Source: a virus
Direction: 5' to 3' (one strand)
Length of the DNA: 46,660 nt
Virus record (IMG/VR): IMGVR_UViG_3300045938_000011
Coordinates: 1 to 46,660 of that record
Of the stretch, positions 1 through 46,660 are shown piece after piece (within the stretch, counting starts at the first letter, position 1; every line of letters starts with the position of its first letter). The notes under the pieces were generated by a model. It saw only the letters and a list, made by a program, of their open reading frames with translations. It did no database searches and was not told where the DNA came from. The translations under genes and the position numbers were made by a program.

Positions 1-127
1 TATGAGAGCGCCTTCAATGGCGGGGTTGATGGCATTTGGGATACCTTCAAGCGCGAAGGGTTCCGTGCGATTGCGCTGGTGTTGGCTCGGCTCACGATTG
101 GCGAATCGCTGGCATCCGCGCTGGGGG
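1..127. repeat. Terminal overlap: exact copy of 46534..46660, giving circular closure of the contig
   Basis: Read directly. Nt 1-127 (tatgagagcgccttcaatgg...catccgcgctggggg) are identical to the last 127 nt of the window. Confidence 0.97.
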
Positions 128-507
128 GCGGGGGCGGCGGAGGGCTGGGTGCGATAGGTAAACTGCTAAGCGCAGTGCCGGGGTTTGCTACCGGCGGATC
201 AATGACGATTGGCGGCAATCCCGGCGTTGACCGTAACACCCTCTCGCTCAACGGTCAGCCGATCGCCAAGGTATCTCGGGGGGAAACTTTGGGGATCGCA
301 ACAAGCGCCGCACGGCAGCGCCCCGCTCAAACGGTCGTCCACCAGCATTTTAGCCTCGACGCGCGCGGCGGGCTGCTGCTGCCGGAGTTCGTTGCCGGCA
401 TCCGGGGCTATGTCGATGGCAAGGCAGCGCAAGCAACCAAGGCGGGCGCCACCACGGCATTGAACGCAGCTCCGGCAGCGCAGGCACGGCGGGCTTCGCT
501 AGGCTAG
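1..507 (+). CDS. Tail length tape measure protein, C-terminal part (continuation of 45067..46660 across the circular junction)
   Basis: Frame 1 is open from nt 1 and is in phase with the ORF that runs off the window end. Track ORF 79..507 is its tail. Stop is TAG at 505-507. Confidence 0.85.
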   Translation, partial: YESAFNGGVDGIWDTFKREGFRAIALVLARLTIGESLASALGGGGGGGLGAIGKLLSAVPGFATGGSMTIGGNPGVDRNTLSLNGQPIAKVSRGETLGIATSAARQRPAQTVVHQHFSLDARGGLLLPEFVAGIRGYVDGKAAQATKAGATTALNAAPAAQARRASLG

Positions 508-548
508 TGTCGGTAATAGTGCGGACGGCCCGCCCCTAGCGTCCCCGC

Positions 549-1271
549 ATGGCGCCGCGCGTTTTCCACCCGTGTCAGTTCAATTTCGCGGACGACGACA
601 TGCGGGTCGACGGGTCGACGATCAGCGGCGGTGTGTCCCTGTCGGGCTACGAGGACGTCATTCGCAATGACGGCGGCGGCTTCTGGCGGGCGGACTTCAC
701 GGGCGGCGACTTCGGCGACCGCGACGATGCGGGGCGCGCGGACACGCTGGCATGGCGGGCGCTGAACGCGGGTATGCTGGGTGGATCGGTAGCGGTGATC
801 GTCCGCTTCTGTGACAAGCTGCATCAGCCGGTCCTTGGATCGGCGCTGGTCCCGCATAGCGACGACACGCCGTTCAGCGACGACAGCCTATACCAAGGGT
901 CGGGCGCGAATGGGCGTGTGCTGGCGGTCGTCAACGGGCAGGCGGGCGGCAATCGAGCCACTGTCCTCGACATATCGCTGACTGCTGGTCGTGACCTCAT
1001 CGGCGGAGAGCGCTTCACCCATGTCCACCCCGAATGGGGCGAGCGGGCGTATGAGATCTACAGCGTCGAGCCGGTGACCGGCGGACTGCGCGTGACCTTC
1101 CAGCCTCCGATCCGTGGCGGCATCTCGGTCGGTGACCCGCTCGACTTCGACGATGTGCGGTGCCGGATGCGGCGCGTGTCGCAGCCATCCAATCCGCTGA
1201 ACATGGGCGCATTCTCGACTGCGTCGATCAGCTTTCAGGAGGACATGCGGCCTCCGGTGGCGATGCCGTGA
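549..1271 (+). CDS. Tail-tip module protein (distal-tail-protein position), family not recognised
   Basis: Track ORF of 240 aa and the first gene after the tape measure. Its stop overlaps the next start (GTGA). Confidence 0.6.
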   Translation: MAPRVFHPCQFNFADDDMRVDGSTISGGVSLSGYEDVIRNDGGGFWRADFTGGDFGDRDDAGRADTLAWRALNAGMLGGSVAVIVRFCDKLHQPVLGSALVPHSDDTPFSDDSLYQGSGANGRVLAVVNGQAGGNRATVLDISLTAGRDLIGGERFTHVHPEWGERAYEIYSVEPVTGGLRVTFQPPIRGGISVGDPLDFDDVRCRMRRVSQPSNPLNMGAFSTASISFQEDMRPPVAMP

Positions 1272-1810
1272 ACCGCAATCTACTGATCCGCATCGCGACC
1301 AACCCCCCGGCAAGGCTTTGGTCCGGGTCAGGCGACCTGCTGCTGCCGGCTGATGACGTCGAGACAGACGATTCAGCGCGCTACCTGGGCGGCGGCGAGC
1401 TGGTATCCGGTCTGGACGAGCTGGAGCAGCTTATCAACGGACGCGCGGATCGGCTCGATATCAATCTGGGCGGGGTGACAGCAGCGACGGTCAAGCTGGC
1501 TCTGGAAGAAGCGGCCGACGTGAAGGGCGCGGCGGTCGATATCGGCGTCGCGGTGTTTGATGACCTCTGGCAGCTGGTCGCGGTCGAGTGGCAGACCCGG
1601 TACATCGCTGACAAGCTCGGTATCGATCGGCAGCAGGCGTCGCGCGCGATCACCCTGTCGATGCGGTCGGATGATACCGGCCGGTCGCGGACGCCGAACA
1701 CCTATTGGACCGATGCGGATCAGCGCCGGCGTTCACCGACCGACCGCGCCTTCGAGCGGGTCTCAGGCCTAAATGCCGGAACGTCCCGCAATTTCGGGCC
1801 GAACGGGTGA
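1268..1810 (+). CDS. Tail-tip module protein, family not recognised
   Basis: GTG at 1268 overlaps the previous TGA, in the same frame as track ORF 1160..1810. Product is 180 aa. Confidence 0.55.
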   Translation: MNRNLLIRIATNPPARLWSGSGDLLLPADDVETDDSARYLGGGELVSGLDELEQLINGRADRLDINLGGVTAATVKLALEEAADVKGAAVDIGVAVFDDLWQLVAVEWQTRYIADKLGIDRQQASRAITLSMRSDDTGRSRTPNTYWTDADQRRRSPTDRAFERVSGLNAGTSRNFGPNG

Positions 1811-2196
1811 GGGTTGCGGACTATCTCGGCGCGCCGCGTCCTGCATGGGACTGGGTGGCGCTCGACTGCTGCCGGTGGGTCGATGGCTGGGTCCAGGCGC
1901 GCGGCTTCGTCAGCCCGATTGCGGCACTGGGCTTGACCTATGATAGCGAGCGTTCGGCACTGCGCTGCATCCGCAAGGCCGGTGGGCTGGTGCCGCTATG
2001 GCGCAAGGGCATGGCGCTGGTCGGCGTCGAGGAAGCCGACGCGCCCATGGTCGGATCGGTAGGCGTGATCCGCCGCGCGACGTCGTGCGGCAGGAACGAA
2101 GCGGCAGCAATCTTTACGGGCGACCGCTGGGTGTCGCTGGGCCTGCGCGGCCTCGATTTCGGCCCCGCCGAGGCACTGGCGGTGTGGCATGTCTAA
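1807..2196 (+). CDS. Small tail-associated protein, possibly NlpC/P60-like
   Basis: GTG at 1807 overlaps the previous TGA, in the frame of track ORF 1705..2196. The LDCCRWVDGW motif and the position after hub-like genes match GTA-type tails. Confidence 0.45.
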   Translation: MRVADYLGAPRPAWDWVALDCCRWVDGWVQARGFVSPIAALGLTYDSERSALRCIRKAGGLVPLWRKGMALVGVEEADAPMVGSVGVIRRATSCGRNEAAAIFTGDRWVSLGLRGLDFGPAEALAVWHV

Positions 2197-4126
2197 GACG
2201 CTCAACAGCGTGCTGCGCGTCGCGGCAATTGCGGGCTTGGCCTACATCACTGGCGGCGTGGCGCTGGGCGTGGCTGGTGGCTTGAGCGTCGGGACCGCCT
2301 TTGCAGGCGTGGCGGGTACGCTGGGCGTGTCTACCTCGACATTGGCTATTGCGACCGTGACGACGGCCGCGCGCGTCTTTGGCGGCGGGAGCAGTCCTGC
2401 ACCGAAGGCTGAGACGACCGCAACCGCGCTGCGCACCGAGCGCCCGCCCCGCATTTCCGCCTATGGCCGCGTCAAGCTATTCGGCGCGTACATCCTGTAC
2501 GAGACTGCCGGCGACGGTACGGCGGTCGATGCATGGGCGTTCCACGAAGGGCGCATTGACGCGATCGAGGCGTGGTATCTCGGCGATAAGCTGGTGACGC
2601 GTCTGTCGAACGGCTTCGTGGCACGCGGCGAGGATGGGGCATATGGTGCCAACGACGTAATCCAGATTGGCGCCAATCTGGGCGCGGCGACCGAGACTGC
2701 GCACGCCGCGCTAGTCGCCAAGCTGCCCGGCATCTGGACGGTCGACCATCGCGGCGATGGCGTCGTCACCGGCTACATGATTTCGAAGCCGGTCAAGGCG
2801 AAGTACTTCCAGGAGGTCTACCCGTCCGGCGGCCCCAATCAGACGCCGCTCGCGATCGTCATTCGCGCGCAGCCGGTATTTGACTGGCGTGACCCGTCGC
2901 AGTCGGTGAATGACCCTCTGACGTGGAAGTGGTCGGAGAATGCCTGGCTGCATATCGCGCATTACGAGCTGGTGAGGAACGGCAAGTCGTGGGAGCGGCA
3001 TTTCCTGCCGACGCTCGCGTTTTGGACGGCGGCGGTAGATGACGCCGACTTGGCCGTGCCGCTCAAGTCCGGCGGCACCGAGCCGCGCTATCGGTCGTGC
3101 GTCAGCCATCGTCATGCGGGGGACGGGTCTGAGCATAAGGCGGTGCTGGCGGCGCTGCTGGGCTGCTGTGACGGGTGGCTATCGCCTAGGCAGGACGGCG
3201 CACTCGTGCCGCGCGCTGGCCGGTATTACCCACCCGTTGTCAGCATCGGGCCAGATGTTGTCGTCGCCTATTCGGTCGAAGACGGCATTGAGGACGAGAA
3301 CGCCATCAATCAGATCGGCGTGACCTATGTCTCGGCCGCGCATGATTACAATACTGTCGACACCGATGCTTGGACGGACGAAACTGATATTCTGGCGCGC
3401 GGCGCGATCCGCTCGGACGATCTGCCCAATCAGGTGCCGTCGCACGCTCAGGCTCGCCGTCTAGCCAAGCGCCGCATGGCTCAGGCGATGGCCCCGAAGC
3501 GTGGGACGTTCGTCACGACCAGCGCCGGGGCTGCTATCCTCGGCGAGCGGTACATTGACCTGCTGCTGGCCGAGGGCGTCGGCACGGACGATGAGTTCGT
3601 CGCTTATGATGGCCCGGTTGAAATCACTCAGCTATCGCGCAATCTTCAGACTGGCGCGGTGTCTGCGTCGTGGATCGCGGCTGATCCGAACATCGACGCG
3701 TGGAACCCCGCGACCGAGGAAGGCGAGCCGGCACCGACCGGTGATCGTATCGCGCGTGAGCCGCTGGAAACGCCGATGATTATCAGCGCGTCCGCCGTCT
3801 TCAGCCCGGTCGGCCAGAACCCGGAGACGGAGGACCCTGAAGGCGCTCCGGTTGACGGCACACAATCGACGGGCGCGCGAGTACTGATCGCAGCCACCGG
3901 CCCTGATCGCCCGGATATGACGTGGTACGCGCGGTGGCGAGTCGGCACCACGGGTAGCTGGAATGAGCGGGAATATGCCGACGCTGACCCCGGTCCCGGC
4001 GTGTCTTTCGAGACGGAATTCGTGCCGCTGGCCGCAAACATCAACGTCCAGGTGGCCTATTCAGTTGGCGACGGTCGTCTGTCCGATTGGTCACCGTCGT
4101 CCGTAGTCGACACCCGCCCCGCATGA
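2189..4126 (+). CDS. Central tail fibre / host specificity protein (lambda J / Phage-tail_3-like)
   Basis: 645 aa with a hydrophobic Gly-rich N-terminus. RISAYGRVKLFGAYILYE..HEGRIDAIEAWYLGDKL resembles the conserved J-like core. It lies last in the tail-tip block. Confidence 0.65.
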   Translation: MSKTLNSVLRVAAIAGLAYITGGVALGVAGGLSVGTAFAGVAGTLGVSTSTLAIATVTTAARVFGGGSSPAPKAETTATALRTERPPRISAYGRVKLFGAYILYETAGDGTAVDAWAFHEGRIDAIEAWYLGDKLVTRLSNGFVARGEDGAYGANDVIQIGANLGAATETAHAALVAKLPGIWTVDHRGDGVVTGYMISKPVKAKYFQEVYPSGGPNQTPLAIVIRAQPVFDWRDPSQSVNDPLTWKWSENAWLHIAHYELVRNGKSWERHFLPTLAFWTAAVDDADLAVPLKSGGTEPRYRSCVSHRHAGDGSEHKAVLAALLGCCDGWLSPRQDGALVPRAGRYYPPVVSIGPDVVVAYSVEDGIEDENAINQIGVTYVSAAHDYNTVDTDAWTDETDILARGAIRSDDLPNQVPSHAQARRLAKRRMAQAMAPKRGTFVTTSAGAAILGERYIDLLLAEGVGTDDEFVAYDGPVEITQLSRNLQTGAVSASWIAADPNIDAWNPATEEGEPAPTGDRIAREPLETPMIISASAVFSPVGQNPETEDPEGAPVDGTQSTGARVLIAATGPDRPDMTWYARWRVGTTGSWNEREYADADPGPGVSFETEFVPLAANINVQVAYSVGDGRLSDWSPSSVVDTRPA

Positions 4127-4187
4127 CGGCGGTACGGCTAGCAATCCCCAGCCTTAGCGTGGCCGCGACGCTGGTTCGGAGATAGTC

Positions 4188-6281
4188 GTGGGTGAGATTG
4201 CAGACGGCTTTGCCGACACCTTCCGGGATTACACTATCGGCAATTTGCCTTCTGCTGGCGCGTATGAGCCGAAAAAGTCGGAAATCAGGGCTTTGGCATT
4301 GCCCATTGAGGCGGGCATCGCAGCGGCGGCACTGTCTGGCACCGATCTGAACCAGGCCATGACGCTGGTCGCGCCGCTTCTTGTTACGGCGCAACGGGCG
4401 CGAACCGCAGCCGAAAGGGCAGCATCTGACGTAACCCGCGTGGTCAATGCAATCCCGGCACAAGTCAAGGCCCAGCTCGATGGCGCCGCCGCCAAGGCAG
4501 TCGTAACCGCCACCGCCGAGGCCAAGGGCTACGCGCAGGACGCACGCCGCTACCTGTTCGCGTTCCCCGACTATTATCAGGGGTCGCCCGGTGGCGACGC
4601 CGGCCAGTTTGGCCTATTCACTGTCATCCCCACGATGAATTTTGCAGCGGGCATCAACCGCATTCAGTCGACCGGATTCGCTTCCCGGGGCGATGGCGGT
4701 GAGTTCGCCTATACCCGATGGTCCGAGCCGCTGGACCCACTGCCGACCGAAGGTGAAGGCGTGTGGTGGAATAGGGGGCTGGACGGGTCAATCTGGCAGA
4801 TCGCCCCGGCGGATGAACACCCGGCGCAAGCTTTCGGCGCGCTCGGTGACCCGGAAGTCGACACCGCCCCAATCTTCAATGCCGCCCTTTCCGCACCACA
4901 GGTCCGCCGCATCAACATCGGCCCGCTGACGCACCTTTTCACCCCACAGATCACCGTACCGAGCGGCAAGGCCCTGCGCGGCGTCAATCGGTCGGTGTCC
5001 TGGATGAAGGTCATGCCGCTGCCGGTCGGACAGACGCAGACCGGTCCGCGCTTTGCGATCGTGCATCAGGACGACACGGGCGGGCTGTCGGAGGACTATT
5101 CGCTCGATTGCCAGAGGTCCGGGCTTGGGCGCGGCGACACGAACCGCACGCACGGCCTCTGCATCATCGCGACCAACGAAGGTCGCTGTGAAGGTACCCG
5201 CATCCGCCGCGTCGACGTGCATAACGTCTGGGGCTACGCGCAGTACACGGTCGCCGCCGCTCTCAGCAACGCGGAGATCGTAGACATCGCGCACGAGGAC
5301 TGCCGGGCGATAAATTGTCAGGTGGGCTTCGAGACGACGGGCAATATCGATGCCAGCTGGTCGCGCGACACCTATGCTTTCGGCGGCGCAATGGACGGCG
5401 GCACGGTGATCCCGAACGAGGCGCTGTATCATGAGTACGGCGCAATCAAGTCGTTCGACCGGTACAATGCGACCGGGCGCGGAACGGCAGGCGCGGGTAT
5501 TCTCGTCTTCACGACCGATGGCGTCGACTTGGGGCGGGTGAAGTATCACAATCCCGACGTGGTGCCGAATGTGGGCACGGGCACGGCGCTGTTCGTCGAG
5601 GGTCGCGACGGCAACCGGGTCCAGCAATTCGAGATTGAAGGCGGCGACGTCATCAGCAGCGCGCAGGGCGCACTGGTCCGCAACGCCGGTATGGTCATTC
5701 GCGGGACCAACATTGTCGGCCTGAACGGCAACGGACTGGAAATCGGAACCGGCGGCGATGTGGACCTGCACGCGCCTACCGTCGAAGCCAATCGCGACGC
5801 CAGCGGCACGACGGCGGCGGTTGGCATCGTGGTCGACGGCACCGGCACCCGGCGCTGGTACGGCAGCGGGCGGATCGCGGCGAATGGTCCTGCGGGTTCG
5901 TACTCGGTCAACAAGTCGCTGCTGACGTTCTTCGGCGATCCCGAGTTCGATCCGTTTGGTGATCCGATCCCGCCGCAACCCGGGAGCGTCGTGCGGCAGC
6001 GCATGTTCCGTATCCCCCGCGCCGACTGGATTACTAATGGAACGCAGGACCTGCAGGTGCGGATCGACCTCACCGCCGCGCAGGAAGACCGCGTCGCGGA
6101 CATCGACAAGGCGCATCTGATTCCGACGCTTGAATTCCCCTTCCCTAACGGTGGGGTCAATAATCCGACCGTGACCTTCTCGACCCTCTGGATCGATCCG
6201 ACACAGGTCCGAGTCTACGTGAAGTGCGATCAGCCCCTGACTGGATGGGTGCTGAAGGCCCAGCTGACCGAATACGCGTAA
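4188..6281 (+). CDS. Tail fibre / tailspike with a pectate-lyase-like beta-helix (putative polysaccharide depolymerase)
   Basis: 697 aa with a GTG start after GGAGA. AFGALGDPEVDTAPIFNAAL resembles the Pectate_lyase_3 entry motif. Downstream segments are repetitive and rich in G, N and V. Confidence 0.6.
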   Translation: MGEIADGFADTFRDYTIGNLPSAGAYEPKKSEIRALALPIEAGIAAAALSGTDLNQAMTLVAPLLVTAQRARTAAERAASDVTRVVNAIPAQVKAQLDGAAAKAVVTATAEAKGYAQDARRYLFAFPDYYQGSPGGDAGQFGLFTVIPTMNFAAGINRIQSTGFASRGDGGEFAYTRWSEPLDPLPTEGEGVWWNRGLDGSIWQIAPADEHPAQAFGALGDPEVDTAPIFNAALSAPQVRRINIGPLTHLFTPQITVPSGKALRGVNRSVSWMKVMPLPVGQTQTGPRFAIVHQDDTGGLSEDYSLDCQRSGLGRGDTNRTHGLCIIATNEGRCEGTRIRRVDVHNVWGYAQYTVAAALSNAEIVDIAHEDCRAINCQVGFETTGNIDASWSRDTYAFGGAMDGGTVIPNEALYHEYGAIKSFDRYNATGRGTAGAGILVFTTDGVDLGRVKYHNPDVVPNVGTGTALFVEGRDGNRVQQFEIEGGDVISSAQGALVRNAGMVIRGTNIVGLNGNGLEIGTGGDVDLHAPTVEANRDASGTTAAVGIVVDGTGTRRWYGSGRIAANGPAGSYSVNKSLLTFFGDPEFDPFGDPIPPQPGSVVRQRMFRIPRADWITNGTQDLQVRIDLTAAQEDRVADIDKAHLIPTLEFPFPNGGVNNPTVTFSTLWIDPTQVRVYVKCDQPLTGWVLKAQLTEYA

Positions 6282-6339
6282 CGGAGCGCGCCAAAGCGGA
6301 CGCGCTGAAGCTCGACGAAGAAGCCGAGAACGAAGGAGA

Positions 6340-6432
6340 ATGAGAATGCGACAGGTTCCCACGAGTCCGCCCAGCCCTACGCCGACGCCTACCCCGACGC
6401 CGCCGGCCAAGCCGACTGGCAGTCCGAAGTAA
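6340..6432 (+). CDS. 30-aa Pro/Thr-rich micro-protein (MRMRQVPTSPPSPTPTPTPTPPAKPTGSPK)
   Basis: Below the track cutoff. The ATG is preceded by GAAGGAG, and its TAA overlaps the next ATG (TAATG at 6430-6434). Confidence 0.4.
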   Translation: MRMRQVPTSPPSPTPTPTPTPPAKPTGSPK

Positions 6433-6893
6433 TGGGCACCGCGACCATCCTGTACGGAGCTGGCTGCGCGGTGACGCTGTGGCTTGCGCGCAATGACGAC
6501 CGGCGCCTTTCGCTGGCGTTCGCGCTGGCCTACGTCTGGATGGTCGCGAACGCCGCGTATCACATCGATGCGATGATGACGCTGGTACTGGTCGACGTGC
6601 TGGTAGCGAGCCTTGCTGCCTGCATCGGGCGCGGACCGGCCATGGACGAGATCGTCATTCTGTCGGCGGCACGGGTCGGACTGCACATCGCGAGCGCTAT
6701 GGGGGCACCATACGAAGCGTTCGCGTGGGGGTATAACGCCACTTTCGCGGCCATGCTGGCGTCGGTGGCATCCAACGGGGGGATTGTCGGTGGACTACGC
6801 GATTGCGGCCGCGCTTGGCGCAATCGCCGTGGCCGGGGTGGTGGGGGAGCATTTCGGCTTGCGTCGCCTGTGGCGACGCTGGCGGGGGCGTAG
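6432..6893 (+). CDS. Polytopic membrane protein at the head of the lysis cassette
   Basis: Track ORF of 153 aa with about four hydrophobic helices, translationally coupled to its neighbours. Confidence 0.6.
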   Translation: MGTATILYGAGCAVTLWLARNDDRRLSLAFALAYVWMVANAAYHIDAMMTLVLVDVLVASLAACIGRGPAMDEIVILSAARVGLHIASAMGAPYEAFAWGYNATFAAMLASVASNGGIVGGLRDCGRAWRNRRGRGGGGAFRLASPVATLAGA

Positions 6894-7340
6894 ATGATGC
6901 TCAGCACCGTCGAAGCAATCCTTTCAAAAGGTACTGCGAGCGGATGGACGCTATGCGTGATCGGGCTAGTCGGCCTCTTTGGCATCTGGCGCATCTACGT
7001 GCTGCAAAGCCCGAAGCGCCGGGAGCAGGATATTGCTGAGGACGCGCAATTGCGGGTCGAGAAGCGCGACGACATCGCCAAGCTGACCGACCGAATCGCG
7101 CTGCTGGAACGCAAGGTCGAAGAAGCCAACACGTCGGCTCACATGACCCAGATGAAGCTGGTCAGCACGCTGGCAGCTTTCCGCCTACTGGCGAGCGAAT
7201 TGCAGAAGGTCGATCCCGACAACCCCGTACTGAAGCAGGCGATGGACCTAATCGGGTTGGCCGCGACCGACGACTTCGGCGTGGGGGCGGGGCTGTCCCA
7301 CCTCGCGCGCCTCAACACCATGAAGGGGGTAGGGGATTAA
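6894..7340 (+). CDS. N-terminally anchored coiled-coil protein (i-spanin-like or holin regulator)
   Basis: 148 aa with one TM (WTLCVIGLVGLFGIWRIYVL) followed by a long charged helix. Its stop overlaps the endolysin ATG (TAATG). Confidence 0.55.
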   Translation: MMLSTVEAILSKGTASGWTLCVIGLVGLFGIWRIYVLQSPKRREQDIAEDAQLRVEKRDDIAKLTDRIALLERKVEEANTSAHMTQMKLVSTLAAFRLLASELQKVDPDNPVLKQAMDLIGLAATDDFGVGAGLSHLARLNTMKGVGD

Positions 7341-8008
7341 TGGACAAGAAAGCCACCCAGCAGCGCCTAGGCGTAACGCCAGACGGCATCTTCGGCATCG
7401 GCAGCTATAGCGCGCTGCTGCGCGTCGTGGGGCCATCGGCCGACCCTGCCGTGATCCGTTCGCTCGCCAACGCCTGCACGATCCACCTGCCGGCCTATGG
7501 CGTCGACCAGTCAGTAACCCGCCTTGCTGACTTCTTTGCACAAACTGCAAATGAGACGGGCGGCTACCGCGTGTTCGTCGAGAACCTGAATTACAGCAGC
7601 GAGGCGTTGGTCCGCACGTGGCCGTCGCGGTTCACGCCCGCCAGTGCCGCACAGGTCGCCCGCAAGCCCGAATTGATCGCCGACAAGGTGTATCAGGGCC
7701 GCATGGGCAACACGCAGCCCGGCGATGGCTGGGCATTCCGGGGGCGAGGCATGCTCCAGCTCACCGGCCGCGCGAATTACGAGGCGGCGGATCGGCGCTT
7801 GGGGCTGGGGCTGGACACCAATCCCGACATTGCCGCCGTACCCGCTATGTCGCTGCTGATTGCATGCGATTTCTACCGCGACCGCAAGGTGTTCGACGCC
7901 CTGGATCGCGGCGACACGACCGGGGCGCGACGCATCACGAACGGCGGCACGATCGGGCTGGATCACGTCAATGCACTGCGGGCGAAGCTGTTGGAGGTGT
8001 TGCGGTGA
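7340..8008 (+). CDS. Endolysin: PG_binding_1-like N-terminus plus a GH19 (chitinase-like) muramidase domain
   Basis: LGVTPDGIFG is a peptidoglycan-binding motif. FFAQTANETGG and FRGRGMLQLTGRANY are GH19 signatures. Confidence 0.85.
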   Translation: MDKKATQQRLGVTPDGIFGIGSYSALLRVVGPSADPAVIRSLANACTIHLPAYGVDQSVTRLADFFAQTANETGGYRVFVENLNYSSEALVRTWPSRFTPASAAQVARKPELIADKVYQGRMGNTQPGDGWAFRGRGMLQLTGRANYEAADRRLGLGLDTNPDIAAVPAMSLLIACDFYRDRKVFDALDRGDTTGARRITNGGTIGLDHVNALRAKLLEVLR

Positions 8009-8010
8009 GC

Positions 8011-8220
8011 ATGGACGAAGAAACCCGCGACCTGATCGCCTTCCTCGCTACGCTGGTGTCGATCGTGCTGCTGTCGAAGATTGGCGGCACCGGCAGCGAC
8101 CTTGCCATCATGACCGGTCTGGTCGGCGTGCTGGGTATGCTGGTCGGGTCAAAGCGGTCGAAGCGTGGCCCCACAGGCACGCCTACTGACCCCGTATCTG
8201 TGGAGGAAACCAAGCCATGA
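8011..8220 (+). CDS. Holin candidate (two TM helices, charged C-terminus)
   Basis: The ATG lies 3 nt after the endolysin stop, in the frame of track ORF 7618..8220. Product is 69 aa, with LIAFLATLVSIVLL and LAIMTGLVGVLGMLVG followed by SKRSKRG. Confidence 0.6.
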   Translation: MDEETRDLIAFLATLVSIVLLSKIGGTGSDLAIMTGLVGVLGMLVGSKRSKRGPTGTPTDPVSVEETKP

Positions 8221-8378
8221 AGATCAACATCAAGAAAGCTGCCACCTCGGTCGTAAAGACCGTGAAGGAGAACCCCGAAACCGCGCTGGCGATCGTGTCG
8301 CTGCTGGCACCGGGCCTGTTCCGCAAGCTGGCTCCCAAGGTCGTGCCGATCATCGTGGCTGCGGCGGGGAAGCGGTAG
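8217..8378 (+). CDS. 53-aa small membrane protein, last gene of the lysis cassette
   Basis: Below the track cutoff. It has an ATGA overlap with the previous stop. Sequence is MKINIKKAATSVVKTVKENPETALAIVSLLAPGLFRKLAPKVVPIIVAAAGKR. Confidence 0.45.
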   Translation: MKINIKKAATSVVKTVKENPETALAIVSLLAPGLFRKLAPKVVPIIVAAAGKR

Positions 8379-8379
8379 C

Positions 8380-8456
8380 TGGCCTGCCCGGCAGGATTCG
8401 AACCTGCACTCTCGGGAATAGAAGTCTCGTGGCCTATCCAGTTGGCCTACGGGCAG
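8380..8456 (-). tRNA. tRNA-Arg, anticodon UCU, with encoded CCA
   Basis: Hand-folded 77-nt cloverleaf. Acceptor CTGCCCG/CGGGCAG, D arm GGCC-AACTGGATA-GGCC, anticodon loop CT-TCT-AT, T arm GCAGG-TTCGAAT-CCTGC, then G-CCA. There is one A:C mismatch in the anticodon stem. Confidence 0.85.
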
Positions 8457-8766
8457 GCAAAAGCTAGTACTGCGGGTGCCTGTCCTAGATATTTAAGACC
8501 CACACGCTCGGCACCGGGTAGTAGGGTCTGGCTATCGTAAAGCCCACCTCGCGGTCGCAGCCCCACCACCCTACACGACTCGCGGGATTCCGCAAGTTCC
8601 GCTTTGTCAACGGGGCGGGGTGTGGTAGTTTCGTCGCGCTCCGATGGATATGGCATCCGCCTATGGCGTAAGCTGATGACCCTGAGCACGATGGGTGGCG
8701 ACGAATAGGCTGGCAACGGCGGCATCTGCGTCACAATCGGGAACCCGCAACCCGGCCACCCACTTT

Positions 8767-8842
8767 AGGGCAGCCCGATCGGCGGGGGTGTACGGAAAGC
8801 GCGCCGTGCATTTGGCGGGTTCGATCCCCGCCAGCCCTGCCA
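8767..8842 (+). ncRNA. Degenerate tRNA-like element (perfect T arm, acceptor and CCA; non-canonical D and anticodon arms)
   Basis: 76 nt. Acceptor AGGGCAG/CAGCCCT pairs at 6 of 7 positions. T arm is GCGGG-TTCGATC-CCCGC, followed by G-CCA. Internal hairpins are CCCG-ATCGG-CGGG and GTACGG-AAAGCGCG-CCGTGC, the latter with an 8-nt loop. Confidence 0.45.
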
Positions 8843-8865
8843 ACTATCACCAACCCCCGTTGTCG

Positions 8866-9399
8866 CTAACCGAACAGCCATCCACTAGCAGCAACGACCA
8901 CCGCCAGCCCGACCAGCGCCGTCGCCACCCCGGCCCAGAACTGGTGGCTTGCGAGGATGGGGCGGCGGCGGCGCGGATGTGGCATTGCGTCACGCTCTTC
9001 CATCCATGCGATCAACTCAGCCGAAGGCTTGTATTCGTTGCCCCATTGACGTCGAGAGAGGTCATGGGACACGGCCTTGCCAATCCGGCAGCGAAGCGAA
9101 CCGCCGTCATCTTCAACGTCCCACAGCCTCCATTCGCCGTTCACGTCATCAACGTCGCGACTCCAATAAATGCCGGGCTTGGTAGGGACCGACCGGACAA
9201 TCGCTTGTGGATTGTCGATTGCCACAATGAACTCTCGGCGAAGTTCTGCCAAACGTGCGATAGCATCCGATTTTTCGGAATACTGCTCGTCGGTTATCAT
9301 ATTGTTCCAGAATACGCTGTATGTGCCGTTAGCGCCCTTGTGCAGACCGCTCGTAGCAATGATCGCGTTTGCTAAACCTGCAGGATCGGGGGTGGTCAT
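8866..9399 (-). CDS. C-terminally membrane-anchored protein, unknown function
   Basis: Track ORF of 177 aa with the C-terminal TM FWAGVATALVGLAVVVAASGWLF. Third-position GC is visibly lower than in neighbouring genes. It is the last gene of the accessory operon. Confidence 0.7.
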   Translation of the reverse strand: MTTPDPAGLANAIIATSGLHKGANGTYSVFWNNMITDEQYSEKSDAIARLAELRREFIVAIDNPQAIVRSVPTKPGIYWSRDVDDVNGEWRLWDVEDDGGSLRCRIGKAVSHDLSRRQWGNEYKPSAELIAWMEERDAMPHPRRRRPILASHQFWAGVATALVGLAVVVAASGWLFG

Positions 9400-9560
9400 G
9401 GGTTGGCATCCTTATCCTCAGCGATCCATAGCCACGCCATCATGAGAATGAAGACGGCACAGGCGCCCCAATATGCCTGAGAACCGATGAGCATGCCAAA
9501 GCATATCCCGCCGCCGAACACGCCACGCGGATAGCGATCATAGTGCGTCTTGATCCTCAT
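9396..9560 (-). CDS. 54-aa membrane micro-protein
   Basis: Below the track cutoff, with ATGA overlaps at both ends. Sequence is MRIKTHYDRYPRGVFGGGICFGMLIGSQAYWGACAVFILMMAWLWIAEDKDANP. Confidence 0.5.
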   Translation of the reverse strand: MRIKTHYDRYPRGVFGGGICFGMLIGSQAYWGACAVFILMMAWLWIAEDKDANP

Positions 9561-10249
9561 ACCCCCTCAACCTTCGCGGGCTGGGATTTCAGGGCGAGGA
9601 TGGCGTCGGCGACGAGATTGATTTGCAGGGTAAGTCCGGCGATGTGTTCGGCGAGGATGGCCGCGATCTTCGCGCGCTCCTGCACAATATCCCGCTCCCC
9701 CACCGCTGCGCGCGGGCGGGCGAGGGCTGCTGCAAGGTGAGCGGACAGCCAGCGAATACGCTCCTTGGCGGCTGTCTGCCAGACGATGAGGTCGAGGTCG
9801 TCTCGTCCGGCCAGATAGACGGCGTTCGCAAGAGCCATGTCGGACAGGTCGCCTTTGCACAGCGTCGATCGGCCAAGGCGCGTACATGCACGGGCTATTG
9901 CCGCGCCGTCCCCGCCATCCCAATGCCCCGGAAGACTATCAGGCAACTCCCCATCCCCGGCAGGCGCGGAGGCGAACTCGTGACGATCGGGCACAGGTTC
10001 GGCAGGCGCGGAGGCGAGGGCGGCAAGGCGATACGAGGCGTGGGCCTGTTCGCTGACCATGCGGGCAGCGTTCCGGTAAGCCTTCGCCTCGGCACGCAAT
10101 TTTGGCACCGCACAGACATTGCCGGATTGAGCGTACAGCGAGCCTTGCTGGTCGCATTCGTCAGCGCACGCGATCAGGTATTCCTTGATAGCCTCCCGCT
10201 CCACCGTCACCGGCGCGTCGTTCGTGGGGGTCATGCGGGGGTCGGTCAT
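9557..10249 (-). CDS. Hypothetical protein, 230 aa
   Basis: Internal ATG of track ORF 9557..10492, chosen because it forms an ATGA overlap with the upstream gene's stop at 10246. Confidence 0.6.
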   Translation of the reverse strand: MTDPRMTPTNDAPVTVEREAIKEYLIACADECDQQGSLYAQSGNVCAVPKLRAEAKAYRNAARMVSEQAHASYRLAALASAPAEPVPDRHEFASAPAGDGELPDSLPGHWDGGDGAAIARACTRLGRSTLCKGDLSDMALANAVYLAGRDDLDLIVWQTAAKERIRWLSAHLAAALARPRAAVGERDIVQERAKIAAILAEHIAGLTLQINLVADAILALKSQPAKVEGV

Positions 10250-10479
10250 CGCTTGCACCTTTCGACAATGAGAATGCGGGTGCGCTGGACCAGATCGGCA
10301 GCCTGCACCGCGTGGGGGTCGTGACGCGCCATCAGCACGCACCAAGATTGCAGCCGTGACAGCTCGTCCAGCAGCTTGCTCGCTTCGTCGTCGGTGGATC
10401 GTGGCGGCAGGACTTCGCTGCTCGGTCGCAGTCGGGCTGCATCCATTCTCGACAGCATCGCATCGCGCGCGTCCGTCAT
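10246..10479 (-). CDS. Hypothetical protein, 77 aa
   Basis: Start at MTDARDAML, preceded by GGAGAA, in the frame of track ORF 10246..10566. Confidence 0.55.
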   Translation of the reverse strand: MTDARDAMLSRMDAARLRPSSEVLPPRSTDDEASKLLDELSRLQSWCVLMARHDPHAVQAADLVQRTRILIVERCKR

Positions 10480-10481
10480 GC

Positions 10482-10742
10482 TCACTTCGCATTCTCCTGT
10501 TTCAGGTGCTGGGCGACGCGGAGGCCGAGGTCGGACAGGACCGTGTCGCGGCGAGACGAGCGCCAAGAAAAATCAGGCACGGCCAGATAGACCAGCCCCA
10601 TCGCGTGCAGCTTGTCACGCACCCGTCCAGCATTGGGCACATGCCAGCGACCAGGGCGGCGTTCTTCTGCCCTAAAGATCGCCTCGCGCTGCGGTTTCGT
10701 AAGGCGGCGCGCAATTGCCGCGACCTCTGCGTCAGTCTGCAT
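10482..10742 (-). CDS. Hypothetical protein, 86 aa
   Basis: Track ORF, in operon register with its neighbours. Confidence 0.6.
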   Translation of the reverse strand: MQTDAEVAAIARRLTKPQREAIFRAEERRPGRWHVPNAGRVRDKLHAMGLVYLAVPDFSWRSSRRDTVLSDLGLRVAQHLKQENAK

Positions 10743-11217
10743 GGGGGTGGTCCTTTGGTGCAGGGAGCATGGGCAGCATCGAAGGCATGGCGCTGATGCG
10801 ATAGGCCTCAGCTACCTGCGGCCGCATCCAGTCCCCGGCGGTCTGTCCATCGGGTAAGACGATGTTCGCTAGGAACTCATCGTCAAAGATGCTGATGCCG
10901 CTGTCGACCGCTTCCAGTTTGGCCTTGATGACCAAGGCGAGGGCGCGCCAGCGTTGGCGGACCGCCTGATCCCATTCCTTGGTCGCGGCGTCTGGTGTCC
11001 GAGCGCCCCGGCTATGATGCGTGAAGCGCTGCTCGTCGCGACGCGGCATTGGCAGGACAAAGCGGATATGCCGGCCGCCCAATCGAAAGCCGATCGTCGC
11101 GGCGTCGTCGTTCCAGCCATAAAGGAACTGATCGGCGCCGTAGCGGATCAGGGTGCGCTCGATCTCGTCACGCGACGCATTGGCGCTGACGCTAGTGGAT
11201 GCTGCGTACTTGCTCAC
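10732..11217 (-). CDS. Hypothetical phage protein, 161 aa
   Basis: Track ORF with a GTG start forming a GTGA overlap with the upstream stop. RQRWRALALVIKAKLEAV is reminiscent of a widespread uncharacterised prophage family. Confidence 0.65.
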   Translation of the reverse strand: MSKYAASTSVSANASRDEIERTLIRYGADQFLYGWNDDAATIGFRLGGRHIRFVLPMPRRDEQRFTHHSRGARTPDAATKEWDQAVRQRWRALALVIKAKLEAVDSGISIFDDEFLANIVLPDGQTAGDWMRPQVAEAYRISAMPSMLPMLPAPKDHPHAD

Positions 11218-11564
11218 CCCCGTTCTCCGAGGGCTTGGAGGGCGGCGCGGGCGTGGTCCTCGTAGAGGTGCCAGTGCCGCTCCACGTAGCCACGTCGATT
11301 GAAGCGGTGCAGGTTCACCGGGATTTGCTGAGTACAGATCGCGCGGGCTACCAGTTCCACCCGCACCACGTCCGCATCGCGGCCTTCGATTGGCGGGGTG
11401 GGGGTGGGCAGCGCCAAGATCGCATCGGCAGCGCGATAATCGACATCGGCAGTCGGATAGTCACCGGGCACACCGAGGCCGGGATACAGCGAACCGCCAT
11501 ACGCACGGGCCACGATCTGCGCGATTTCCTCGCGACGTTCGCCCGCAGGCACGCCCCCGCTCAT
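11214..11564 (-). CDS. Hypothetical protein, 116 aa
   Basis: Internal ATG (MSGGVPAGERREE) of track ORF 11214..11720, with an ATGA overlap to the upstream stop. Confidence 0.55.
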   Translation of the reverse strand: MSGGVPAGERREEIAQIVARAYGGSLYPGLGVPGDYPTADVDYRAADAILALPTPTPPIEGRDADVVRVELVARAICTQQIPVNLHRFNRRGYVERHWHLYEDHARAALQALGERG

Positions 11565-11758
11565 GCCGAGGGGCCTGATAGGCGGTAGGCGATGATGTCG
11601 CGATCGTCGCCACGATGCTCCCATACGACGGGGCGCATGTTGCCGTGCCAAGCCTTCATTCGCAGCACGTCGCCGTTGCGGTGCTTGCGTTCGAAGTGGA
11701 GGCCCGATGCTACCGGACACGATCCACCATCATGCTCAATCCACGCATTCTCGCTCAT
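11561..11758 (-). CDS. Hypothetical protein, 65 aa
   Basis: Track ORF with 4-nt overlaps on both sides. Confidence 0.55.
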   Translation of the reverse strand: MSENAWIEHDGGSCPVASGLHFERKHRNGDVLRMKAWHGNMRPVVWEHRGDDRDIIAYRLSGPSA

Positions 11759-12423
11759 GCTGCGGCTCCTTCGGTGAGGGGGGTGGGGGAGGCTGTCCGC
11801 GCGATCGAAATGAGAAGGTCGCGGAAGGCTGGCGGGGTGCCGATCCGGGGCGCGCTGTCCGTGCCGCCACCACGGGCGCCTACCTCACCAAGCCGTTTTG
11901 CGCGCGCGAGACCCATTCGCTTGATCACGGCCGGATCAAGCCGCGGTTCGCCCTTGCCCCAGTCAAGCTCGGGACGGTCGCAATCTACGACGTAGAGAAG
12001 CGTTGGCTTACGAGCATAGTGACCGTAGCGGCCTTGCTCGATGCAGCACGTCCAGCCATACCGGCCGCCACCGAGATAGTCGGCAGCCTTCCACCCTCCG
12101 AAGCGCGACGGGACGTTCAGCCCGAAGTGTGGCCAGGCATGGCTGCCCCACGGATGCTCAATGACACCGCCATACTGCCGAACAGCGGCCAGCGCTGCTG
12201 CGAAGCATCCTTCGTCATCGCCTTTGACTTTGCGGATGCCGGTACGCTTGATGAACAGCGGCTGCCCAGCCCACAGCTTGCCCCACCGCTGGCAGGGAGG
12301 ATGCGCTACGACCGGATGCGGTCCGGCATAGCGTCGCGCGTCCCGCGCTTCGTCCCACGGATCTACGCCCGGCAGGCCGAAGTAGCATCCGTCCGTTTCC
12401 ACATATAGCGCCGCGACCGTCAC
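11755..12423 (-). CDS. Cytosine-C5-methyltransferase-like protein (PPCQ motif) with no recognisable SAM-binding motif I
   Basis: 222 aa with a GTG start 6 nt after GGAGG. VVAHPPCQRWG resembles motif IV. GDDEGCF..QYGGVIEHPWGS lies where the motif V/VI (ENV) block would be. No FxGxG is seen. Confidence 0.5.
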   Translation of the reverse strand: MTVAALYVETDGCYFGLPGVDPWDEARDARRYAGPHPVVAHPPCQRWGKLWAGQPLFIKRTGIRKVKGDDEGCFAAALAAVRQYGGVIEHPWGSHAWPHFGLNVPSRFGGWKAADYLGGGRYGWTCCIEQGRYGHYARKPTLLYVVDCDRPELDWGKGEPRLDPAVIKRMGLARAKRLGEVGARGGGTDSAPRIGTPPAFRDLLISIARTASPTPLTEGAAA

Positions 12424-12441
12424 GCCTTGCCTCCGTAAAGT

Positions 12442-12496
12442 GTGCCGTTTATATAAACGGTGCCGTTTACATACGCAACAGAAAAGGGTGCCGTTT
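12442..12496. promoter_or_regulatory. Divergent control region with three direct GTGCCGTTT repeats and the palindrome CCGTTTATATAAACGG
   Basis: Repeat copies lie at 12442-12450, 12460-12468 and 12488-12496. The perfect 16-bp palindrome is at 12445-12460. A fourth TGCCGTTT copy lies at 12754-12761. Confidence 0.6.
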
Positions 12497-12510
12497 TCTT
12501 GCCAGACGCG

Positions 12511-12702
12511 ATGATGCCCGCTACGGCGCGCCCGATGGGACGACCGCCACTGAACCTAACCCGCGTGCCGGTGAGGCTATCGCCGGAAGCGCTGGAGCGT
12601 ATCGATGCGTTGGTCGGGATGTACGGCCGCGCGGCGTTCGTGCGGGAAGCGGTGGAACGGGAGCTTGAGCGCCGCGAGAAGGGCGACGACTCAGCTGTTT
12701 GA
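12511..12702 (+). CDS. Ribbon-helix-helix (CopG/Arc-type) DNA-binding protein
   Basis: MGRPPLNLTRVPVRLSPEALERIDALVGMYGRAAFVREAVERELERRE fits a beta-strand/helix/helix pattern. The start is uncertain (12460 GTG, 12511 ATG or 12535 ATG). Confidence 0.7.
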   Translation: MMPATARPMGRPPLNLTRVPVRLSPEALERIDALVGMYGRAAFVREAVERELERREKGDDSAV

Positions 12703-12824
12703 CTAACCGCCCCAAAGGCGGCTTGTCTAACCGCTACGCGACTCGCGCGTTTCTGCCGTTTCTGGAGGGGGATGGTGGCCTCGGAGGGACTGCAATTATC
12801 GTTTAGAATCAACGTCATATTTGC

Positions 12825-13943
12825 CTACCCCTGAGTCTTTCCGTCGTTTTCGCCCTGAGATGCAGATGGCGATTGGCTAACCGGATTCCCGGTCGAATAG
12901 CGGTCAACGATCAGCTCCATTGCGTCGTCGGCCAGCCCCTCTTGAGCAGCGGCGGCGGTGTACAGCGCGACCTCTGCGTCACCCTTCCAGCCACCGACAG
13001 CCTTAATGCCTGCCTGCGTCGCCTTGCTCTGCGCCGCGCGTCTGGCAATGGCCTTCCGCAGTCCGTGCAGGCCGCAATGGGGGAGGCCAGCCTCATTCGC
13101 CCATTCGCGGAAGCGGTTGCCGAAACCGTCCTTGCTGAACGGTTTGCCGTAGGCGGTCACAAGAAAGCTGTTGAGGCCGACCGATGGCATCGCATCGATA
13201 GCGCGCTTGAGGTCCGGCGCGATCGGCAACCAAAGGTCGGCCGCGTTCTTCGACGCCTGATAGTTGATCTTGCCGCGCTGGATATGGCGGGGGCCGAACA
13301 GCCGCGCGTCGCCACGACGCTGCGCTGTCCACAGCACGATCTCCAACGCGAGGCGCGCCGACGTGCCAAGCGGGTGCTTCGCCTGGTACTGCGCAATCTC
13401 AGCCTCGGTCCACGTGTGGAATCCGGTCAGCTTCCGCTTGCCCACGGTGTCGGCTTCCTCGACCGGGTTCTTGCCGATCCATTTCAGCTTCACGGCATAG
13501 GCGAACAGGCGTCGCAGCTGCTTGCGCAGGTTGTGCGCCGCGACCTGCCCGCCGACCGTGCGGCCCTTGGCGTTGACGGTCTTGTGCGTGCGTTGAATCA
13601 GAATACCTTCGATATGCTCAAAGCTGAAATCGCTGACCAAATCGTCCCCAAAGTCAGCGCGGAAGCTCTCGATCAGCCCCCGGCGTCGCGCTTTGTCGTT
13701 CGCACCGCCTTTCGCCATGAAGTCGGCACTGGCATAGTAGCGGGTGCATAGATCGCTGACCGACCCCGGCTTTGTCCGGTTCTCAATCGCCTTGCTGGTC
13801 AGCGCCTTGTATTCAGCGTCGAACCCCGGCGTGTCGGGAAGGTGCTTCATGTAGGCGGCCGGATAGCCCGCCTTCCGAAAGCGAGCGCGCAGCTTCCCAT
13901 GCCTGTCGGGGCTGACCGTCACATTCGGATAGCGGGTCTTCAT
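12825..13943 (-). CDS. int: Tyrosine recombinase / phage integrase
   Basis: 372 aa. The catalytic region carries AQRRGDA, HGLRK and a C-terminal LYT, consistent with the R-H-R-Y signature. Confidence 0.9.
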   Translation of the reverse strand: MKTRYPNVTVSPDRHGKLRARFRKAGYPAAYMKHLPDTPGFDAEYKALTSKAIENRTKPGSVSDLCTRYYASADFMAKGGANDKARRRGLIESFRADFGDDLVSDFSFEHIEGILIQRTHKTVNAKGRTVGGQVAAHNLRKQLRRLFAYAVKLKWIGKNPVEEADTVGKRKLTGFHTWTEAEIAQYQAKHPLGTSARLALEIVLWTAQRRGDARLFGPRHIQRGKINYQASKNAADLWLPIAPDLKRAIDAMPSVGLNSFLVTAYGKPFSKDGFGNRFREWANEAGLPHCGLHGLRKAIARRAAQSKATQAGIKAVGGWKGDAEVALYTAAAAQEGLADDAMELIVDRYSTGNPVSQSPSASQGENDGKTQG

Positions 13944-14131
13944 CGGGGGCCAAAAATCTTCCGGTCTAGCGGGTTCTCGCGGCTGCGATCTTCCATCGGC
14001 TCGTTACCGCAGTCCATCACGATATTGCCGAGCGGGTCGATGCTGATCCGCACCCGAGTGAACGCAGCCTTCTTGGCGCCTTTCAAAGCCCGCGCCACGT
14101 CATTCTCCGTGAACCGTGCTACAGCCCCCAT
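13940..14131 (-). CDS. 63-aa protein translationally coupled to int (excisionase candidate by position only)
   Basis: Internal ATG (MGAVARFTENDVARALKGAKKA) of track ORF 13940..14203. It has an ATGA overlap with the int start and a 1-nt stop/start overlap (TCA/CAT at 14129-14133) with the upstream gene. Confidence 0.5.
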   Translation of the reverse strand: MGAVARFTENDVARALKGAKKAAFTRVRISIDPLGNIVMDCGNEPMEDRSRENPLDRKIFGPR

Positions 14132-14517
14132 CACCCCACCTCCCGCTGCACGATAGGCGCGTGGTCCCGGTTCGCGAGGTCCAGCAGCACGTCGGCGTGG
14201 CACCAGTCACCCAGGCGGCACCAGCAAGCGAGGTTCTTGCCGCGTAGAGCTTCAATACGCTGGCTCCAACGCGTGTCGGTCAAGACCAATCGCTTGAAGG
14301 CAGCGACTGCCTGCGGAGCGTTCAGGTACATCCCGTTTTCGTCCGGCATCCCGAGTTTGTAGGGGTTCCCGAATGGCCCCGGCCGGGCGACTGACACCGT
14401 ATTCTCCGGCATCCGCCAGCCCTTCTTGCGCGATAGCTGGACACGATGTGGTCGGCTCTCCCGCGCCTCCATCACATTCGCCGCCGCTTGGCCTTGCATG
14501 TCGGTGGTGGTGGTCAT
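14131..14517 (-). CDS. DUF4326-like protein
   Basis: 128 aa. RGKNLACWCRLGDWCHADVLL matches the conserved Cys/His block of that family as I recall it. Confidence 0.6.
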   Translation of the reverse strand: MTTTTDMQGQAAANVMEARESRPHRVQLSRKKGWRMPENTVSVARPGPFGNPYKLGMPDENGMYLNAPQAVAAFKRLVLTDTRWSQRIEALRGKNLACWCRLGDWCHADVLLDLANRDHAPIVQREVG

Positions 14518-14783
14518 GGGCGGGCACTCCGAATAGCCGCAGCAGCCGCACAGACGCGATGATTGCCGGCGCTGGTGGTGCGATGGACGCAGTAGAAATC
14601 GACCTGATCGTCGGCTACGTCCTCGCGCAGCATGGCTAAGGCTTCCTCACCGAGCTGTTGCGGATCGTCACCCCGGAAGGCGCACACGCCACAGCATTTC
14701 GCCCATGGCTTGCTACCTAGCGCGGGCCGCACGATGTCGCACGGATCGAGATAAGTGGCGCGGATCGCATCTACCTCACCCAC
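14514..14783 (-). CDS. Cys-rich hypothetical protein, 89 aa
   Basis: Track ORF with 4-nt overlaps. Confidence 0.55.
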   Translation of the reverse strand: MGEVDAIRATYLDPCDIVRPALGSKPWAKCCGVCAFRGDDPQQLGEEALAMLREDVADDQVDFYCVHRTTSAGNHRVCAAAAAIRSARP

Positions 14784-15066
14784 GCCCCACCTCCCCCGTC
14801 GCCGGCAAGGCGCGGATCAGTTCCGCAATCTCGTCGCCGTGCTGATGGCAGTAGTCGCGCTCCCGGCCCGACATGTAGCCCATAGCTACGTGGTTATCCG
14901 CCACCCCCGCCGCCCGCTCGCGCATGGCTGCGGCTTCTGCGTCGGCGAACTGAAGCATGGCGGCAAGCACGTCGTCTTGCTGCACTTGGATATAGCCCTG
15001 CATCCACGGCAACGGCACTCCGCAATGATCTGCCAGCGCCTCCCGCGCCCTTTCCTCCCGCGTCAT
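14776..15066 (-). CDS. Hypothetical protein, 96 aa
   Basis: Start at MTREERAREAL, with an ATGA overlap to the upstream stop at 15063. Confidence 0.55.
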   Translation of the reverse strand: MTREERAREALADHCGVPLPWMQGYIQVQQDDVLAAMLQFADAEAAAMRERAAGVADNHVAMGYMSGRERDYCHQHGDEIAELIRALPATGEVGRG

Positions 15067-15467
15067 GCCAATGCCTCCGCTTGGGCGCGCAAACACGCTG
15101 CCGTAAGGGCTAGGGCGGCAATAGGTGCGACCGCATCCTGAAACACGGCATCGTGCGCCTCAATGCGCGCATACCATTCGCCGTAGCCGTCGCACTGATT
15201 GATCGCGCCGACGAAGCGACCTTCCGGCACCAGCGTCATCGCGGCGTCGAGCGAGGCGGTGTAAAGAGGCGATGCGAACGACGGCCCATTCTTCTCCAGA
15301 TGGACGCGGCCATTCGCGGTTGCGATCCACTCGGGATATTTGAGCGCCCATGGATGCTCCGTGCCGATGCGAAGGCAGGCGGCTATCTCCGTATCCATAC
15401 CCCGATCCGGCCCCGTCAGCTTCTCGACAGCATCAGCCAGCGCCAGCAGCTTGCTCCGATCGGTCAT
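15063..15467 (-). CDS. Hypothetical protein, 134 aa
   Basis: Start at MTDRSKLLALADAVE, with an ATGA overlap to the upstream micro-ORF. Confidence 0.6.
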   Translation of the reverse strand: MTDRSKLLALADAVEKLTGPDRGMDTEIAACLRIGTEHPWALKYPEWIATANGRVHLEKNGPSFASPLYTASLDAAMTLVPEGRFVGAINQCDGYGEWYARIEAHDAVFQDAVAPIAALALTAACLRAQAEALA

Positions 15468-15601
15468 AGGAAGCGTACCTCCGATTTGCCGCAGACCACA
15501 CATTCGCGGATCTGGAGGGCGTTATTCTCGCTGTCGGCGGATCGCTGCCACTTCGACCAGCGGTGGAACGTGTGCCACCACGGCACGAGTTGCTCGGTCA
15601 T
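15464..15601 (-). CDS. 45-aa micro-protein (MTEQLVPWWHTFHRWSKWQRSADSENNALQIRECVVCGKSEVRFL)
   Basis: Below the track cutoff. It exactly fills the gap between two genes, with ATGA overlaps at both ends. Confidence 0.5.
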   Translation of the reverse strand: MTEQLVPWWHTFHRWSKWQRSADSENNALQIRECVVCGKSEVRFL

Positions 15602-15873
15602 GCCGTCGTCTCCGGGGGTGTGGGGAGGGCAGTGGGGTCAATGGTCTGCGTCCAGAAGCGACCCAGCCCAGTATCGACCCAGCGAACCATGCGCCCACGC
15701 TCACCGCGAACGGTCGATGTCTTGAGCATCGCGAACAGGCTGTCCCGTTCGCTGATGGCCTCGGACAACGCCGCGCCCACAGTCCGCTTGTCCGTGTTCG
15801 CCTGATCGCGCTCACCCCGGACCTTCGCCATCTCCGCATCATGGGTGCGGACCCGCATGAGGCCGAACATCAT
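15598..15873 (-). CDS. Hypothetical protein, 91 aa
   Basis: Start at MMFGLMRVRT, with an ATGA overlap to the upstream stop at 15870. Confidence 0.5.
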   Translation of the reverse strand: MMFGLMRVRTHDAEMAKVRGERDQANTDKRTVGAALSEAISERDSLFAMLKTSTVRGERGRMVRWVDTGLGRFWTQTIDPTALPTPPETTA

Positions 15874-16211
15874 GCCGACACCTGCGCGAGTTCGCGGCCA
15901 CGCTTGATGGCGGCTAGGGCAAGGGACACGCCGCTTGCCTGATCCTCGTCCTTTTTCCCCGCGAGGATCGCTGAAGCCCATAGATGACCGTCGAAGATCG
16001 TCGCAGCAACTCGCCGCGCCTCGATCAGATCAGGATCGACCGGCTTGGGTAGAAAGGCAACGATTTCGCGTGCCTCGTTGGCAGTCTCAGCAAGGCGATT
16101 ATCGAACCCTTCCGAGACAACCGAATTTTTCCATGCAGCGGCGGTGCGTACCAACGCCACCATCCGCGCCACCAGCGCCGGATCGATGCCTTCCACTTCC
16201 TTCGTCATCAT
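15870..16211 (-). CDS. Hypothetical protein, 113 aa
   Basis: Track ORF. Confidence 0.6.
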   Translation of the reverse strand: MMTKEVEGIDPALVARMVALVRTAAAWKNSVVSEGFDNRLAETANEAREIVAFLPKPVDPDLIEARRVAATIFDGHLWASAILAGKKDEDQASGVSLALAAIKRGRELAQVSA

Positions 16212-16232
16212 CTTCTCCGTATCTTGCGGGGG

Positions 16233-16445
16233 TTAGGCGGGGCGTCGCAGGTCAGCGAGCGACCGGGTAAGATCCATGCTGGCCCGGCGGATCGCGCCTC
16301 CATCCTTGGGCGGGAAGCCGTCATCGACGTAGCTTCCGCCCCCGTGGTAATATTGGCGCTCGACAGGCGCAGGCAGTGCCTTTGCTCGGGCGATGAAACG
16401 CTCGGCTTCGGCAACGGCGACGGCCAGTTTCTTGCGGTCCATCAC
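16233..16445 (-). CDS. Hypothetical protein, 70 aa
   Basis: Track ORF. Its start overlaps the RecT stop by 4 nt. Confidence 0.55.
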   Translation of the reverse strand: MMDRKKLAVAVAEAERFIARAKALPAPVERQYYHGGGSYVDDGFPPKDGGAIRRASMDLTRSLADLRRPA

Positions 16446-17173
16446 TCGCCACCCCGCGTATCTTCGCCCATGTCGTCTTCCGAGCGGCCTTCGGTGGCGG
16501 TCGGGTTGTCGGGGGCGAGGGTGCCGTCGTTCGCTTCCGGTTCGCTGTGACCCAGCAGCGCGGCGCTGGTCAGGCGCTGAGCCTGCTGCGTCGGCATCGC
16601 GCCCATGGGCTGATAGTCCCGCGCTTCCTCGGCGATATGCAGCCCCTTCAGCACGTCGGAGAAGCCATCACGCAAGGCGAACGCACGGGCACGCATCTGG
16701 CGCATCCGGGCAGGGTACTGCGACCATGGACCCGACTTGCCTGCCAGCCCGGCCTTCTTGGCGTCCTCCATGCTGAAGGTGCGGACGATCGGCGTTGCGC
16801 GGCCGGCGCGGTTCAGCCGGCACGTCGCGGTCTGGCCGTCGTCGGTTTCCTCCATGTCGGTCAGGAAGCCGGACGCCTGCACCAGAGCCAGCGCGCCGTC
16901 GCCCCACAGCGAGGGATTGTTGCCGATGACCGCGATCGACTGGAGCGCGGCGAACGGGGTCAGCCCAACCTCTGCGCCCGCCATGATGCCGACCATGATC
17001 TTATTTTGGTCTTGCCCGTAGGCCTTGGGCGTCATGCCGGACTGCGCGAGCGCGCCGGACAGCTTCCACGCTTCCTCCAGCGTGGTCGGCACGAACGCCG
17101 CGAGCTTCTGGCCGGATGCCACCACCACCTTGCGGGCGGGGGCTTCAGTCGTTGCGATTGCTTGGCTTGCCAT
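16442..17173 (-). CDS. recT: RecT-family single-strand annealing recombinase
   Basis: 243 aa. GLTPFAALQSIAVIGNNPSLWGDGALAL and YPARMRQMRARAFALRD resemble the RecT core. Confidence 0.8.
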   Translation of the reverse strand: MASQAIATTEAPARKVVVASGQKLAAFVPTTLEEAWKLSGALAQSGMTPKAYGQDQNKIMVGIMAGAEVGLTPFAALQSIAVIGNNPSLWGDGALALVQASGFLTDMEETDDGQTATCRLNRAGRATPIVRTFSMEDAKKAGLAGKSGPWSQYPARMRQMRARAFALRDGFSDVLKGLHIAEEARDYQPMGAMPTQQAQRLTSAALLGHSEPEANDGTLAPDNPTATEGRSEDDMGEDTRGGE

Positions 17174-17237
17174 GGTCAGAACCCTTTCAAATATGGAATG
17201 TCGGCTTCGGTGATGGGGTCGTCGTCCTCGTCGGGCA

Positions 17238-18158
17238 TCACGCCGCCTCCCGTTCGATTGCGTCGTCGATTTGGCGGCGCGCGTAGCTGGCGAGGCCGCA
17301 TAGCGACGGCTCCTCGGAGTATGCGGGCCAGCGATCGGCGCTCAGGCAGTCGGCGAACTTGCGGATCGCCTGGCGGTTGAGCCACGCGCCGCGCTGGGTG
17401 TCTTCCTCGGGCAGCTCATAGAGCGACACGCTGTAGGGCGCGTCCTTCTCGACCACGATGTGCAGCCTGTTGGTCGGTGCATGGCCGTGGCAATGCTTCA
17501 GCCCTTCGGCATAGAACGCTGCTGACTGGTGAAACCCGAAGTTTCCGATCGCGCGGGCGAACCCGGTAGGGCTGCAATGCGTCGCGGCCATGAACTTCAG
17601 GTCGACGTCAAGACGCACCGCGCCGCCGGTCAGGATCGTGTTCGACCGGAAGTCGGGCCGGGCGCGCAGCCACACGCCGGTTTCGGGATCGATCCACGCC
17701 AACGTCTCTTCGGTGACGCCGTTCGACAGCGCCGCCTTCACCAGCGGATTACGGTCCAGCGCGTCCGCCACCGCCTGCACAGTCGCGAAGTCGTCGGCCT
17801 TGATGATGCACAGGCCGGCGTCGCGCGCCTCGGATGCCGCTGCGATTGCGTCCGGCATCGCCTTGGTCTTGTTCCAGGCGAACCCCTCCGGTAGCACATG
17901 GTAGTGCGCGTCGAACCGGTCGGCGAGCAACAGCAGGTCGTGCGCAGCCTTGCCGACCGCGAAGTGGCTGGCGTCGTCCTCGTCCGGCCGGTTCGGGTTC
18001 ATCGGGCTGTCGAACCAGAAGTGGAACGGCGATTGCGCGATGATCTTCTTCGCGCCCGACGACGACAGCGACGGCGCCGGCAGCAAGTCCGGGTTGCGGT
18101 GGTAGTCTGCGTTGTCGATGTCCGGATACGCGCCCGGTGCGGTGATGATCGCTGTCAT
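17238..18158 (-). CDS. PD-(D/E)XK-type recombination exonuclease (DUF3799 / RecE-like)
   Basis: Start at MTAIITAPGAYPDIDNADYHRN, with an ATGA overlap upstream. The YH...S.S motif and the position next to recT support the call. Confidence 0.7.
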   Translation of the reverse strand: MTAIITAPGAYPDIDNADYHRNPDLLPAPSLSSSGAKKIIAQSPFHFWFDSPMNPNRPDEDDASHFAVGKAAHDLLLLADRFDAHYHVLPEGFAWNKTKAMPDAIAAASEARDAGLCIIKADDFATVQAVADALDRNPLVKAALSNGVTEETLAWIDPETGVWLRARPDFRSNTILTGGAVRLDVDLKFMAATHCSPTGFARAIGNFGFHQSAAFYAEGLKHCHGHAPTNRLHIVVEKDAPYSVSLYELPEEDTQRGAWLNRQAIRKFADCLSADRWPAYSEEPSLCGLASYARRQIDDAIEREAA

Positions 18159-18406
18159 CGCCCACCCCTCCAATAGACGGTCTGCGCGGTCAGGCAGATC
18201 GCGGTCATCGCAAGGCCAGTCCAGAACGCGTGGCTGGCGTTGAACACCAGCCACGCCGCCGCCGTCGCGAACACGCCGCAGACGTGCAGGCTTTCCAGCT
18301 TCTGTTCCGTCGTCAGGTGCCAGCGATCATCCGCCAGCGGCATCTTGGACACCCGGTCCTCGACGGCGCGGCGATACTCATGCGGGTTCGTCGTGATGCG
18401 CTTCAT
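18155..18406 (-). CDS. Small membrane protein, 83 aa
   Basis: Track ORF with two hydrophobic helices in the C-terminal half. Confidence 0.55.
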   Translation of the reverse strand: MKRITTNPHEYRRAVEDRVSKMPLADDRWHLTTEQKLESLHVCGVFATAAAWLVFNASHAFWTGLAMTAICLTAQTVYWRGGR

Positions 18407-18687
18407 CGCCCCTGCTCCTTGGCGAGAGCGGCGGCGCGGCGGAGGGCGTCGACGACTTCCTCTTGGGTGCGGCCTTCCGCGTCATTCCACCAGATTACGC
18501 CTTCGCAGCCGATGGCTTCCCGAAGCACTTCCAATTCGTTGTAGGTGTCGTAGTCGCCCTTGACGTGCATCAGGGCGCCGTCGATGCAGAAGCATCCGTC
18601 GGCTTCCCAATCTCCCTGCCCCCAAGCCCCCGGCTTCTCCAGCAGATCACCCGCCTCGCTCAGCACCTGCGATACGGGCGCGGTCAT
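18403..18687 (-). CDS. Hypothetical protein, 94 aa
   Basis: Start at MTAPVSQVLSEAG, with an ATGA overlap upstream. Confidence 0.55.
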   Translation of the reverse strand: MTAPVSQVLSEAGDLLEKPGAWGQGDWEADGCFCIDGALMHVKGDYDTYNELEVLREAIGCEGVIWWNDAEGRTQEEVVDALRRAAALAKEQGR

Positions 18688-19286
18688 GCGGGCACCTTTT
18701 CGGCAGCGCGCTTCCATCCGAGCCAGCCCGGCTCAAGGCTGCTCTCAACGGACAGGTGAACGCGACGGCCATTGACCGCAGTATAGAACTGGTCCGGCTG
18801 ATCCCATTTGCCGCTATAGTCGCAGCGGACATGCCGATCAGGGTTGGCAGCGATGAACTTTTCTACCGTGTGCTTGGCGTCCGCCGTCACGCTATCGAAC
18901 GTGTCAGGATAGCCGCGCTCGCGGTGCCACAGATGTGCATAGTCGCAGCCGACTTTAGAGGCGTCCCACTTACGTCCGGTTTTACGGTCAAAATACGGCT
19001 CACTCGACTGCCAAGTGATCTCGCTGTCGAACATGTCGTGATCGAAACCGCGGCCGAATACGCCATAGCCATGCTCACCCGTAGTGACTGCGAAGTCTGA
19101 CCAGCGATGCGGGTACATCTGCTCGGGAACGATCAGGTAATAGCACCACGTACCGGGGTTCGGCTCTGCGCCCTGATACTCGTCGCCAGCCCGATGGCCG
19201 TGATGGCTGACAAGGTAGGACAGGCCCATATGCTCGCCGCGCCATTGCGTCGAACCCTTGAGCAATTCTGCATAAGTCGGCGTCAC
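18684..19286 (-). CDS. Hypothetical protein, 200 aa (rich in His, Trp and Asp)
   Basis: Track ORF. Confidence 0.65.
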   Translation of the reverse strand: MTPTYAELLKGSTQWRGEHMGLSYLVSHHGHRAGDEYQGAEPNPGTWCYYLIVPEQMYPHRWSDFAVTTGEHGYGVFGRGFDHDMFDSEITWQSSEPYFDRKTGRKWDASKVGCDYAHLWHRERGYPDTFDSVTADAKHTVEKFIAANPDRHVRCDYSGKWDQPDQFYTAVNGRRVHLSVESSLEPGWLGWKRAAEKVPA

Positions 19287-19465
19287 AACCCATTCTCCCG
19301 TTCGACACCCGAAGCGTCGGTAAATTGATGGCGACCGCGAGCGAGCTGGTGGGCGTCGGCGTCGGCCATCATGCGGCGGTATGCGGATTCAGCGCGGGCC
19401 AGCGACCGGTCCTGCCAGTCGAGGAAGGGCACCGCGCGGTTCGTGGCTTCGAGTATCATGCTCAT
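19283..19465 (-). CDS. Hypothetical protein, 60 aa
   Basis: Track ORF with 4-nt overlaps. Confidence 0.5.
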   Translation of the reverse strand: MSMILEATNRAVPFLDWQDRSLARAESAYRRMMADADAHQLARGRHQFTDASGVERENGL

Positions 19466-19767
19466 ACCGACGCTCCCGTGGCACGGGCGATGGCGGCGCG
19501 GGCGGCTTCAAGGCGCTGGTAGGCAAGACCCTCCCAATCGCTGTCGCCGCTGTCCTTGCCGGCTTCCAGGTCCTGCTCCAGCGCACCGATCGCGCCTTCG
19601 AGAGCAAGGATCAGGTCAAGCGTCTCGGCTTCCCGGTGCAAGGCAAGCGCTTGCACATACGGGTCATAATCCGGGATCGAAGCGAACTTGATACCAGTGA
19701 CCTTGCCGGCCAATACAATAGCGGCGTCTCGGTCGGACTGGCGGACGCGCGTTGCTGCGTCGGACAT
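19462..19767 (-). CDS. Hypothetical protein, 101 aa
   Basis: Track ORF. Confidence 0.55.
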   Translation of the reverse strand: MSDAATRVRQSDRDAAIVLAGKVTGIKFASIPDYDPYVQALALHREAETLDLILALEGAIGALEQDLEAGKDSGDSDWEGLAYQRLEAARAAIARATGASV

Positions 19768-19770
19768 ATC

Positions 19771-20097
19771 TCAATCCTCCTTGTCTGCGTCACGGGCGGC
19801 GCTACGGCGCTCACCAGCGGCGATGACGGTTTCGATCCAAGGGCCGTGCATGTTGCGCCCGAGGAACATCAGCACATTGGAAGCAGCGAACCGCTCGCCG
19901 CGTTCGAACGGCTTGGCGAACCCGTAGACCTTGGCGATGGCTTGCTTGACCTCGCCTGCTTCCCAAGGGTCACGGGCGTTTTGTTCGGCCACCGCCAGCC
20001 CAGCCCGATACCGCTCAATCAGGTACGCAGCTGCTCGCGCCTCGCGGTCGTCGGCGGCTTCGCATAGGGCGGGGGTGATGCGGAACGGCGCGTTCAA
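19771..20097 (-). CDS. Hypothetical protein, 108 aa
   Basis: Track ORF. Confidence 0.55.
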   Translation of the reverse strand: MNAPFRITPALCEAADDREARAAAYLIERYRAGLAVAEQNARDPWEAGEVKQAIAKVYGFAKPFERGERFAASNVLMFLGRNMHGPWIETVIAAGERRSAARDADKED

Positions 20098-20411
20098 CGG
20101 TCGAACTCGACTTCGTACTCTGCCAGCAGAGCCTTCAGATCATCGCAGCATGGCACGCGGCCGATTGCTTCCCGGAGCGCGTCGGGGTCCATGTCGTCGT
20201 CACACAGAGCATCAATCGCTTGCTGTTCGGCGAACATATCGCCCTTGGACACGGCAAAAGCCTGCGTCCCGATCCACGGCTTGTCGCTCATCCAGTGATA
20301 GCGGGTACGAATGTCCTGCCAGAACGCGTCGAACGCTTCCTGATCCGAGCACTTGAACCCGACCGTGATGTAGATGGGCGGTTCCGCCGCCCCGCCATCC
20401 GCCGGGGTCAT
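20094..20411 (-). CDS. Hypothetical acidic protein, 105 aa
   Basis: Track ORF. Confidence 0.55.
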   Translation of the reverse strand: MTPADGGAAEPPIYITVGFKCSDQEAFDAFWQDIRTRYHWMSDKPWIGTQAFAVSKGDMFAEQQAIDALCDDDMDPDALREAIGRVPCCDDLKALLAEYEVEFDR

Positions 20412-20611
20412 GCGACGGCTTCCGAGCGGATAGCCATGCGCTCGACGCGACGGACGAAAGCGTTCGTGTGACCGGCAGCGGCCTTGTCAGCCCAGATGCC
20501 GCACATGGACGAGAAAGCGCCGTCCGTGCGCTGCGCCTTGCGCCGGTAGTGATCGGCAACCCGCGCGCAGATCGCGGCGCTGGGTGCGGGGTTGGTGTTG
20601 CTGGGACCCAC
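20408..20611 (-). CDS. First gene of the early-left operon, 67 aa
   Basis: Track ORF lying immediately downstream of the left operator pair. Confidence 0.5.
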   Translation of the reverse strand: MGPSNTNPAPSAAICARVADHYRRKAQRTDGAFSSMCGIWADKAAAGHTNAFVRRVERMAIRSEAVA

Positions 20612-20676
20612 TTGTCGTCTCCCACTGTCCGCCGAGGCGGGGCCGCGTTGTGCGGCTGATGGGAGAAAACTAGGCT

Positions 20677-20710
20677 ATGTTTTGTAGCGCGTCAACATGA
20701 AATGTAGCGC
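20677..20710 (-). promoter_or_regulatory. Left operator pair (two copies of GCGCTACAnnnCAT read on the minus strand)
   Basis: ATGTTTTGTAGCGC at 20677-20690 and ATGAAATGTAGCGC at 20697-20710, 20 bp apart, between the repressor stop and the early-left operon. Confidence 0.7.
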
Positions 20711-20721
20711 GGCGTTACGAT

Positions 20722-21402
20722 TTATACTCGCCGGATAACGCCGACGACACGGCCGATAAAATGCACCTCGTCTTCCGATGCGATAATCGGGCGGACGTTC
20801 GGGTTGTCGCTGTTGATCTCGAACTGGCCATCGGGCCGCGACCGGACGCGCTTGATCATGCCGAACTGGCCATATGCGATGGCCCAGATACGATCCTGCG
20901 AGTTGAAGCGCCGCACGCTGCGGTCGATGATGATGATGTCGCGATCCAGTATGGTCGGCATCATGCTGTCGCCTTCGCCGCGCGCAACCATCAGCACGGA
21001 CGCCGGAGAATTCGTTAGCGTTTCCAGCCACGCCCGGCTCATTGGGACCATCTGAACGACCGGAAACTCGTCGTTTACAGAACCGCCGCCCATGGAATAG
21101 GCGACCTCAACCTCTGGTAGAAGCACCGCGTCCAATTGAGCCGCTGCGTTCTCGTCGCTCATGGGGTCACTGTCGCCGAGCATCAGCGGCCCGCCGCGTA
21201 GAAGCCAGTCAGTCGGCACCCCCAGCTTGCCGGCGAACAGCGGCGCGTGCTTGGCGTAGCCATTCTGGCCGCTCTCATAAGCACGGTAGGTGACCGGCTT
21301 CATGTCCACGACCCGCGCGAAGTCGGCAGCATCGGGATACTTGCGAAGCCGCGCCCAGGTCAGGCGTTCTTCAGGCGTGCGGAGTTCGGCGGGGTTTATC
21401 AT
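20722..21402 (-). CDS. cI-type repressor: XRE HTH plus an S24 (LexA-like) autopeptidase domain
   Basis: Start at MINPAELRTPEERL. The HTH is around FARVVDMKPVTYRAYESGQNG. The GDSMMPT serine motif and the downstream IKRV lysine motif are present. Confidence 0.85.
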   Translation of the reverse strand: MINPAELRTPEERLTWARLRKYPDAADFARVVDMKPVTYRAYESGQNGYAKHAPLFAGKLGVPTDWLLRGGPLMLGDSDPMSDENAAAQLDAVLLPEVEVAYSMGGGSVNDEFPVVQMVPMSRAWLETLTNSPASVLMVARGEGDSMMPTILDRDIIIIDRSVRRFNSQDRIWAIAYGQFGMIKRVRSRPDGQFEINSDNPNVRPIIASEDEVHFIGRVVGVIRRV

Positions 21403-21424
21403 GCCCGCTCTTTCGCACACAGCC

Positions 21425-21463
21425 GCGCTACAAATCATATTGCGTTGTGACGCTACGAATGAT
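21425..21463 (+). promoter_or_regulatory. Right operator pair between the repressor and cro-like genes
   Basis: GCGCTACAAATCAT at 21425-21438 and ACGCTACGAATGAT at 21450-21463. The second sits within the palindrome CGCTAcgaatgaTAGCG. Confidence 0.7.
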
Positions 21464-21477
21464 AGCGTGCTTGCACT

Positions 21478-21696
21478 ATGGATCATATCGCTACCATCAA
21501 GGCGTTGGGCGGGCCGAAAGCCGTCGCAGATGCGCTTCGAGCGCGGGGTGTCGTCGTTGCTGACGTGACCGCGAGGTCGTGGACGCTGAACGGGCGAGCG
21601 ATCCCTTCCAAATATTGGGCGCACATCCGCGCGATCGGGGCAGAGAAGAAGGTCCCTGTCTCGTTTGACGCGCTTGCGCAGCAGGTGTCGGCATGA
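21478..21696 (+). CDS. Cro-like small HTH regulator
   Basis: 72 aa and divergent from the repressor. IKALGGPKAVADALRARG resembles Cro/YdaS-type proteins. Confidence 0.65.
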   Translation: MDHIATIKALGGPKAVADALRARGVVVADVTARSWTLNGRAIPSKYWAHIRAIGAEKKVPVSFDALAQQVSA

Positions 21697-21702
21697 GCGG
21701 CG

Positions 21703-21957
21703 CTACTGCTTCGTCCCAAGGTTCTGCGCATCAATATGATCCGCCATCTCACTTAGCACCTGCGACAGTTGCCGCAGGACGACCGGAGTGGCGTGGAGTT
21801 GTAGCGAGACACCTCCTGCCTCGAACTCTTCCTCTGATTGTGCGTACCGCAGACGCAGCAATCCTATCATCGGCGCAATTGCCGTATCCCAGCCAATCAG
21901 CGGATACAGGACCAGATTGCCTTCCGCATTCTTCGTCCAGTGCGTCGTGTCCGTCAT
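21703..21957 (-). CDS. Hypothetical 84-aa protein on the opposite strand to its neighbours (moron-like)
   Basis: The ATG (MTDTTHWTKNAEG) is preceded by AAGGAG, in the frame of track ORF 21703..22065. GC3 is reduced in its second half. Confidence 0.5.
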   Translation of the reverse strand: MTDTTHWTKNAEGNLVLYPLIGWDTAIAPMIGLLRLRYAQSEEEFEAGGVSLQLHATPVVLRQLSQVLSEMADHIDAQNLGTKQ

Positions 21958-22195
21958 GCGATTCTCCTTTCGGAGATCGTGCGGCATCAGTTCGCACTGA
22001 GTCCACCCCCCAACGCGGGGAGGCGGGGAGGTGAGGGGCGAACCCCAAGCCTTCCGCAAGGTCACGACCGGCGAGATGGTCCGCGAGCTTCAGCGCGCCA
22101 CCGCACTTTTCCAGCAGCGCGCGATCGCGGCGCACCTTGGCTTCAGCCCGACCGCCCAGCGCCCGCCCCACACCCCACACAGCGAGGTACAGTAG

Positions 22196-22375
22196 ATGTC
22201 CGTGCCAGTCATTTGGGAGACGGTCGCCGCCTATGCGGTGATCGCCCTGATCGCCTTCTATGCGCTGCTCGCGGCCTACTGCCTGCGCGTCATCGCCGTC
22301 ATGAAGCGTGAGGATCGTCAGTCCAAATTGCGTGATTTGCGTAATCATGTCGACGGATCGGATACGGTCTCGTGA
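22196..22375 (+). CDS. 59-aa single-pass membrane protein
   Basis: Below the track cutoff, with high GC3. Sequence begins MSVPVIWETVAAYAVIALIAFYALLAAYCLRVIAVMKRED. Its stop overlaps the next GTG. Confidence 0.5.
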   Translation: MSVPVIWETVAAYAVIALIAFYALLAAYCLRVIAVMKREDRQSKLRDLRNHVDGSDTVS

Positions 22376-22815
22376 GCCGGTCAATCCACGGCAATCGTCC
22401 GGTCTTTTCCGCTTCGTCGGTGCTCGACGCTATCGCAGGCGATCTGCTGGCGATCAAGAATGCCGACAAGCTGACCTATTCCGATCTAGGCGCGGTCCTT
22501 GGCAAGAGCGAGGATCAGGCCGCGAAATACTGCGACGGTAGCGCCACGATGGATGCGGTAGCATTCGCTCGCGGCAAGCGTGAGTGGAATGGTCGCTTCA
22601 CCGGCAGCTACGACCGACTGTGCGTCGAGAGCCGTCCCGCCGCGCACCATGACCGACAGCACAAGAATGCTGTCCTCCGTGCCGCGCTCGCCATGGCCGA
22701 AGCGCTGGAGGACGACGACGAGATTTCTCCGTTTGAGGTCGCTGCGATCCGCGTCCAGCTGGAGCGCGCCAAGGATGCGATCGATGCGCTGTTGCAGAAG
22801 GGTGTGGCCGCATGA
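22372..22815 (+). CDS. Early regulatory protein candidate (cII-position), 147 aa
   Basis: Track ORF. An HTH-like segment lies at LTYSDLGAVLGKSEDQAAKY. Confidence 0.5.
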   Translation: MSRSIHGNRPVFSASSVLDAIAGDLLAIKNADKLTYSDLGAVLGKSEDQAAKYCDGSATMDAVAFARGKREWNGRFTGSYDRLCVESRPAAHHDRQHKNAVLRAALAMAEALEDDDEISPFEVAAIRVQLERAKDAIDALLQKGVAA

Positions 22816-23291
22816 GGTGGACTCCCGCAGCGGACCAGGTGCTCCGCGAGTTGATCGCCAAGGGCATGACCTTCCAGGCAATCGGCGATCATCTGGACGA
22901 AACCCGTAGCGCCGTGCGTGGTCGTGCCAATCGCCTGGGGCTGAAGGGCAAGGCAAAGCACCGGGTCGTCAAGCCAAGGCCTGCCGTGCGCGCGCCGCTT
23001 GAACGGGTCGGCCATAGCAACGGCGGCAAGCACTGGACAGCCGAAGAGGATGCCACCCTCACCAGCCTGTACGCTGCCGGTCAGCCCATGTGGAAGATCG
23101 GGCAGGCGCTGCATGTCGCGGCAACGACCGCTTCCATGCGGGCGCGGGTGCTGGGGCTGATCGAGCCTGTCGACCATTCGCTTCCGCTTCGTGATGCGCG
23201 CTTCACCTGTGGCCATTGTGGCACGCGGTCGGACGCTTCGCTCGACTTCGGCTGTGGGCACTGTCTGCCGCTGCGGAGGGTGGCGGCGTGA
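22812..23291 (+). CDS. GcrA-like regulator with a duplicated N-domain and a C-terminal zinc ribbon
   Basis: MRWTPAADQVLRELIAKGMTFQAIGDHLDETRSAVRGRANRLGL follows the GcrA N-domain pattern. A second copy is KHWTAEEDATLTSLY..MRARVLGL. The C-terminus has CGHCG...CGHC. Confidence 0.65.
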   Translation: MRWTPAADQVLRELIAKGMTFQAIGDHLDETRSAVRGRANRLGLKGKAKHRVVKPRPAVRAPLERVGHSNGGKHWTAEEDATLTSLYAAGQPMWKIGQALHVAATTASMRARVLGLIEPVDHSLPLRDARFTCGHCGTRSDASLDFGCGHCLPLRRVAA

Positions 23292-23539
23292 GCAAGCTGT
23301 GCGCATGCGGCTCGCCTGCCGCGAAATACGGGAAGACGGGCCGCTGTCGGTCGTGCGTTGCTCGCGCGATGAATACCGATCCGGTCGTGATCGCACGCCG
23401 TCGCGCTACACGCTGGGGTGACTGGTCGCAGGCTGATTTTGAGCTTTACGCCGACCTGCGCAAGAGCGGGAAAATTCTTGCTCCTGAGGCCAAGCGTCTG
23501 GTGCTGGAACATCGGGCGGTGCGGGAGGTGGTCGCATGA
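23288..23539 (+). CDS. Small Cys-containing protein, 83 aa
   Basis: GTG forms a GTGA overlap, in the frame of track ORF 23216..23539. Contains CACG...CRSC. Confidence 0.5.
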   Translation: MSKLCACGSPAAKYGKTGRCRSCVARAMNTDPVVIARRRATRWGDWSQADFELYADLRKSGKILAPEAKRLVLEHRAVREVVA

Positions 23540-24459
23540 CCCGCCCCCGCACGATCGATCAGGCCCGCGGCAAATGGACCGGCATCCTCGCGACGCTGGG
23601 TGTGGAGACGCGCTTCCTATCCGGCAAGCACACCGCCTGCCCGATGTGCGGCGGCAAGGATCGGTTCCGGTTCGACGACAAGGAAGGGAAGGGTACCTAC
23701 TTCTGCAGCGGGTGCGGTGCTGGCACCGGAATGGACCTGGTCCAGAAGCTGAATGGCTGGGATTTCCGAACCGCCGCCAGCGAGATCGACAAGATCGTCG
23801 GAAATGTCGACTTCGTGGCACCGAAGCCGGCGCTTGATGCCGCCAAGCGCACGCGTTTGCTGAACGACCTGTGGCGGTCGGGCACGCCTGCCGGGCCCGG
23901 TGACGCCATTGCCCGCTACCTGGGGTCGCGCCGCCTGCAGCTGCCGTCGAACTCTCGCGTCCTGCGGTATGTGGATAAAGCTCTCGCGCCTGAGAATTCG
24001 GGCGGGGGGTGGCATCCCTGCATGGTCGCGATGATCTCTGACACTGACGGTAAGCCCGCGTCGCTGCACCGGACGTTCCTTGGCCCGAACGGCAAGGCGG
24101 ACCTCGACGAACCGCGCGCCGCTATGCCAGGCGCGATCCCAGACGGCGCGGCAATCCGCCTGACCGATCCTGCTGCGACGCTCGGCATAGCCGAAGGCAT
24201 CGAAACAGCTCTGGCCGCGACGAAGCTGTTCGGCATCCCTGTGTGGGCGGCGATCAATAGCACGCAGCTCGCCAAGTGGCAGCCGCCCGCCGGCACGCAG
24301 ACGGTCGTTGTGTTCGGTGACAACGACCAGAAATTCGGCGGTGCTGCTGCAGCCTATGCGCTGGCACACCGCCTTGCGACCCGACGCGACCCGGTGGCGG
24401 TGACGGTCAAGATCCCTGACGCCATCGGCCACGACTGGGCAGACGAGGTGACGGCATGA
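23536..24459 (+). CDS. Primase-like protein: zinc-binding domain plus Toprim
   Basis: CPMCGGKDRFRFDDKEGKGTYFCSGCG resembles the P4-alpha-type primase zinc ribbon. The C-terminal GIAEGIETALA...VFGDND resembles Toprim. Confidence 0.75.
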   Translation: MTRPRTIDQARGKWTGILATLGVETRFLSGKHTACPMCGGKDRFRFDDKEGKGTYFCSGCGAGTGMDLVQKLNGWDFRTAASEIDKIVGNVDFVAPKPALDAAKRTRLLNDLWRSGTPAGPGDAIARYLGSRRLQLPSNSRVLRYVDKALAPENSGGGWHPCMVAMISDTDGKPASLHRTFLGPNGKADLDEPRAAMPGAIPDGAAIRLTDPAATLGIAEGIETALAATKLFGIPVWAAINSTQLAKWQPPAGTQTVVVFGDNDQKFGGAAAAYALAHRLATRRDPVAVTVKIPDAIGHDWADEVTA

Positions 24460-25835
24460 TCGAGCTTCGCGATTATCAGCAGGCCCTAATCACCGACATT
24501 CGCGAGCGGTTCCGCAGCCTGGATCGCACCGTGCTGGTGCAGCTGGCAACCGGCGGCGGTAAGACCGTCACGTCGGCCTACATGGTGAAGACTGCAGCGG
24601 AGCGCGGCCGGCGCTGCTGGTGGGTCGTGCATCGCCGGGAAATCATCCTGCAGGCGAGCCGGACCTTCTGGTCAATGGAGATACCGCACAGCTTGGTAAT
24701 GGGCGGCAACATCACCGACCGCGACGCGATGGTACAGGTAGGTTCGGTGCAGACGCTCGCCCGCCGGCTTGGCAAGCTGCCGCCGCCCGACCTGATTATC
24801 TTCGACGAGTGCCATCACATGGGTGCTTCGCAGTATCAGCAGATTTACGAAGCCTGCCCGCGCGCCCAGGTCGTCGGCCTGACCGCGACGCCATGGCGGC
24901 TCGATGGGCGCGGCCTCGGCGCGTGGTTCGACGGGATGGTGCAGGGGCCGAGCGTCGCTGATCTGATGGAGCGCGGCGCGCTGTGCGATTACAAGCTGTT
25001 CGCGCCGTCGACTGCAGACACATCAGCGATTGCGACGCAGGGTGGTGACTTCAAGCGCGACCAGCTGTCGAAGCTGATGGACAAGCCCTCCATCGTCGGG
25101 GATGCGGTCCAGCACTATCAGCGGATCGCCCCAGGCAAGCGCGCGATCGTCTTCGCGGTGTCTGTCGAGCATAGCCAGAACGTCGCGGCCCAGTTCCGCG
25201 CTGCAGGTATCGCCGCTGCGCACGTTGACGGCAGCATGGATACCGGTGCGCGCGACGCCATCGTCCGCGACTTCTCCGAGGGCGCGCTGCAGGTCCTGAG
25301 CAATGCCGACTTGTTCGGCGAGGGATTCGACGTGCCGGCGGTCGAGGCGGTGATCCTCCTGCGCCCGACGCAATCGCTATCCCTGCACCTGCAGCAGATC
25401 GGCCGCGCACTGCGGCCCGCCGATGGTAAGCCGCACGCGATCATTCTGGACCATGCTGGCAACGCGATGCGCCACGGACTACCCGACGACGATCGCGAAT
25501 GGTCGCTTGAGGATAGGCCGAAGAAGAAGCGCGGCCAGAAATCCGAAGTGCCGGTCAAGCAGTGCCCGAAGTGCTTCCGTGTCCACGCGCCGCAACCGTC
25601 ATGCCCGTCCTGCCAATATGCCTATCCGGTGCAGAGCCGGGAGGTCGAGCAGGTCGAAGGCACGCTCGAGGTCGTTGATCTAGACGCGATCCGCGCGCGC
25701 AAGAAGCAGGAGCTGAAATCGGCCCGCACGCTGCAGGACCTGATCCAGCTGGGCAAGCAACGCCGCTACCGGCACCCGGTAGCCTGGGCGGGCCACATCA
25801 TGCGCCAGCGCGAGCAGTGGAGGGCCGGCGCATGA
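24456..25835 (+). CDS. Superfamily 2 DEAD/DEAH-box helicase
   Basis: Walker A is ATGGGKT and motif II is FDECHH. The C-terminal helicase motifs LRPTQS and QQIGRALR are present. Confidence 0.85.
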   Translation: MIELRDYQQALITDIRERFRSLDRTVLVQLATGGGKTVTSAYMVKTAAERGRRCWWVVHRREIILQASRTFWSMEIPHSLVMGGNITDRDAMVQVGSVQTLARRLGKLPPPDLIIFDECHHMGASQYQQIYEACPRAQVVGLTATPWRLDGRGLGAWFDGMVQGPSVADLMERGALCDYKLFAPSTADTSAIATQGGDFKRDQLSKLMDKPSIVGDAVQHYQRIAPGKRAIVFAVSVEHSQNVAAQFRAAGIAAAHVDGSMDTGARDAIVRDFSEGALQVLSNADLFGEGFDVPAVEAVILLRPTQSLSLHLQQIGRALRPADGKPHAIILDHAGNAMRHGLPDDDREWSLEDRPKKKRGQKSEVPVKQCPKCFRVHAPQPSCPSCQYAYPVQSREVEQVEGTLEVVDLDAIRARKKQELKSARTLQDLIQLGKQRRYRHPVAWAGHIMRQREQWRAGA

Positions 25836-26290
25836 CGCACCTTGAGACACGGTTTCGTAAGTTCGTACCGGTGAGGCCTGCCAGTGATTGCTGGCCATGG
25901 CAGGGCCATATCGACGCGCGAGGCTATGGTAGGTTCAGCGTGAACAACCGCAACCGAAAAGCCACTCACCTTGCTCTTGCTCTTTCTGGGCGGGAGCGGC
26001 CCAACGGTGCCGTTGCCCGCCATGACTGCGACAATCCTTCATGTGTCAACCCGGCCCACCTCCGTTGGGGAACGCAGGCGGAAAATGTTGAGGATATGTG
26101 TGGCCGCCGCCGTCATCGGAGCCGTCAGCTAGTCGGCACCGATAGCCCCCTCGCGAAAGTCGATGAAGATACCGTCAGGTTGATCCGTGAGGCGACAGGA
26201 TCGCAGCGGGCGATCGGAGAACGGTTCGGCATCTCTCAATCGCTGGTCAGCTTGATCAAGCTGCGTAAGTCTTGGGGGCACGTACTTTGA
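25832..26290 (+). CDS. HNH endonuclease (HNH_3 type) with a C-terminal HTH
   Basis: CWPWQGHIDARGYGRF...ARHDCDNPSCVNPAHLRWGTQAEN. ATGA overlap with the helicase stop. Confidence 0.8.
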   Translation: MTHLETRFRKFVPVRPASDCWPWQGHIDARGYGRFSVNNRNRKATHLALALSGRERPNGAVARHDCDNPSCVNPAHLRWGTQAENVEDMCGRRRHRSRQLVGTDSPLAKVDEDTVRLIREATGSQRAIGERFGISQSLVSLIKLRKSWGHVL

Positions 26291-26613
26291 CCCACAACGA
26301 TCTCGTCAACCGGCTACTGCTGGCGTTGTCGCCCTTTGGGCTTGCGTGGCCGAATAATACCGGGGCGGTGAAGGTTGACGGCCGCATGATCCGCTACGGC
26401 CTCGTCGGGTCGAGCGACATCCTGTTCGCCAAACGGCCGACTGGGCGGCTCTACTGTGTCGAAGCCAAGGTGGGCGGCGACCAGTGGCGCGCGCCACAGA
26501 AGGCGTTCGCCGCCGCAGCCGAGGACGCCGGCGCCGTCTACATCCTCGCCCGCTCCACCGATGGCACTGGCGACGATGCTGTCGCGCTTACGCTGGAGGC
26601 GATCCGTGGCTGA
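26272..26613 (+). CDS. VRR-NUC domain nuclease
   Basis: GSSDILFAKRPTGRLYCVEAKVGGDQWRAPQKAF fits the D..EVK pattern. The start is uncertain (TTG at 26272 or TTG at 26287). Confidence 0.7.
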   Translation: MGARTLTHNDLVNRLLLALSPFGLAWPNNTGAVKVDGRMIRYGLVGSSDILFAKRPTGRLYCVEAKVGGDQWRAPQKAFAAAAEDAGAVYILARSTDGTGDDAVALTLEAIRG

Positions 26614-27796
26614 GCCGATCCCACTCAACGCATGGCGCGGCAAGCTGCAGATCGGGCAGAAGGGGGAGAAGAAGACCCTCTTCAATCTGATGCAGTACAT
26701 GCGCAATCTGCCCGGCCTCGGTACGCAGATCCGTCACAACGAACTGACCGGACAGGTTGAGTGGCATGGCGAGCCGCTGACCGACGCCGATTACGTCGAC
26801 ATCCAGACGGCCATCGAGCACGCCGGCTTCGCGCCGAGCAAGACCGACATTCCTGCAGCTGTGAACCGCACCGCGCTGTTCAACCGCTACCACCCCGTCC
26901 GCGACTATCTCGACGGCCTGCGCTGGGACGGCACCAAGCGGCTCGACCGGTTCCTGCACATCCTGTTCGGCGCGCCCGACACGCCATACGAGCGCGCGGT
27001 CGGTGCAAAATGGATGATCGGTGCTGTTGCCCGCATCTACCGCCCAGGCTGCAAGATGGACACCATGTTGGTGCTTGAAGGGCCGCAGGGCCTCAAGAAA
27101 TCGACCGCACTGCGCCTCCTGTTCGGCGCGCCCTACTTCACGGAGATGGTCAACGAGCTGCGCGACCATAAGCGCTTCGTTGAGCAGATCACCGGCAAGT
27201 GGGTGGTTGAATTCGCGGAGCTATCCGCGCTGCGCAAAGCCGACGTCGAGCTGGTCAAGGCGATCATCACGATGCAGGTCGACAAGACCCGCCCGTCCTA
27301 TGGTCGCAACACCGTCGAATATCCTCGCCAGTGCGTGCTGGCCGCATCGGTCAACCCGAAGGCTGGGCAAGGCTACCTGACCGACAGCACAGGCAACCGA
27401 CGGTTTTGGCCTGTTGCCTGCACCGCAATTGACCTGGAGCGGCTTGAGCGCAAGCGTGACCAGCTTTGGGCTGAGGCCGTCGCCCGTTTTCGCGACGACG
27501 AACAGTGGTGGCTGACCGATGAGGAATCGAAGCTGGCCGAGCGCGAGCAGATGTCGCGGATGCAGGGCGATATCTGGGAAGACACGATCGCCAATGCTGT
27601 GTTCCCGCACCTGACCTACACGTCGGCGCAAATCCTGCAGGACATCCTGAAGATGCAACCTGAGCGCCAGGACCAGCGCGCCAAGGACCGTGTGGCTGCG
27701 ATCATGGCCGACCTTGGATGGACGCAGGCTGTCGGCAAAGAGCGGCAAGAAGATGGCAAGCGCAAGAGCGTTCGCGTGTGGAGGATGGCGGAATGA
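26606..27796 (+). CDS. VirE / D5-like P-loop replication protein
   Basis: GTG at 26606, in the frame of track ORF 26456..27796. LVLEGPQGLKKST is a Walker A motif. TGNRRFWPV is typical of the VirE family. Confidence 0.8.
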   Translation: MAEPIPLNAWRGKLQIGQKGEKKTLFNLMQYMRNLPGLGTQIRHNELTGQVEWHGEPLTDADYVDIQTAIEHAGFAPSKTDIPAAVNRTALFNRYHPVRDYLDGLRWDGTKRLDRFLHILFGAPDTPYERAVGAKWMIGAVARIYRPGCKMDTMLVLEGPQGLKKSTALRLLFGAPYFTEMVNELRDHKRFVEQITGKWVVEFAELSALRKADVELVKAIITMQVDKTRPSYGRNTVEYPRQCVLAASVNPKAGQGYLTDSTGNRRFWPVACTAIDLERLERKRDQLWAEAVARFRDDEQWWLTDEESKLAEREQMSRMQGDIWEDTIANAVFPHLTYTSAQILQDILKMQPERQDQRAKDRVAAIMADLGWTQAVGKERQEDGKRKSVRVWRMAE

Positions 27797-27799
27797 TGC

Positions 27800-28077
27800 T
27801 GTCTACGCCCCCCGCTCTCAAGCGTAGCCAATCGGTAGACGCCGTAGACAGTTCGGTTTCATATCGAAACTCTGTCCACACCCCTGTCCACACATTGTCT
27901 ACGCTAGGGTGTAGACACCAAATTTCGCAGTTTCCTGCGGCTTTGATTCCCCTGTCTACACTGTCTACACCCTATAATGGTAATAAAGGGATAGGCTGTA
28001 AAAACGGGATATATAGGGGGTCTGAAAGCCGTCATCGGTTTTCGGATAGGGGTGTAGACACCCTAGGGCGTAGACAC
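27800..28077. repeat. Iteron array with an AT-rich core: candidate replication origin
   Basis: About 11 copies of TGTC(T/C)AC(A/G)C or its complement. Forward copies lie at 27800, 27873, 27885, 27896, 27953 and 27962. Reverse copies lie at 27835, 27844, 27909, 28052 and 28068. The AT-rich core at 27971-28020 has 20 G+C in 50 nt. Confidence 0.7.
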
Positions 28078-28097
28078 CCCTGCGCCAGGGGGGCCGC

Positions 28098-28247
28098 ATG
28101 ACCTCCCCCCTCACCGCATTCATCCTCAAGATGATGGCGACCGATCGCGCCGCGCTGGTCCGGGCCAACGTCGACAAGCTCGCGGCCAAGCACGGCATCA
28201 GCCCCGCCCACGCCGCCGGGTATATCTCGCTGTGGGTGGGGCGGTGA
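28098..28247 (+). CDS. 49-aa helical micro-protein
   Basis: Below the track cutoff, with high GC3. Sequence is MTSPLTAFILKMMATDRAALVRANVDKLAAKHGISPAHAAGYISLWVGR. Confidence 0.4.
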   Translation: MTSPLTAFILKMMATDRAALVRANVDKLAAKHGISPAHAAGYISLWVGR

Positions 28248-28248
28248 G

Positions 28249-28422
28249 TTACGGAAGCGCTTCCTCAAGGATCGCGATGACGTGCGCATTGCCGGCCGCT
28301 CGCACGCGGTCGCGCAGGGCTGGGGTCATGGATAGGCTGACGCCGATTTTGCGCTCTGCTGCCGGCTTTGCAGGCGCGCCCGAGCGGCCTTTCGCGCCGC
28401 CCTTGCCTGGGATGCCGGCCAT
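28249..28422 (-). CDS. 57-aa basic RHH-like DNA-binding protein
   Basis: Internal ATG of track ORF 28249..28485. KIGVSLSMTPALRDRVRAAGNAHVIAILEEAL fits a strand-helix-helix pattern. The start lies 1 nt after the upstream stop. Confidence 0.5.
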   Translation of the reverse strand: MAGIPGKGGAKGRSGAPAKPAAERKIGVSLSMTPALRDRVRAAGNAHVIAILEEALP

Positions 28423-28423
28423 G

Positions 28424-28600
28424 TCAGGCGACCGTGATGTCGGCGAGAAACTCGTCTTCGGTCTGGCCGCAAACTTCGGCCGCATCAGCGACCGACGAGT
28501 AACCCGCGTCCTGCACGTAGGCGAGAATAGCGGCCTGTTCGTCGGCGGCTTCGTAGGTGCCCATTTCGGTGCCGTTCGCGGTGATGGTGAAGGTTGCCAT
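28424..28600 (-). CDS. 58-aa strongly acidic protein
   Basis: The ATG is preceded by GGAGAG. Sequence is MATFTITANGTEMGTYEAADEQAAILAYVQDAGYSSVADAAEVCGQTEDEFLADITVA. Confidence 0.55.
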   Translation of the reverse strand: MATFTITANGTEMGTYEAADEQAAILAYVQDAGYSSVADAAEVCGQTEDEFLADITVA

Positions 28601-28609
28601 GATCGTCTC

Positions 28610-28636
28610 TCCGTTCCTGATGTTTATTCTTATGAA
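28610..28636. promoter_or_regulatory. Imperfect inverted repeat in the AT-rich divergent promoter region
   Basis: ATGTTTATTCTT (28610-28621) and AAGATAAAACAT (28625-28636) are complementary at 10 of 12 positions. This is the most AT-rich intergenic stretch of the genome. Confidence 0.5.
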
Positions 28637-28692
28637 GATAAAACATGCAGATGTCAACACGGTTCCGCACAATTTTACGCATGGAGGAATAG

Positions 28693-29235
28693 GTGAACGC
28701 AATCACGGTCATCGAGCGCGCCGACGTTCCGGCGTTTACCGAATGGGTCGAGCAGGGCAGGGGGCTGATCCAGCGACGCCGGGAAGCCGACTGGGCGCTG
28801 GCGGACTGGTGGAATGACGGTCGCAAGCATCACCGCGACGAGCCGCAGTTCAAGCTGTTCGCCGATGCGCTGGCGGCTGATCCCAAGCGGCTGACCGAGA
28901 TGGCCAAGGTCGCAGAGGCATTCCCGCCGCACCTGCGCGCCGGCAACGTCTCGTTCGAGGTCCACCGCGAGATCGCCGCGCTGCCGTCCACCGACCGGCT
29001 CGAAATGATCGCCCGCGCGTCGACCGAAAAATGGACCGAGCGCAAGGCGCATGCGCATGTCGTCGAGCGCAAGTACGAGCAGGGCACGCTCCTGCCCGAG
29101 GATGATCCCGAATACCGCTCGGCCGTCGAGATCATCCGCGCCTGGAACAGGGCGACCCCCGAAGCGCGTCAATATTTCATGGAGCTGGCTACCCCCGCCA
29201 AGCTGGGGGTAATCGTGGAGACCGCCAATGCGTAG
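28693..29235 (+). CDS. First late-operon gene, 180 aa, function unknown
   Basis: Track ORF with a GTG start after GGAGGA. Confidence 0.65.
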   Translation: MNAITVIERADVPAFTEWVEQGRGLIQRRREADWALADWWNDGRKHHRDEPQFKLFADALAADPKRLTEMAKVAEAFPPHLRAGNVSFEVHREIAALPSTDRLEMIARASTEKWTERKAHAHVVERKYEQGTLLPEDDPEYRSAVEIIRAWNRATPEARQYFMELATPAKLGVIVETANA

Positions 29236-29416
29236 GGCACTGTCGACGAAGATCCCGAAAGCGATCGATCCTCAATTCGAGCAGGTGTTTGTGCAGTACG
29301 GCCATCGTGTCACCGAGCAGACCTATGGGAAGCGGTACACGACCCGTGCGATCGCGGCGCTGGGCCGGTTGCGGCTGACCCGGCTGCGTCGGGCTTTTGT
29401 GCGGGGTGAGGCATGA
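29228..29416 (+). CDS. Hypothetical basic protein, 62 aa
   Basis: Track ORF overlapping both neighbours. Confidence 0.5.
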   Translation: MRRALSTKIPKAIDPQFEQVFVQYGHRVTEQTYGKRYTTRAIAALGRLRLTRLRRAFVRGEA

Positions 29417-29919
29417 CCCCGAAGCAGCAGCGGTTCGTCGAGGAATACCTGATCGACCTGAACGCTACGCAGGCGGCCATACGGGCGGGCTACAGCGCAA
29501 CGGACGCGGACGTTACCGGCCCACGCCTGTTGGGAAATGTTGGGATCGCCGCCGCCATTGCGGCAGCGAAAAAGGAACGCTCCGAACGTACCGCCATCAA
29601 CGCGGAATGGTTGCTGACCCGCCTTGCCGAAGAGGCGGAAGCTGACCTTTCCGATCTGTACGACGAGGCTGGGGCACTGCGCCCCGTGAAGGATTGGCCG
29701 GTAATCTGGCGCAAGGGGCTAGTTGGCGGCATCAAGGCGATCGAAGAGCGCGACGACGCAGGGAACGTCGTGGGCGTCATTCGCGAAGTGAAGCTCTCCG
29801 ATCGCGTGAAGCGTTTGGAATTGATCGGCAAGCATATCGACGTGCAGGCGTTCCGCGACCAGGTGAATCACTCTGGCGCGATGAACTTGACCGTCAGCAG
29901 CGAGGATGCGGGGCTGTGA
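29413..29919 (+). CDS. terS: Terminase small subunit (Terminase_2-like)
   Basis: MTPKQQRFVEEYLIDLNATQAAIRAGYS is the classic N-terminal motif. Confidence 0.85.
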   Translation: MTPKQQRFVEEYLIDLNATQAAIRAGYSATDADVTGPRLLGNVGIAAAIAAAKKERSERTAINAEWLLTRLAEEAEADLSDLYDEAGALRPVKDWPVIWRKGLVGGIKAIEERDDAGNVVGVIREVKLSDRVKRLELIGKHIDVQAFRDQVNHSGAMNLTVSSEDAGL

Positions 29920-30119
29920 CCTATTCCGCGATCTACCGCCGGCCTGACGGAAAAGTGCTGGCGGACTGGACCTGTTACGACGCCCTTAGGGCTGCTCTGC
30001 TTGGTCCGGCTTCGCATCCGATCGTGGGCGAGCGGCTCGGTTATCTGATTCGGCCTGAGGTAGGTCCGCCGCAGCTTATCGGCTTGCCTCAAACGGCGGC
30101 GGTCGACCTGCGCCGGTGA
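29916..30119 (+). CDS. Hypothetical protein, 67 aa, between the terminase subunits
   Basis: GTGA overlaps at both ends, in the frame of track ORF 29694..30119. Confidence 0.45.
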   Translation: MTYSAIYRRPDGKVLADWTCYDALRAALLGPASHPIVGERLGYLIRPEVGPPQLIGLPQTAAVDLRR

Positions 30120-31444
30120 CCCCCGCGACCCTCACCCCCCGCCAGCGCGAGGCGAACCGCCTGCTGGCCGGCCCCGCGCGCAACATCATGCTTCGGGGCG
30201 GCTCGCGATCGGGCAAGACGTTCCTGATGGTCCGCGCCCTGATCCAACGTGCGATCAACGCACCCGGCAGCCGGCACGCAATTTTCCGGTTCCGCTTCAA
30301 CCACGCGAAGACCAGCATCTGGGCGGACACCATGCCCAAGGTGCTGAAGCTGTGCTTCCCGACGCTGCGGCACCGGTTCGATAAGACAGACTTCTACCTC
30401 GAGCTGCCGAACGGATCGCAAATCTGGATCGGCGGGCTGGATGACAAGGAGCGTGTCGAGAAGATCCTGGGCGCGGAATACGTCACCCTGTATTTCAACG
30501 AGTCCTCGCAAATCCCGTGGGGGTCGATTGAAATGGCAATGTCCCGGCTTGCGCAGAAATGCGCGCTGGCACCGGAGATTGCCGCCGCGACCGGCCGGAC
30601 GCATCTGGCGCTGAAAGCCTATTTCGACTGCAACCCGCCGTCCAAGCTGCACTGGTCGTATCAGCTGTTCCGGCAGAAGGTGAAGCCCGGCACAAAGGAG
30701 CCGGTGCCCAACCCCGATGACTACGTCGAAATGAAAGTCAACCCTTCGGACAACGCGGACAACCTGCCGGCCGAGTATTTCGACGTACTGGCGGGCATGT
30801 CGGCGGCCAAGCGGCTGCGGTTCGAAGCGGGCGAGTGGGCCAGCGAGGTCAACGGCGCGCTGTGGGCGTTGGAGGACCGTGAGACTGAGGCAGGCGAGAT
30901 ACCGGGCATTGATCGGTTCCGCGTCACCGAAGCGCCGGCCATGCAGCGCGTCGTCGTGTCGGTCGATCCTTCGGGAACGAAGGGCGACGGCGGCGGCGAT
31001 GACATCGGCATGGTCGTGGCTGGGCTGGGCACGGACGGGCGCGCCTATGTGCTGACCGATGCGACGTGCCAAATGTCGCCCGAAGGTTGGGGCCGGCGGG
31101 CTGTGGAGCTATACCACCGCTACCAAGCCGATCGGATCGTGGCCGAGCGCAACTTCGGCGGCGATATGGTCCGCTTCACCGTCGCGACGGCGGACAAGAA
31201 GGCGGCGTTCAAGGAGGTCAGCGCGACGCGGGGCAAGGTCGTGCGCGCCGAACCGATCGCGGCGCTGTACGAGCAGGGCAAGGTATCGCACGTCGGCATG
31301 ATGCCCGACCTTGAGGACCAGATGTGCAATTTCACGTCGTCCGGTTACGTCGGTGACGGATCCCCCGACCGCGCCGACGCGCTGGTTTGGGCACTGACCG
31401 AACTGATGCTAAACGCAACCCCCTACAACATCGATGCCTTCTGA
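30116..31444 (+). CDS. terL: Terminase large subunit
   Basis: 442 aa. GGSRSGKTF is a Walker A motif, and an acidic nuclease-type C-terminal half is present (VSVDPSG...DD). Confidence 0.9.
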   Translation: MTPATLTPRQREANRLLAGPARNIMLRGGSRSGKTFLMVRALIQRAINAPGSRHAIFRFRFNHAKTSIWADTMPKVLKLCFPTLRHRFDKTDFYLELPNGSQIWIGGLDDKERVEKILGAEYVTLYFNESSQIPWGSIEMAMSRLAQKCALAPEIAAATGRTHLALKAYFDCNPPSKLHWSYQLFRQKVKPGTKEPVPNPDDYVEMKVNPSDNADNLPAEYFDVLAGMSAAKRLRFEAGEWASEVNGALWALEDRETEAGEIPGIDRFRVTEAPAMQRVVVSVDPSGTKGDGGGDDIGMVVAGLGTDGRAYVLTDATCQMSPEGWGRRAVELYHRYQADRIVAERNFGGDMVRFTVATADKKAAFKEVSATRGKVVRAEPIAALYEQGKVSHVGMMPDLEDQMCNFTSSGYVGDGSPDRADALVWALTELMLNATPYNIDAF

Positions 31445-31485
31445 CGGTGGTAGCGACACCCCGCCGCCGGCCATAGCCCTAGACC

Positions 31486-32970
31486 ATGGCCGGAACCGCA
31501 ATCCTCGACAGTCGTGGCGTTCCGATGGCAGACAGCGTGACCAGCGCAATCGAAGCCGCATCGCCTGCCCATTACCTTCGGCCGCAGAACCACGCGATGG
31601 TCGGCCTGTTCGCGCCGCAACTCGCGTTTGCGGCCTATCTGGCGAGCGGGCTGTTGCAGAAGGTCATCGACATTCCTGCGGCGGATAGAGTTCGGGAATG
31701 GCGCGACTGGCAGGCCGAAAAGGACCAGATCGAAGCAATTGAGGCAGAGGAACGGCGGCTAGGGCTGCTGGCGAAGGTCAAGCAGGCTGAGGTGCTGCGT
31801 GGCATCGGTGGCGGCGCGCTGATCCTTGCGGTGCCCGGCCCAGCGAACACGGCGATCGGCAGTCTCGCCAAGGGCCAGCTACAGGCCGTCAACGTCGTGT
31901 CGCGCTGGCAGCTGTCGGGGCAGGATTATGTCGAGGAGCTGACCGACCCAGCATACGGCACGCCGCGCATGTGGAAGGTCGACAGCAAGAACGGCGGCAC
32001 CGAGGTCCACCCGTCGCGCGTCATTTGCTTCCGTGGTGATCCGCTGCCTGCTGGCTATGGCGTATCGGGCGACCAGTTGTTCTGGGGCCAATCCCGCCTT
32101 GTCCGCGTGTGGCGAGACGTTGAGCGATCGGACGAAGCGCAGGGCTGGTTCGCGGCGTTGGTCAAGAAGGCCAAGCTGTTGCGCATCGGCATTCCCGGGC
32201 TGACCGATTTCACTGGCACTCCGGGCGGACAGGCGCGGCTTGATCGTCGTATGGCTGCTATTGCGCTGGGTGAGAGCGTGCTGAATGCCACAGTGTTCGA
32301 CACCGGCAACGGCACCACGCCGGCCGAGACGATCACCGACTATCAGGTCAACTGGTCGGGCATTCCGGCGATGATGGACGCCTTCGACCAGCGTGTGGCG
32401 GCGGTCGCCGATATTCCGTTCACCCGCCTCATGGGACGATCACCGGCCGGCATGAACGCGACGGGCGAGTACGACGATCAGAACTGGAACAAGACTGTCG
32501 CGGCGGGGCAGTCGCTGGAACTGCGGCCCTGCCTAGAGGCGCTTGATCCGTATCTGCTGGCATCGGCAGGCGTGGCGACGACGCGCACCGACCCGAAGAC
32601 CAAGCGCACGATCGCGGTCACGTGGCGTTTCGCCCCGCTGTCCAAGCCTTCCGAAAAGCAGGAAGCCGACACCTTCAAGACGACCATGGAGGCGGTGACC
32701 GTGCTGAAGGACCTGAACGCCATCCCTGAGGTTGCGTTCAACAAAGGCGTGCAGAACCTGATGGCTGAGCGGGAGTACATCCCTGGCCTCGACCAAGCGC
32801 TATCCGAAATTCCCGAGGACGAACGGTTCGGGCTGACCCCCGAAGACGACGGGACGGACCCGTCTGCACTCCAAGCCGGAAAGGAAGGTGATCCGCTTCT
32901 CGCTTCGGGCGGTGAGGATGGAAGCCAAGCCGCCCGTCGTGCTGCCAATGATAAGGCAGGTGAGGAATGA
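31486..32970 (+). CDS. Portal protein (DUF1073-type)
   Basis: 494 aa, directly after terL, with an acidic C-terminus. Confidence 0.8.
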   Translation: MAGTAILDSRGVPMADSVTSAIEAASPAHYLRPQNHAMVGLFAPQLAFAAYLASGLLQKVIDIPAADRVREWRDWQAEKDQIEAIEAEERRLGLLAKVKQAEVLRGIGGGALILAVPGPANTAIGSLAKGQLQAVNVVSRWQLSGQDYVEELTDPAYGTPRMWKVDSKNGGTEVHPSRVICFRGDPLPAGYGVSGDQLFWGQSRLVRVWRDVERSDEAQGWFAALVKKAKLLRIGIPGLTDFTGTPGGQARLDRRMAAIALGESVLNATVFDTGNGTTPAETITDYQVNWSGIPAMMDAFDQRVAAVADIPFTRLMGRSPAGMNATGEYDDQNWNKTVAAGQSLELRPCLEALDPYLLASAGVATTRTDPKTKRTIAVTWRFAPLSKPSEKQEADTFKTTMEAVTVLKDLNAIPEVAFNKGVQNLMAEREYIPGLDQALSEIPEDERFGLTPEDDGTDPSALQAGKEGDPLLASGGEDGSQAARRAANDKAGEE

Positions 32971-33149
32971 CGACCGCTGACCACTGGTTCTGGCTGCTGA
33001 TCGGCATCGGTATCTTCGGCGCAGGTTTCGTGCTTGGCGGATTGACCGAACTTGGCGCTAGCATCAACGCGCTGGATCGCCGCCTGCGCCATCGCGCGCC
33101 GCCTACTGCGCCGCCGGGATCAAAACCGCCCGCCCGCCCGAGCCGCTAA
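32967..33149 (+). CDS. 60-aa single-pass membrane protein
   Basis: Track ORF containing WFWLLIGIGIFGAGFVLGGL, with ATGA and TAATG coupling to its neighbours. Confidence 0.5.
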   Translation: MTTADHWFWLLIGIGIFGAGFVLGGLTELGASINALDRRLRHRAPPTAPPGSKPPARPSR

Positions 33150-33952
33150 TGCGCTACGACCTCCGCGCCATGGTCCGCCGCGCAAAGCCGGGCCTGCGCC
33201 GCAAGAGCATCACCCTGCGTGACATTGCGCCGCCCGCGACCTTTGCATCTGACCTTTACGCATCCTCGTACCGCCCAATCGTCACCGTATGGCGCGACCG
33301 CATCCCCGCAATCATGGCGGCCTACGAACAGACGCTCTCCACCATGACGACCGACAGCCCGGCCGACGTGCAGCGCGAGATCGAGGCGGGCGAGGGCGCG
33401 TTCAGCCGCATATTTCTTGAGCTGACTGCGGGGCTGCGACGGTGGGCGTTGCGAGTCGAGCAGTGGGAGCGTGGGAAGTGGCGCGGGGCGGTCCTGTCCG
33501 CGACCGGCGTTGACGTGGGCACGCTGATCGGTGCCGAGGACGTGCGGGACACGATCGAGAACACGATCGCGCGCAACGTCGGCCTGATTAAGGACGTGTC
33601 GCAGCAGGCCCAGGGCAGGATCACGGACGCGGTGTTTCGCGGCCTGAACCAGCGCTTGCCCGCGCGCGAGGTAGCCCGCGAGATACGGCAGGCCGTCGAT
33701 ATGTCGCAGCGGCGGGCAATGGGGATCGCCAGCCACCAGCTTTCGGACATCGCGAACCGCTTGGCCGACGAGCGGCGGCGGGAAGCGGGGCTGGACACCT
33801 GGATGTGGATCCACTCGGCGAAGAAGCACCCGCGCGCCGAGCATCTTGCCCGCAACGGCAAGGAATATACGGACGAGACTGCGCCGGCAGATAGACCGGG
33901 TAGCCTGCCGTTCTGCGGATGCAGGTCGCGCGCGGTGCTGGTGTTCGATTAG
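33149..33952 (+). CDS. Head morphogenesis protein (Mu F / SPP1 gp7 family)
   Basis: WMWIHSAKKHPRAEHLARNGKEY and the C-terminal CGCR are typical of this family. Confidence 0.75.
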   Translation: MRYDLRAMVRRAKPGLRRKSITLRDIAPPATFASDLYASSYRPIVTVWRDRIPAIMAAYEQTLSTMTTDSPADVQREIEAGEGAFSRIFLELTAGLRRWALRVEQWERGKWRGAVLSATGVDVGTLIGAEDVRDTIENTIARNVGLIKDVSQQAQGRITDAVFRGLNQRLPAREVAREIRQAVDMSQRRAMGIASHQLSDIANRLADERRREAGLDTWMWIHSAKKHPRAEHLARNGKEYTDETAPADRPGSLPFCGCRSRAVLVFD

Positions 33953-34114
33953 GGTAAACCCTGACACACCACCCCGCCTGAGACACTCAGACCGTTCAAT
34001 CAGGGTCCATTCCGCCCAAATCGAACACATCCGCCGCACGGTCTAGAGCCTGATCGAACACTTTCTGGACTGGCGGCGGTAATCGCCCTACGCGCGCCCG
34101 CATAGCCATGCCAA

Positions 34115-35203
34115 ATGGCGATGTTCCAAGACGCTCTGACGCTTGATGGCCCGCGACGCGACGGTTCGGGCAACATGGTCGCGTCAGTGCTTTGCGCGCG
34201 CACCGGGTTGCAGGACTATGCCGGCTACGAGGTCGGCAAGCCTGAGATGGCGCGGGTCGTCGTGTACCGCCCGCCCGAAGAAGTGTTCAACCGCGACAGT
34301 ATGCGGTCGTTCGCCGGCGCGCCGGTCACGATCGAACACCCGGCCCAGCAGGTCACCCCCGCGAACTGGAAAGACCACGCGGTCGGCGAAACGGCATCCG
34401 ACGACATCGTAAAGGACGGGGAAGCGATCCGCGTCCCGTTCCTGCTGCGCGATGCCGCCGCGATCGAAGCTGTGCTGGCTGGCAAGCGCGAAGTCTCGAT
34501 GGGCTACGACTGCTCGCTCGACTGGACGCCCGGCAAGCTGGCCGATGGCACGCCCTACGACGCCGTGCAGCGCGGCATCCGCATCAATCATCTTGCCATC
34601 GTCGACAAGGCGCGTGGCGGACCAACCCTCCGTATTGGGGACAAGGAGCCTTCCATGAAGATCAAGATCGGCGACGCCGAAGTCGAAGTGACGGACGGTG
34701 CAGCCGTCGCGGTCGCGGTCGGTAGCCTCAACGCCAAGCTGGCGGACGCGGAAACGAAGGTCGGCACGCTGACCGGCGAGAACGCGACCCTCAAGACGGC
34801 GGTCGAAACGAAGGACGGCGAGATCGCCGCGCTGACCCAGAAGGTCAAGGACGCGGAAGTCACGCCGGCCAAGCTCCAGCAGATGGCCGATGCGCGCGCG
34901 CAGGTCATCGGCAAGGCGAAGGCTCTGGCACCGTCGATCACGACCGATGGCAAGGCCGACGCCGACATCCGCAAGGAAGCCGTCACCGCCAAGCTCGGCG
35001 ATGCTGCTACCGGCATGTCGGACGCTGCGATCGAGGGCGCATTCACCGCGCTGACCAAAGACGCCAAGCCTGCCGCCGACACCGTGCAGCCGATCGGCGC
35101 TCCGGTGAACGTCGGCGATGCCGCCAAGCAGATGACCGACGCCTGGACGGCGGCGAACGACCACAACGCATGGCGCACCGCCGGCGCAGGCAAGGGGAAC
35201 TGA
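34115..35203 (+). CDS. Scaffold / prohead-processing protein (DUF2213-like)
   Basis: GLQDYAGYEVGKPEMARVVVYRPPEEVFNRDSMRSFAGAPVTIEHP. The C-terminal half is a low-complexity Ala/Lys/Asp-rich helix. Confidence 0.7.
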   Translation: MAMFQDALTLDGPRRDGSGNMVASVLCARTGLQDYAGYEVGKPEMARVVVYRPPEEVFNRDSMRSFAGAPVTIEHPAQQVTPANWKDHAVGETASDDIVKDGEAIRVPFLLRDAAAIEAVLAGKREVSMGYDCSLDWTPGKLADGTPYDAVQRGIRINHLAIVDKARGGPTLRIGDKEPSMKIKIGDAEVEVTDGAAVAVAVGSLNAKLADAETKVGTLTGENATLKTAVETKDGEIAALTQKVKDAEVTPAKLQQMADARAQVIGKAKALAPSITTDGKADADIRKEAVTAKLGDAATGMSDAAIEGAFTALTKDAKPAADTVQPIGAPVNVGDAAKQMTDAWTAANDHNAWRTAGAGKGN

Positions 35204-35206
35204 GCC

Positions 35207-35668
35207 ATGGCATATCAGACGACCTACGATCAGAACCAGGCGCCGGGCTATCCCGGCCTGCTGGCGAACATGGAGGAGTGGAACGGGATCACCCGAACCG
35301 CTTCGACCACGATCGCGTTCGGCGCACCAGTTCAGCGCAATGGCGACCGTGGCTGCGCGCCACTCGCTTCGGGCGGTGAATTCATCGGCATCGCCCGCGC
35401 TCGGCATTTCTCGCATATGGGCGGGGGCACCAGCGACGGCTATGCGACCGGCGATAACGTCGCTGCGCTCGACGCGGGCGTCGTGTGGGCGCTGGCCGAT
35501 GCCGCGATCACCGTGGGTGCTGCCCTCAACTTCAACACGGCAACCGGCCGCTACACCACTGCTGCCACGAGCGGCACGGTGATCGCAGTCCCCGGCGCCG
35601 AAGCCGACACCACCGCGACGGGTGCCGGATCGCTGTTCAAGGTGCGGCTGCGCCGCATCCCGTCGTAA
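35207..35668 (+). CDS. Small head protein (DUF2190-like, decoration/cement position)
   Basis: 153 aa, lying between the scaffold and major capsid genes. Confidence 0.55.
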   Translation: MAYQTTYDQNQAPGYPGLLANMEEWNGITRTASTTIAFGAPVQRNGDRGCAPLASGGEFIGIARARHFSHMGGGTSDGYATGDNVAALDAGVVWALADAAITVGAALNFNTATGRYTTAATSGTVIAVPGAEADTTATGAGSLFKVRLRRIPS

Positions 35669-35680
35669 GGAGGGGGTTTC

Positions 35681-36649
35681 ATGTACGCTCTTACCAATGA
35701 CGCCCAGACTGCGGCGCTCAATTTCGTGGTCAATCAGTCCTATACCGTCAACGCGACGGCCTATGCGACGGCGTTCCCGGACCTCGACTTTGGTCGCCTG
35801 GTCTATGTCGACACCAGCGCCCCGGAATTCACGCCCGGCGTCGTCACCTTCCTGTCGTCGTCGGTCGGTCGGGCTGAGTGGTTCACCGCCGCCGCCAAGG
35901 ACGTGCCGCGCGCCGATGTGACGCGCGACAAGAACGAGGTGAAGATCCACATGGCGGCTGTCGGCTACGGCTACGACAGCGAGGAAATCGGAACTGCCCA
36001 GCTGATCGGCCAGAACCTGACCGCCGACAAGGCGCTGGCCGCCCGCCGTGCCTATGTCGAATTCATGTGGCGCGTGACCCTCCAGGGCGACAGCGACAAG
36101 GGCCTGCAAGGGCTGGCGACGTCGACCAACGTCACGTCGGCTCCGGTCGCTGCCAATGGCACCGGCACGCCGACCACGCTGTGGTTCGCGGCGGATGGCA
36201 CGCAGACCAAGACTGCTGCCCAGATCGTCGCAGACATCAACGGTGGCCTGACCGGCGTCTATACCGGGTCGCGAACGGTCGAAATGGCCGACACGGTGCT
36301 GCTGCCCTATTCGACGATTGCGCAGCTGGCCTCGACGCCGCTCACCTCGACGAACAGCGAGACGATCCTGTCGTTCATCCTGCGCACCAATATCTATACG
36401 CAGATGACCGGGCGGCCGCTGACGATTCGCGGTGAGCTGGGCCTGGAGACGCTCGGGCCGAGCAGCACGAAGCTGATGGTCATCTATGCGAACCGGCAGG
36501 ACGTGGTGAAGCTGCATCTGCCGATGCCGCATCGCTTCATGCCCGTCTGGCAGGATGGCCCGATGAGCTTCCAGATTCCCGGCGCATTCCGCACCGGCGG
36601 CGTCGAGGTCATCCGGCCCGGCGCGTTCCGCTACCTGTACGGGTTCTAA
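35681..36649 (+). CDS. Major capsid protein (DUF2184-like)
   Basis: 322 aa with a strong GGAGGGGG SD. The position and the N-terminal ALNFVVNQSYTVN...LDFGRLVYVD support the call. Confidence 0.8.
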   Translation: MYALTNDAQTAALNFVVNQSYTVNATAYATAFPDLDFGRLVYVDTSAPEFTPGVVTFLSSSVGRAEWFTAAAKDVPRADVTRDKNEVKIHMAAVGYGYDSEEIGTAQLIGQNLTADKALAARRAYVEFMWRVTLQGDSDKGLQGLATSTNVTSAPVAANGTGTPTTLWFAADGTQTKTAAQIVADINGGLTGVYTGSRTVEMADTVLLPYSTIAQLASTPLTSTNSETILSFILRTNIYTQMTGRPLTIRGELGLETLGPSSTKLMVIYANRQDVVKLHLPMPHRFMPVWQDGPMSFQIPGAFRTGGVEVIRPGAFRYLYGF

Positions 36650-36652
36650 GCC

Positions 36653-37006
36653 ATGGCCGACATCATCCGCACCGACGCCACCAACACCAGCGCTGGCCCG
36701 CACATGCTCAACGCGATCCCCCCGGTTCGTGTCGAGGCGGGCCAGTCCGTGCAGGACGTTGAGATCGCCAAGGCGGAATACGAAAGCGCCAAGCGGTTCG
36801 GCATCTTCACGTTCAGCCATGACGGCGGGAAGCAGGCTGAACCCGTCCCGCTCGACGGCAGCGTGGACGAGCTGACCAAGTATCTCGACACGATCGACGA
36901 TGCCGACGAGGTGCAGAAGCTGATCGACGCCGAGACGGCGGGCAAGTCGCGCAAGGGTGCGATTGCCGCTCTCGAAGCTCGCCGCGACGCCATCCTCGAC
37001 GCCTGA
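36653..37006 (+). CDS. Hypothetical acidic head-associated protein, 117 aa
   Basis: Track ORF, followed by a terminator. Confidence 0.6.
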   Translation: MADIIRTDATNTSAGPHMLNAIPPVRVEAGQSVQDVEIAKAEYESAKRFGIFTFSHDGGKQAEPVPLDGSVDELTKYLDTIDDADEVQKLIDAETAGKSRKGAIAALEARRDAILDA

Positions 37007-37029
37007 CCTGACCAATCTCCCTGAGCCTC

Positions 37030-37059
37030 GGGCCGCTGCTTTCGGGTGGCGGCCCTTTT
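37030..37059 (+). terminator. Rho-independent terminator after the capsid block
   Basis: GGGCCGC (37030-37036) pairs with GCGGCCC (37049-37055), followed by TTTT. Confidence 0.65.
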
Positions 37060-37075
37060 CGTAAGGAGCGTACCC

Positions 37076-37693
37076 ATGGCCGGGATCGACAAAAACCAGC
37101 TTTACCGCGACAGTGCCGGTTTCCTTTTCGACCGGCCCGACGATGGCCCCTTGCAGAGTCTCACCGCCGCCGTCGCCACCAAGGCAGACGCCAGCGCGAT
37201 CCCTCAGCCCGCAGCCATCACCCCACACCCGGAAAAGACGGGCGGGGCGAAGGGTAGCGAGCCGACGCGGTTCGCGTTGGAGGATCACCAGCACCCGCGT
37301 CTGACCAGCACGACCTACGCCTCGCTGGCTGCGGATGGCACGGCCACGGTGGCTTTCACCCGGACCTTCATCAATCAACCGGGCGTCAATATGACCGAGG
37401 TCGATGCGGCCGGGAAGCAACCGCTCGTCTGCTCGGTGCAGTCTTGGGTTCGCGAGACGATGACGCCCACGCCTACCGGGGCCTATATCGGCTGCGTAAT
37501 CAAAGGGCAGCGCGCACAGATGCTGCCGACGATCAACCCGCTCTCTGGTACGCTGACGCTGGTGTCGACGCTCCTGCAAGGTGTGAACTCGGTCTTCGCC
37601 CAGCTTACCGGCTACAACATTTTCGGCGGCTCCGCTGCCGGTGCATCGGTGTCGATCATCGCCGTGGCCCGCAGCGACGTTCCAGCCACCTAG
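37076..37693 (+). CDS. Hypothetical virion protein, 205 aa
   Basis: ATG after TAAGGAG, in the frame of track ORF 37046..37693. Confidence 0.6.
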   Translation: MAGIDKNQLYRDSAGFLFDRPDDGPLQSLTAAVATKADASAIPQPAAITPHPEKTGGAKGSEPTRFALEDHQHPRLTSTTYASLAADGTATVAFTRTFINQPGVNMTEVDAAGKQPLVCSVQSWVRETMTPTPTGAYIGCVIKGQRAQMLPTINPLSGTLTLVSTLLQGVNSVFAQLTGYNIFGGSAAGASVSIIAVARSDVPAT

Positions 37694-37753
37694 CGGCGGT
37701 AATCCCACCGCCCCTCACCCCGCATCGTCCGCGAAAATCGCGCGAGGACCGTC

Positions 37754-39988
37754 ATGCCGCTGAACCCCCTTACCCTGAACGTCAACAGCGGCATCGTGGG
37801 CCGCCCGTTCTCCGCTACCGTGTCGGGGCTGTCGGCAGGGTCAACGCTTGAGGTCGGAATCGACGGCACGCCGGGGTTCAGTACGGTCAACGGACGGGTG
37901 TTCAGCCAGTCGCTGCCGTATCAGGTCAATACGCTGGTCTTGCGCGAGACGCTGCCGGGCGAGGGGGTTCGCGATAGCCGGATCGATATTGTCGCGGATG
38001 GGGTGGCTCTGGGACTGGGCGGGCTGCCGGCTGCGCTGACCTCACTGGGGCTGCCGGGGGGTGGCGACACGATCGAGACGACCACGAACAGCCGCCTGTT
38101 CGCTGTGCGCAATCGCACGCCGGAGGATCACAAGCAGTTCGTAAGCTGGCTCGGTGCGCCGGTCGACATGGCGCTCCAATTCGCCGAAGACAACAACGGT
38201 GAATCAACCTGGGCACAGAATCTCCAGATCGTCGAAAAGACAATTTCCGATTGGGCCGGAATTGACGTTCGGCATGAGTGGGCATTCCCGCTGTGCTCCA
38301 AGACTGAGCCGATGGCAGATACTATCGCAGGGAAGTACGACACGATCATCCGCCGGATGTTTGAGCGGATCGCGGCTTCCGACCGGCATAATTTGATCTG
38401 GATCCGACCGGGCTGGGAGGCGAATAACCCGACGGCCTACCCGTGGACATTCTCGGGGATCGTCAACGGCGTACAGGGCACTCCGGCAGCCTTTATCGCT
38501 GCGTACCGCCGCGTGGTCGATATCGCGCGCAGCGTATCCAATCGCTTCCGCTTCTCGTGGATTCTATTGCCTTCGACCAAGGGTCCGGACGGCGTGACTG
38601 TCGTTGACCCGACGCCAGCTTACCCTGGCGACGCGTATCTCGACGATGGCGGGATGGATTTCTACGCAGACGGAACCCAGGAGCTTGGGACCAAGACGCC
38701 GACGCAGCTGCTGAGCGGCAAGCTCAATGCTGAATTCGGTCCCGTGTGGGCGGTCAGCTATTTCGCTTCCAAGGGAAAGTCTGTGTCGTTCCCCGAAAGC
38801 GGCCAGAGCTTCGACAGCGGCTCCTACTTCAACGGATGGATGGCGTTCATCCGTACGATCACGAACCTTTCGCGGTGGGGCTACTACAACGTCAACCGTA
38901 ACGCGCAGTTCGCGTGCCGGGTATCGTATAATGAGAAGCCGGAGCTGGCGACCGCCTTCCTCAATCAGCTTGGCCCGCTGTCGATCCTGACGCCGACGAC
39001 GTTCAGCGCGCCCACCGGCTCAGCCTTCTCAGCCAAACTGGAAGCGAACCGGGCCGTGGCGTTTGAGTTCGGCGGCGCATACGGGGCGTTCAATATCATC
39101 ACTGCCAGCGATAATCGGACGGTCCAGCTGGTATCGGCCGCACAGTCCGCAGGCGCGCAGTCGGTCACGGTTCGCGCTCGCGACGATCGCGGCATGACGG
39201 CGACAAAGACTCTTGCCGTGGCCTTCGCGGCCGGAGCGACGCAGCCGGAGACGCAATTCTATCTCAACCGCGTGGCCAGCGCGCAGCCGGCCGGATATCA
39301 GACGGCGCTGAACAACCTGGTCGCTGGGCTGAAATCTAACGGCTTGTGGCCGCTGCTGGACCGCATGTGGCTGCTTCAGAACACCGACGCAGGCCTGGCG
39401 GTGTGCGACCTCATGTCGATCCGGCACGCCGGCACGCTAGTCGGCACCACGACCTTCACGCCGAAGGTAGGCATTCGGTCGGACGGCACGTCGGGCTACA
39501 TGGATACCAATTTCCAGCCCTCGCTTCTCAACCATCGGTACGCACAGAACGACTTCCATTTCGGCCTATGGTCGAATTCCAGCCTTTCGCGCGCGGGCAA
39601 TGCGGACGCGTTCGAGTTCGGCGCTGGAGGTACGGTCAGCATGTTCCGCGTGTCGAACGGAAACATTGCGGGCCGGGTCGGCACCACGAATGCAGCCGCG
39701 ACGCTTGCCGGCGCTGGCTGGGACGGACATACGATGGCTGTCCGCACCGGGTCGGCGGCATGGCGGTCGTATCGAAAGGGCGCGCCGGCGCTGACTGGCA
39801 CCGACACCAGCACGACGCCACCGTTCGAAACGCTGAAGGTGCTGGCCGCGCAGATCGCCAATGCGCAGTATGGTGCGAATGACATTGCCATCGCGCACTT
39901 CGGCTCGGGTGCGGGCTGGACCGACGCCAACGTAGCGACGTTCCACGGCTTGCTCCAAGGGTACCGGAACGCGGTGTTTGCGCTGTGA
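37754..39988 (+). CDS. 744-aa virion-associated glycoside-hydrolase-like protein (clan GH-A TIM-barrel motifs) with a C-terminal lectin/LamG-like domain
   Basis: NLIWIRPGWEANNP is acid/base-like, and KSVSFPESGQ is nucleophile-like with roughly the right spacing. The C-terminal 250 aa are rich in G, T, S and N beta-type sequence. Confidence 0.5.
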   Translation: MPLNPLTLNVNSGIVGRPFSATVSGLSAGSTLEVGIDGTPGFSTVNGRVFSQSLPYQVNTLVLRETLPGEGVRDSRIDIVADGVALGLGGLPAALTSLGLPGGGDTIETTTNSRLFAVRNRTPEDHKQFVSWLGAPVDMALQFAEDNNGESTWAQNLQIVEKTISDWAGIDVRHEWAFPLCSKTEPMADTIAGKYDTIIRRMFERIAASDRHNLIWIRPGWEANNPTAYPWTFSGIVNGVQGTPAAFIAAYRRVVDIARSVSNRFRFSWILLPSTKGPDGVTVVDPTPAYPGDAYLDDGGMDFYADGTQELGTKTPTQLLSGKLNAEFGPVWAVSYFASKGKSVSFPESGQSFDSGSYFNGWMAFIRTITNLSRWGYYNVNRNAQFACRVSYNEKPELATAFLNQLGPLSILTPTTFSAPTGSAFSAKLEANRAVAFEFGGAYGAFNIITASDNRTVQLVSAAQSAGAQSVTVRARDDRGMTATKTLAVAFAAGATQPETQFYLNRVASAQPAGYQTALNNLVAGLKSNGLWPLLDRMWLLQNTDAGLAVCDLMSIRHAGTLVGTTTFTPKVGIRSDGTSGYMDTNFQPSLLNHRYAQNDFHFGLWSNSSLSRAGNADAFEFGAGGTVSMFRVSNGNIAGRVGTTNAAATLAGAGWDGHTMAVRTGSAAWRSYRKGAPALTGTDTSTTPPFETLKVLAAQIANAQYGANDIAIAHFGSGAGWTDANVATFHGLLQGYRNAVFAL

Positions 39989-40377
39989 CACCCCCGACCC
40001 CCGCCGACCTGAAATCGCGCTGGCCGGAGTTCGCCCCGGTCGACGACGCCCGCGTGCAATACTGGCTAACCGATGCCGCGCGCACGGTGACGACGGATTG
40101 GCTGAAGGCGGACTATGCGGTCGGGCTGATGACACTGGCCGCGCATGAGATGGTCGTGAATGGGGAGCTGGGGGCTGCGGATCAGATCGGCGGCCTGCTC
40201 GCAAAGGGCATTACGGACTTTCGGTCGGCCAGCTTCTCGGCCAGCTTCGACGCGTCCGTTGCGCAGCGTGCGGCGGCTGGCGGCTATGCTTCGACCAAGT
40301 ATGGCGAGGCATTCGCGGTTATGCTCCGGCGAAACCGGGGCGGCCCCCGGCTCGTCGGCTATCCGGCGTATTGCTGA
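39985..40377 (+). CDS. Head-tail connector (DUF4054-like)
   Basis: ADLKSRWPEFAPVDDARVQYWLTDA. GTGA overlap with the previous stop. Confidence 0.65.
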   Translation: MTPPTPADLKSRWPEFAPVDDARVQYWLTDAARTVTTDWLKADYAVGLMTLAAHEMVVNGELGAADQIGGLLAKGITDFRSASFSASFDASVAQRAAAGGYASTKYGEAFAVMLRRNRGGPRLVGYPAYC

Positions 40378-40751
40378 TGTTCGCCGCTGCCTTCGCCCAA
40401 CTCGCGGCCGGCTTCTCGGGTGATGATGGCCCGTTCTTTCCGGCGATCGTGCGAACCGAGACGCCGCCTGTCATCGATGCTGGCGGGTCGATCGTCACGC
40501 CGGGTGAGGCGGTTGAGCGCACCTGCATGGCGCAGGTTGACGCGGTAACGGACGCGATGCGGCTACAGGATGGATTCACGCAGAAAGACGTGCGGTTGCT
40601 GGTCCTGTCCGCCACGCTGGCTGGCTCGCTAGACACCACGGCGCGGGTTGAGGTCACCGCTGGGCCGAACGCGGGGGTGTATTCGGTGCAATCCGTCGCG
40701 CGCGATCCGGTGGGCGTGGGCTGGGACTGTCGGGCGCGCAAGGATGCCTAA
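40377..40751 (+). CDS. Head-tail adaptor candidate, 124 aa
   Basis: The ATG overlaps the previous TGA (TGATG), in the frame of track ORF 40371..40751. Confidence 0.55.
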   Translation: MFAAAFAQLAAGFSGDDGPFFPAIVRTETPPVIDAGGSIVTPGEAVERTCMAQVDAVTDAMRLQDGFTQKDVRLLVLSATLAGSLDTTARVEVTAGPNAGVYSVQSVARDPVGVGWDCRARKDA

Positions 40752-41163
40752 GGTCACGGGGCAGCGTCAGGCCGTGGCGGGGATTCTCGCAACGGGCGCC
40801 AATGGCACGCGGAATGTGGGCAAGGCACTGTTCCGAGCGGCGGAGTATCTCGCTGTAGAAGCGCAGAACTCTATCACCGCCGGCTCTCAGTCCGGCAAAG
40901 GGCACGTAGCGTCGCTGCCTGGTGAGCCGCCCAACAACGATACCAGCGTCCTCGCGAACAACATTGAAGCGGTTCAAGTCAGCAACGAAAAGTCGGTCGT
41001 ATCCAGTGACGCGCCTTACGCGGCTGCGTTGGAGTTCGGCACTTCCAAAATGGCTGCTCGTCCGTACATGAAGCCGGCACTTGAGCGAACGAAGCCGATC
41101 CTGCGCGAATACGTGGCAAGGGCTGTAGCCGCGGGAAAGAAGGGCCAAGATGGCACGCGATAG
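40744..41163 (+). CDS. HK97 gp10-like neck / tail-completion protein
   Basis: Start at MPKVTGQRQ, in the frame of track ORF 40648..41163. Contains APYAAALEFGTSKMAARPYMKPAL. Confidence 0.7.
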   Translation: MPKVTGQRQAVAGILATGANGTRNVGKALFRAAEYLAVEAQNSITAGSQSGKGHVASLPGEPPNNDTSVLANNIEAVQVSNEKSVVSSDAPYAAALEFGTSKMAARPYMKPALERTKPILREYVARAVAAGKKGQDGTR

Positions 41164-41593
41164 CACGCTTGCGGTTCGCCGCGGCATCCTGACTTTACTC
41201 AAGGCCAACGCCGAAGTGATCGCGATCGTACCGGCGGCGCAGGTCTATACGCAGGTCATCGAGAACCCCGGATGGCCGTTCATCCGGTATGGCGCGCCGT
41301 CTGCGCTACCAATCCGAGCAACGTGCTTGGACGGCGTCGAGATCAGCGTTGCAATCCATGGGTTCGCCCGATCGCGGAAGCAAGGCGGTGCGGTTGTCGA
41401 AACCGCCGAGGATCACGCGGCCCGTCTGGGCGCAGCGATCGCACGTGCACTGGACGGGCGTCGTATTGACTTACCGGATGGGTATGGGCGGCTGACATGG
41501 CAGGGCGGACAGCTGCTTGTTGATGGCGCCGAGGCAACCGCGTTTCACACGGTGCAGAACCTGCGGGTGCGCTGCGTGACGGGCAGCGCTTAG
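41150..41593 (+). CDS. Tail completion protein (DUF3168-like)
   Basis: VRRGILTLLKANAEVIAIVPAAQVYTQV...WPFIRYG. Confidence 0.65.
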   Translation: MARDSTLAVRRGILTLLKANAEVIAIVPAAQVYTQVIENPGWPFIRYGAPSALPIRATCLDGVEISVAIHGFARSRKQGGAVVETAEDHAARLGAAIARALDGRRIDLPDGYGRLTWQGGQLLVDGAEATAFHTVQNLRVRCVTGSA

Positions 41594-41952
41594 GCGCCAG
41601 ATGCGTCAGAGCGGGCGGGATTAACGCTGACCTTGCCGTCCGTGTCAACGTCCTCGAGCAACCCAGCTAGCCTGTCGTATAAAGCCTCACGCTCTTGGTT
41701 GCGTGCCGCATAGCGTTCCAATCGCTCTTGAAGATCCGCCACTGTATCGCGCAGGCCCAAGAACTGTTCGTGTATGGCACCGGCGTCGTCGTCATTCGGC
41801 TGTTCGAACGACGCCTGTAGGCGGGCGATCACCTCAGCGTTCATCGAGCGCCCATTGCGGCCTGCCGCTTCGGCTATCGCATCACGCATACCTTCAGGCA
41901 TTCGTACGAGGAAACGGGCAGCGGCATCGCTTGGGTATGCTGGCTTGCTCAT
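41590..41952 (-). CDS. Arc/MetJ-type RHH repressor with a C-terminal coiled-coil extension (Mnt-position)
   Basis: Start at MSKPAYPSDAAARFLVRMPEGMRDAIAEAAGRNGRSMNAEVIARLQASF. Its stop overlaps the stop of the convergent tail gene. Confidence 0.7.
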   Translation of the reverse strand: MSKPAYPSDAAARFLVRMPEGMRDAIAEAAGRNGRSMNAEVIARLQASFEQPNDDDAGAIHEQFLGLRDTVADLQERLERYAARNQEREALYDRLAGLLEDVDTDGKVSVNPARSDASGA

Positions 41953-41967
41953 GATTCGCTCTATGCT

Positions 41968-41995
41968 CCGAAATGATATCGGCTCGGATATTTCG
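41968..41995. promoter_or_regulatory. Candidate operators in the divergent Arc-like spacer
   Basis: CCGAAATGATATCGG (41968-41982) is an imperfect palindrome. CGGATATTTCG (41985-41995) is a related half-site pair in the opposite sense. Confidence 0.4.
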
Positions 41996-42058
41996 CTTGA
42001 CGGTAAACCGCAATGTTGCGATGTGATGTCAAGTCGGAACCATAGGAGGCGACATGAC

Positions 42059-42238
42059 GTGAGACAGTACCCCAGCGATGTGTGCGACAAAGCACTAGTC
42101 CGCTTCCCAGATGGAATGCGCGACGAACTCAAAGCGCTGGCAAGCGCCAGCTATCGTTCAGTGAATGCGGAAATAATCTCGCGGCTTCGTCGCGACATTG
42201 ACCGCGAGAAAGCGGCGTCGGGTGCTTCTCAGGGCTGA
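42059..42238 (+). CDS. Arc-like RHH repressor, 59 aa (Arc-position)
   Basis: GTG 9 nt after AGGAGG. MRQYPSDVCDKALVRFPDGMRDELKALASASYRSVNAEIISRL aligns residue-for-residue with the divergent paralogue. Confidence 0.65.
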   Translation: MRQYPSDVCDKALVRFPDGMRDELKALASASYRSVNAEIISRLRRDIDREKAASGASQG

Positions 42239-42266
42239 CCCGACGCCTATCCAAAGGAACGAACCA

Positions 42267-42992
42267 ATGAACGCACTGGTACATAATATGGGTGGCGACG
42301 GATCGCTACCCACCATGACGACCCGCGAGATCGCGGAACTGACCGGCAAGCGCCATGATAATGTGATGCGCGATGCACGGAAAATGCTGGTCGAGCTTCA
42401 CGGCGAGGAGGGTCTCCTCAAATTTGAGGACACCCTCTCTGATCCGCAAAACGGGCAGGAGTATCCTATCTTCCGACTGCCCAAGCGCGAAACTCTGATC
42501 CTCGTCAGCGGCTACAACCTTAAAATGCGCGCCGCGATCATCGACCGGTGGCAGGAGCTTGAGGCACGCCCCGCTGACCCGATCGCGGTCCTGAACGATC
42601 CGGCGGCCATGCGCGGCATTCTTCTGACCTATACCGAGAAGGTGATCGCACTCGAAAGCCGCGTCGCGCAGATGGAGCCGGACGTGGCGGCGCTGGACCG
42701 GATTGCGGTCGCCGATGGATCGCTGTGCTTCCGCGACGCTGCCAAGGTGTTGCAGGTCCGCCCGAAGGACCTGACCGAGTTCCTGATGGCGCATCACTGG
42801 GTCTATCAGCGCGCCGGCGTGCCCGGATACATCGCCTATCAGGCCAAGCTGCAAGCAGGGCTGCTGGAACACAAGACGACCACGGTTCACCGTTCGGATG
42901 GGTCCGAGAAGGTCATTTCGCAGTGTCGGATCACGCCGAAGGGCCTTGCTCGCCTCGCTCGTGAATTCCCGCCGGTCGCCAAGGCCGCCTAA
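42267..42992 (+). CDS. Antirepressor: Rha-type N-domain plus KilA-C/ANT C-domain
   Basis: TTREIAELTGKRHDNVMRDARKM is Rha-like. The C-terminal RDAAKVLQVRPKDLTEFLMAHHWVY...GLLEHKTTTV is ANT-like. Confidence 0.75.
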   Translation: MNALVHNMGGDGSLPTMTTREIAELTGKRHDNVMRDARKMLVELHGEEGLLKFEDTLSDPQNGQEYPIFRLPKRETLILVSGYNLKMRAAIIDRWQELEARPADPIAVLNDPAAMRGILLTYTEKVIALESRVAQMEPDVAALDRIAVADGSLCFRDAAKVLQVRPKDLTEFLMAHHWVYQRAGVPGYIAYQAKLQAGLLEHKTTTVHRSDGSEKVISQCRITPKGLARLAREFPPVAKAA

Positions 42993-43002
42993 CCCAAACG
43001 AA

Positions 43003-43036
43003 GAACGGCGCGAAGCTACCACCCTTCGCGCCGTTC
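43003..43036 (+). terminator. 13-bp perfect hairpin after the antirepressor (no U-tract)
   Basis: GAACGGCGCGAAG (43003-43015) pairs with CTTCGCGCCGTTC (43024-43036). Confidence 0.45.
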
Positions 43037-43058
43037 GCAGCCACCCGGAGCAAACCTC

Positions 43059-43406
43059 ATGGCTACCTACGCACATACCCGCCGGGCGATGCTCGGCGCA
43101 ATAGCAATCGCGCCCATCGCAATCCATGCCCCGGCAGTCGCCGTTCAGCCTAGCCGTCATGCTGTCTGGCTCGCGGAACACGGTTCCGTTCTCGCCCTTG
43201 CCAACTCGCTTGATGAAAAGGCTGCCGAGGCGCATTATCCCCGACTGAACGAACTGGAACGGCTGCTGGGGAATACCCCCGCCGCGAATGTGACCGAGGC
43301 AAAAGACAAGCTGCGGTTCGCTATCACGCTCCATGAGCAAGGCATCTGCTTGGAACACAACGATGCTGCTGAGCTGATGGTCGACATTGGCCGGTTCTTG
43401 CTCTGA
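43059..43406 (+). CDS. Exported protein with a twin-arginine-like signal, 115 aa
   Basis: MATYAHTRRAMLGAIAIAPIAIHAPAVA. Confidence 0.55.
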   Translation: MATYAHTRRAMLGAIAIAPIAIHAPAVAVQPSRHAVWLAEHGSVLALANSLDEKAAEAHYPRLNELERLLGNTPAANVTEAKDKLRFAITLHEQGICLEHNDAAELMVDIGRFLL

Positions 43407-43413
43407 CCCAACC

Positions 43414-43443
43414 GGGCGGCGGGAGACTGCCGCCCTTGCTTTG
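43414..43443 (+). terminator. Rho-independent terminator
   Basis: GGGCGGC (43414-43420) pairs with GCCGCCC (43429-43435), followed by TTGCTTTG. Confidence 0.65.
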
Positions 43444-43469
43444 TCTGTCGGCCGCGTTACCCATAGCGT

Positions 43470-43730
43470 GTGGACGAAACGGACTCGATAGACGCGCGCC
43501 TAGCGCTAGAGGTCATCAAGCAGATGGTCCGCGATGGCGCGCTGGACCCGGCCACGATCGTGCGGGTACGCGAGAACGCCGAACATGAGCGGGACCATGA
43601 ATTATCCCACGCCGCGCATGTTCTGTTCCTAGAGTCTCTGTCCCAGACAGCCAGCGAGTTCGAAGCCGACTATCGCCGCCGACAGATGGTCGAGCGGACT
43701 GCGCGTATTGGGCGTGACCCTAATGCGTAG
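43470..43730 (+). CDS. Hypothetical acidic protein, 86 aa
   Basis: Track ORF with a GTG start. Confidence 0.5.
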   Translation: MDETDSIDARLALEVIKQMVRDGALDPATIVRVRENAEHERDHELSHAAHVLFLESLSQTASEFEADYRRRQMVERTARIGRDPNA

Positions 43731-43974
43731 GGCGGTGATCGTGCTGGCGCTGCTGGCTATAGGCGGGTGCGAGAAGGAATCGGCAAAGGCCGAGCGGCAG
43801 GCAGAGATTGTCGGCCGGACCGGTGACAAGGCGGCGGAATGCGAGGCGAAGCGGAAGGTTGCAGATGCCTATCTCGCCGAAGGCAACGAGGAGAAGTACC
43901 GCGACGCAAAGCTGTTCGCCGACGTAGCATGCAATGCCGTGGCGTTGGACCGGCTAAACTACTCAGGGCGGTAA
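43723..43974 (+). CDS. Lipoprotein, 83 aa
   Basis: MRRAVIVLALLAIGGC carries a lipobox-like signal. Frame of track ORF 43708..43974. Confidence 0.6.
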   Translation: MRRAVIVLALLAIGGCEKESAKAERQAEIVGRTGDKAAECEAKRKVADAYLAEGNEEKYRDAKLFADVACNAVALDRLNYSGR

Positions 43975-44022
43975 CTCGTCCATCTACCATTCCTAGCGTC
44001 TCCGCAAAGCCCGGAGACTGCC

Positions 44023-44466
44023 ATGAGCTACCCGAACGAAATCGACGCAATCATTTTGAAGCTCGGGGACGGCGCGAACCCCGAAGTGTTCACCACCCTG
44101 TGCGGCGTCGAGAACGTGACGGTCGCCGAAAGCGCCGAAATCAACCGACGGCCGCGCCGGGATTGCGACAAGCCCGGCAAGCTGCCGGTCAGCACCGTCC
44201 GGGTCACCAGCACATCGTGGACGATCAGCGGTTCTGGCGTGACCAATGTCCCCCAGATCGCAACGATGCGTGCGGTTATCGGCCAGCACCGCAACTACCA
44301 AGCGGTCGCTATCCGATACGACGGTACTGACAACGGGGAGGTCCTCGGCACGTTCGCTGGCCGGGCTGTCATGTCGTCGCGCAGCATTGCCAGCGCCCCG
44401 AACGAGGGAACCCAGGAAATCACCTTGGAAGGCGAAGGTGATCTGCTGTGGACGCCTGCCGCATGA
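44023..44466 (+). CDS. Major tail protein (Phage_tail_2 / GTA g9-like)
   Basis: 147 aa. ILKLGDGANPEVFTTLCGV and SWTISGSGV are typical. It lies just before the chaperone and tape measure genes. Confidence 0.75.
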   Translation: MSYPNEIDAIILKLGDGANPEVFTTLCGVENVTVAESAEINRRPRRDCDKPGKLPVSTVRVTSTSWTISGSGVTNVPQIATMRAVIGQHRNYQAVAIRYDGTDNGEVLGTFAGRAVMSSRSIASAPNEGTQEITLEGEGDLLWTPAA

Positions 44467-44912
44467 GCCTTCGTGGTATCGAGCTGGCTTTCGCTGATGG
44501 CGACTATCTATTCGATCTCCCGCTGCCGCAAATCAAGGCGTTGCAGGAAAGCTGCGGCGTCACGCTATTCGAGATTTACGCCAGTATCCTGAAGGGGCGC
44601 TACGTTACTCCCACGGGAGAAGTCGGCGCGATGAATGAAGCGGCCGCCAATCCCGTCCATATCTGGGAAGTCATCCGACTTGGTTTGGTCGGCGGATCGA
44701 GCGGGAACGTGAATGGCGAAACAGTCGAGGTCGATGCGACGCGAGCGCGTAAGCTGGTCGAGCAATACTGCATGGCTCCCGGTGTATCGCTTCGTTCGGC
44801 TTGGGATTTGGCCAGCGCCATTCTCGCGGCGCGTGTCGAGGGATACGACCCGCCAAAAAAAGCCGAGCCGGTAGAACCGGCCCAACCCAGCGGATCGACT
44901 TCGGACAAGTAG
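44463..44912 (+). CDS. Tail assembly chaperone, short form
   Basis: ATGA overlap with the major tail stop (ATG at 44448 is an alternative). Its position before the tape measure supports the call. Confidence 0.7.
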   Translation: MSLRGIELAFADGDYLFDLPLPQIKALQESCGVTLFEIYASILKGRYVTPTGEVGAMNEAAANPVHIWEVIRLGLVGGSSGNVNGETVEVDATRARKLVEQYCMAPGVSLRSAWDLASAILAARVEGYDPPKKAEPVEPAQPSGSTSDK

Positions 44913-45067
44913 CGCATAACTGCGCCGTGATAGGCTGCGATTGGCGGACGCTCGACTGGTGGGAATACACTGCCAGGCTTTGGCATTGGAATGAGGCGAA
45001 CCCCTCTGAGAGGCAGGCAGGGCCAGTAGACACGGTTCGCCTGCACAAGCTTATGGCGGTGCACTGA
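44463..45067 (+). CDS. Tail assembly chaperone, long form made by -1 frameshift at 44855-44861
   Basis: The -1 frame (track ORF 44801..45067) is open through the overlap and ends in TGA overlapping the tape-measure ATG. The extension contains DWRTLDWWEYTARLWHW. Confidence 0.65.
44855..44861 (+). other. Slippery heptamer A AAA AAA (followed by G) for programmed -1 frameshifting
   Basis: Zero-frame reading is CCA AAA AAA GCC. The site lies inside the two-frame overlap. Confidence 0.7.
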
Positions 45068-46660
45068 TGGCTGAGAGCGCAGGATCGGTATCGGTCGAAC
45101 TGATTGCCAAGACAGAGGCTTTTGACCGTCAGATTGCTGGATCGGCAACAGTCACCGAGCAGGCGATGACGCGCGTCATCAACGCTACGGCACGCGGCGA
45201 ACAGCAGGTCGTTCGATCAGCCGGGCAGATGGCTAATGGCACACGCAATCTTGGCCGACAGTTCGCCGATGTTGGCGCATCGCTGTCCAGCGGGTCGTCG
45301 CCCTTTGTTGTGCTGGCGCAGCAGGCCCCACAGGTTGCAGATGCGCTGACCGATATGGGCGGCAAGGCGGGTCGTGTTGCGGCATTCTTTACCGGCCCAT
45401 GGGGAGCGGCGTTGCTTGCCGCTGGCTCGGTCTTAGGTGTCTTGGCGACCGAGGCGTTCAAAGCAGGGGATAGTGTCGAAGATCTAGTCGCTAAGCTTGA
45501 GAAGCAGGCTAGGCAGACGGCGCAGAATGAAGCGGCACAATTCCAGTTCAGCCAGACGACTGCGGGGCTGACGATCGCGGTTCGCGATCTGGGCAAGGCG
45601 CTCGACCAGCAGAATGCCAGCAGCCAGCGGGCCGCTTTCCTCACGTTGGCAAAGGCCAATGCCGACCGCGAAGCCACGATCCAAGCTAGGCGTCGCGCGG
45701 CCTCAGAATATGCTCTGGCGGTAGCCTTGGCTTCGAACGCGAAGGGACAGAATATCTTTGCGGGCGGGCCGGGTGGCGCGCAGTCGCTGGTCGCAGCGCA
45801 GTATGGTGCCCAAGAAGAACAGGCGCGCCGCAATCTCGCCAAAGCCGAAAACAACGTCGCCGAAGCGCAGCGGAATGTCGTCAGGGCACAAGCGCCGATC
45901 ATCCGCGGACAAGTCGCTGAGGCCCATGACAACGCAGCCCGCGCAGCTGGCCGGTACGAGCGGCAACTGGACCTTCTGTATAGCAAGCTCCGACGCGGCC
46001 AGATCACCGAATTGCAGTATCGGGAAGGTGTAGACCGCGCGACCACCAACCGAGATGCCTTGCTGAACTCGGATCGGTCAAGCCGCCGGCGGGGCACTGG
46101 AGGGACGCGGCGCGTCGATGTTCGTGTCAGCGCTTCCAGGGAGGCTCAGCGAGGGTTGGAGGCTGAAGACAAAGCCGCCGCTGATCTGACGCGACGCTAT
46201 GAGGCCCTGCAAGCCAAGTATGACCCCGCCGCCGCCGCCGCGCGCGAGTTCGCGCAGGTAATGGACGATATCGCTGACCTGCGCCTGTCCGGCACGATCA
46301 GCGATGGTGAAGCGCTTCGCCTGCAAATCGCGGCGATCGGAGTTGAGGCGAAGCGTGCCGATGAGGAAATGAACAAGCTGACGAGCAGCCTGTTCGGTGA
46401 TCCGTCGAAAGATTTGGACAGCGTACTGGCCGACATCAATGCTGAGCGCGATGCTCGAATAGCCGCACAGGATGACGTGGAAAATCGCCTGCGTGACAAG
46501 CGGGCGCGGGACATTGACGACCTCGCCTACTTCTATGAGAGCGCCTTCAATGGCGGGGTTGATGGCATTTGGGATACCTTCAAGCGCGAAGGGTTCCGTG
46601 CGATTGCGCTGGTGTTGGCTCGGCTCACGATTGGCGAATCGCTGGCATCCGCGCTGGGGG
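45067..46660 (+). CDS. Tail length tape measure protein, N-terminal part (continues at nt 1 after removing the 127-nt overlap)
   Basis: ATG at 45067 overlaps the chaperone TGA. The frame is open to the window end and so is absent from the ORF track. NLGRQFADVGASLSSGSSPFVVLAQQAPQVADAL and a following TM pair are typical of tape-measure proteins. Confidence 0.85.
   Translation, partial: MAESAGSVSVELIAKTEAFDRQIAGSATVTEQAMTRVINATARGEQQVVRSAGQMANGTRNLGRQFADVGASLSSGSSPFVVLAQQAPQVADALTDMGGKAGRVAAFFTGPWGAALLAAGSVLGVLATEAFKAGDSVEDLVAKLEKQARQTAQNEAAQFQFSQTTAGLTIAVRDLGKALDQQNASSQRAAFLTLAKANADREATIQARRRAASEYALAVALASNAKGQNIFAGGPGGAQSLVAAQYGAQEEQARRNLAKAENNVAEAQRNVVRAQAPIIRGQVAEAHDNAARAAGRYERQLDLLYSKLRRGQITELQYREGVDRATTNRDALLNSDRSSRRRGTGGTRRVDVRVSASREAQRGLEAEDKAAADLTRRYEALQAKYDPAAAAAREFAQVMDDIADLRLSGTISDGEALRLQIAAIGVEAKRADEEMNKLTSSLFGDPSKDLDSVLADINAERDARIAAQDDVENRLRDKRARDIDDLAYFYESAFNGGVDGIWDTFKREGFRAIALVLARLTIGESLASALG
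46534..46660. repeat. Terminal overlap: exact copy of 1..127
   Basis: Same 127-nt string as the window start. 46534 is a codon start of the open plus-strand frame, matching frame 1 at nt 1. Confidence 0.97.

Follow-up and report, generated by a model that had tools for sequence, protein, structure and literature searches.

The immI region of phage P22 (mnt/Pant/arc-ant) contains an RHH repressor gene that is divergent from an operon, and the CopG/RHH_1 repressor family is associated with repeated operators. In phage lambda, the b region places ea47, ea31 and ea59 beyond attP, downstream of int, and we know of no dedicated RHH/operator cassette for the b-region genes. Aca14 is an RHH regulator that has been experimentally shown to regulate anti-defence operons and that also controls a neighbouring operon (bioRxiv 10.64898/2026.07.27.740549).

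The viral DNA analyzed here (46,660 nucleotides; hereafter, the window) represents the complete genome of a temperate phage and has a terminal repeat of 127 nt. Next to attP, a CopG-type RHH gene diverges from nine chained minus-strand genes (g1 to g9). We propose, with a probability of about 0.6, that the functional unit is an RHH regulatory cassette that gates a variable accessory array and that the nine genes represent one recombination-assembled assortment whose members act individually.

This arrangement resembles Aca systems in that a small DNA-binding repressor has sites (putative here) over the -10 element of a strong promoter; in mobile elements, this promoter drives a variable set of anti-defence or early genes, most of them unannotated. 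Furthermore, the cargo behind relatives of this RHH gene includes Acb3, Acb2/Tad1, Lar and orphan methyltransferases. Unlike Aca repressors, the RHH regulator is encoded divergently and not by the last gene of the regulated operon, and its putative operators consist of a palindrome and three or four direct repeats, where Aca repressors have one inverted repeat. Further differences are the alphaproteobacterial hosts, the fixed placement of the module next to attP and the lack of any known Acr. The likeness to Aca14 is drawn from its description. As in P22 immI, the promoter of the divergent operon is overlapped by the RHH repressor gene, and the module stands apart from the main cI-type immunity region. 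However, the array has neither an antirepressor nor a second RHH protein (Arc); g1 does not encode an RHH protein, and none of the family matches was of the Ant type. The array is also att-adjacent, whereas the P22 module lies within the late region. The array shares with the lambda b region non-essential accessory genes that are encoded on the same strand as int, immediately beyond attP, and are therefore parted from int on integration, but the gene content is unrelated and a dedicated RHH/operator cassette is present here. The P2/P4 prophage hotspots of antiviral systems (PMC9122126) likewise show very high turnover of cargo at a set genomic position that borders a conserved gene; they differ in that the cargo here consists of small proteins and counter-defence-type genes, among which PADLOC recognized no defence effectors.

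The RHH gene, its operators and attP

The RHH gene occupies 12535-12702 on the plus strand and encodes a 55-aa protein (MGRPPLN...). The original prediction correctly placed it divergent from the minus-strand operon, but its start at 12511 was probably 24 nt too far upstream; ATG 12535 is the most likely start, and the JGI call and 49 aligned homologues agree on MGRP. The protein displays the beta-alpha-alpha sequence pattern of CopG/RHH_1 repressors, although it falls just below the Pfam RHH_1 cut-off (E 0.0012; 19.2 bits against 20.5). RHH_1 matches are obtained for 12 of the 49 family members, and the family profile matches CopG regulators in the PDB (E 0.003). A weak resemblance to the prophage YlcI/YnfO N-terminal family is also seen.

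The spacer contains, as predicted, three direct repeats and a perfect 16-bp palindrome, CCGTTTATATAAACGG (12445-12460). The repeat, GTGCCGTTT, occurs three times in the window (12442, 12460 and 12488) against 0.41 expected. The first two copies and the palindrome between them form a putative operator cluster, O1/O2 (12442-12468, unstranded), which overlaps the putative -10 element and spacer of the cargo promoter. The third copy, putative operator O3 (12488-12496, unstranded), abuts the putative -35 element of the RHH promoter (TTGCCA, 12499-12504). The putative cargo promoter (12450-12478, minus strand) comprises a -35 element, TTGCGT (12478-12473), a 17-nt spacer and a -10 element, TATATA (12455-12450). 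It was read from the sequence and from the alignment of relatives, which carry GTTGAC at the -35 position, and it stays putative because an E. coli-type consensus scan picked up neither this promoter nor that of the RHH gene. The repeats go beyond chance, since at least three copies of some 9-mer stand at conserved offsets upstream of the RHH gene in 41 of 69 related loci, a level reached by 0-2 of 30 shuffles (0 or 1 in all loci but one).

RHH relatives are encoded in 71 viral contigs, and their spacers share one layout, which runs from the start codon through GCTTGCCTCC, a repeat, TATATAAAC, a repeat, GTCAAC and a repeat to TTCTTGC...ATGGG; the ribosome-binding block, GGAGGCAAG, is fixed. 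Across relatives, the repeat word changes in step with the RHH beta-strand: VPVRL is paired with GTGCCGTTT or TATCGTTTA, TAIRL with TGTATAACG or TGTGTAAC, TPARF with TGATATCA and ETKVRL with GGGGACG. This family-wide conservation and the protein/operator co-variation uphold the earlier view that the operon has its own regulator and operator.

attP maps between the RHH gene and int (12699-12883, unstranded), and the lambda b-region-like, att-adjacent position assigned earlier is therefore correct. It contains three arm-type sites, TTGnCTAACCG (12699, 12723 and 12873; 0.02 matches expected), and a core, TGGTGGCCTCGGAGGGACT (12773-12791), complementary to the final 19 nt of tRNA-Arg(CCT). This exact core forms the 3' end of tRNA-Arg(CCT) genes in metagenome contigs, and of 43 bacterial genome loci with relatives of the integrase, about 30 have a tRNA 50-130 nt away from it. 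A fourth repeat copy, TGCCGTTT at 12754, had been counted as a control element; it lies inside attP and is probably not an RHH site, because a relative with a different RHH operator (L081, TGTGTAAC) also contains CTGCCGTTTT in its attP.

The neighbourhood of the tyrosine integrase gene (12825-13943, minus strand) bears on an unlikely alternative, in which the array consists of ordinary delayed-early, "ea/nin-like" genes that, in the circular genome, are read mainly by transcription coming through int and attP. In that case, the RHH cassette would primarily control integration, by convergent transcription into int or through a xis/int promoter as in some relatives. The operon is oriented like int and follows it downstream; five relatives encode an integrase in the RHH-divergent operon, together with a xis-like gene in L203 and L207; and here and in 12 relatives the RHH gene and int converge across attP, the 3' end of the RHH gene overlapping an arm site. 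However, a promoter-like block and a ribosome-binding site are conserved right before the first cargo gene in most relatives regardless of what follows the RHH gene, an integrase of this phage's family is missing from the vicinity of many RHH loci, and recombination at attP parts the operon from int in the prophage.

Products of the nine-gene array

All nine open reading frames were found with the predicted sizes and coordinates (8866-12423). At six of their eight junctions, neighbouring genes overlap by 4 nt (ATGA/GTGA); the other two junctions are an 11-nt overlap and a 2-nt gap. JGI gene calls of the source contig match g2, g3, g5, g6, g8 and g9, and g1 has its own GGAGG (12430-12434, minus strand) and GTG start, as proposed.

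g1 (222 aa, 11755-12423) belongs to phrog_12600, a very large, highly conserved phage family in which the HPPCQRW and EHP motifs are invariant or nearly so. Calling it methyltransferase-like draws on just a PCQ-type motif and weak fold matches; Pfam, NCBIfam and profile searches lend the label no support. Structure prediction, which had been suggested as a check, gave an AF2 model for g1 (pLDDT 76) with weak matches to C5 methyltransferases and a model for g4 (pLDDT 69) whose fold search returned no match. It is quite improbable that g1 is a minimal C5-cytosine methyltransferase-like enzyme and the operon essentially an anti-restriction module with passengers. The conserved motifs would suit such an enzyme, the fold matches repeatedly fall on viral cytosine methyltransferases or DNMT1, and true C5/Dam methyltransferases and Lar are the commonest recognizable cargo behind related RHH genes. 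These fold matches are all weak, however (E at least 0.003, TM at most 0.42); Pfam DNA_methylase does not match, hhalign against two cargo C5 methyltransferases yields a probability of 0.1%, and neither an FxGxG S-adenosylmethionine (SAM) motif nor a target-recognition domain is visible in the 222 residues.

The remaining genes, all on the minus strand, are diverse. g2 (65 aa, 11561-11758) is a small domain that also occurs C-terminally in larger phage proteins (phrog_9174, phrog_26870 and phrog_16943). g3 (116 aa, 11214-11564) has one distant relative (35% identity), located in locus L230, which also encodes a relative of g5 (86 aa, 10482-10742) with near-identical termini and a replaced middle. 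g4 (161 aa, 10732-11217) belongs to a large family (phrog_17260; 3,210 relatives) that is frequent in Sphingomonas prophages and mycobacteriophages. g6 (77 aa, 10246-10479) is an open reading frame on which the JGI call agrees and has no relative in any locus compared. g7 (230 aa, or 225 aa in JGI; 9557-10249) contains a domain of about 75 aa common to 64 proteins of varied architectures, including one Lar-domain fusion; the gene has an internal perfect direct repeat of 18 nt (9958 and 10000). No relative turned up for g8 (54 aa, 9396-9560), a small hydrophobic protein, and g9 (177 aa, 8866-9399) is an ORFan with zero relatives among 1.84 billion representative proteins. The two predicted membrane proteins are borne out by potential membrane-spanning segments in g8 (residues 29-47) and g9 (residues 152-177, a C-terminal hydrophobic anchor). 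None of the nine products matched PADLOC defence models or, in Pfam, phrog and profile searches, known anti-defence families.

Distribution of the array genes and of cassette cargo

The original prediction treated the nine genes as a self-contained system, but they are not co-inherited at g1 loci, at RHH loci or in L159. g1 relatives (280 viral loci, more than 7,000 proteins) are found without g3-g9, none of which accompanies g1 in any of 80 g1 loci. Likewise, g4 relatives (more than 3,000) and g1 relatives occur elsewhere without other array genes, and g1, g2-like and g4-like genes are each present in just one of 70 RHH loci. The expected co-occurrence as a block was thus not seen among these 80 and 70 loci.

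g1 and g4 relatives lie mostly within early-left operons near recombination genes and int. The closest g1 (88%) is located between ERF/SSB and int; g4 relatives stand at early-operon ends in Sphingomonas prophages and, in L097, between an exonuclease gene and int; and the g7 domain is flanked in L150 by recT and a p128-like gene, whereas in P0266 it is part of the Lar fusion. Relatives of these three genes adjoin ERF/SSB, RecT/exonuclease and ParB-like genes and int. The distribution of g1, g4 and g7 comes close to the scattering as ordinary early genes named in the original prediction as evidence against a system, but the relatives are mostly temperate and not strictly lytic. g3, g5 and g7 recur only in one 18-gene early array of other composition, L230, with gene-by-gene mosaicism and a g9 remnant. 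These comparisons indicate that the nine genes are a mosaic of independently shuffled accessory genes and not one nine-part system. In L230, g3, g5 and g7 are partly syntenic, and some neighbours therefore do move as a group.

The cargo of RHH loci is hypervariable: 236 proteins, from crude GC3-based gene calling in which a few chains ran into structural genes, form 210 clusters with 188 singletons, and none of the 236 matched g1-g9. Behind the closest RHH protein (L159, 89% identical, same operator) lie seven unrelated genes and a different integrase. Recognizable cargo in relatives comprises C5 methyltransferase (five), Dam (two), Lar (three), Acb3, Acb2/Tad1 and RtcB and is tentatively of the counter-defence or early type; the counter-defence label derives from about 13 of 149 cargo proteins.

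These data also weigh on the idea that lysogens express the operon as a defence, exclusion or conversion cassette, which would be placed at the prophage end and tuned by the RHH protein; part of the operon (e.g., g7-g8-g9) may in that case be a superinfection-exclusion/abortive-infection module. The array is att-adjacent, at the prophage end far from int, and variable hotspots of P2/P4 prophages house defence systems (PMC9122126). g8 and g9 are membrane proteins, g9 is an ORFan, and recent acquisition is suggested because these two genes have the lowest GC3 in the operon (minimum 0.63, in g9) and the array region has the lowest GC in the window. We nevertheless consider this idea improbable. 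In addition to the negative PADLOC result for the nine products, PADLOC matched just methyltransferases and one "cll" family, and no recognizable defence effector, in the cargo of 66 related loci; the genes are small and not co-inherited, their homologues reside in early lytic-type operons, and the putative operators over the -10 element and spacer have a repressing geometry.

A proposed switch

In our preferred reading, the RHH regulatory cassette joins the repressor gene to its three operator repeats, the two divergent promoters and GGAGGCAAG. Many temperate phages of alphaproteobacteria carry it at the end nearest att, where it would drive small accessory genes. On entry or after excision, host RNA polymerase would fire the cargo promoter, and the divergent promoter would give rise to RHH protein through an mRNA whose leader is very short or absent. 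The protein may then bind the palindrome/repeat pair (O1/O2) and also O3, the repeat beside its own -35 element, turning the array off and autoregulating its own gene; the prophage would therefore keep the array low. Such logic would be akin to that of Aca repressors at anti-defence operons or of P22 Mnt at Pant. We infer repression, expression timing and cargo function from sequence, and the cargo is most likely of the early host-takeover or counter-defence type. The conserved, reusable part would be the switch, around which the array genes change.

As a side observation, the profile of g8 and g9 as low-GC3 membrane proteins also fits a superinfection-exclusion moron.

The RHH switch and its predicted operators

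The operon and the operator repeats of the original prediction are confirmed. Nine open reading frames (g1–g9, minus strand, 8866-12423, g1 being nearest to the divergent RHH gene) have the predicted sizes and stop-start chaining, g1 begins with GTG behind a GGAGG sequence, and the JGI gene calls concur for six of the nine. The window contains precisely three copies of the repeat GTGCCGTTT (0.41 expected), and all of them (O1, O2 and O3 at 12442, 12460 and 12488) lie inside 55 nt of the spacer between the RHH gene and g1, which also contains a perfect 16-bp palindrome at 12445-12460. The plus-strand RHH gene, which ends at 12702 and had been assigned a start at 12511, probably starts at 12535, given that 49 of 49 aligned homologues begin with MGRP and that the JGI call comprises 55 amino acids.

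The RHH protein carries the ribbon-helix-helix signature of a CopG-type repressor. It matches Pfam RHH_1 with an E-value of 0.0012 and 19.2 bits (cut-off, 20.5 bits), RHH_1 is also matched by 12 of 49 homologues (best E-value, 4.9e-6), and the family profile matches the CopG regulators 7by2, 6iya and 7etr (E-values, 0.003-0.008). An alignment-based scan located RHH relatives of 38-89% identity in 71 viral contigs, and their upstream regions share one common architecture. From the start codon of the divergent first gene, this architecture runs through GCTTGCCTCC (the complement of the ribosome-binding block GGAGGCAAGC), repeat 1, TATATAAAC, repeat 2, the GTCAAC that forms the -35-like element of the leftward promoter, repeat 3, TTCTTGC and approximately 30 nt to ATGGG. 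With one mismatch allowed, 41 of 69 loci repeat some 9-mer three or more times in the 125 nt that precede the RHH start, at conserved offsets of about -92/-74/-47 or -102/-84/-58/-23, whereas 0-2 of 30 shuffles per locus reached this number (2 in a single locus).

The repeated word varies by locus and co-varies with the RHH β-strand, which is the DNA-reading element of the RHH fold. The strand LTRVPVRL is paired with the repeat GTGCCGTTT, LKPVPVRL with TATCGTTTA, VKFTAIRL with TGTATAACG, VKYTAIRL with TGTGTAAC, EQTPARF with (G)TGATATCA, VKETKVRL with GGGGACG and TITTAVRL with GCGATGACG. Because the architecture is conserved, the repeat word tracks the β-strand and the protein matches CopG regulators and RHH_1, gating by RHH is well supported by comparative evidence, with repeated, protein-specific predicted operator sites at its own and the neighbouring promoter. 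The original claim that the operon has its own regulator and operator is upheld on this basis.

The putative promoter of the cargo, that is, of the genes driven from this spacer, would use a -35 element at 12478-12473 and a -10 element at 12455-12450, the latter being spanned by the palindrome. An E. coli-type promoter and terminator scan returned nothing in the spacer. Alphaproteobacterial promoters have the consensus CTTGAC-N17-CTATAT, and the putative cargo promoter resembles this sequence. We propose that the cargo promoter would fire upon entry of the genome into a cell or upon excision, and that the divergent promoter would supply RHH through an mRNA whose leader is short or absent. RHH would then bind O1 and O2 over the -10 element and the promoter spacer, and O3 beside its own -35 element. 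Such binding would shut off the array and autoregulate RHH, keeping array expression low in the prophage. A toxin-antitoxin reading was rejected because the operon is transcribed divergently from the RHH gene and not together with it, and because no toxin family was matched.

In L012, another locus that carries g1, this gene lies 229 nt downstream of an integrase gene, and the gap (2872-3104) contains three or four GTGTAACG repeats and no RHH gene. This word is the RHH operator word of L081, a locus with a related integrase, and the L012 repeats may either serve as a site regulated in trans or be arm sites for the integrase.

Distribution and products of the nine operon genes

The original prediction treated g1–g9 as a self-contained, undescribed system, and this part of it does not hold. 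The g1 family (phrog_12600) gave 280 matches in viral contigs and 7,376 proteins at E <=0.001, the top matches being 75-88% identical. Co-occurrence of the block was absent from the best 80 of the 280 g1 loci, which contained none of g3–g9 and a distant g2-like gene three times. The closest g1 (88%) belongs to an early-left operon that consists of a cI-like repressor, ERF, SSB, g1, four small genes and int. The g4 family (phrog_17260) comprises 3,210 proteins; in Sphingomonas prophages, g4 is positioned near the end of the early operon, two genes after a large ParB_N protein, and in one further locus it lies between an exonuclease gene and int. A g7 domain of approximately 75 residues is common to 64 proteins of varied architecture that share nothing else of g7; one of them is fused to a Lar restriction-alleviation domain, and in another locus the domain is encoded between recT and a p128-like gene.

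The 41-kb contig L230 is a mosaic relative, in which an 18-gene early array after YqaJ and a helicase preserves the order of g3-like (35%), g5-like and g7-like (52%) genes. In L230, the g5-like gene has identical termini and a replaced middle, the g7 C-terminal peptide is joined to another gene, a 28-residue g9 remnant is present, and the g1-like gene (49%) is found in a separate, oppositely oriented operon. Neither an RHH gene nor an integrase domain was found among the called genes in the 15 kb of L230 that was examined. No relatives of g6 and g8 were found in any fetched locus, a peptide-pattern search of viral contigs found none of g4 and g9, and an exhaustive search of 1.84 billion representative proteins with g9 retrieved itself alone. 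On the sequence evidence, the nine-gene block reflects gene-by-gene mosaicism, not co-inheritance. An alternative is that g1–g9 are ordinary early-left genes read through from int and that the RHH gene serves integration control; the promoter-like block kept ahead of the first cargo gene in most RHH relatives speaks against it, and we consider this alternative unlikely.

Within g7, the peptide ASAPA is duplicated, being encoded by a perfect 18-nt direct repeat, CGGCAGGCGCGGAGGCGA, at 9958-9975 and 10000-10017. The two copies in the homologue from L230 bracket an extra segment of approximately 75 residues, which suggests a repeat-mediated deletion or insertion. The L230 early array also encodes, at 9142-9348, a 68-residue protein with a match to the RF-1 (peptide chain release factor/peptidyl-tRNA hydrolase) domain.

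Pfam, NCBIfam and PADLOC searches with all nine products and RHH returned nothing above noise except the weak RHH match, and the families matched in PHROGs were all of unknown function. Known anti-defence genes were not found in the window by Pfam, PHROGs, NCBIfam or PADLOC. As predicted, g8 and g9 both have the hydrophobic segments of membrane proteins. The segment 9001-10000 has the lowest G+C content of the genome (0.597), and GC3 is 0.67 in g8 and 0.63 in g9 versus approximately 0.8 in int and the endolysin gene, suggesting that the distal operon genes were recently acquired. The membrane proteins and low GC3 favour an exclusion or defence moron expressed in the lysogen. This explanation is improbable in our assessment, and the features of a defence system are missing from g1–g9, which gave no PADLOC match and are not inherited as a block.

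Structure prediction and Foldseek were applied to g1 and g4. The g4 model (AF2, pLDDT 69) had no significant neighbour. The g1 model (AF2, pLDDT 76, moderate confidence) was closest to viral C5 methyltransferases in BFVD and to DNMT1/ZMET2, although these matches were weak (E-values, 0.003-0.4; TM-scores, 0.22-0.42). The earlier description of g1 as methyltransferase-like has a weak basis in these fold matches and the PCQ-like and EHP motifs, and g1 lacks a Pfam or NCBIfam match. A family profile found no match among PDB sequences, hhalign against true C5 methyltransferases from the cargo of related loci gave a probability of 0.1%, and in place of the PF00145 match, SAM motif I and target-recognition domain expected of a C5 methyltransferase, g1 shows PCQ-like and EHP motifs alone. 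The invariant HPPCQRW and EHP motifs make a remote relationship between g1 and C5 methyltransferases possible. An anti-restriction module centred on g1 would draw on the same motifs and faces the same profile results, and we regard it as the least probable of the alternatives.

The g1 family shows more conservation than is usual among phage accessory genes, with 70-88% identity in hundreds of otherwise unrelated contigs. Its alignment has approximately 90 invariant positions, including HPPCQRWGK, EHPxxSHAW and YGHYARKP, and no Pfam domain is assigned among its more than 7,000 proteins.

Cargo of related switches and proposed function

According to crude gene calls, 236 proteins are encoded upstream of 66 RHH relatives and form 210 clusters, 188 of which are singletons; none of the 236 matched g1–g9. 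Among the RHH loci, g1 was found in one only, as the third gene, and a g2-like gene in one other. The RHH protein of L159 is 89% identical to that of the window and has the same GTGCCGTTT operator, yet seven unrelated cargo genes and a different integrase adjoin it. Raw counts among 149 cargo proteins comprise five C5 methyltransferases, two Dam methyltransferases, three Lar proteins and three integrases, together with single cases of an Acb2/Tad1 hairpin domain and an RtcB ligase; the Acb3 CBASS inhibitor (E-value, 1.3e-69), HNH and SprT-like proteins and others were also recognized. PADLOC on the relatives' cargo yielded methyltransferases and one 'cll' match, without defence effectors. In 12 loci, a convergent integrase gene from the family of int follows the RHH gene at a distance of 5-640 nt, and in five loci such a gene is part of the divergent operon. 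Several contigs stop less than 1 kb after the RHH gene, consistent with a position at the prophage end.

We propose that the feature is most likely a variable accessory or anti-defence locus gated by a small repressor, in which the cargo genes would act individually in early accessory or counter-defence functions. The proposed shut-off logic would be analogous to that of Aca repressors, including Aca14 (WP_005725436.1), an RHH-type protein that in experiments represses its own and a neighbouring operon (bioRxiv 10.64898/2026.07.27.740549). Aca-type regulator genes belong to the operon that they repress, either internally or as its last gene, whereas the RHH gene of the window is divergent. Aca binding sites overlap the -10 element or the transcription start of the regulated promoter; the palindrome of the window would cover the -10 element of a promoter that is itself putative and was not returned by the E. 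coli-type scan. Aca loci are linked to anti-defence genes, and here the cargo of relatives includes, in raw counts, Acb3, Acb2/Tad1, three Lar proteins, seven methyltransferases and RtcB. The repression logic may likewise be shared with P22 Mnt at Pant. However, P22 immI contains an antirepressor and an Arc-like RHH protein as its first gene, and g1–g9 have no Ant or Arc match in Pfam, PHROGs or NCBIfam.

More tentatively, the RHH family and its co-varying repeats may mark an unrecognized and widespread att-proximal counter-defence hotspot in alphaproteobacterial temperate phages, as a divergent analogue of Aca loci. If so, the cargo would include new anti-defence proteins, among them the g1 (with a degenerate C5-methyltransferase-like core) and g4 families, and the RHH gene could be a guilt-by-association anchor for them. 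The switch appears to be a compact, portable RHH/operator/promoter cassette whose protein-DNA specificity would co-vary across dozens of phages, offering a natural set of candidate orthogonal repressor/operator pairs. It is fixed beside attP, and its fast-turnover cargo includes known anti-CBASS, anti-Thoeris-type and anti-restriction genes; it can anchor the search for accessory and probably counter-defence genes in alphaproteobacterial phages that have been studied little. The value of the locus rests on the family-wide switch and on g1 and g4, two very large conserved families of unknown function that are priority targets, and not on the nine-gene block, whose failure as a system saves the effort of cloning it as one unit.

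attP and the phage genome

A 127-nt exact direct terminal repeat (1-127 and 46534-46660) indicates that the window is a complete phage genome of approximately 46.5 kb, either circular/circularly permuted or terminally redundant. The gene order is lambda-like. Tail genes and an endolysin gene (549-8008, plus strand) are followed by a full-length tRNA-Arg(TCT) gene (8380-8456, minus strand; Rfam, 60 bits), the operon, the RHH gene and the integrase gene int (12825-13943, minus strand). Beyond int lie a small xis-like gene and then RecT and exonuclease genes, and primase and structural genes come after a cI-like repressor gene (20722-21624, minus strand). Judging by relatives of int and g4, the hosts are probably Sphingomonadales. 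The same phage, with g2–g9 99-100% identical, is present in another public data set. A DNA search of the whole region against GenBank phages returned short g1 and g4 matches and nothing more.

The 19-mer TGGTGGCCTCGGAGGGACT at 12773-12791, between the RHH stop codon and int, exactly matches the 3′ terminus of tRNA-Arg(CCT) genes on seven metagenome contigs, one of which encodes an int relative beside the tRNA. The core is flanked by TTGnCTAACCG at 12699, 12723 and 12873, the sole three matches in the window (0.02 expected), and lies 34 nt from the int stop codon. A tRNA gene is located 50-130 nt past the integrase stop in approximately 30 of 43 bacterial-genome loci encoding int relatives, and L081, L082 and L083 share a layout of two arm sites, core and two arm sites. 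The tRNA 3′-end core, arm repeats and adjacent tyrosine integrase constitute a tRNA-targeting lambda-type attP between the RHH gene and int, and integration would place the RHH/operon module at the prophage end opposite int. The position resembling the lambda b region is thereby supported, as is the regulatory part of the original prediction. The fourth repeat copy at 12754, which the original prediction listed with the control region, falls within attP; CTGCCGTTTT is also present in the attP of L081, whose RHH operator differs.

Two other attP cores were considered, first a tRNA-3′-like fragment at 8814-8842 and later the complete tRNA-Arg(TCT). Both were rejected for 12773-12791 on account of its arm repeats, adjacent int, homologous core in L081 and exact tRNA-Arg(CCT) match. 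Relative to int, all of attP (arms and core, 12699-12883) is oriented oppositely to that of L081, L082 and L083, which have the closest integrase relatives; here, integration would restore the complete tRNA at the RHH end of the prophage instead of the int end.

The fragment at 8814-8842 (plus strand), GGCGGGTTCGATCCCCGCCAGCCCTGCCA, lies 23 nt below the g9 stop codon and resembles a second tRNA 3′ end, comprising a T-arm, an acceptor strand and CCA. It is adjoined by an arm-like GCTAACCG that overlaps this stop codon. An exact search for the fragment in viral contigs gave no match. The RHH/operon module thus lies between two distinct, oppositely oriented tRNA 3′ fragments, of which the attP core is the other, and 8814-8842 may be a fossil att site of an earlier integration module. 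An Rfam scan of 7500-14500 found the tRNA-Arg(TCT) gene alone, which directly follows the lysis genes and precedes approximately 350 nt of non-coding DNA. tRNA-Arg(TCT) is the attachment site for some int relatives (L111 and L138), tRNA-like matches occur in L085 and L185, and the gene of the window may represent either an att-site tRNA that was captured or a tRNA that supplements codons.
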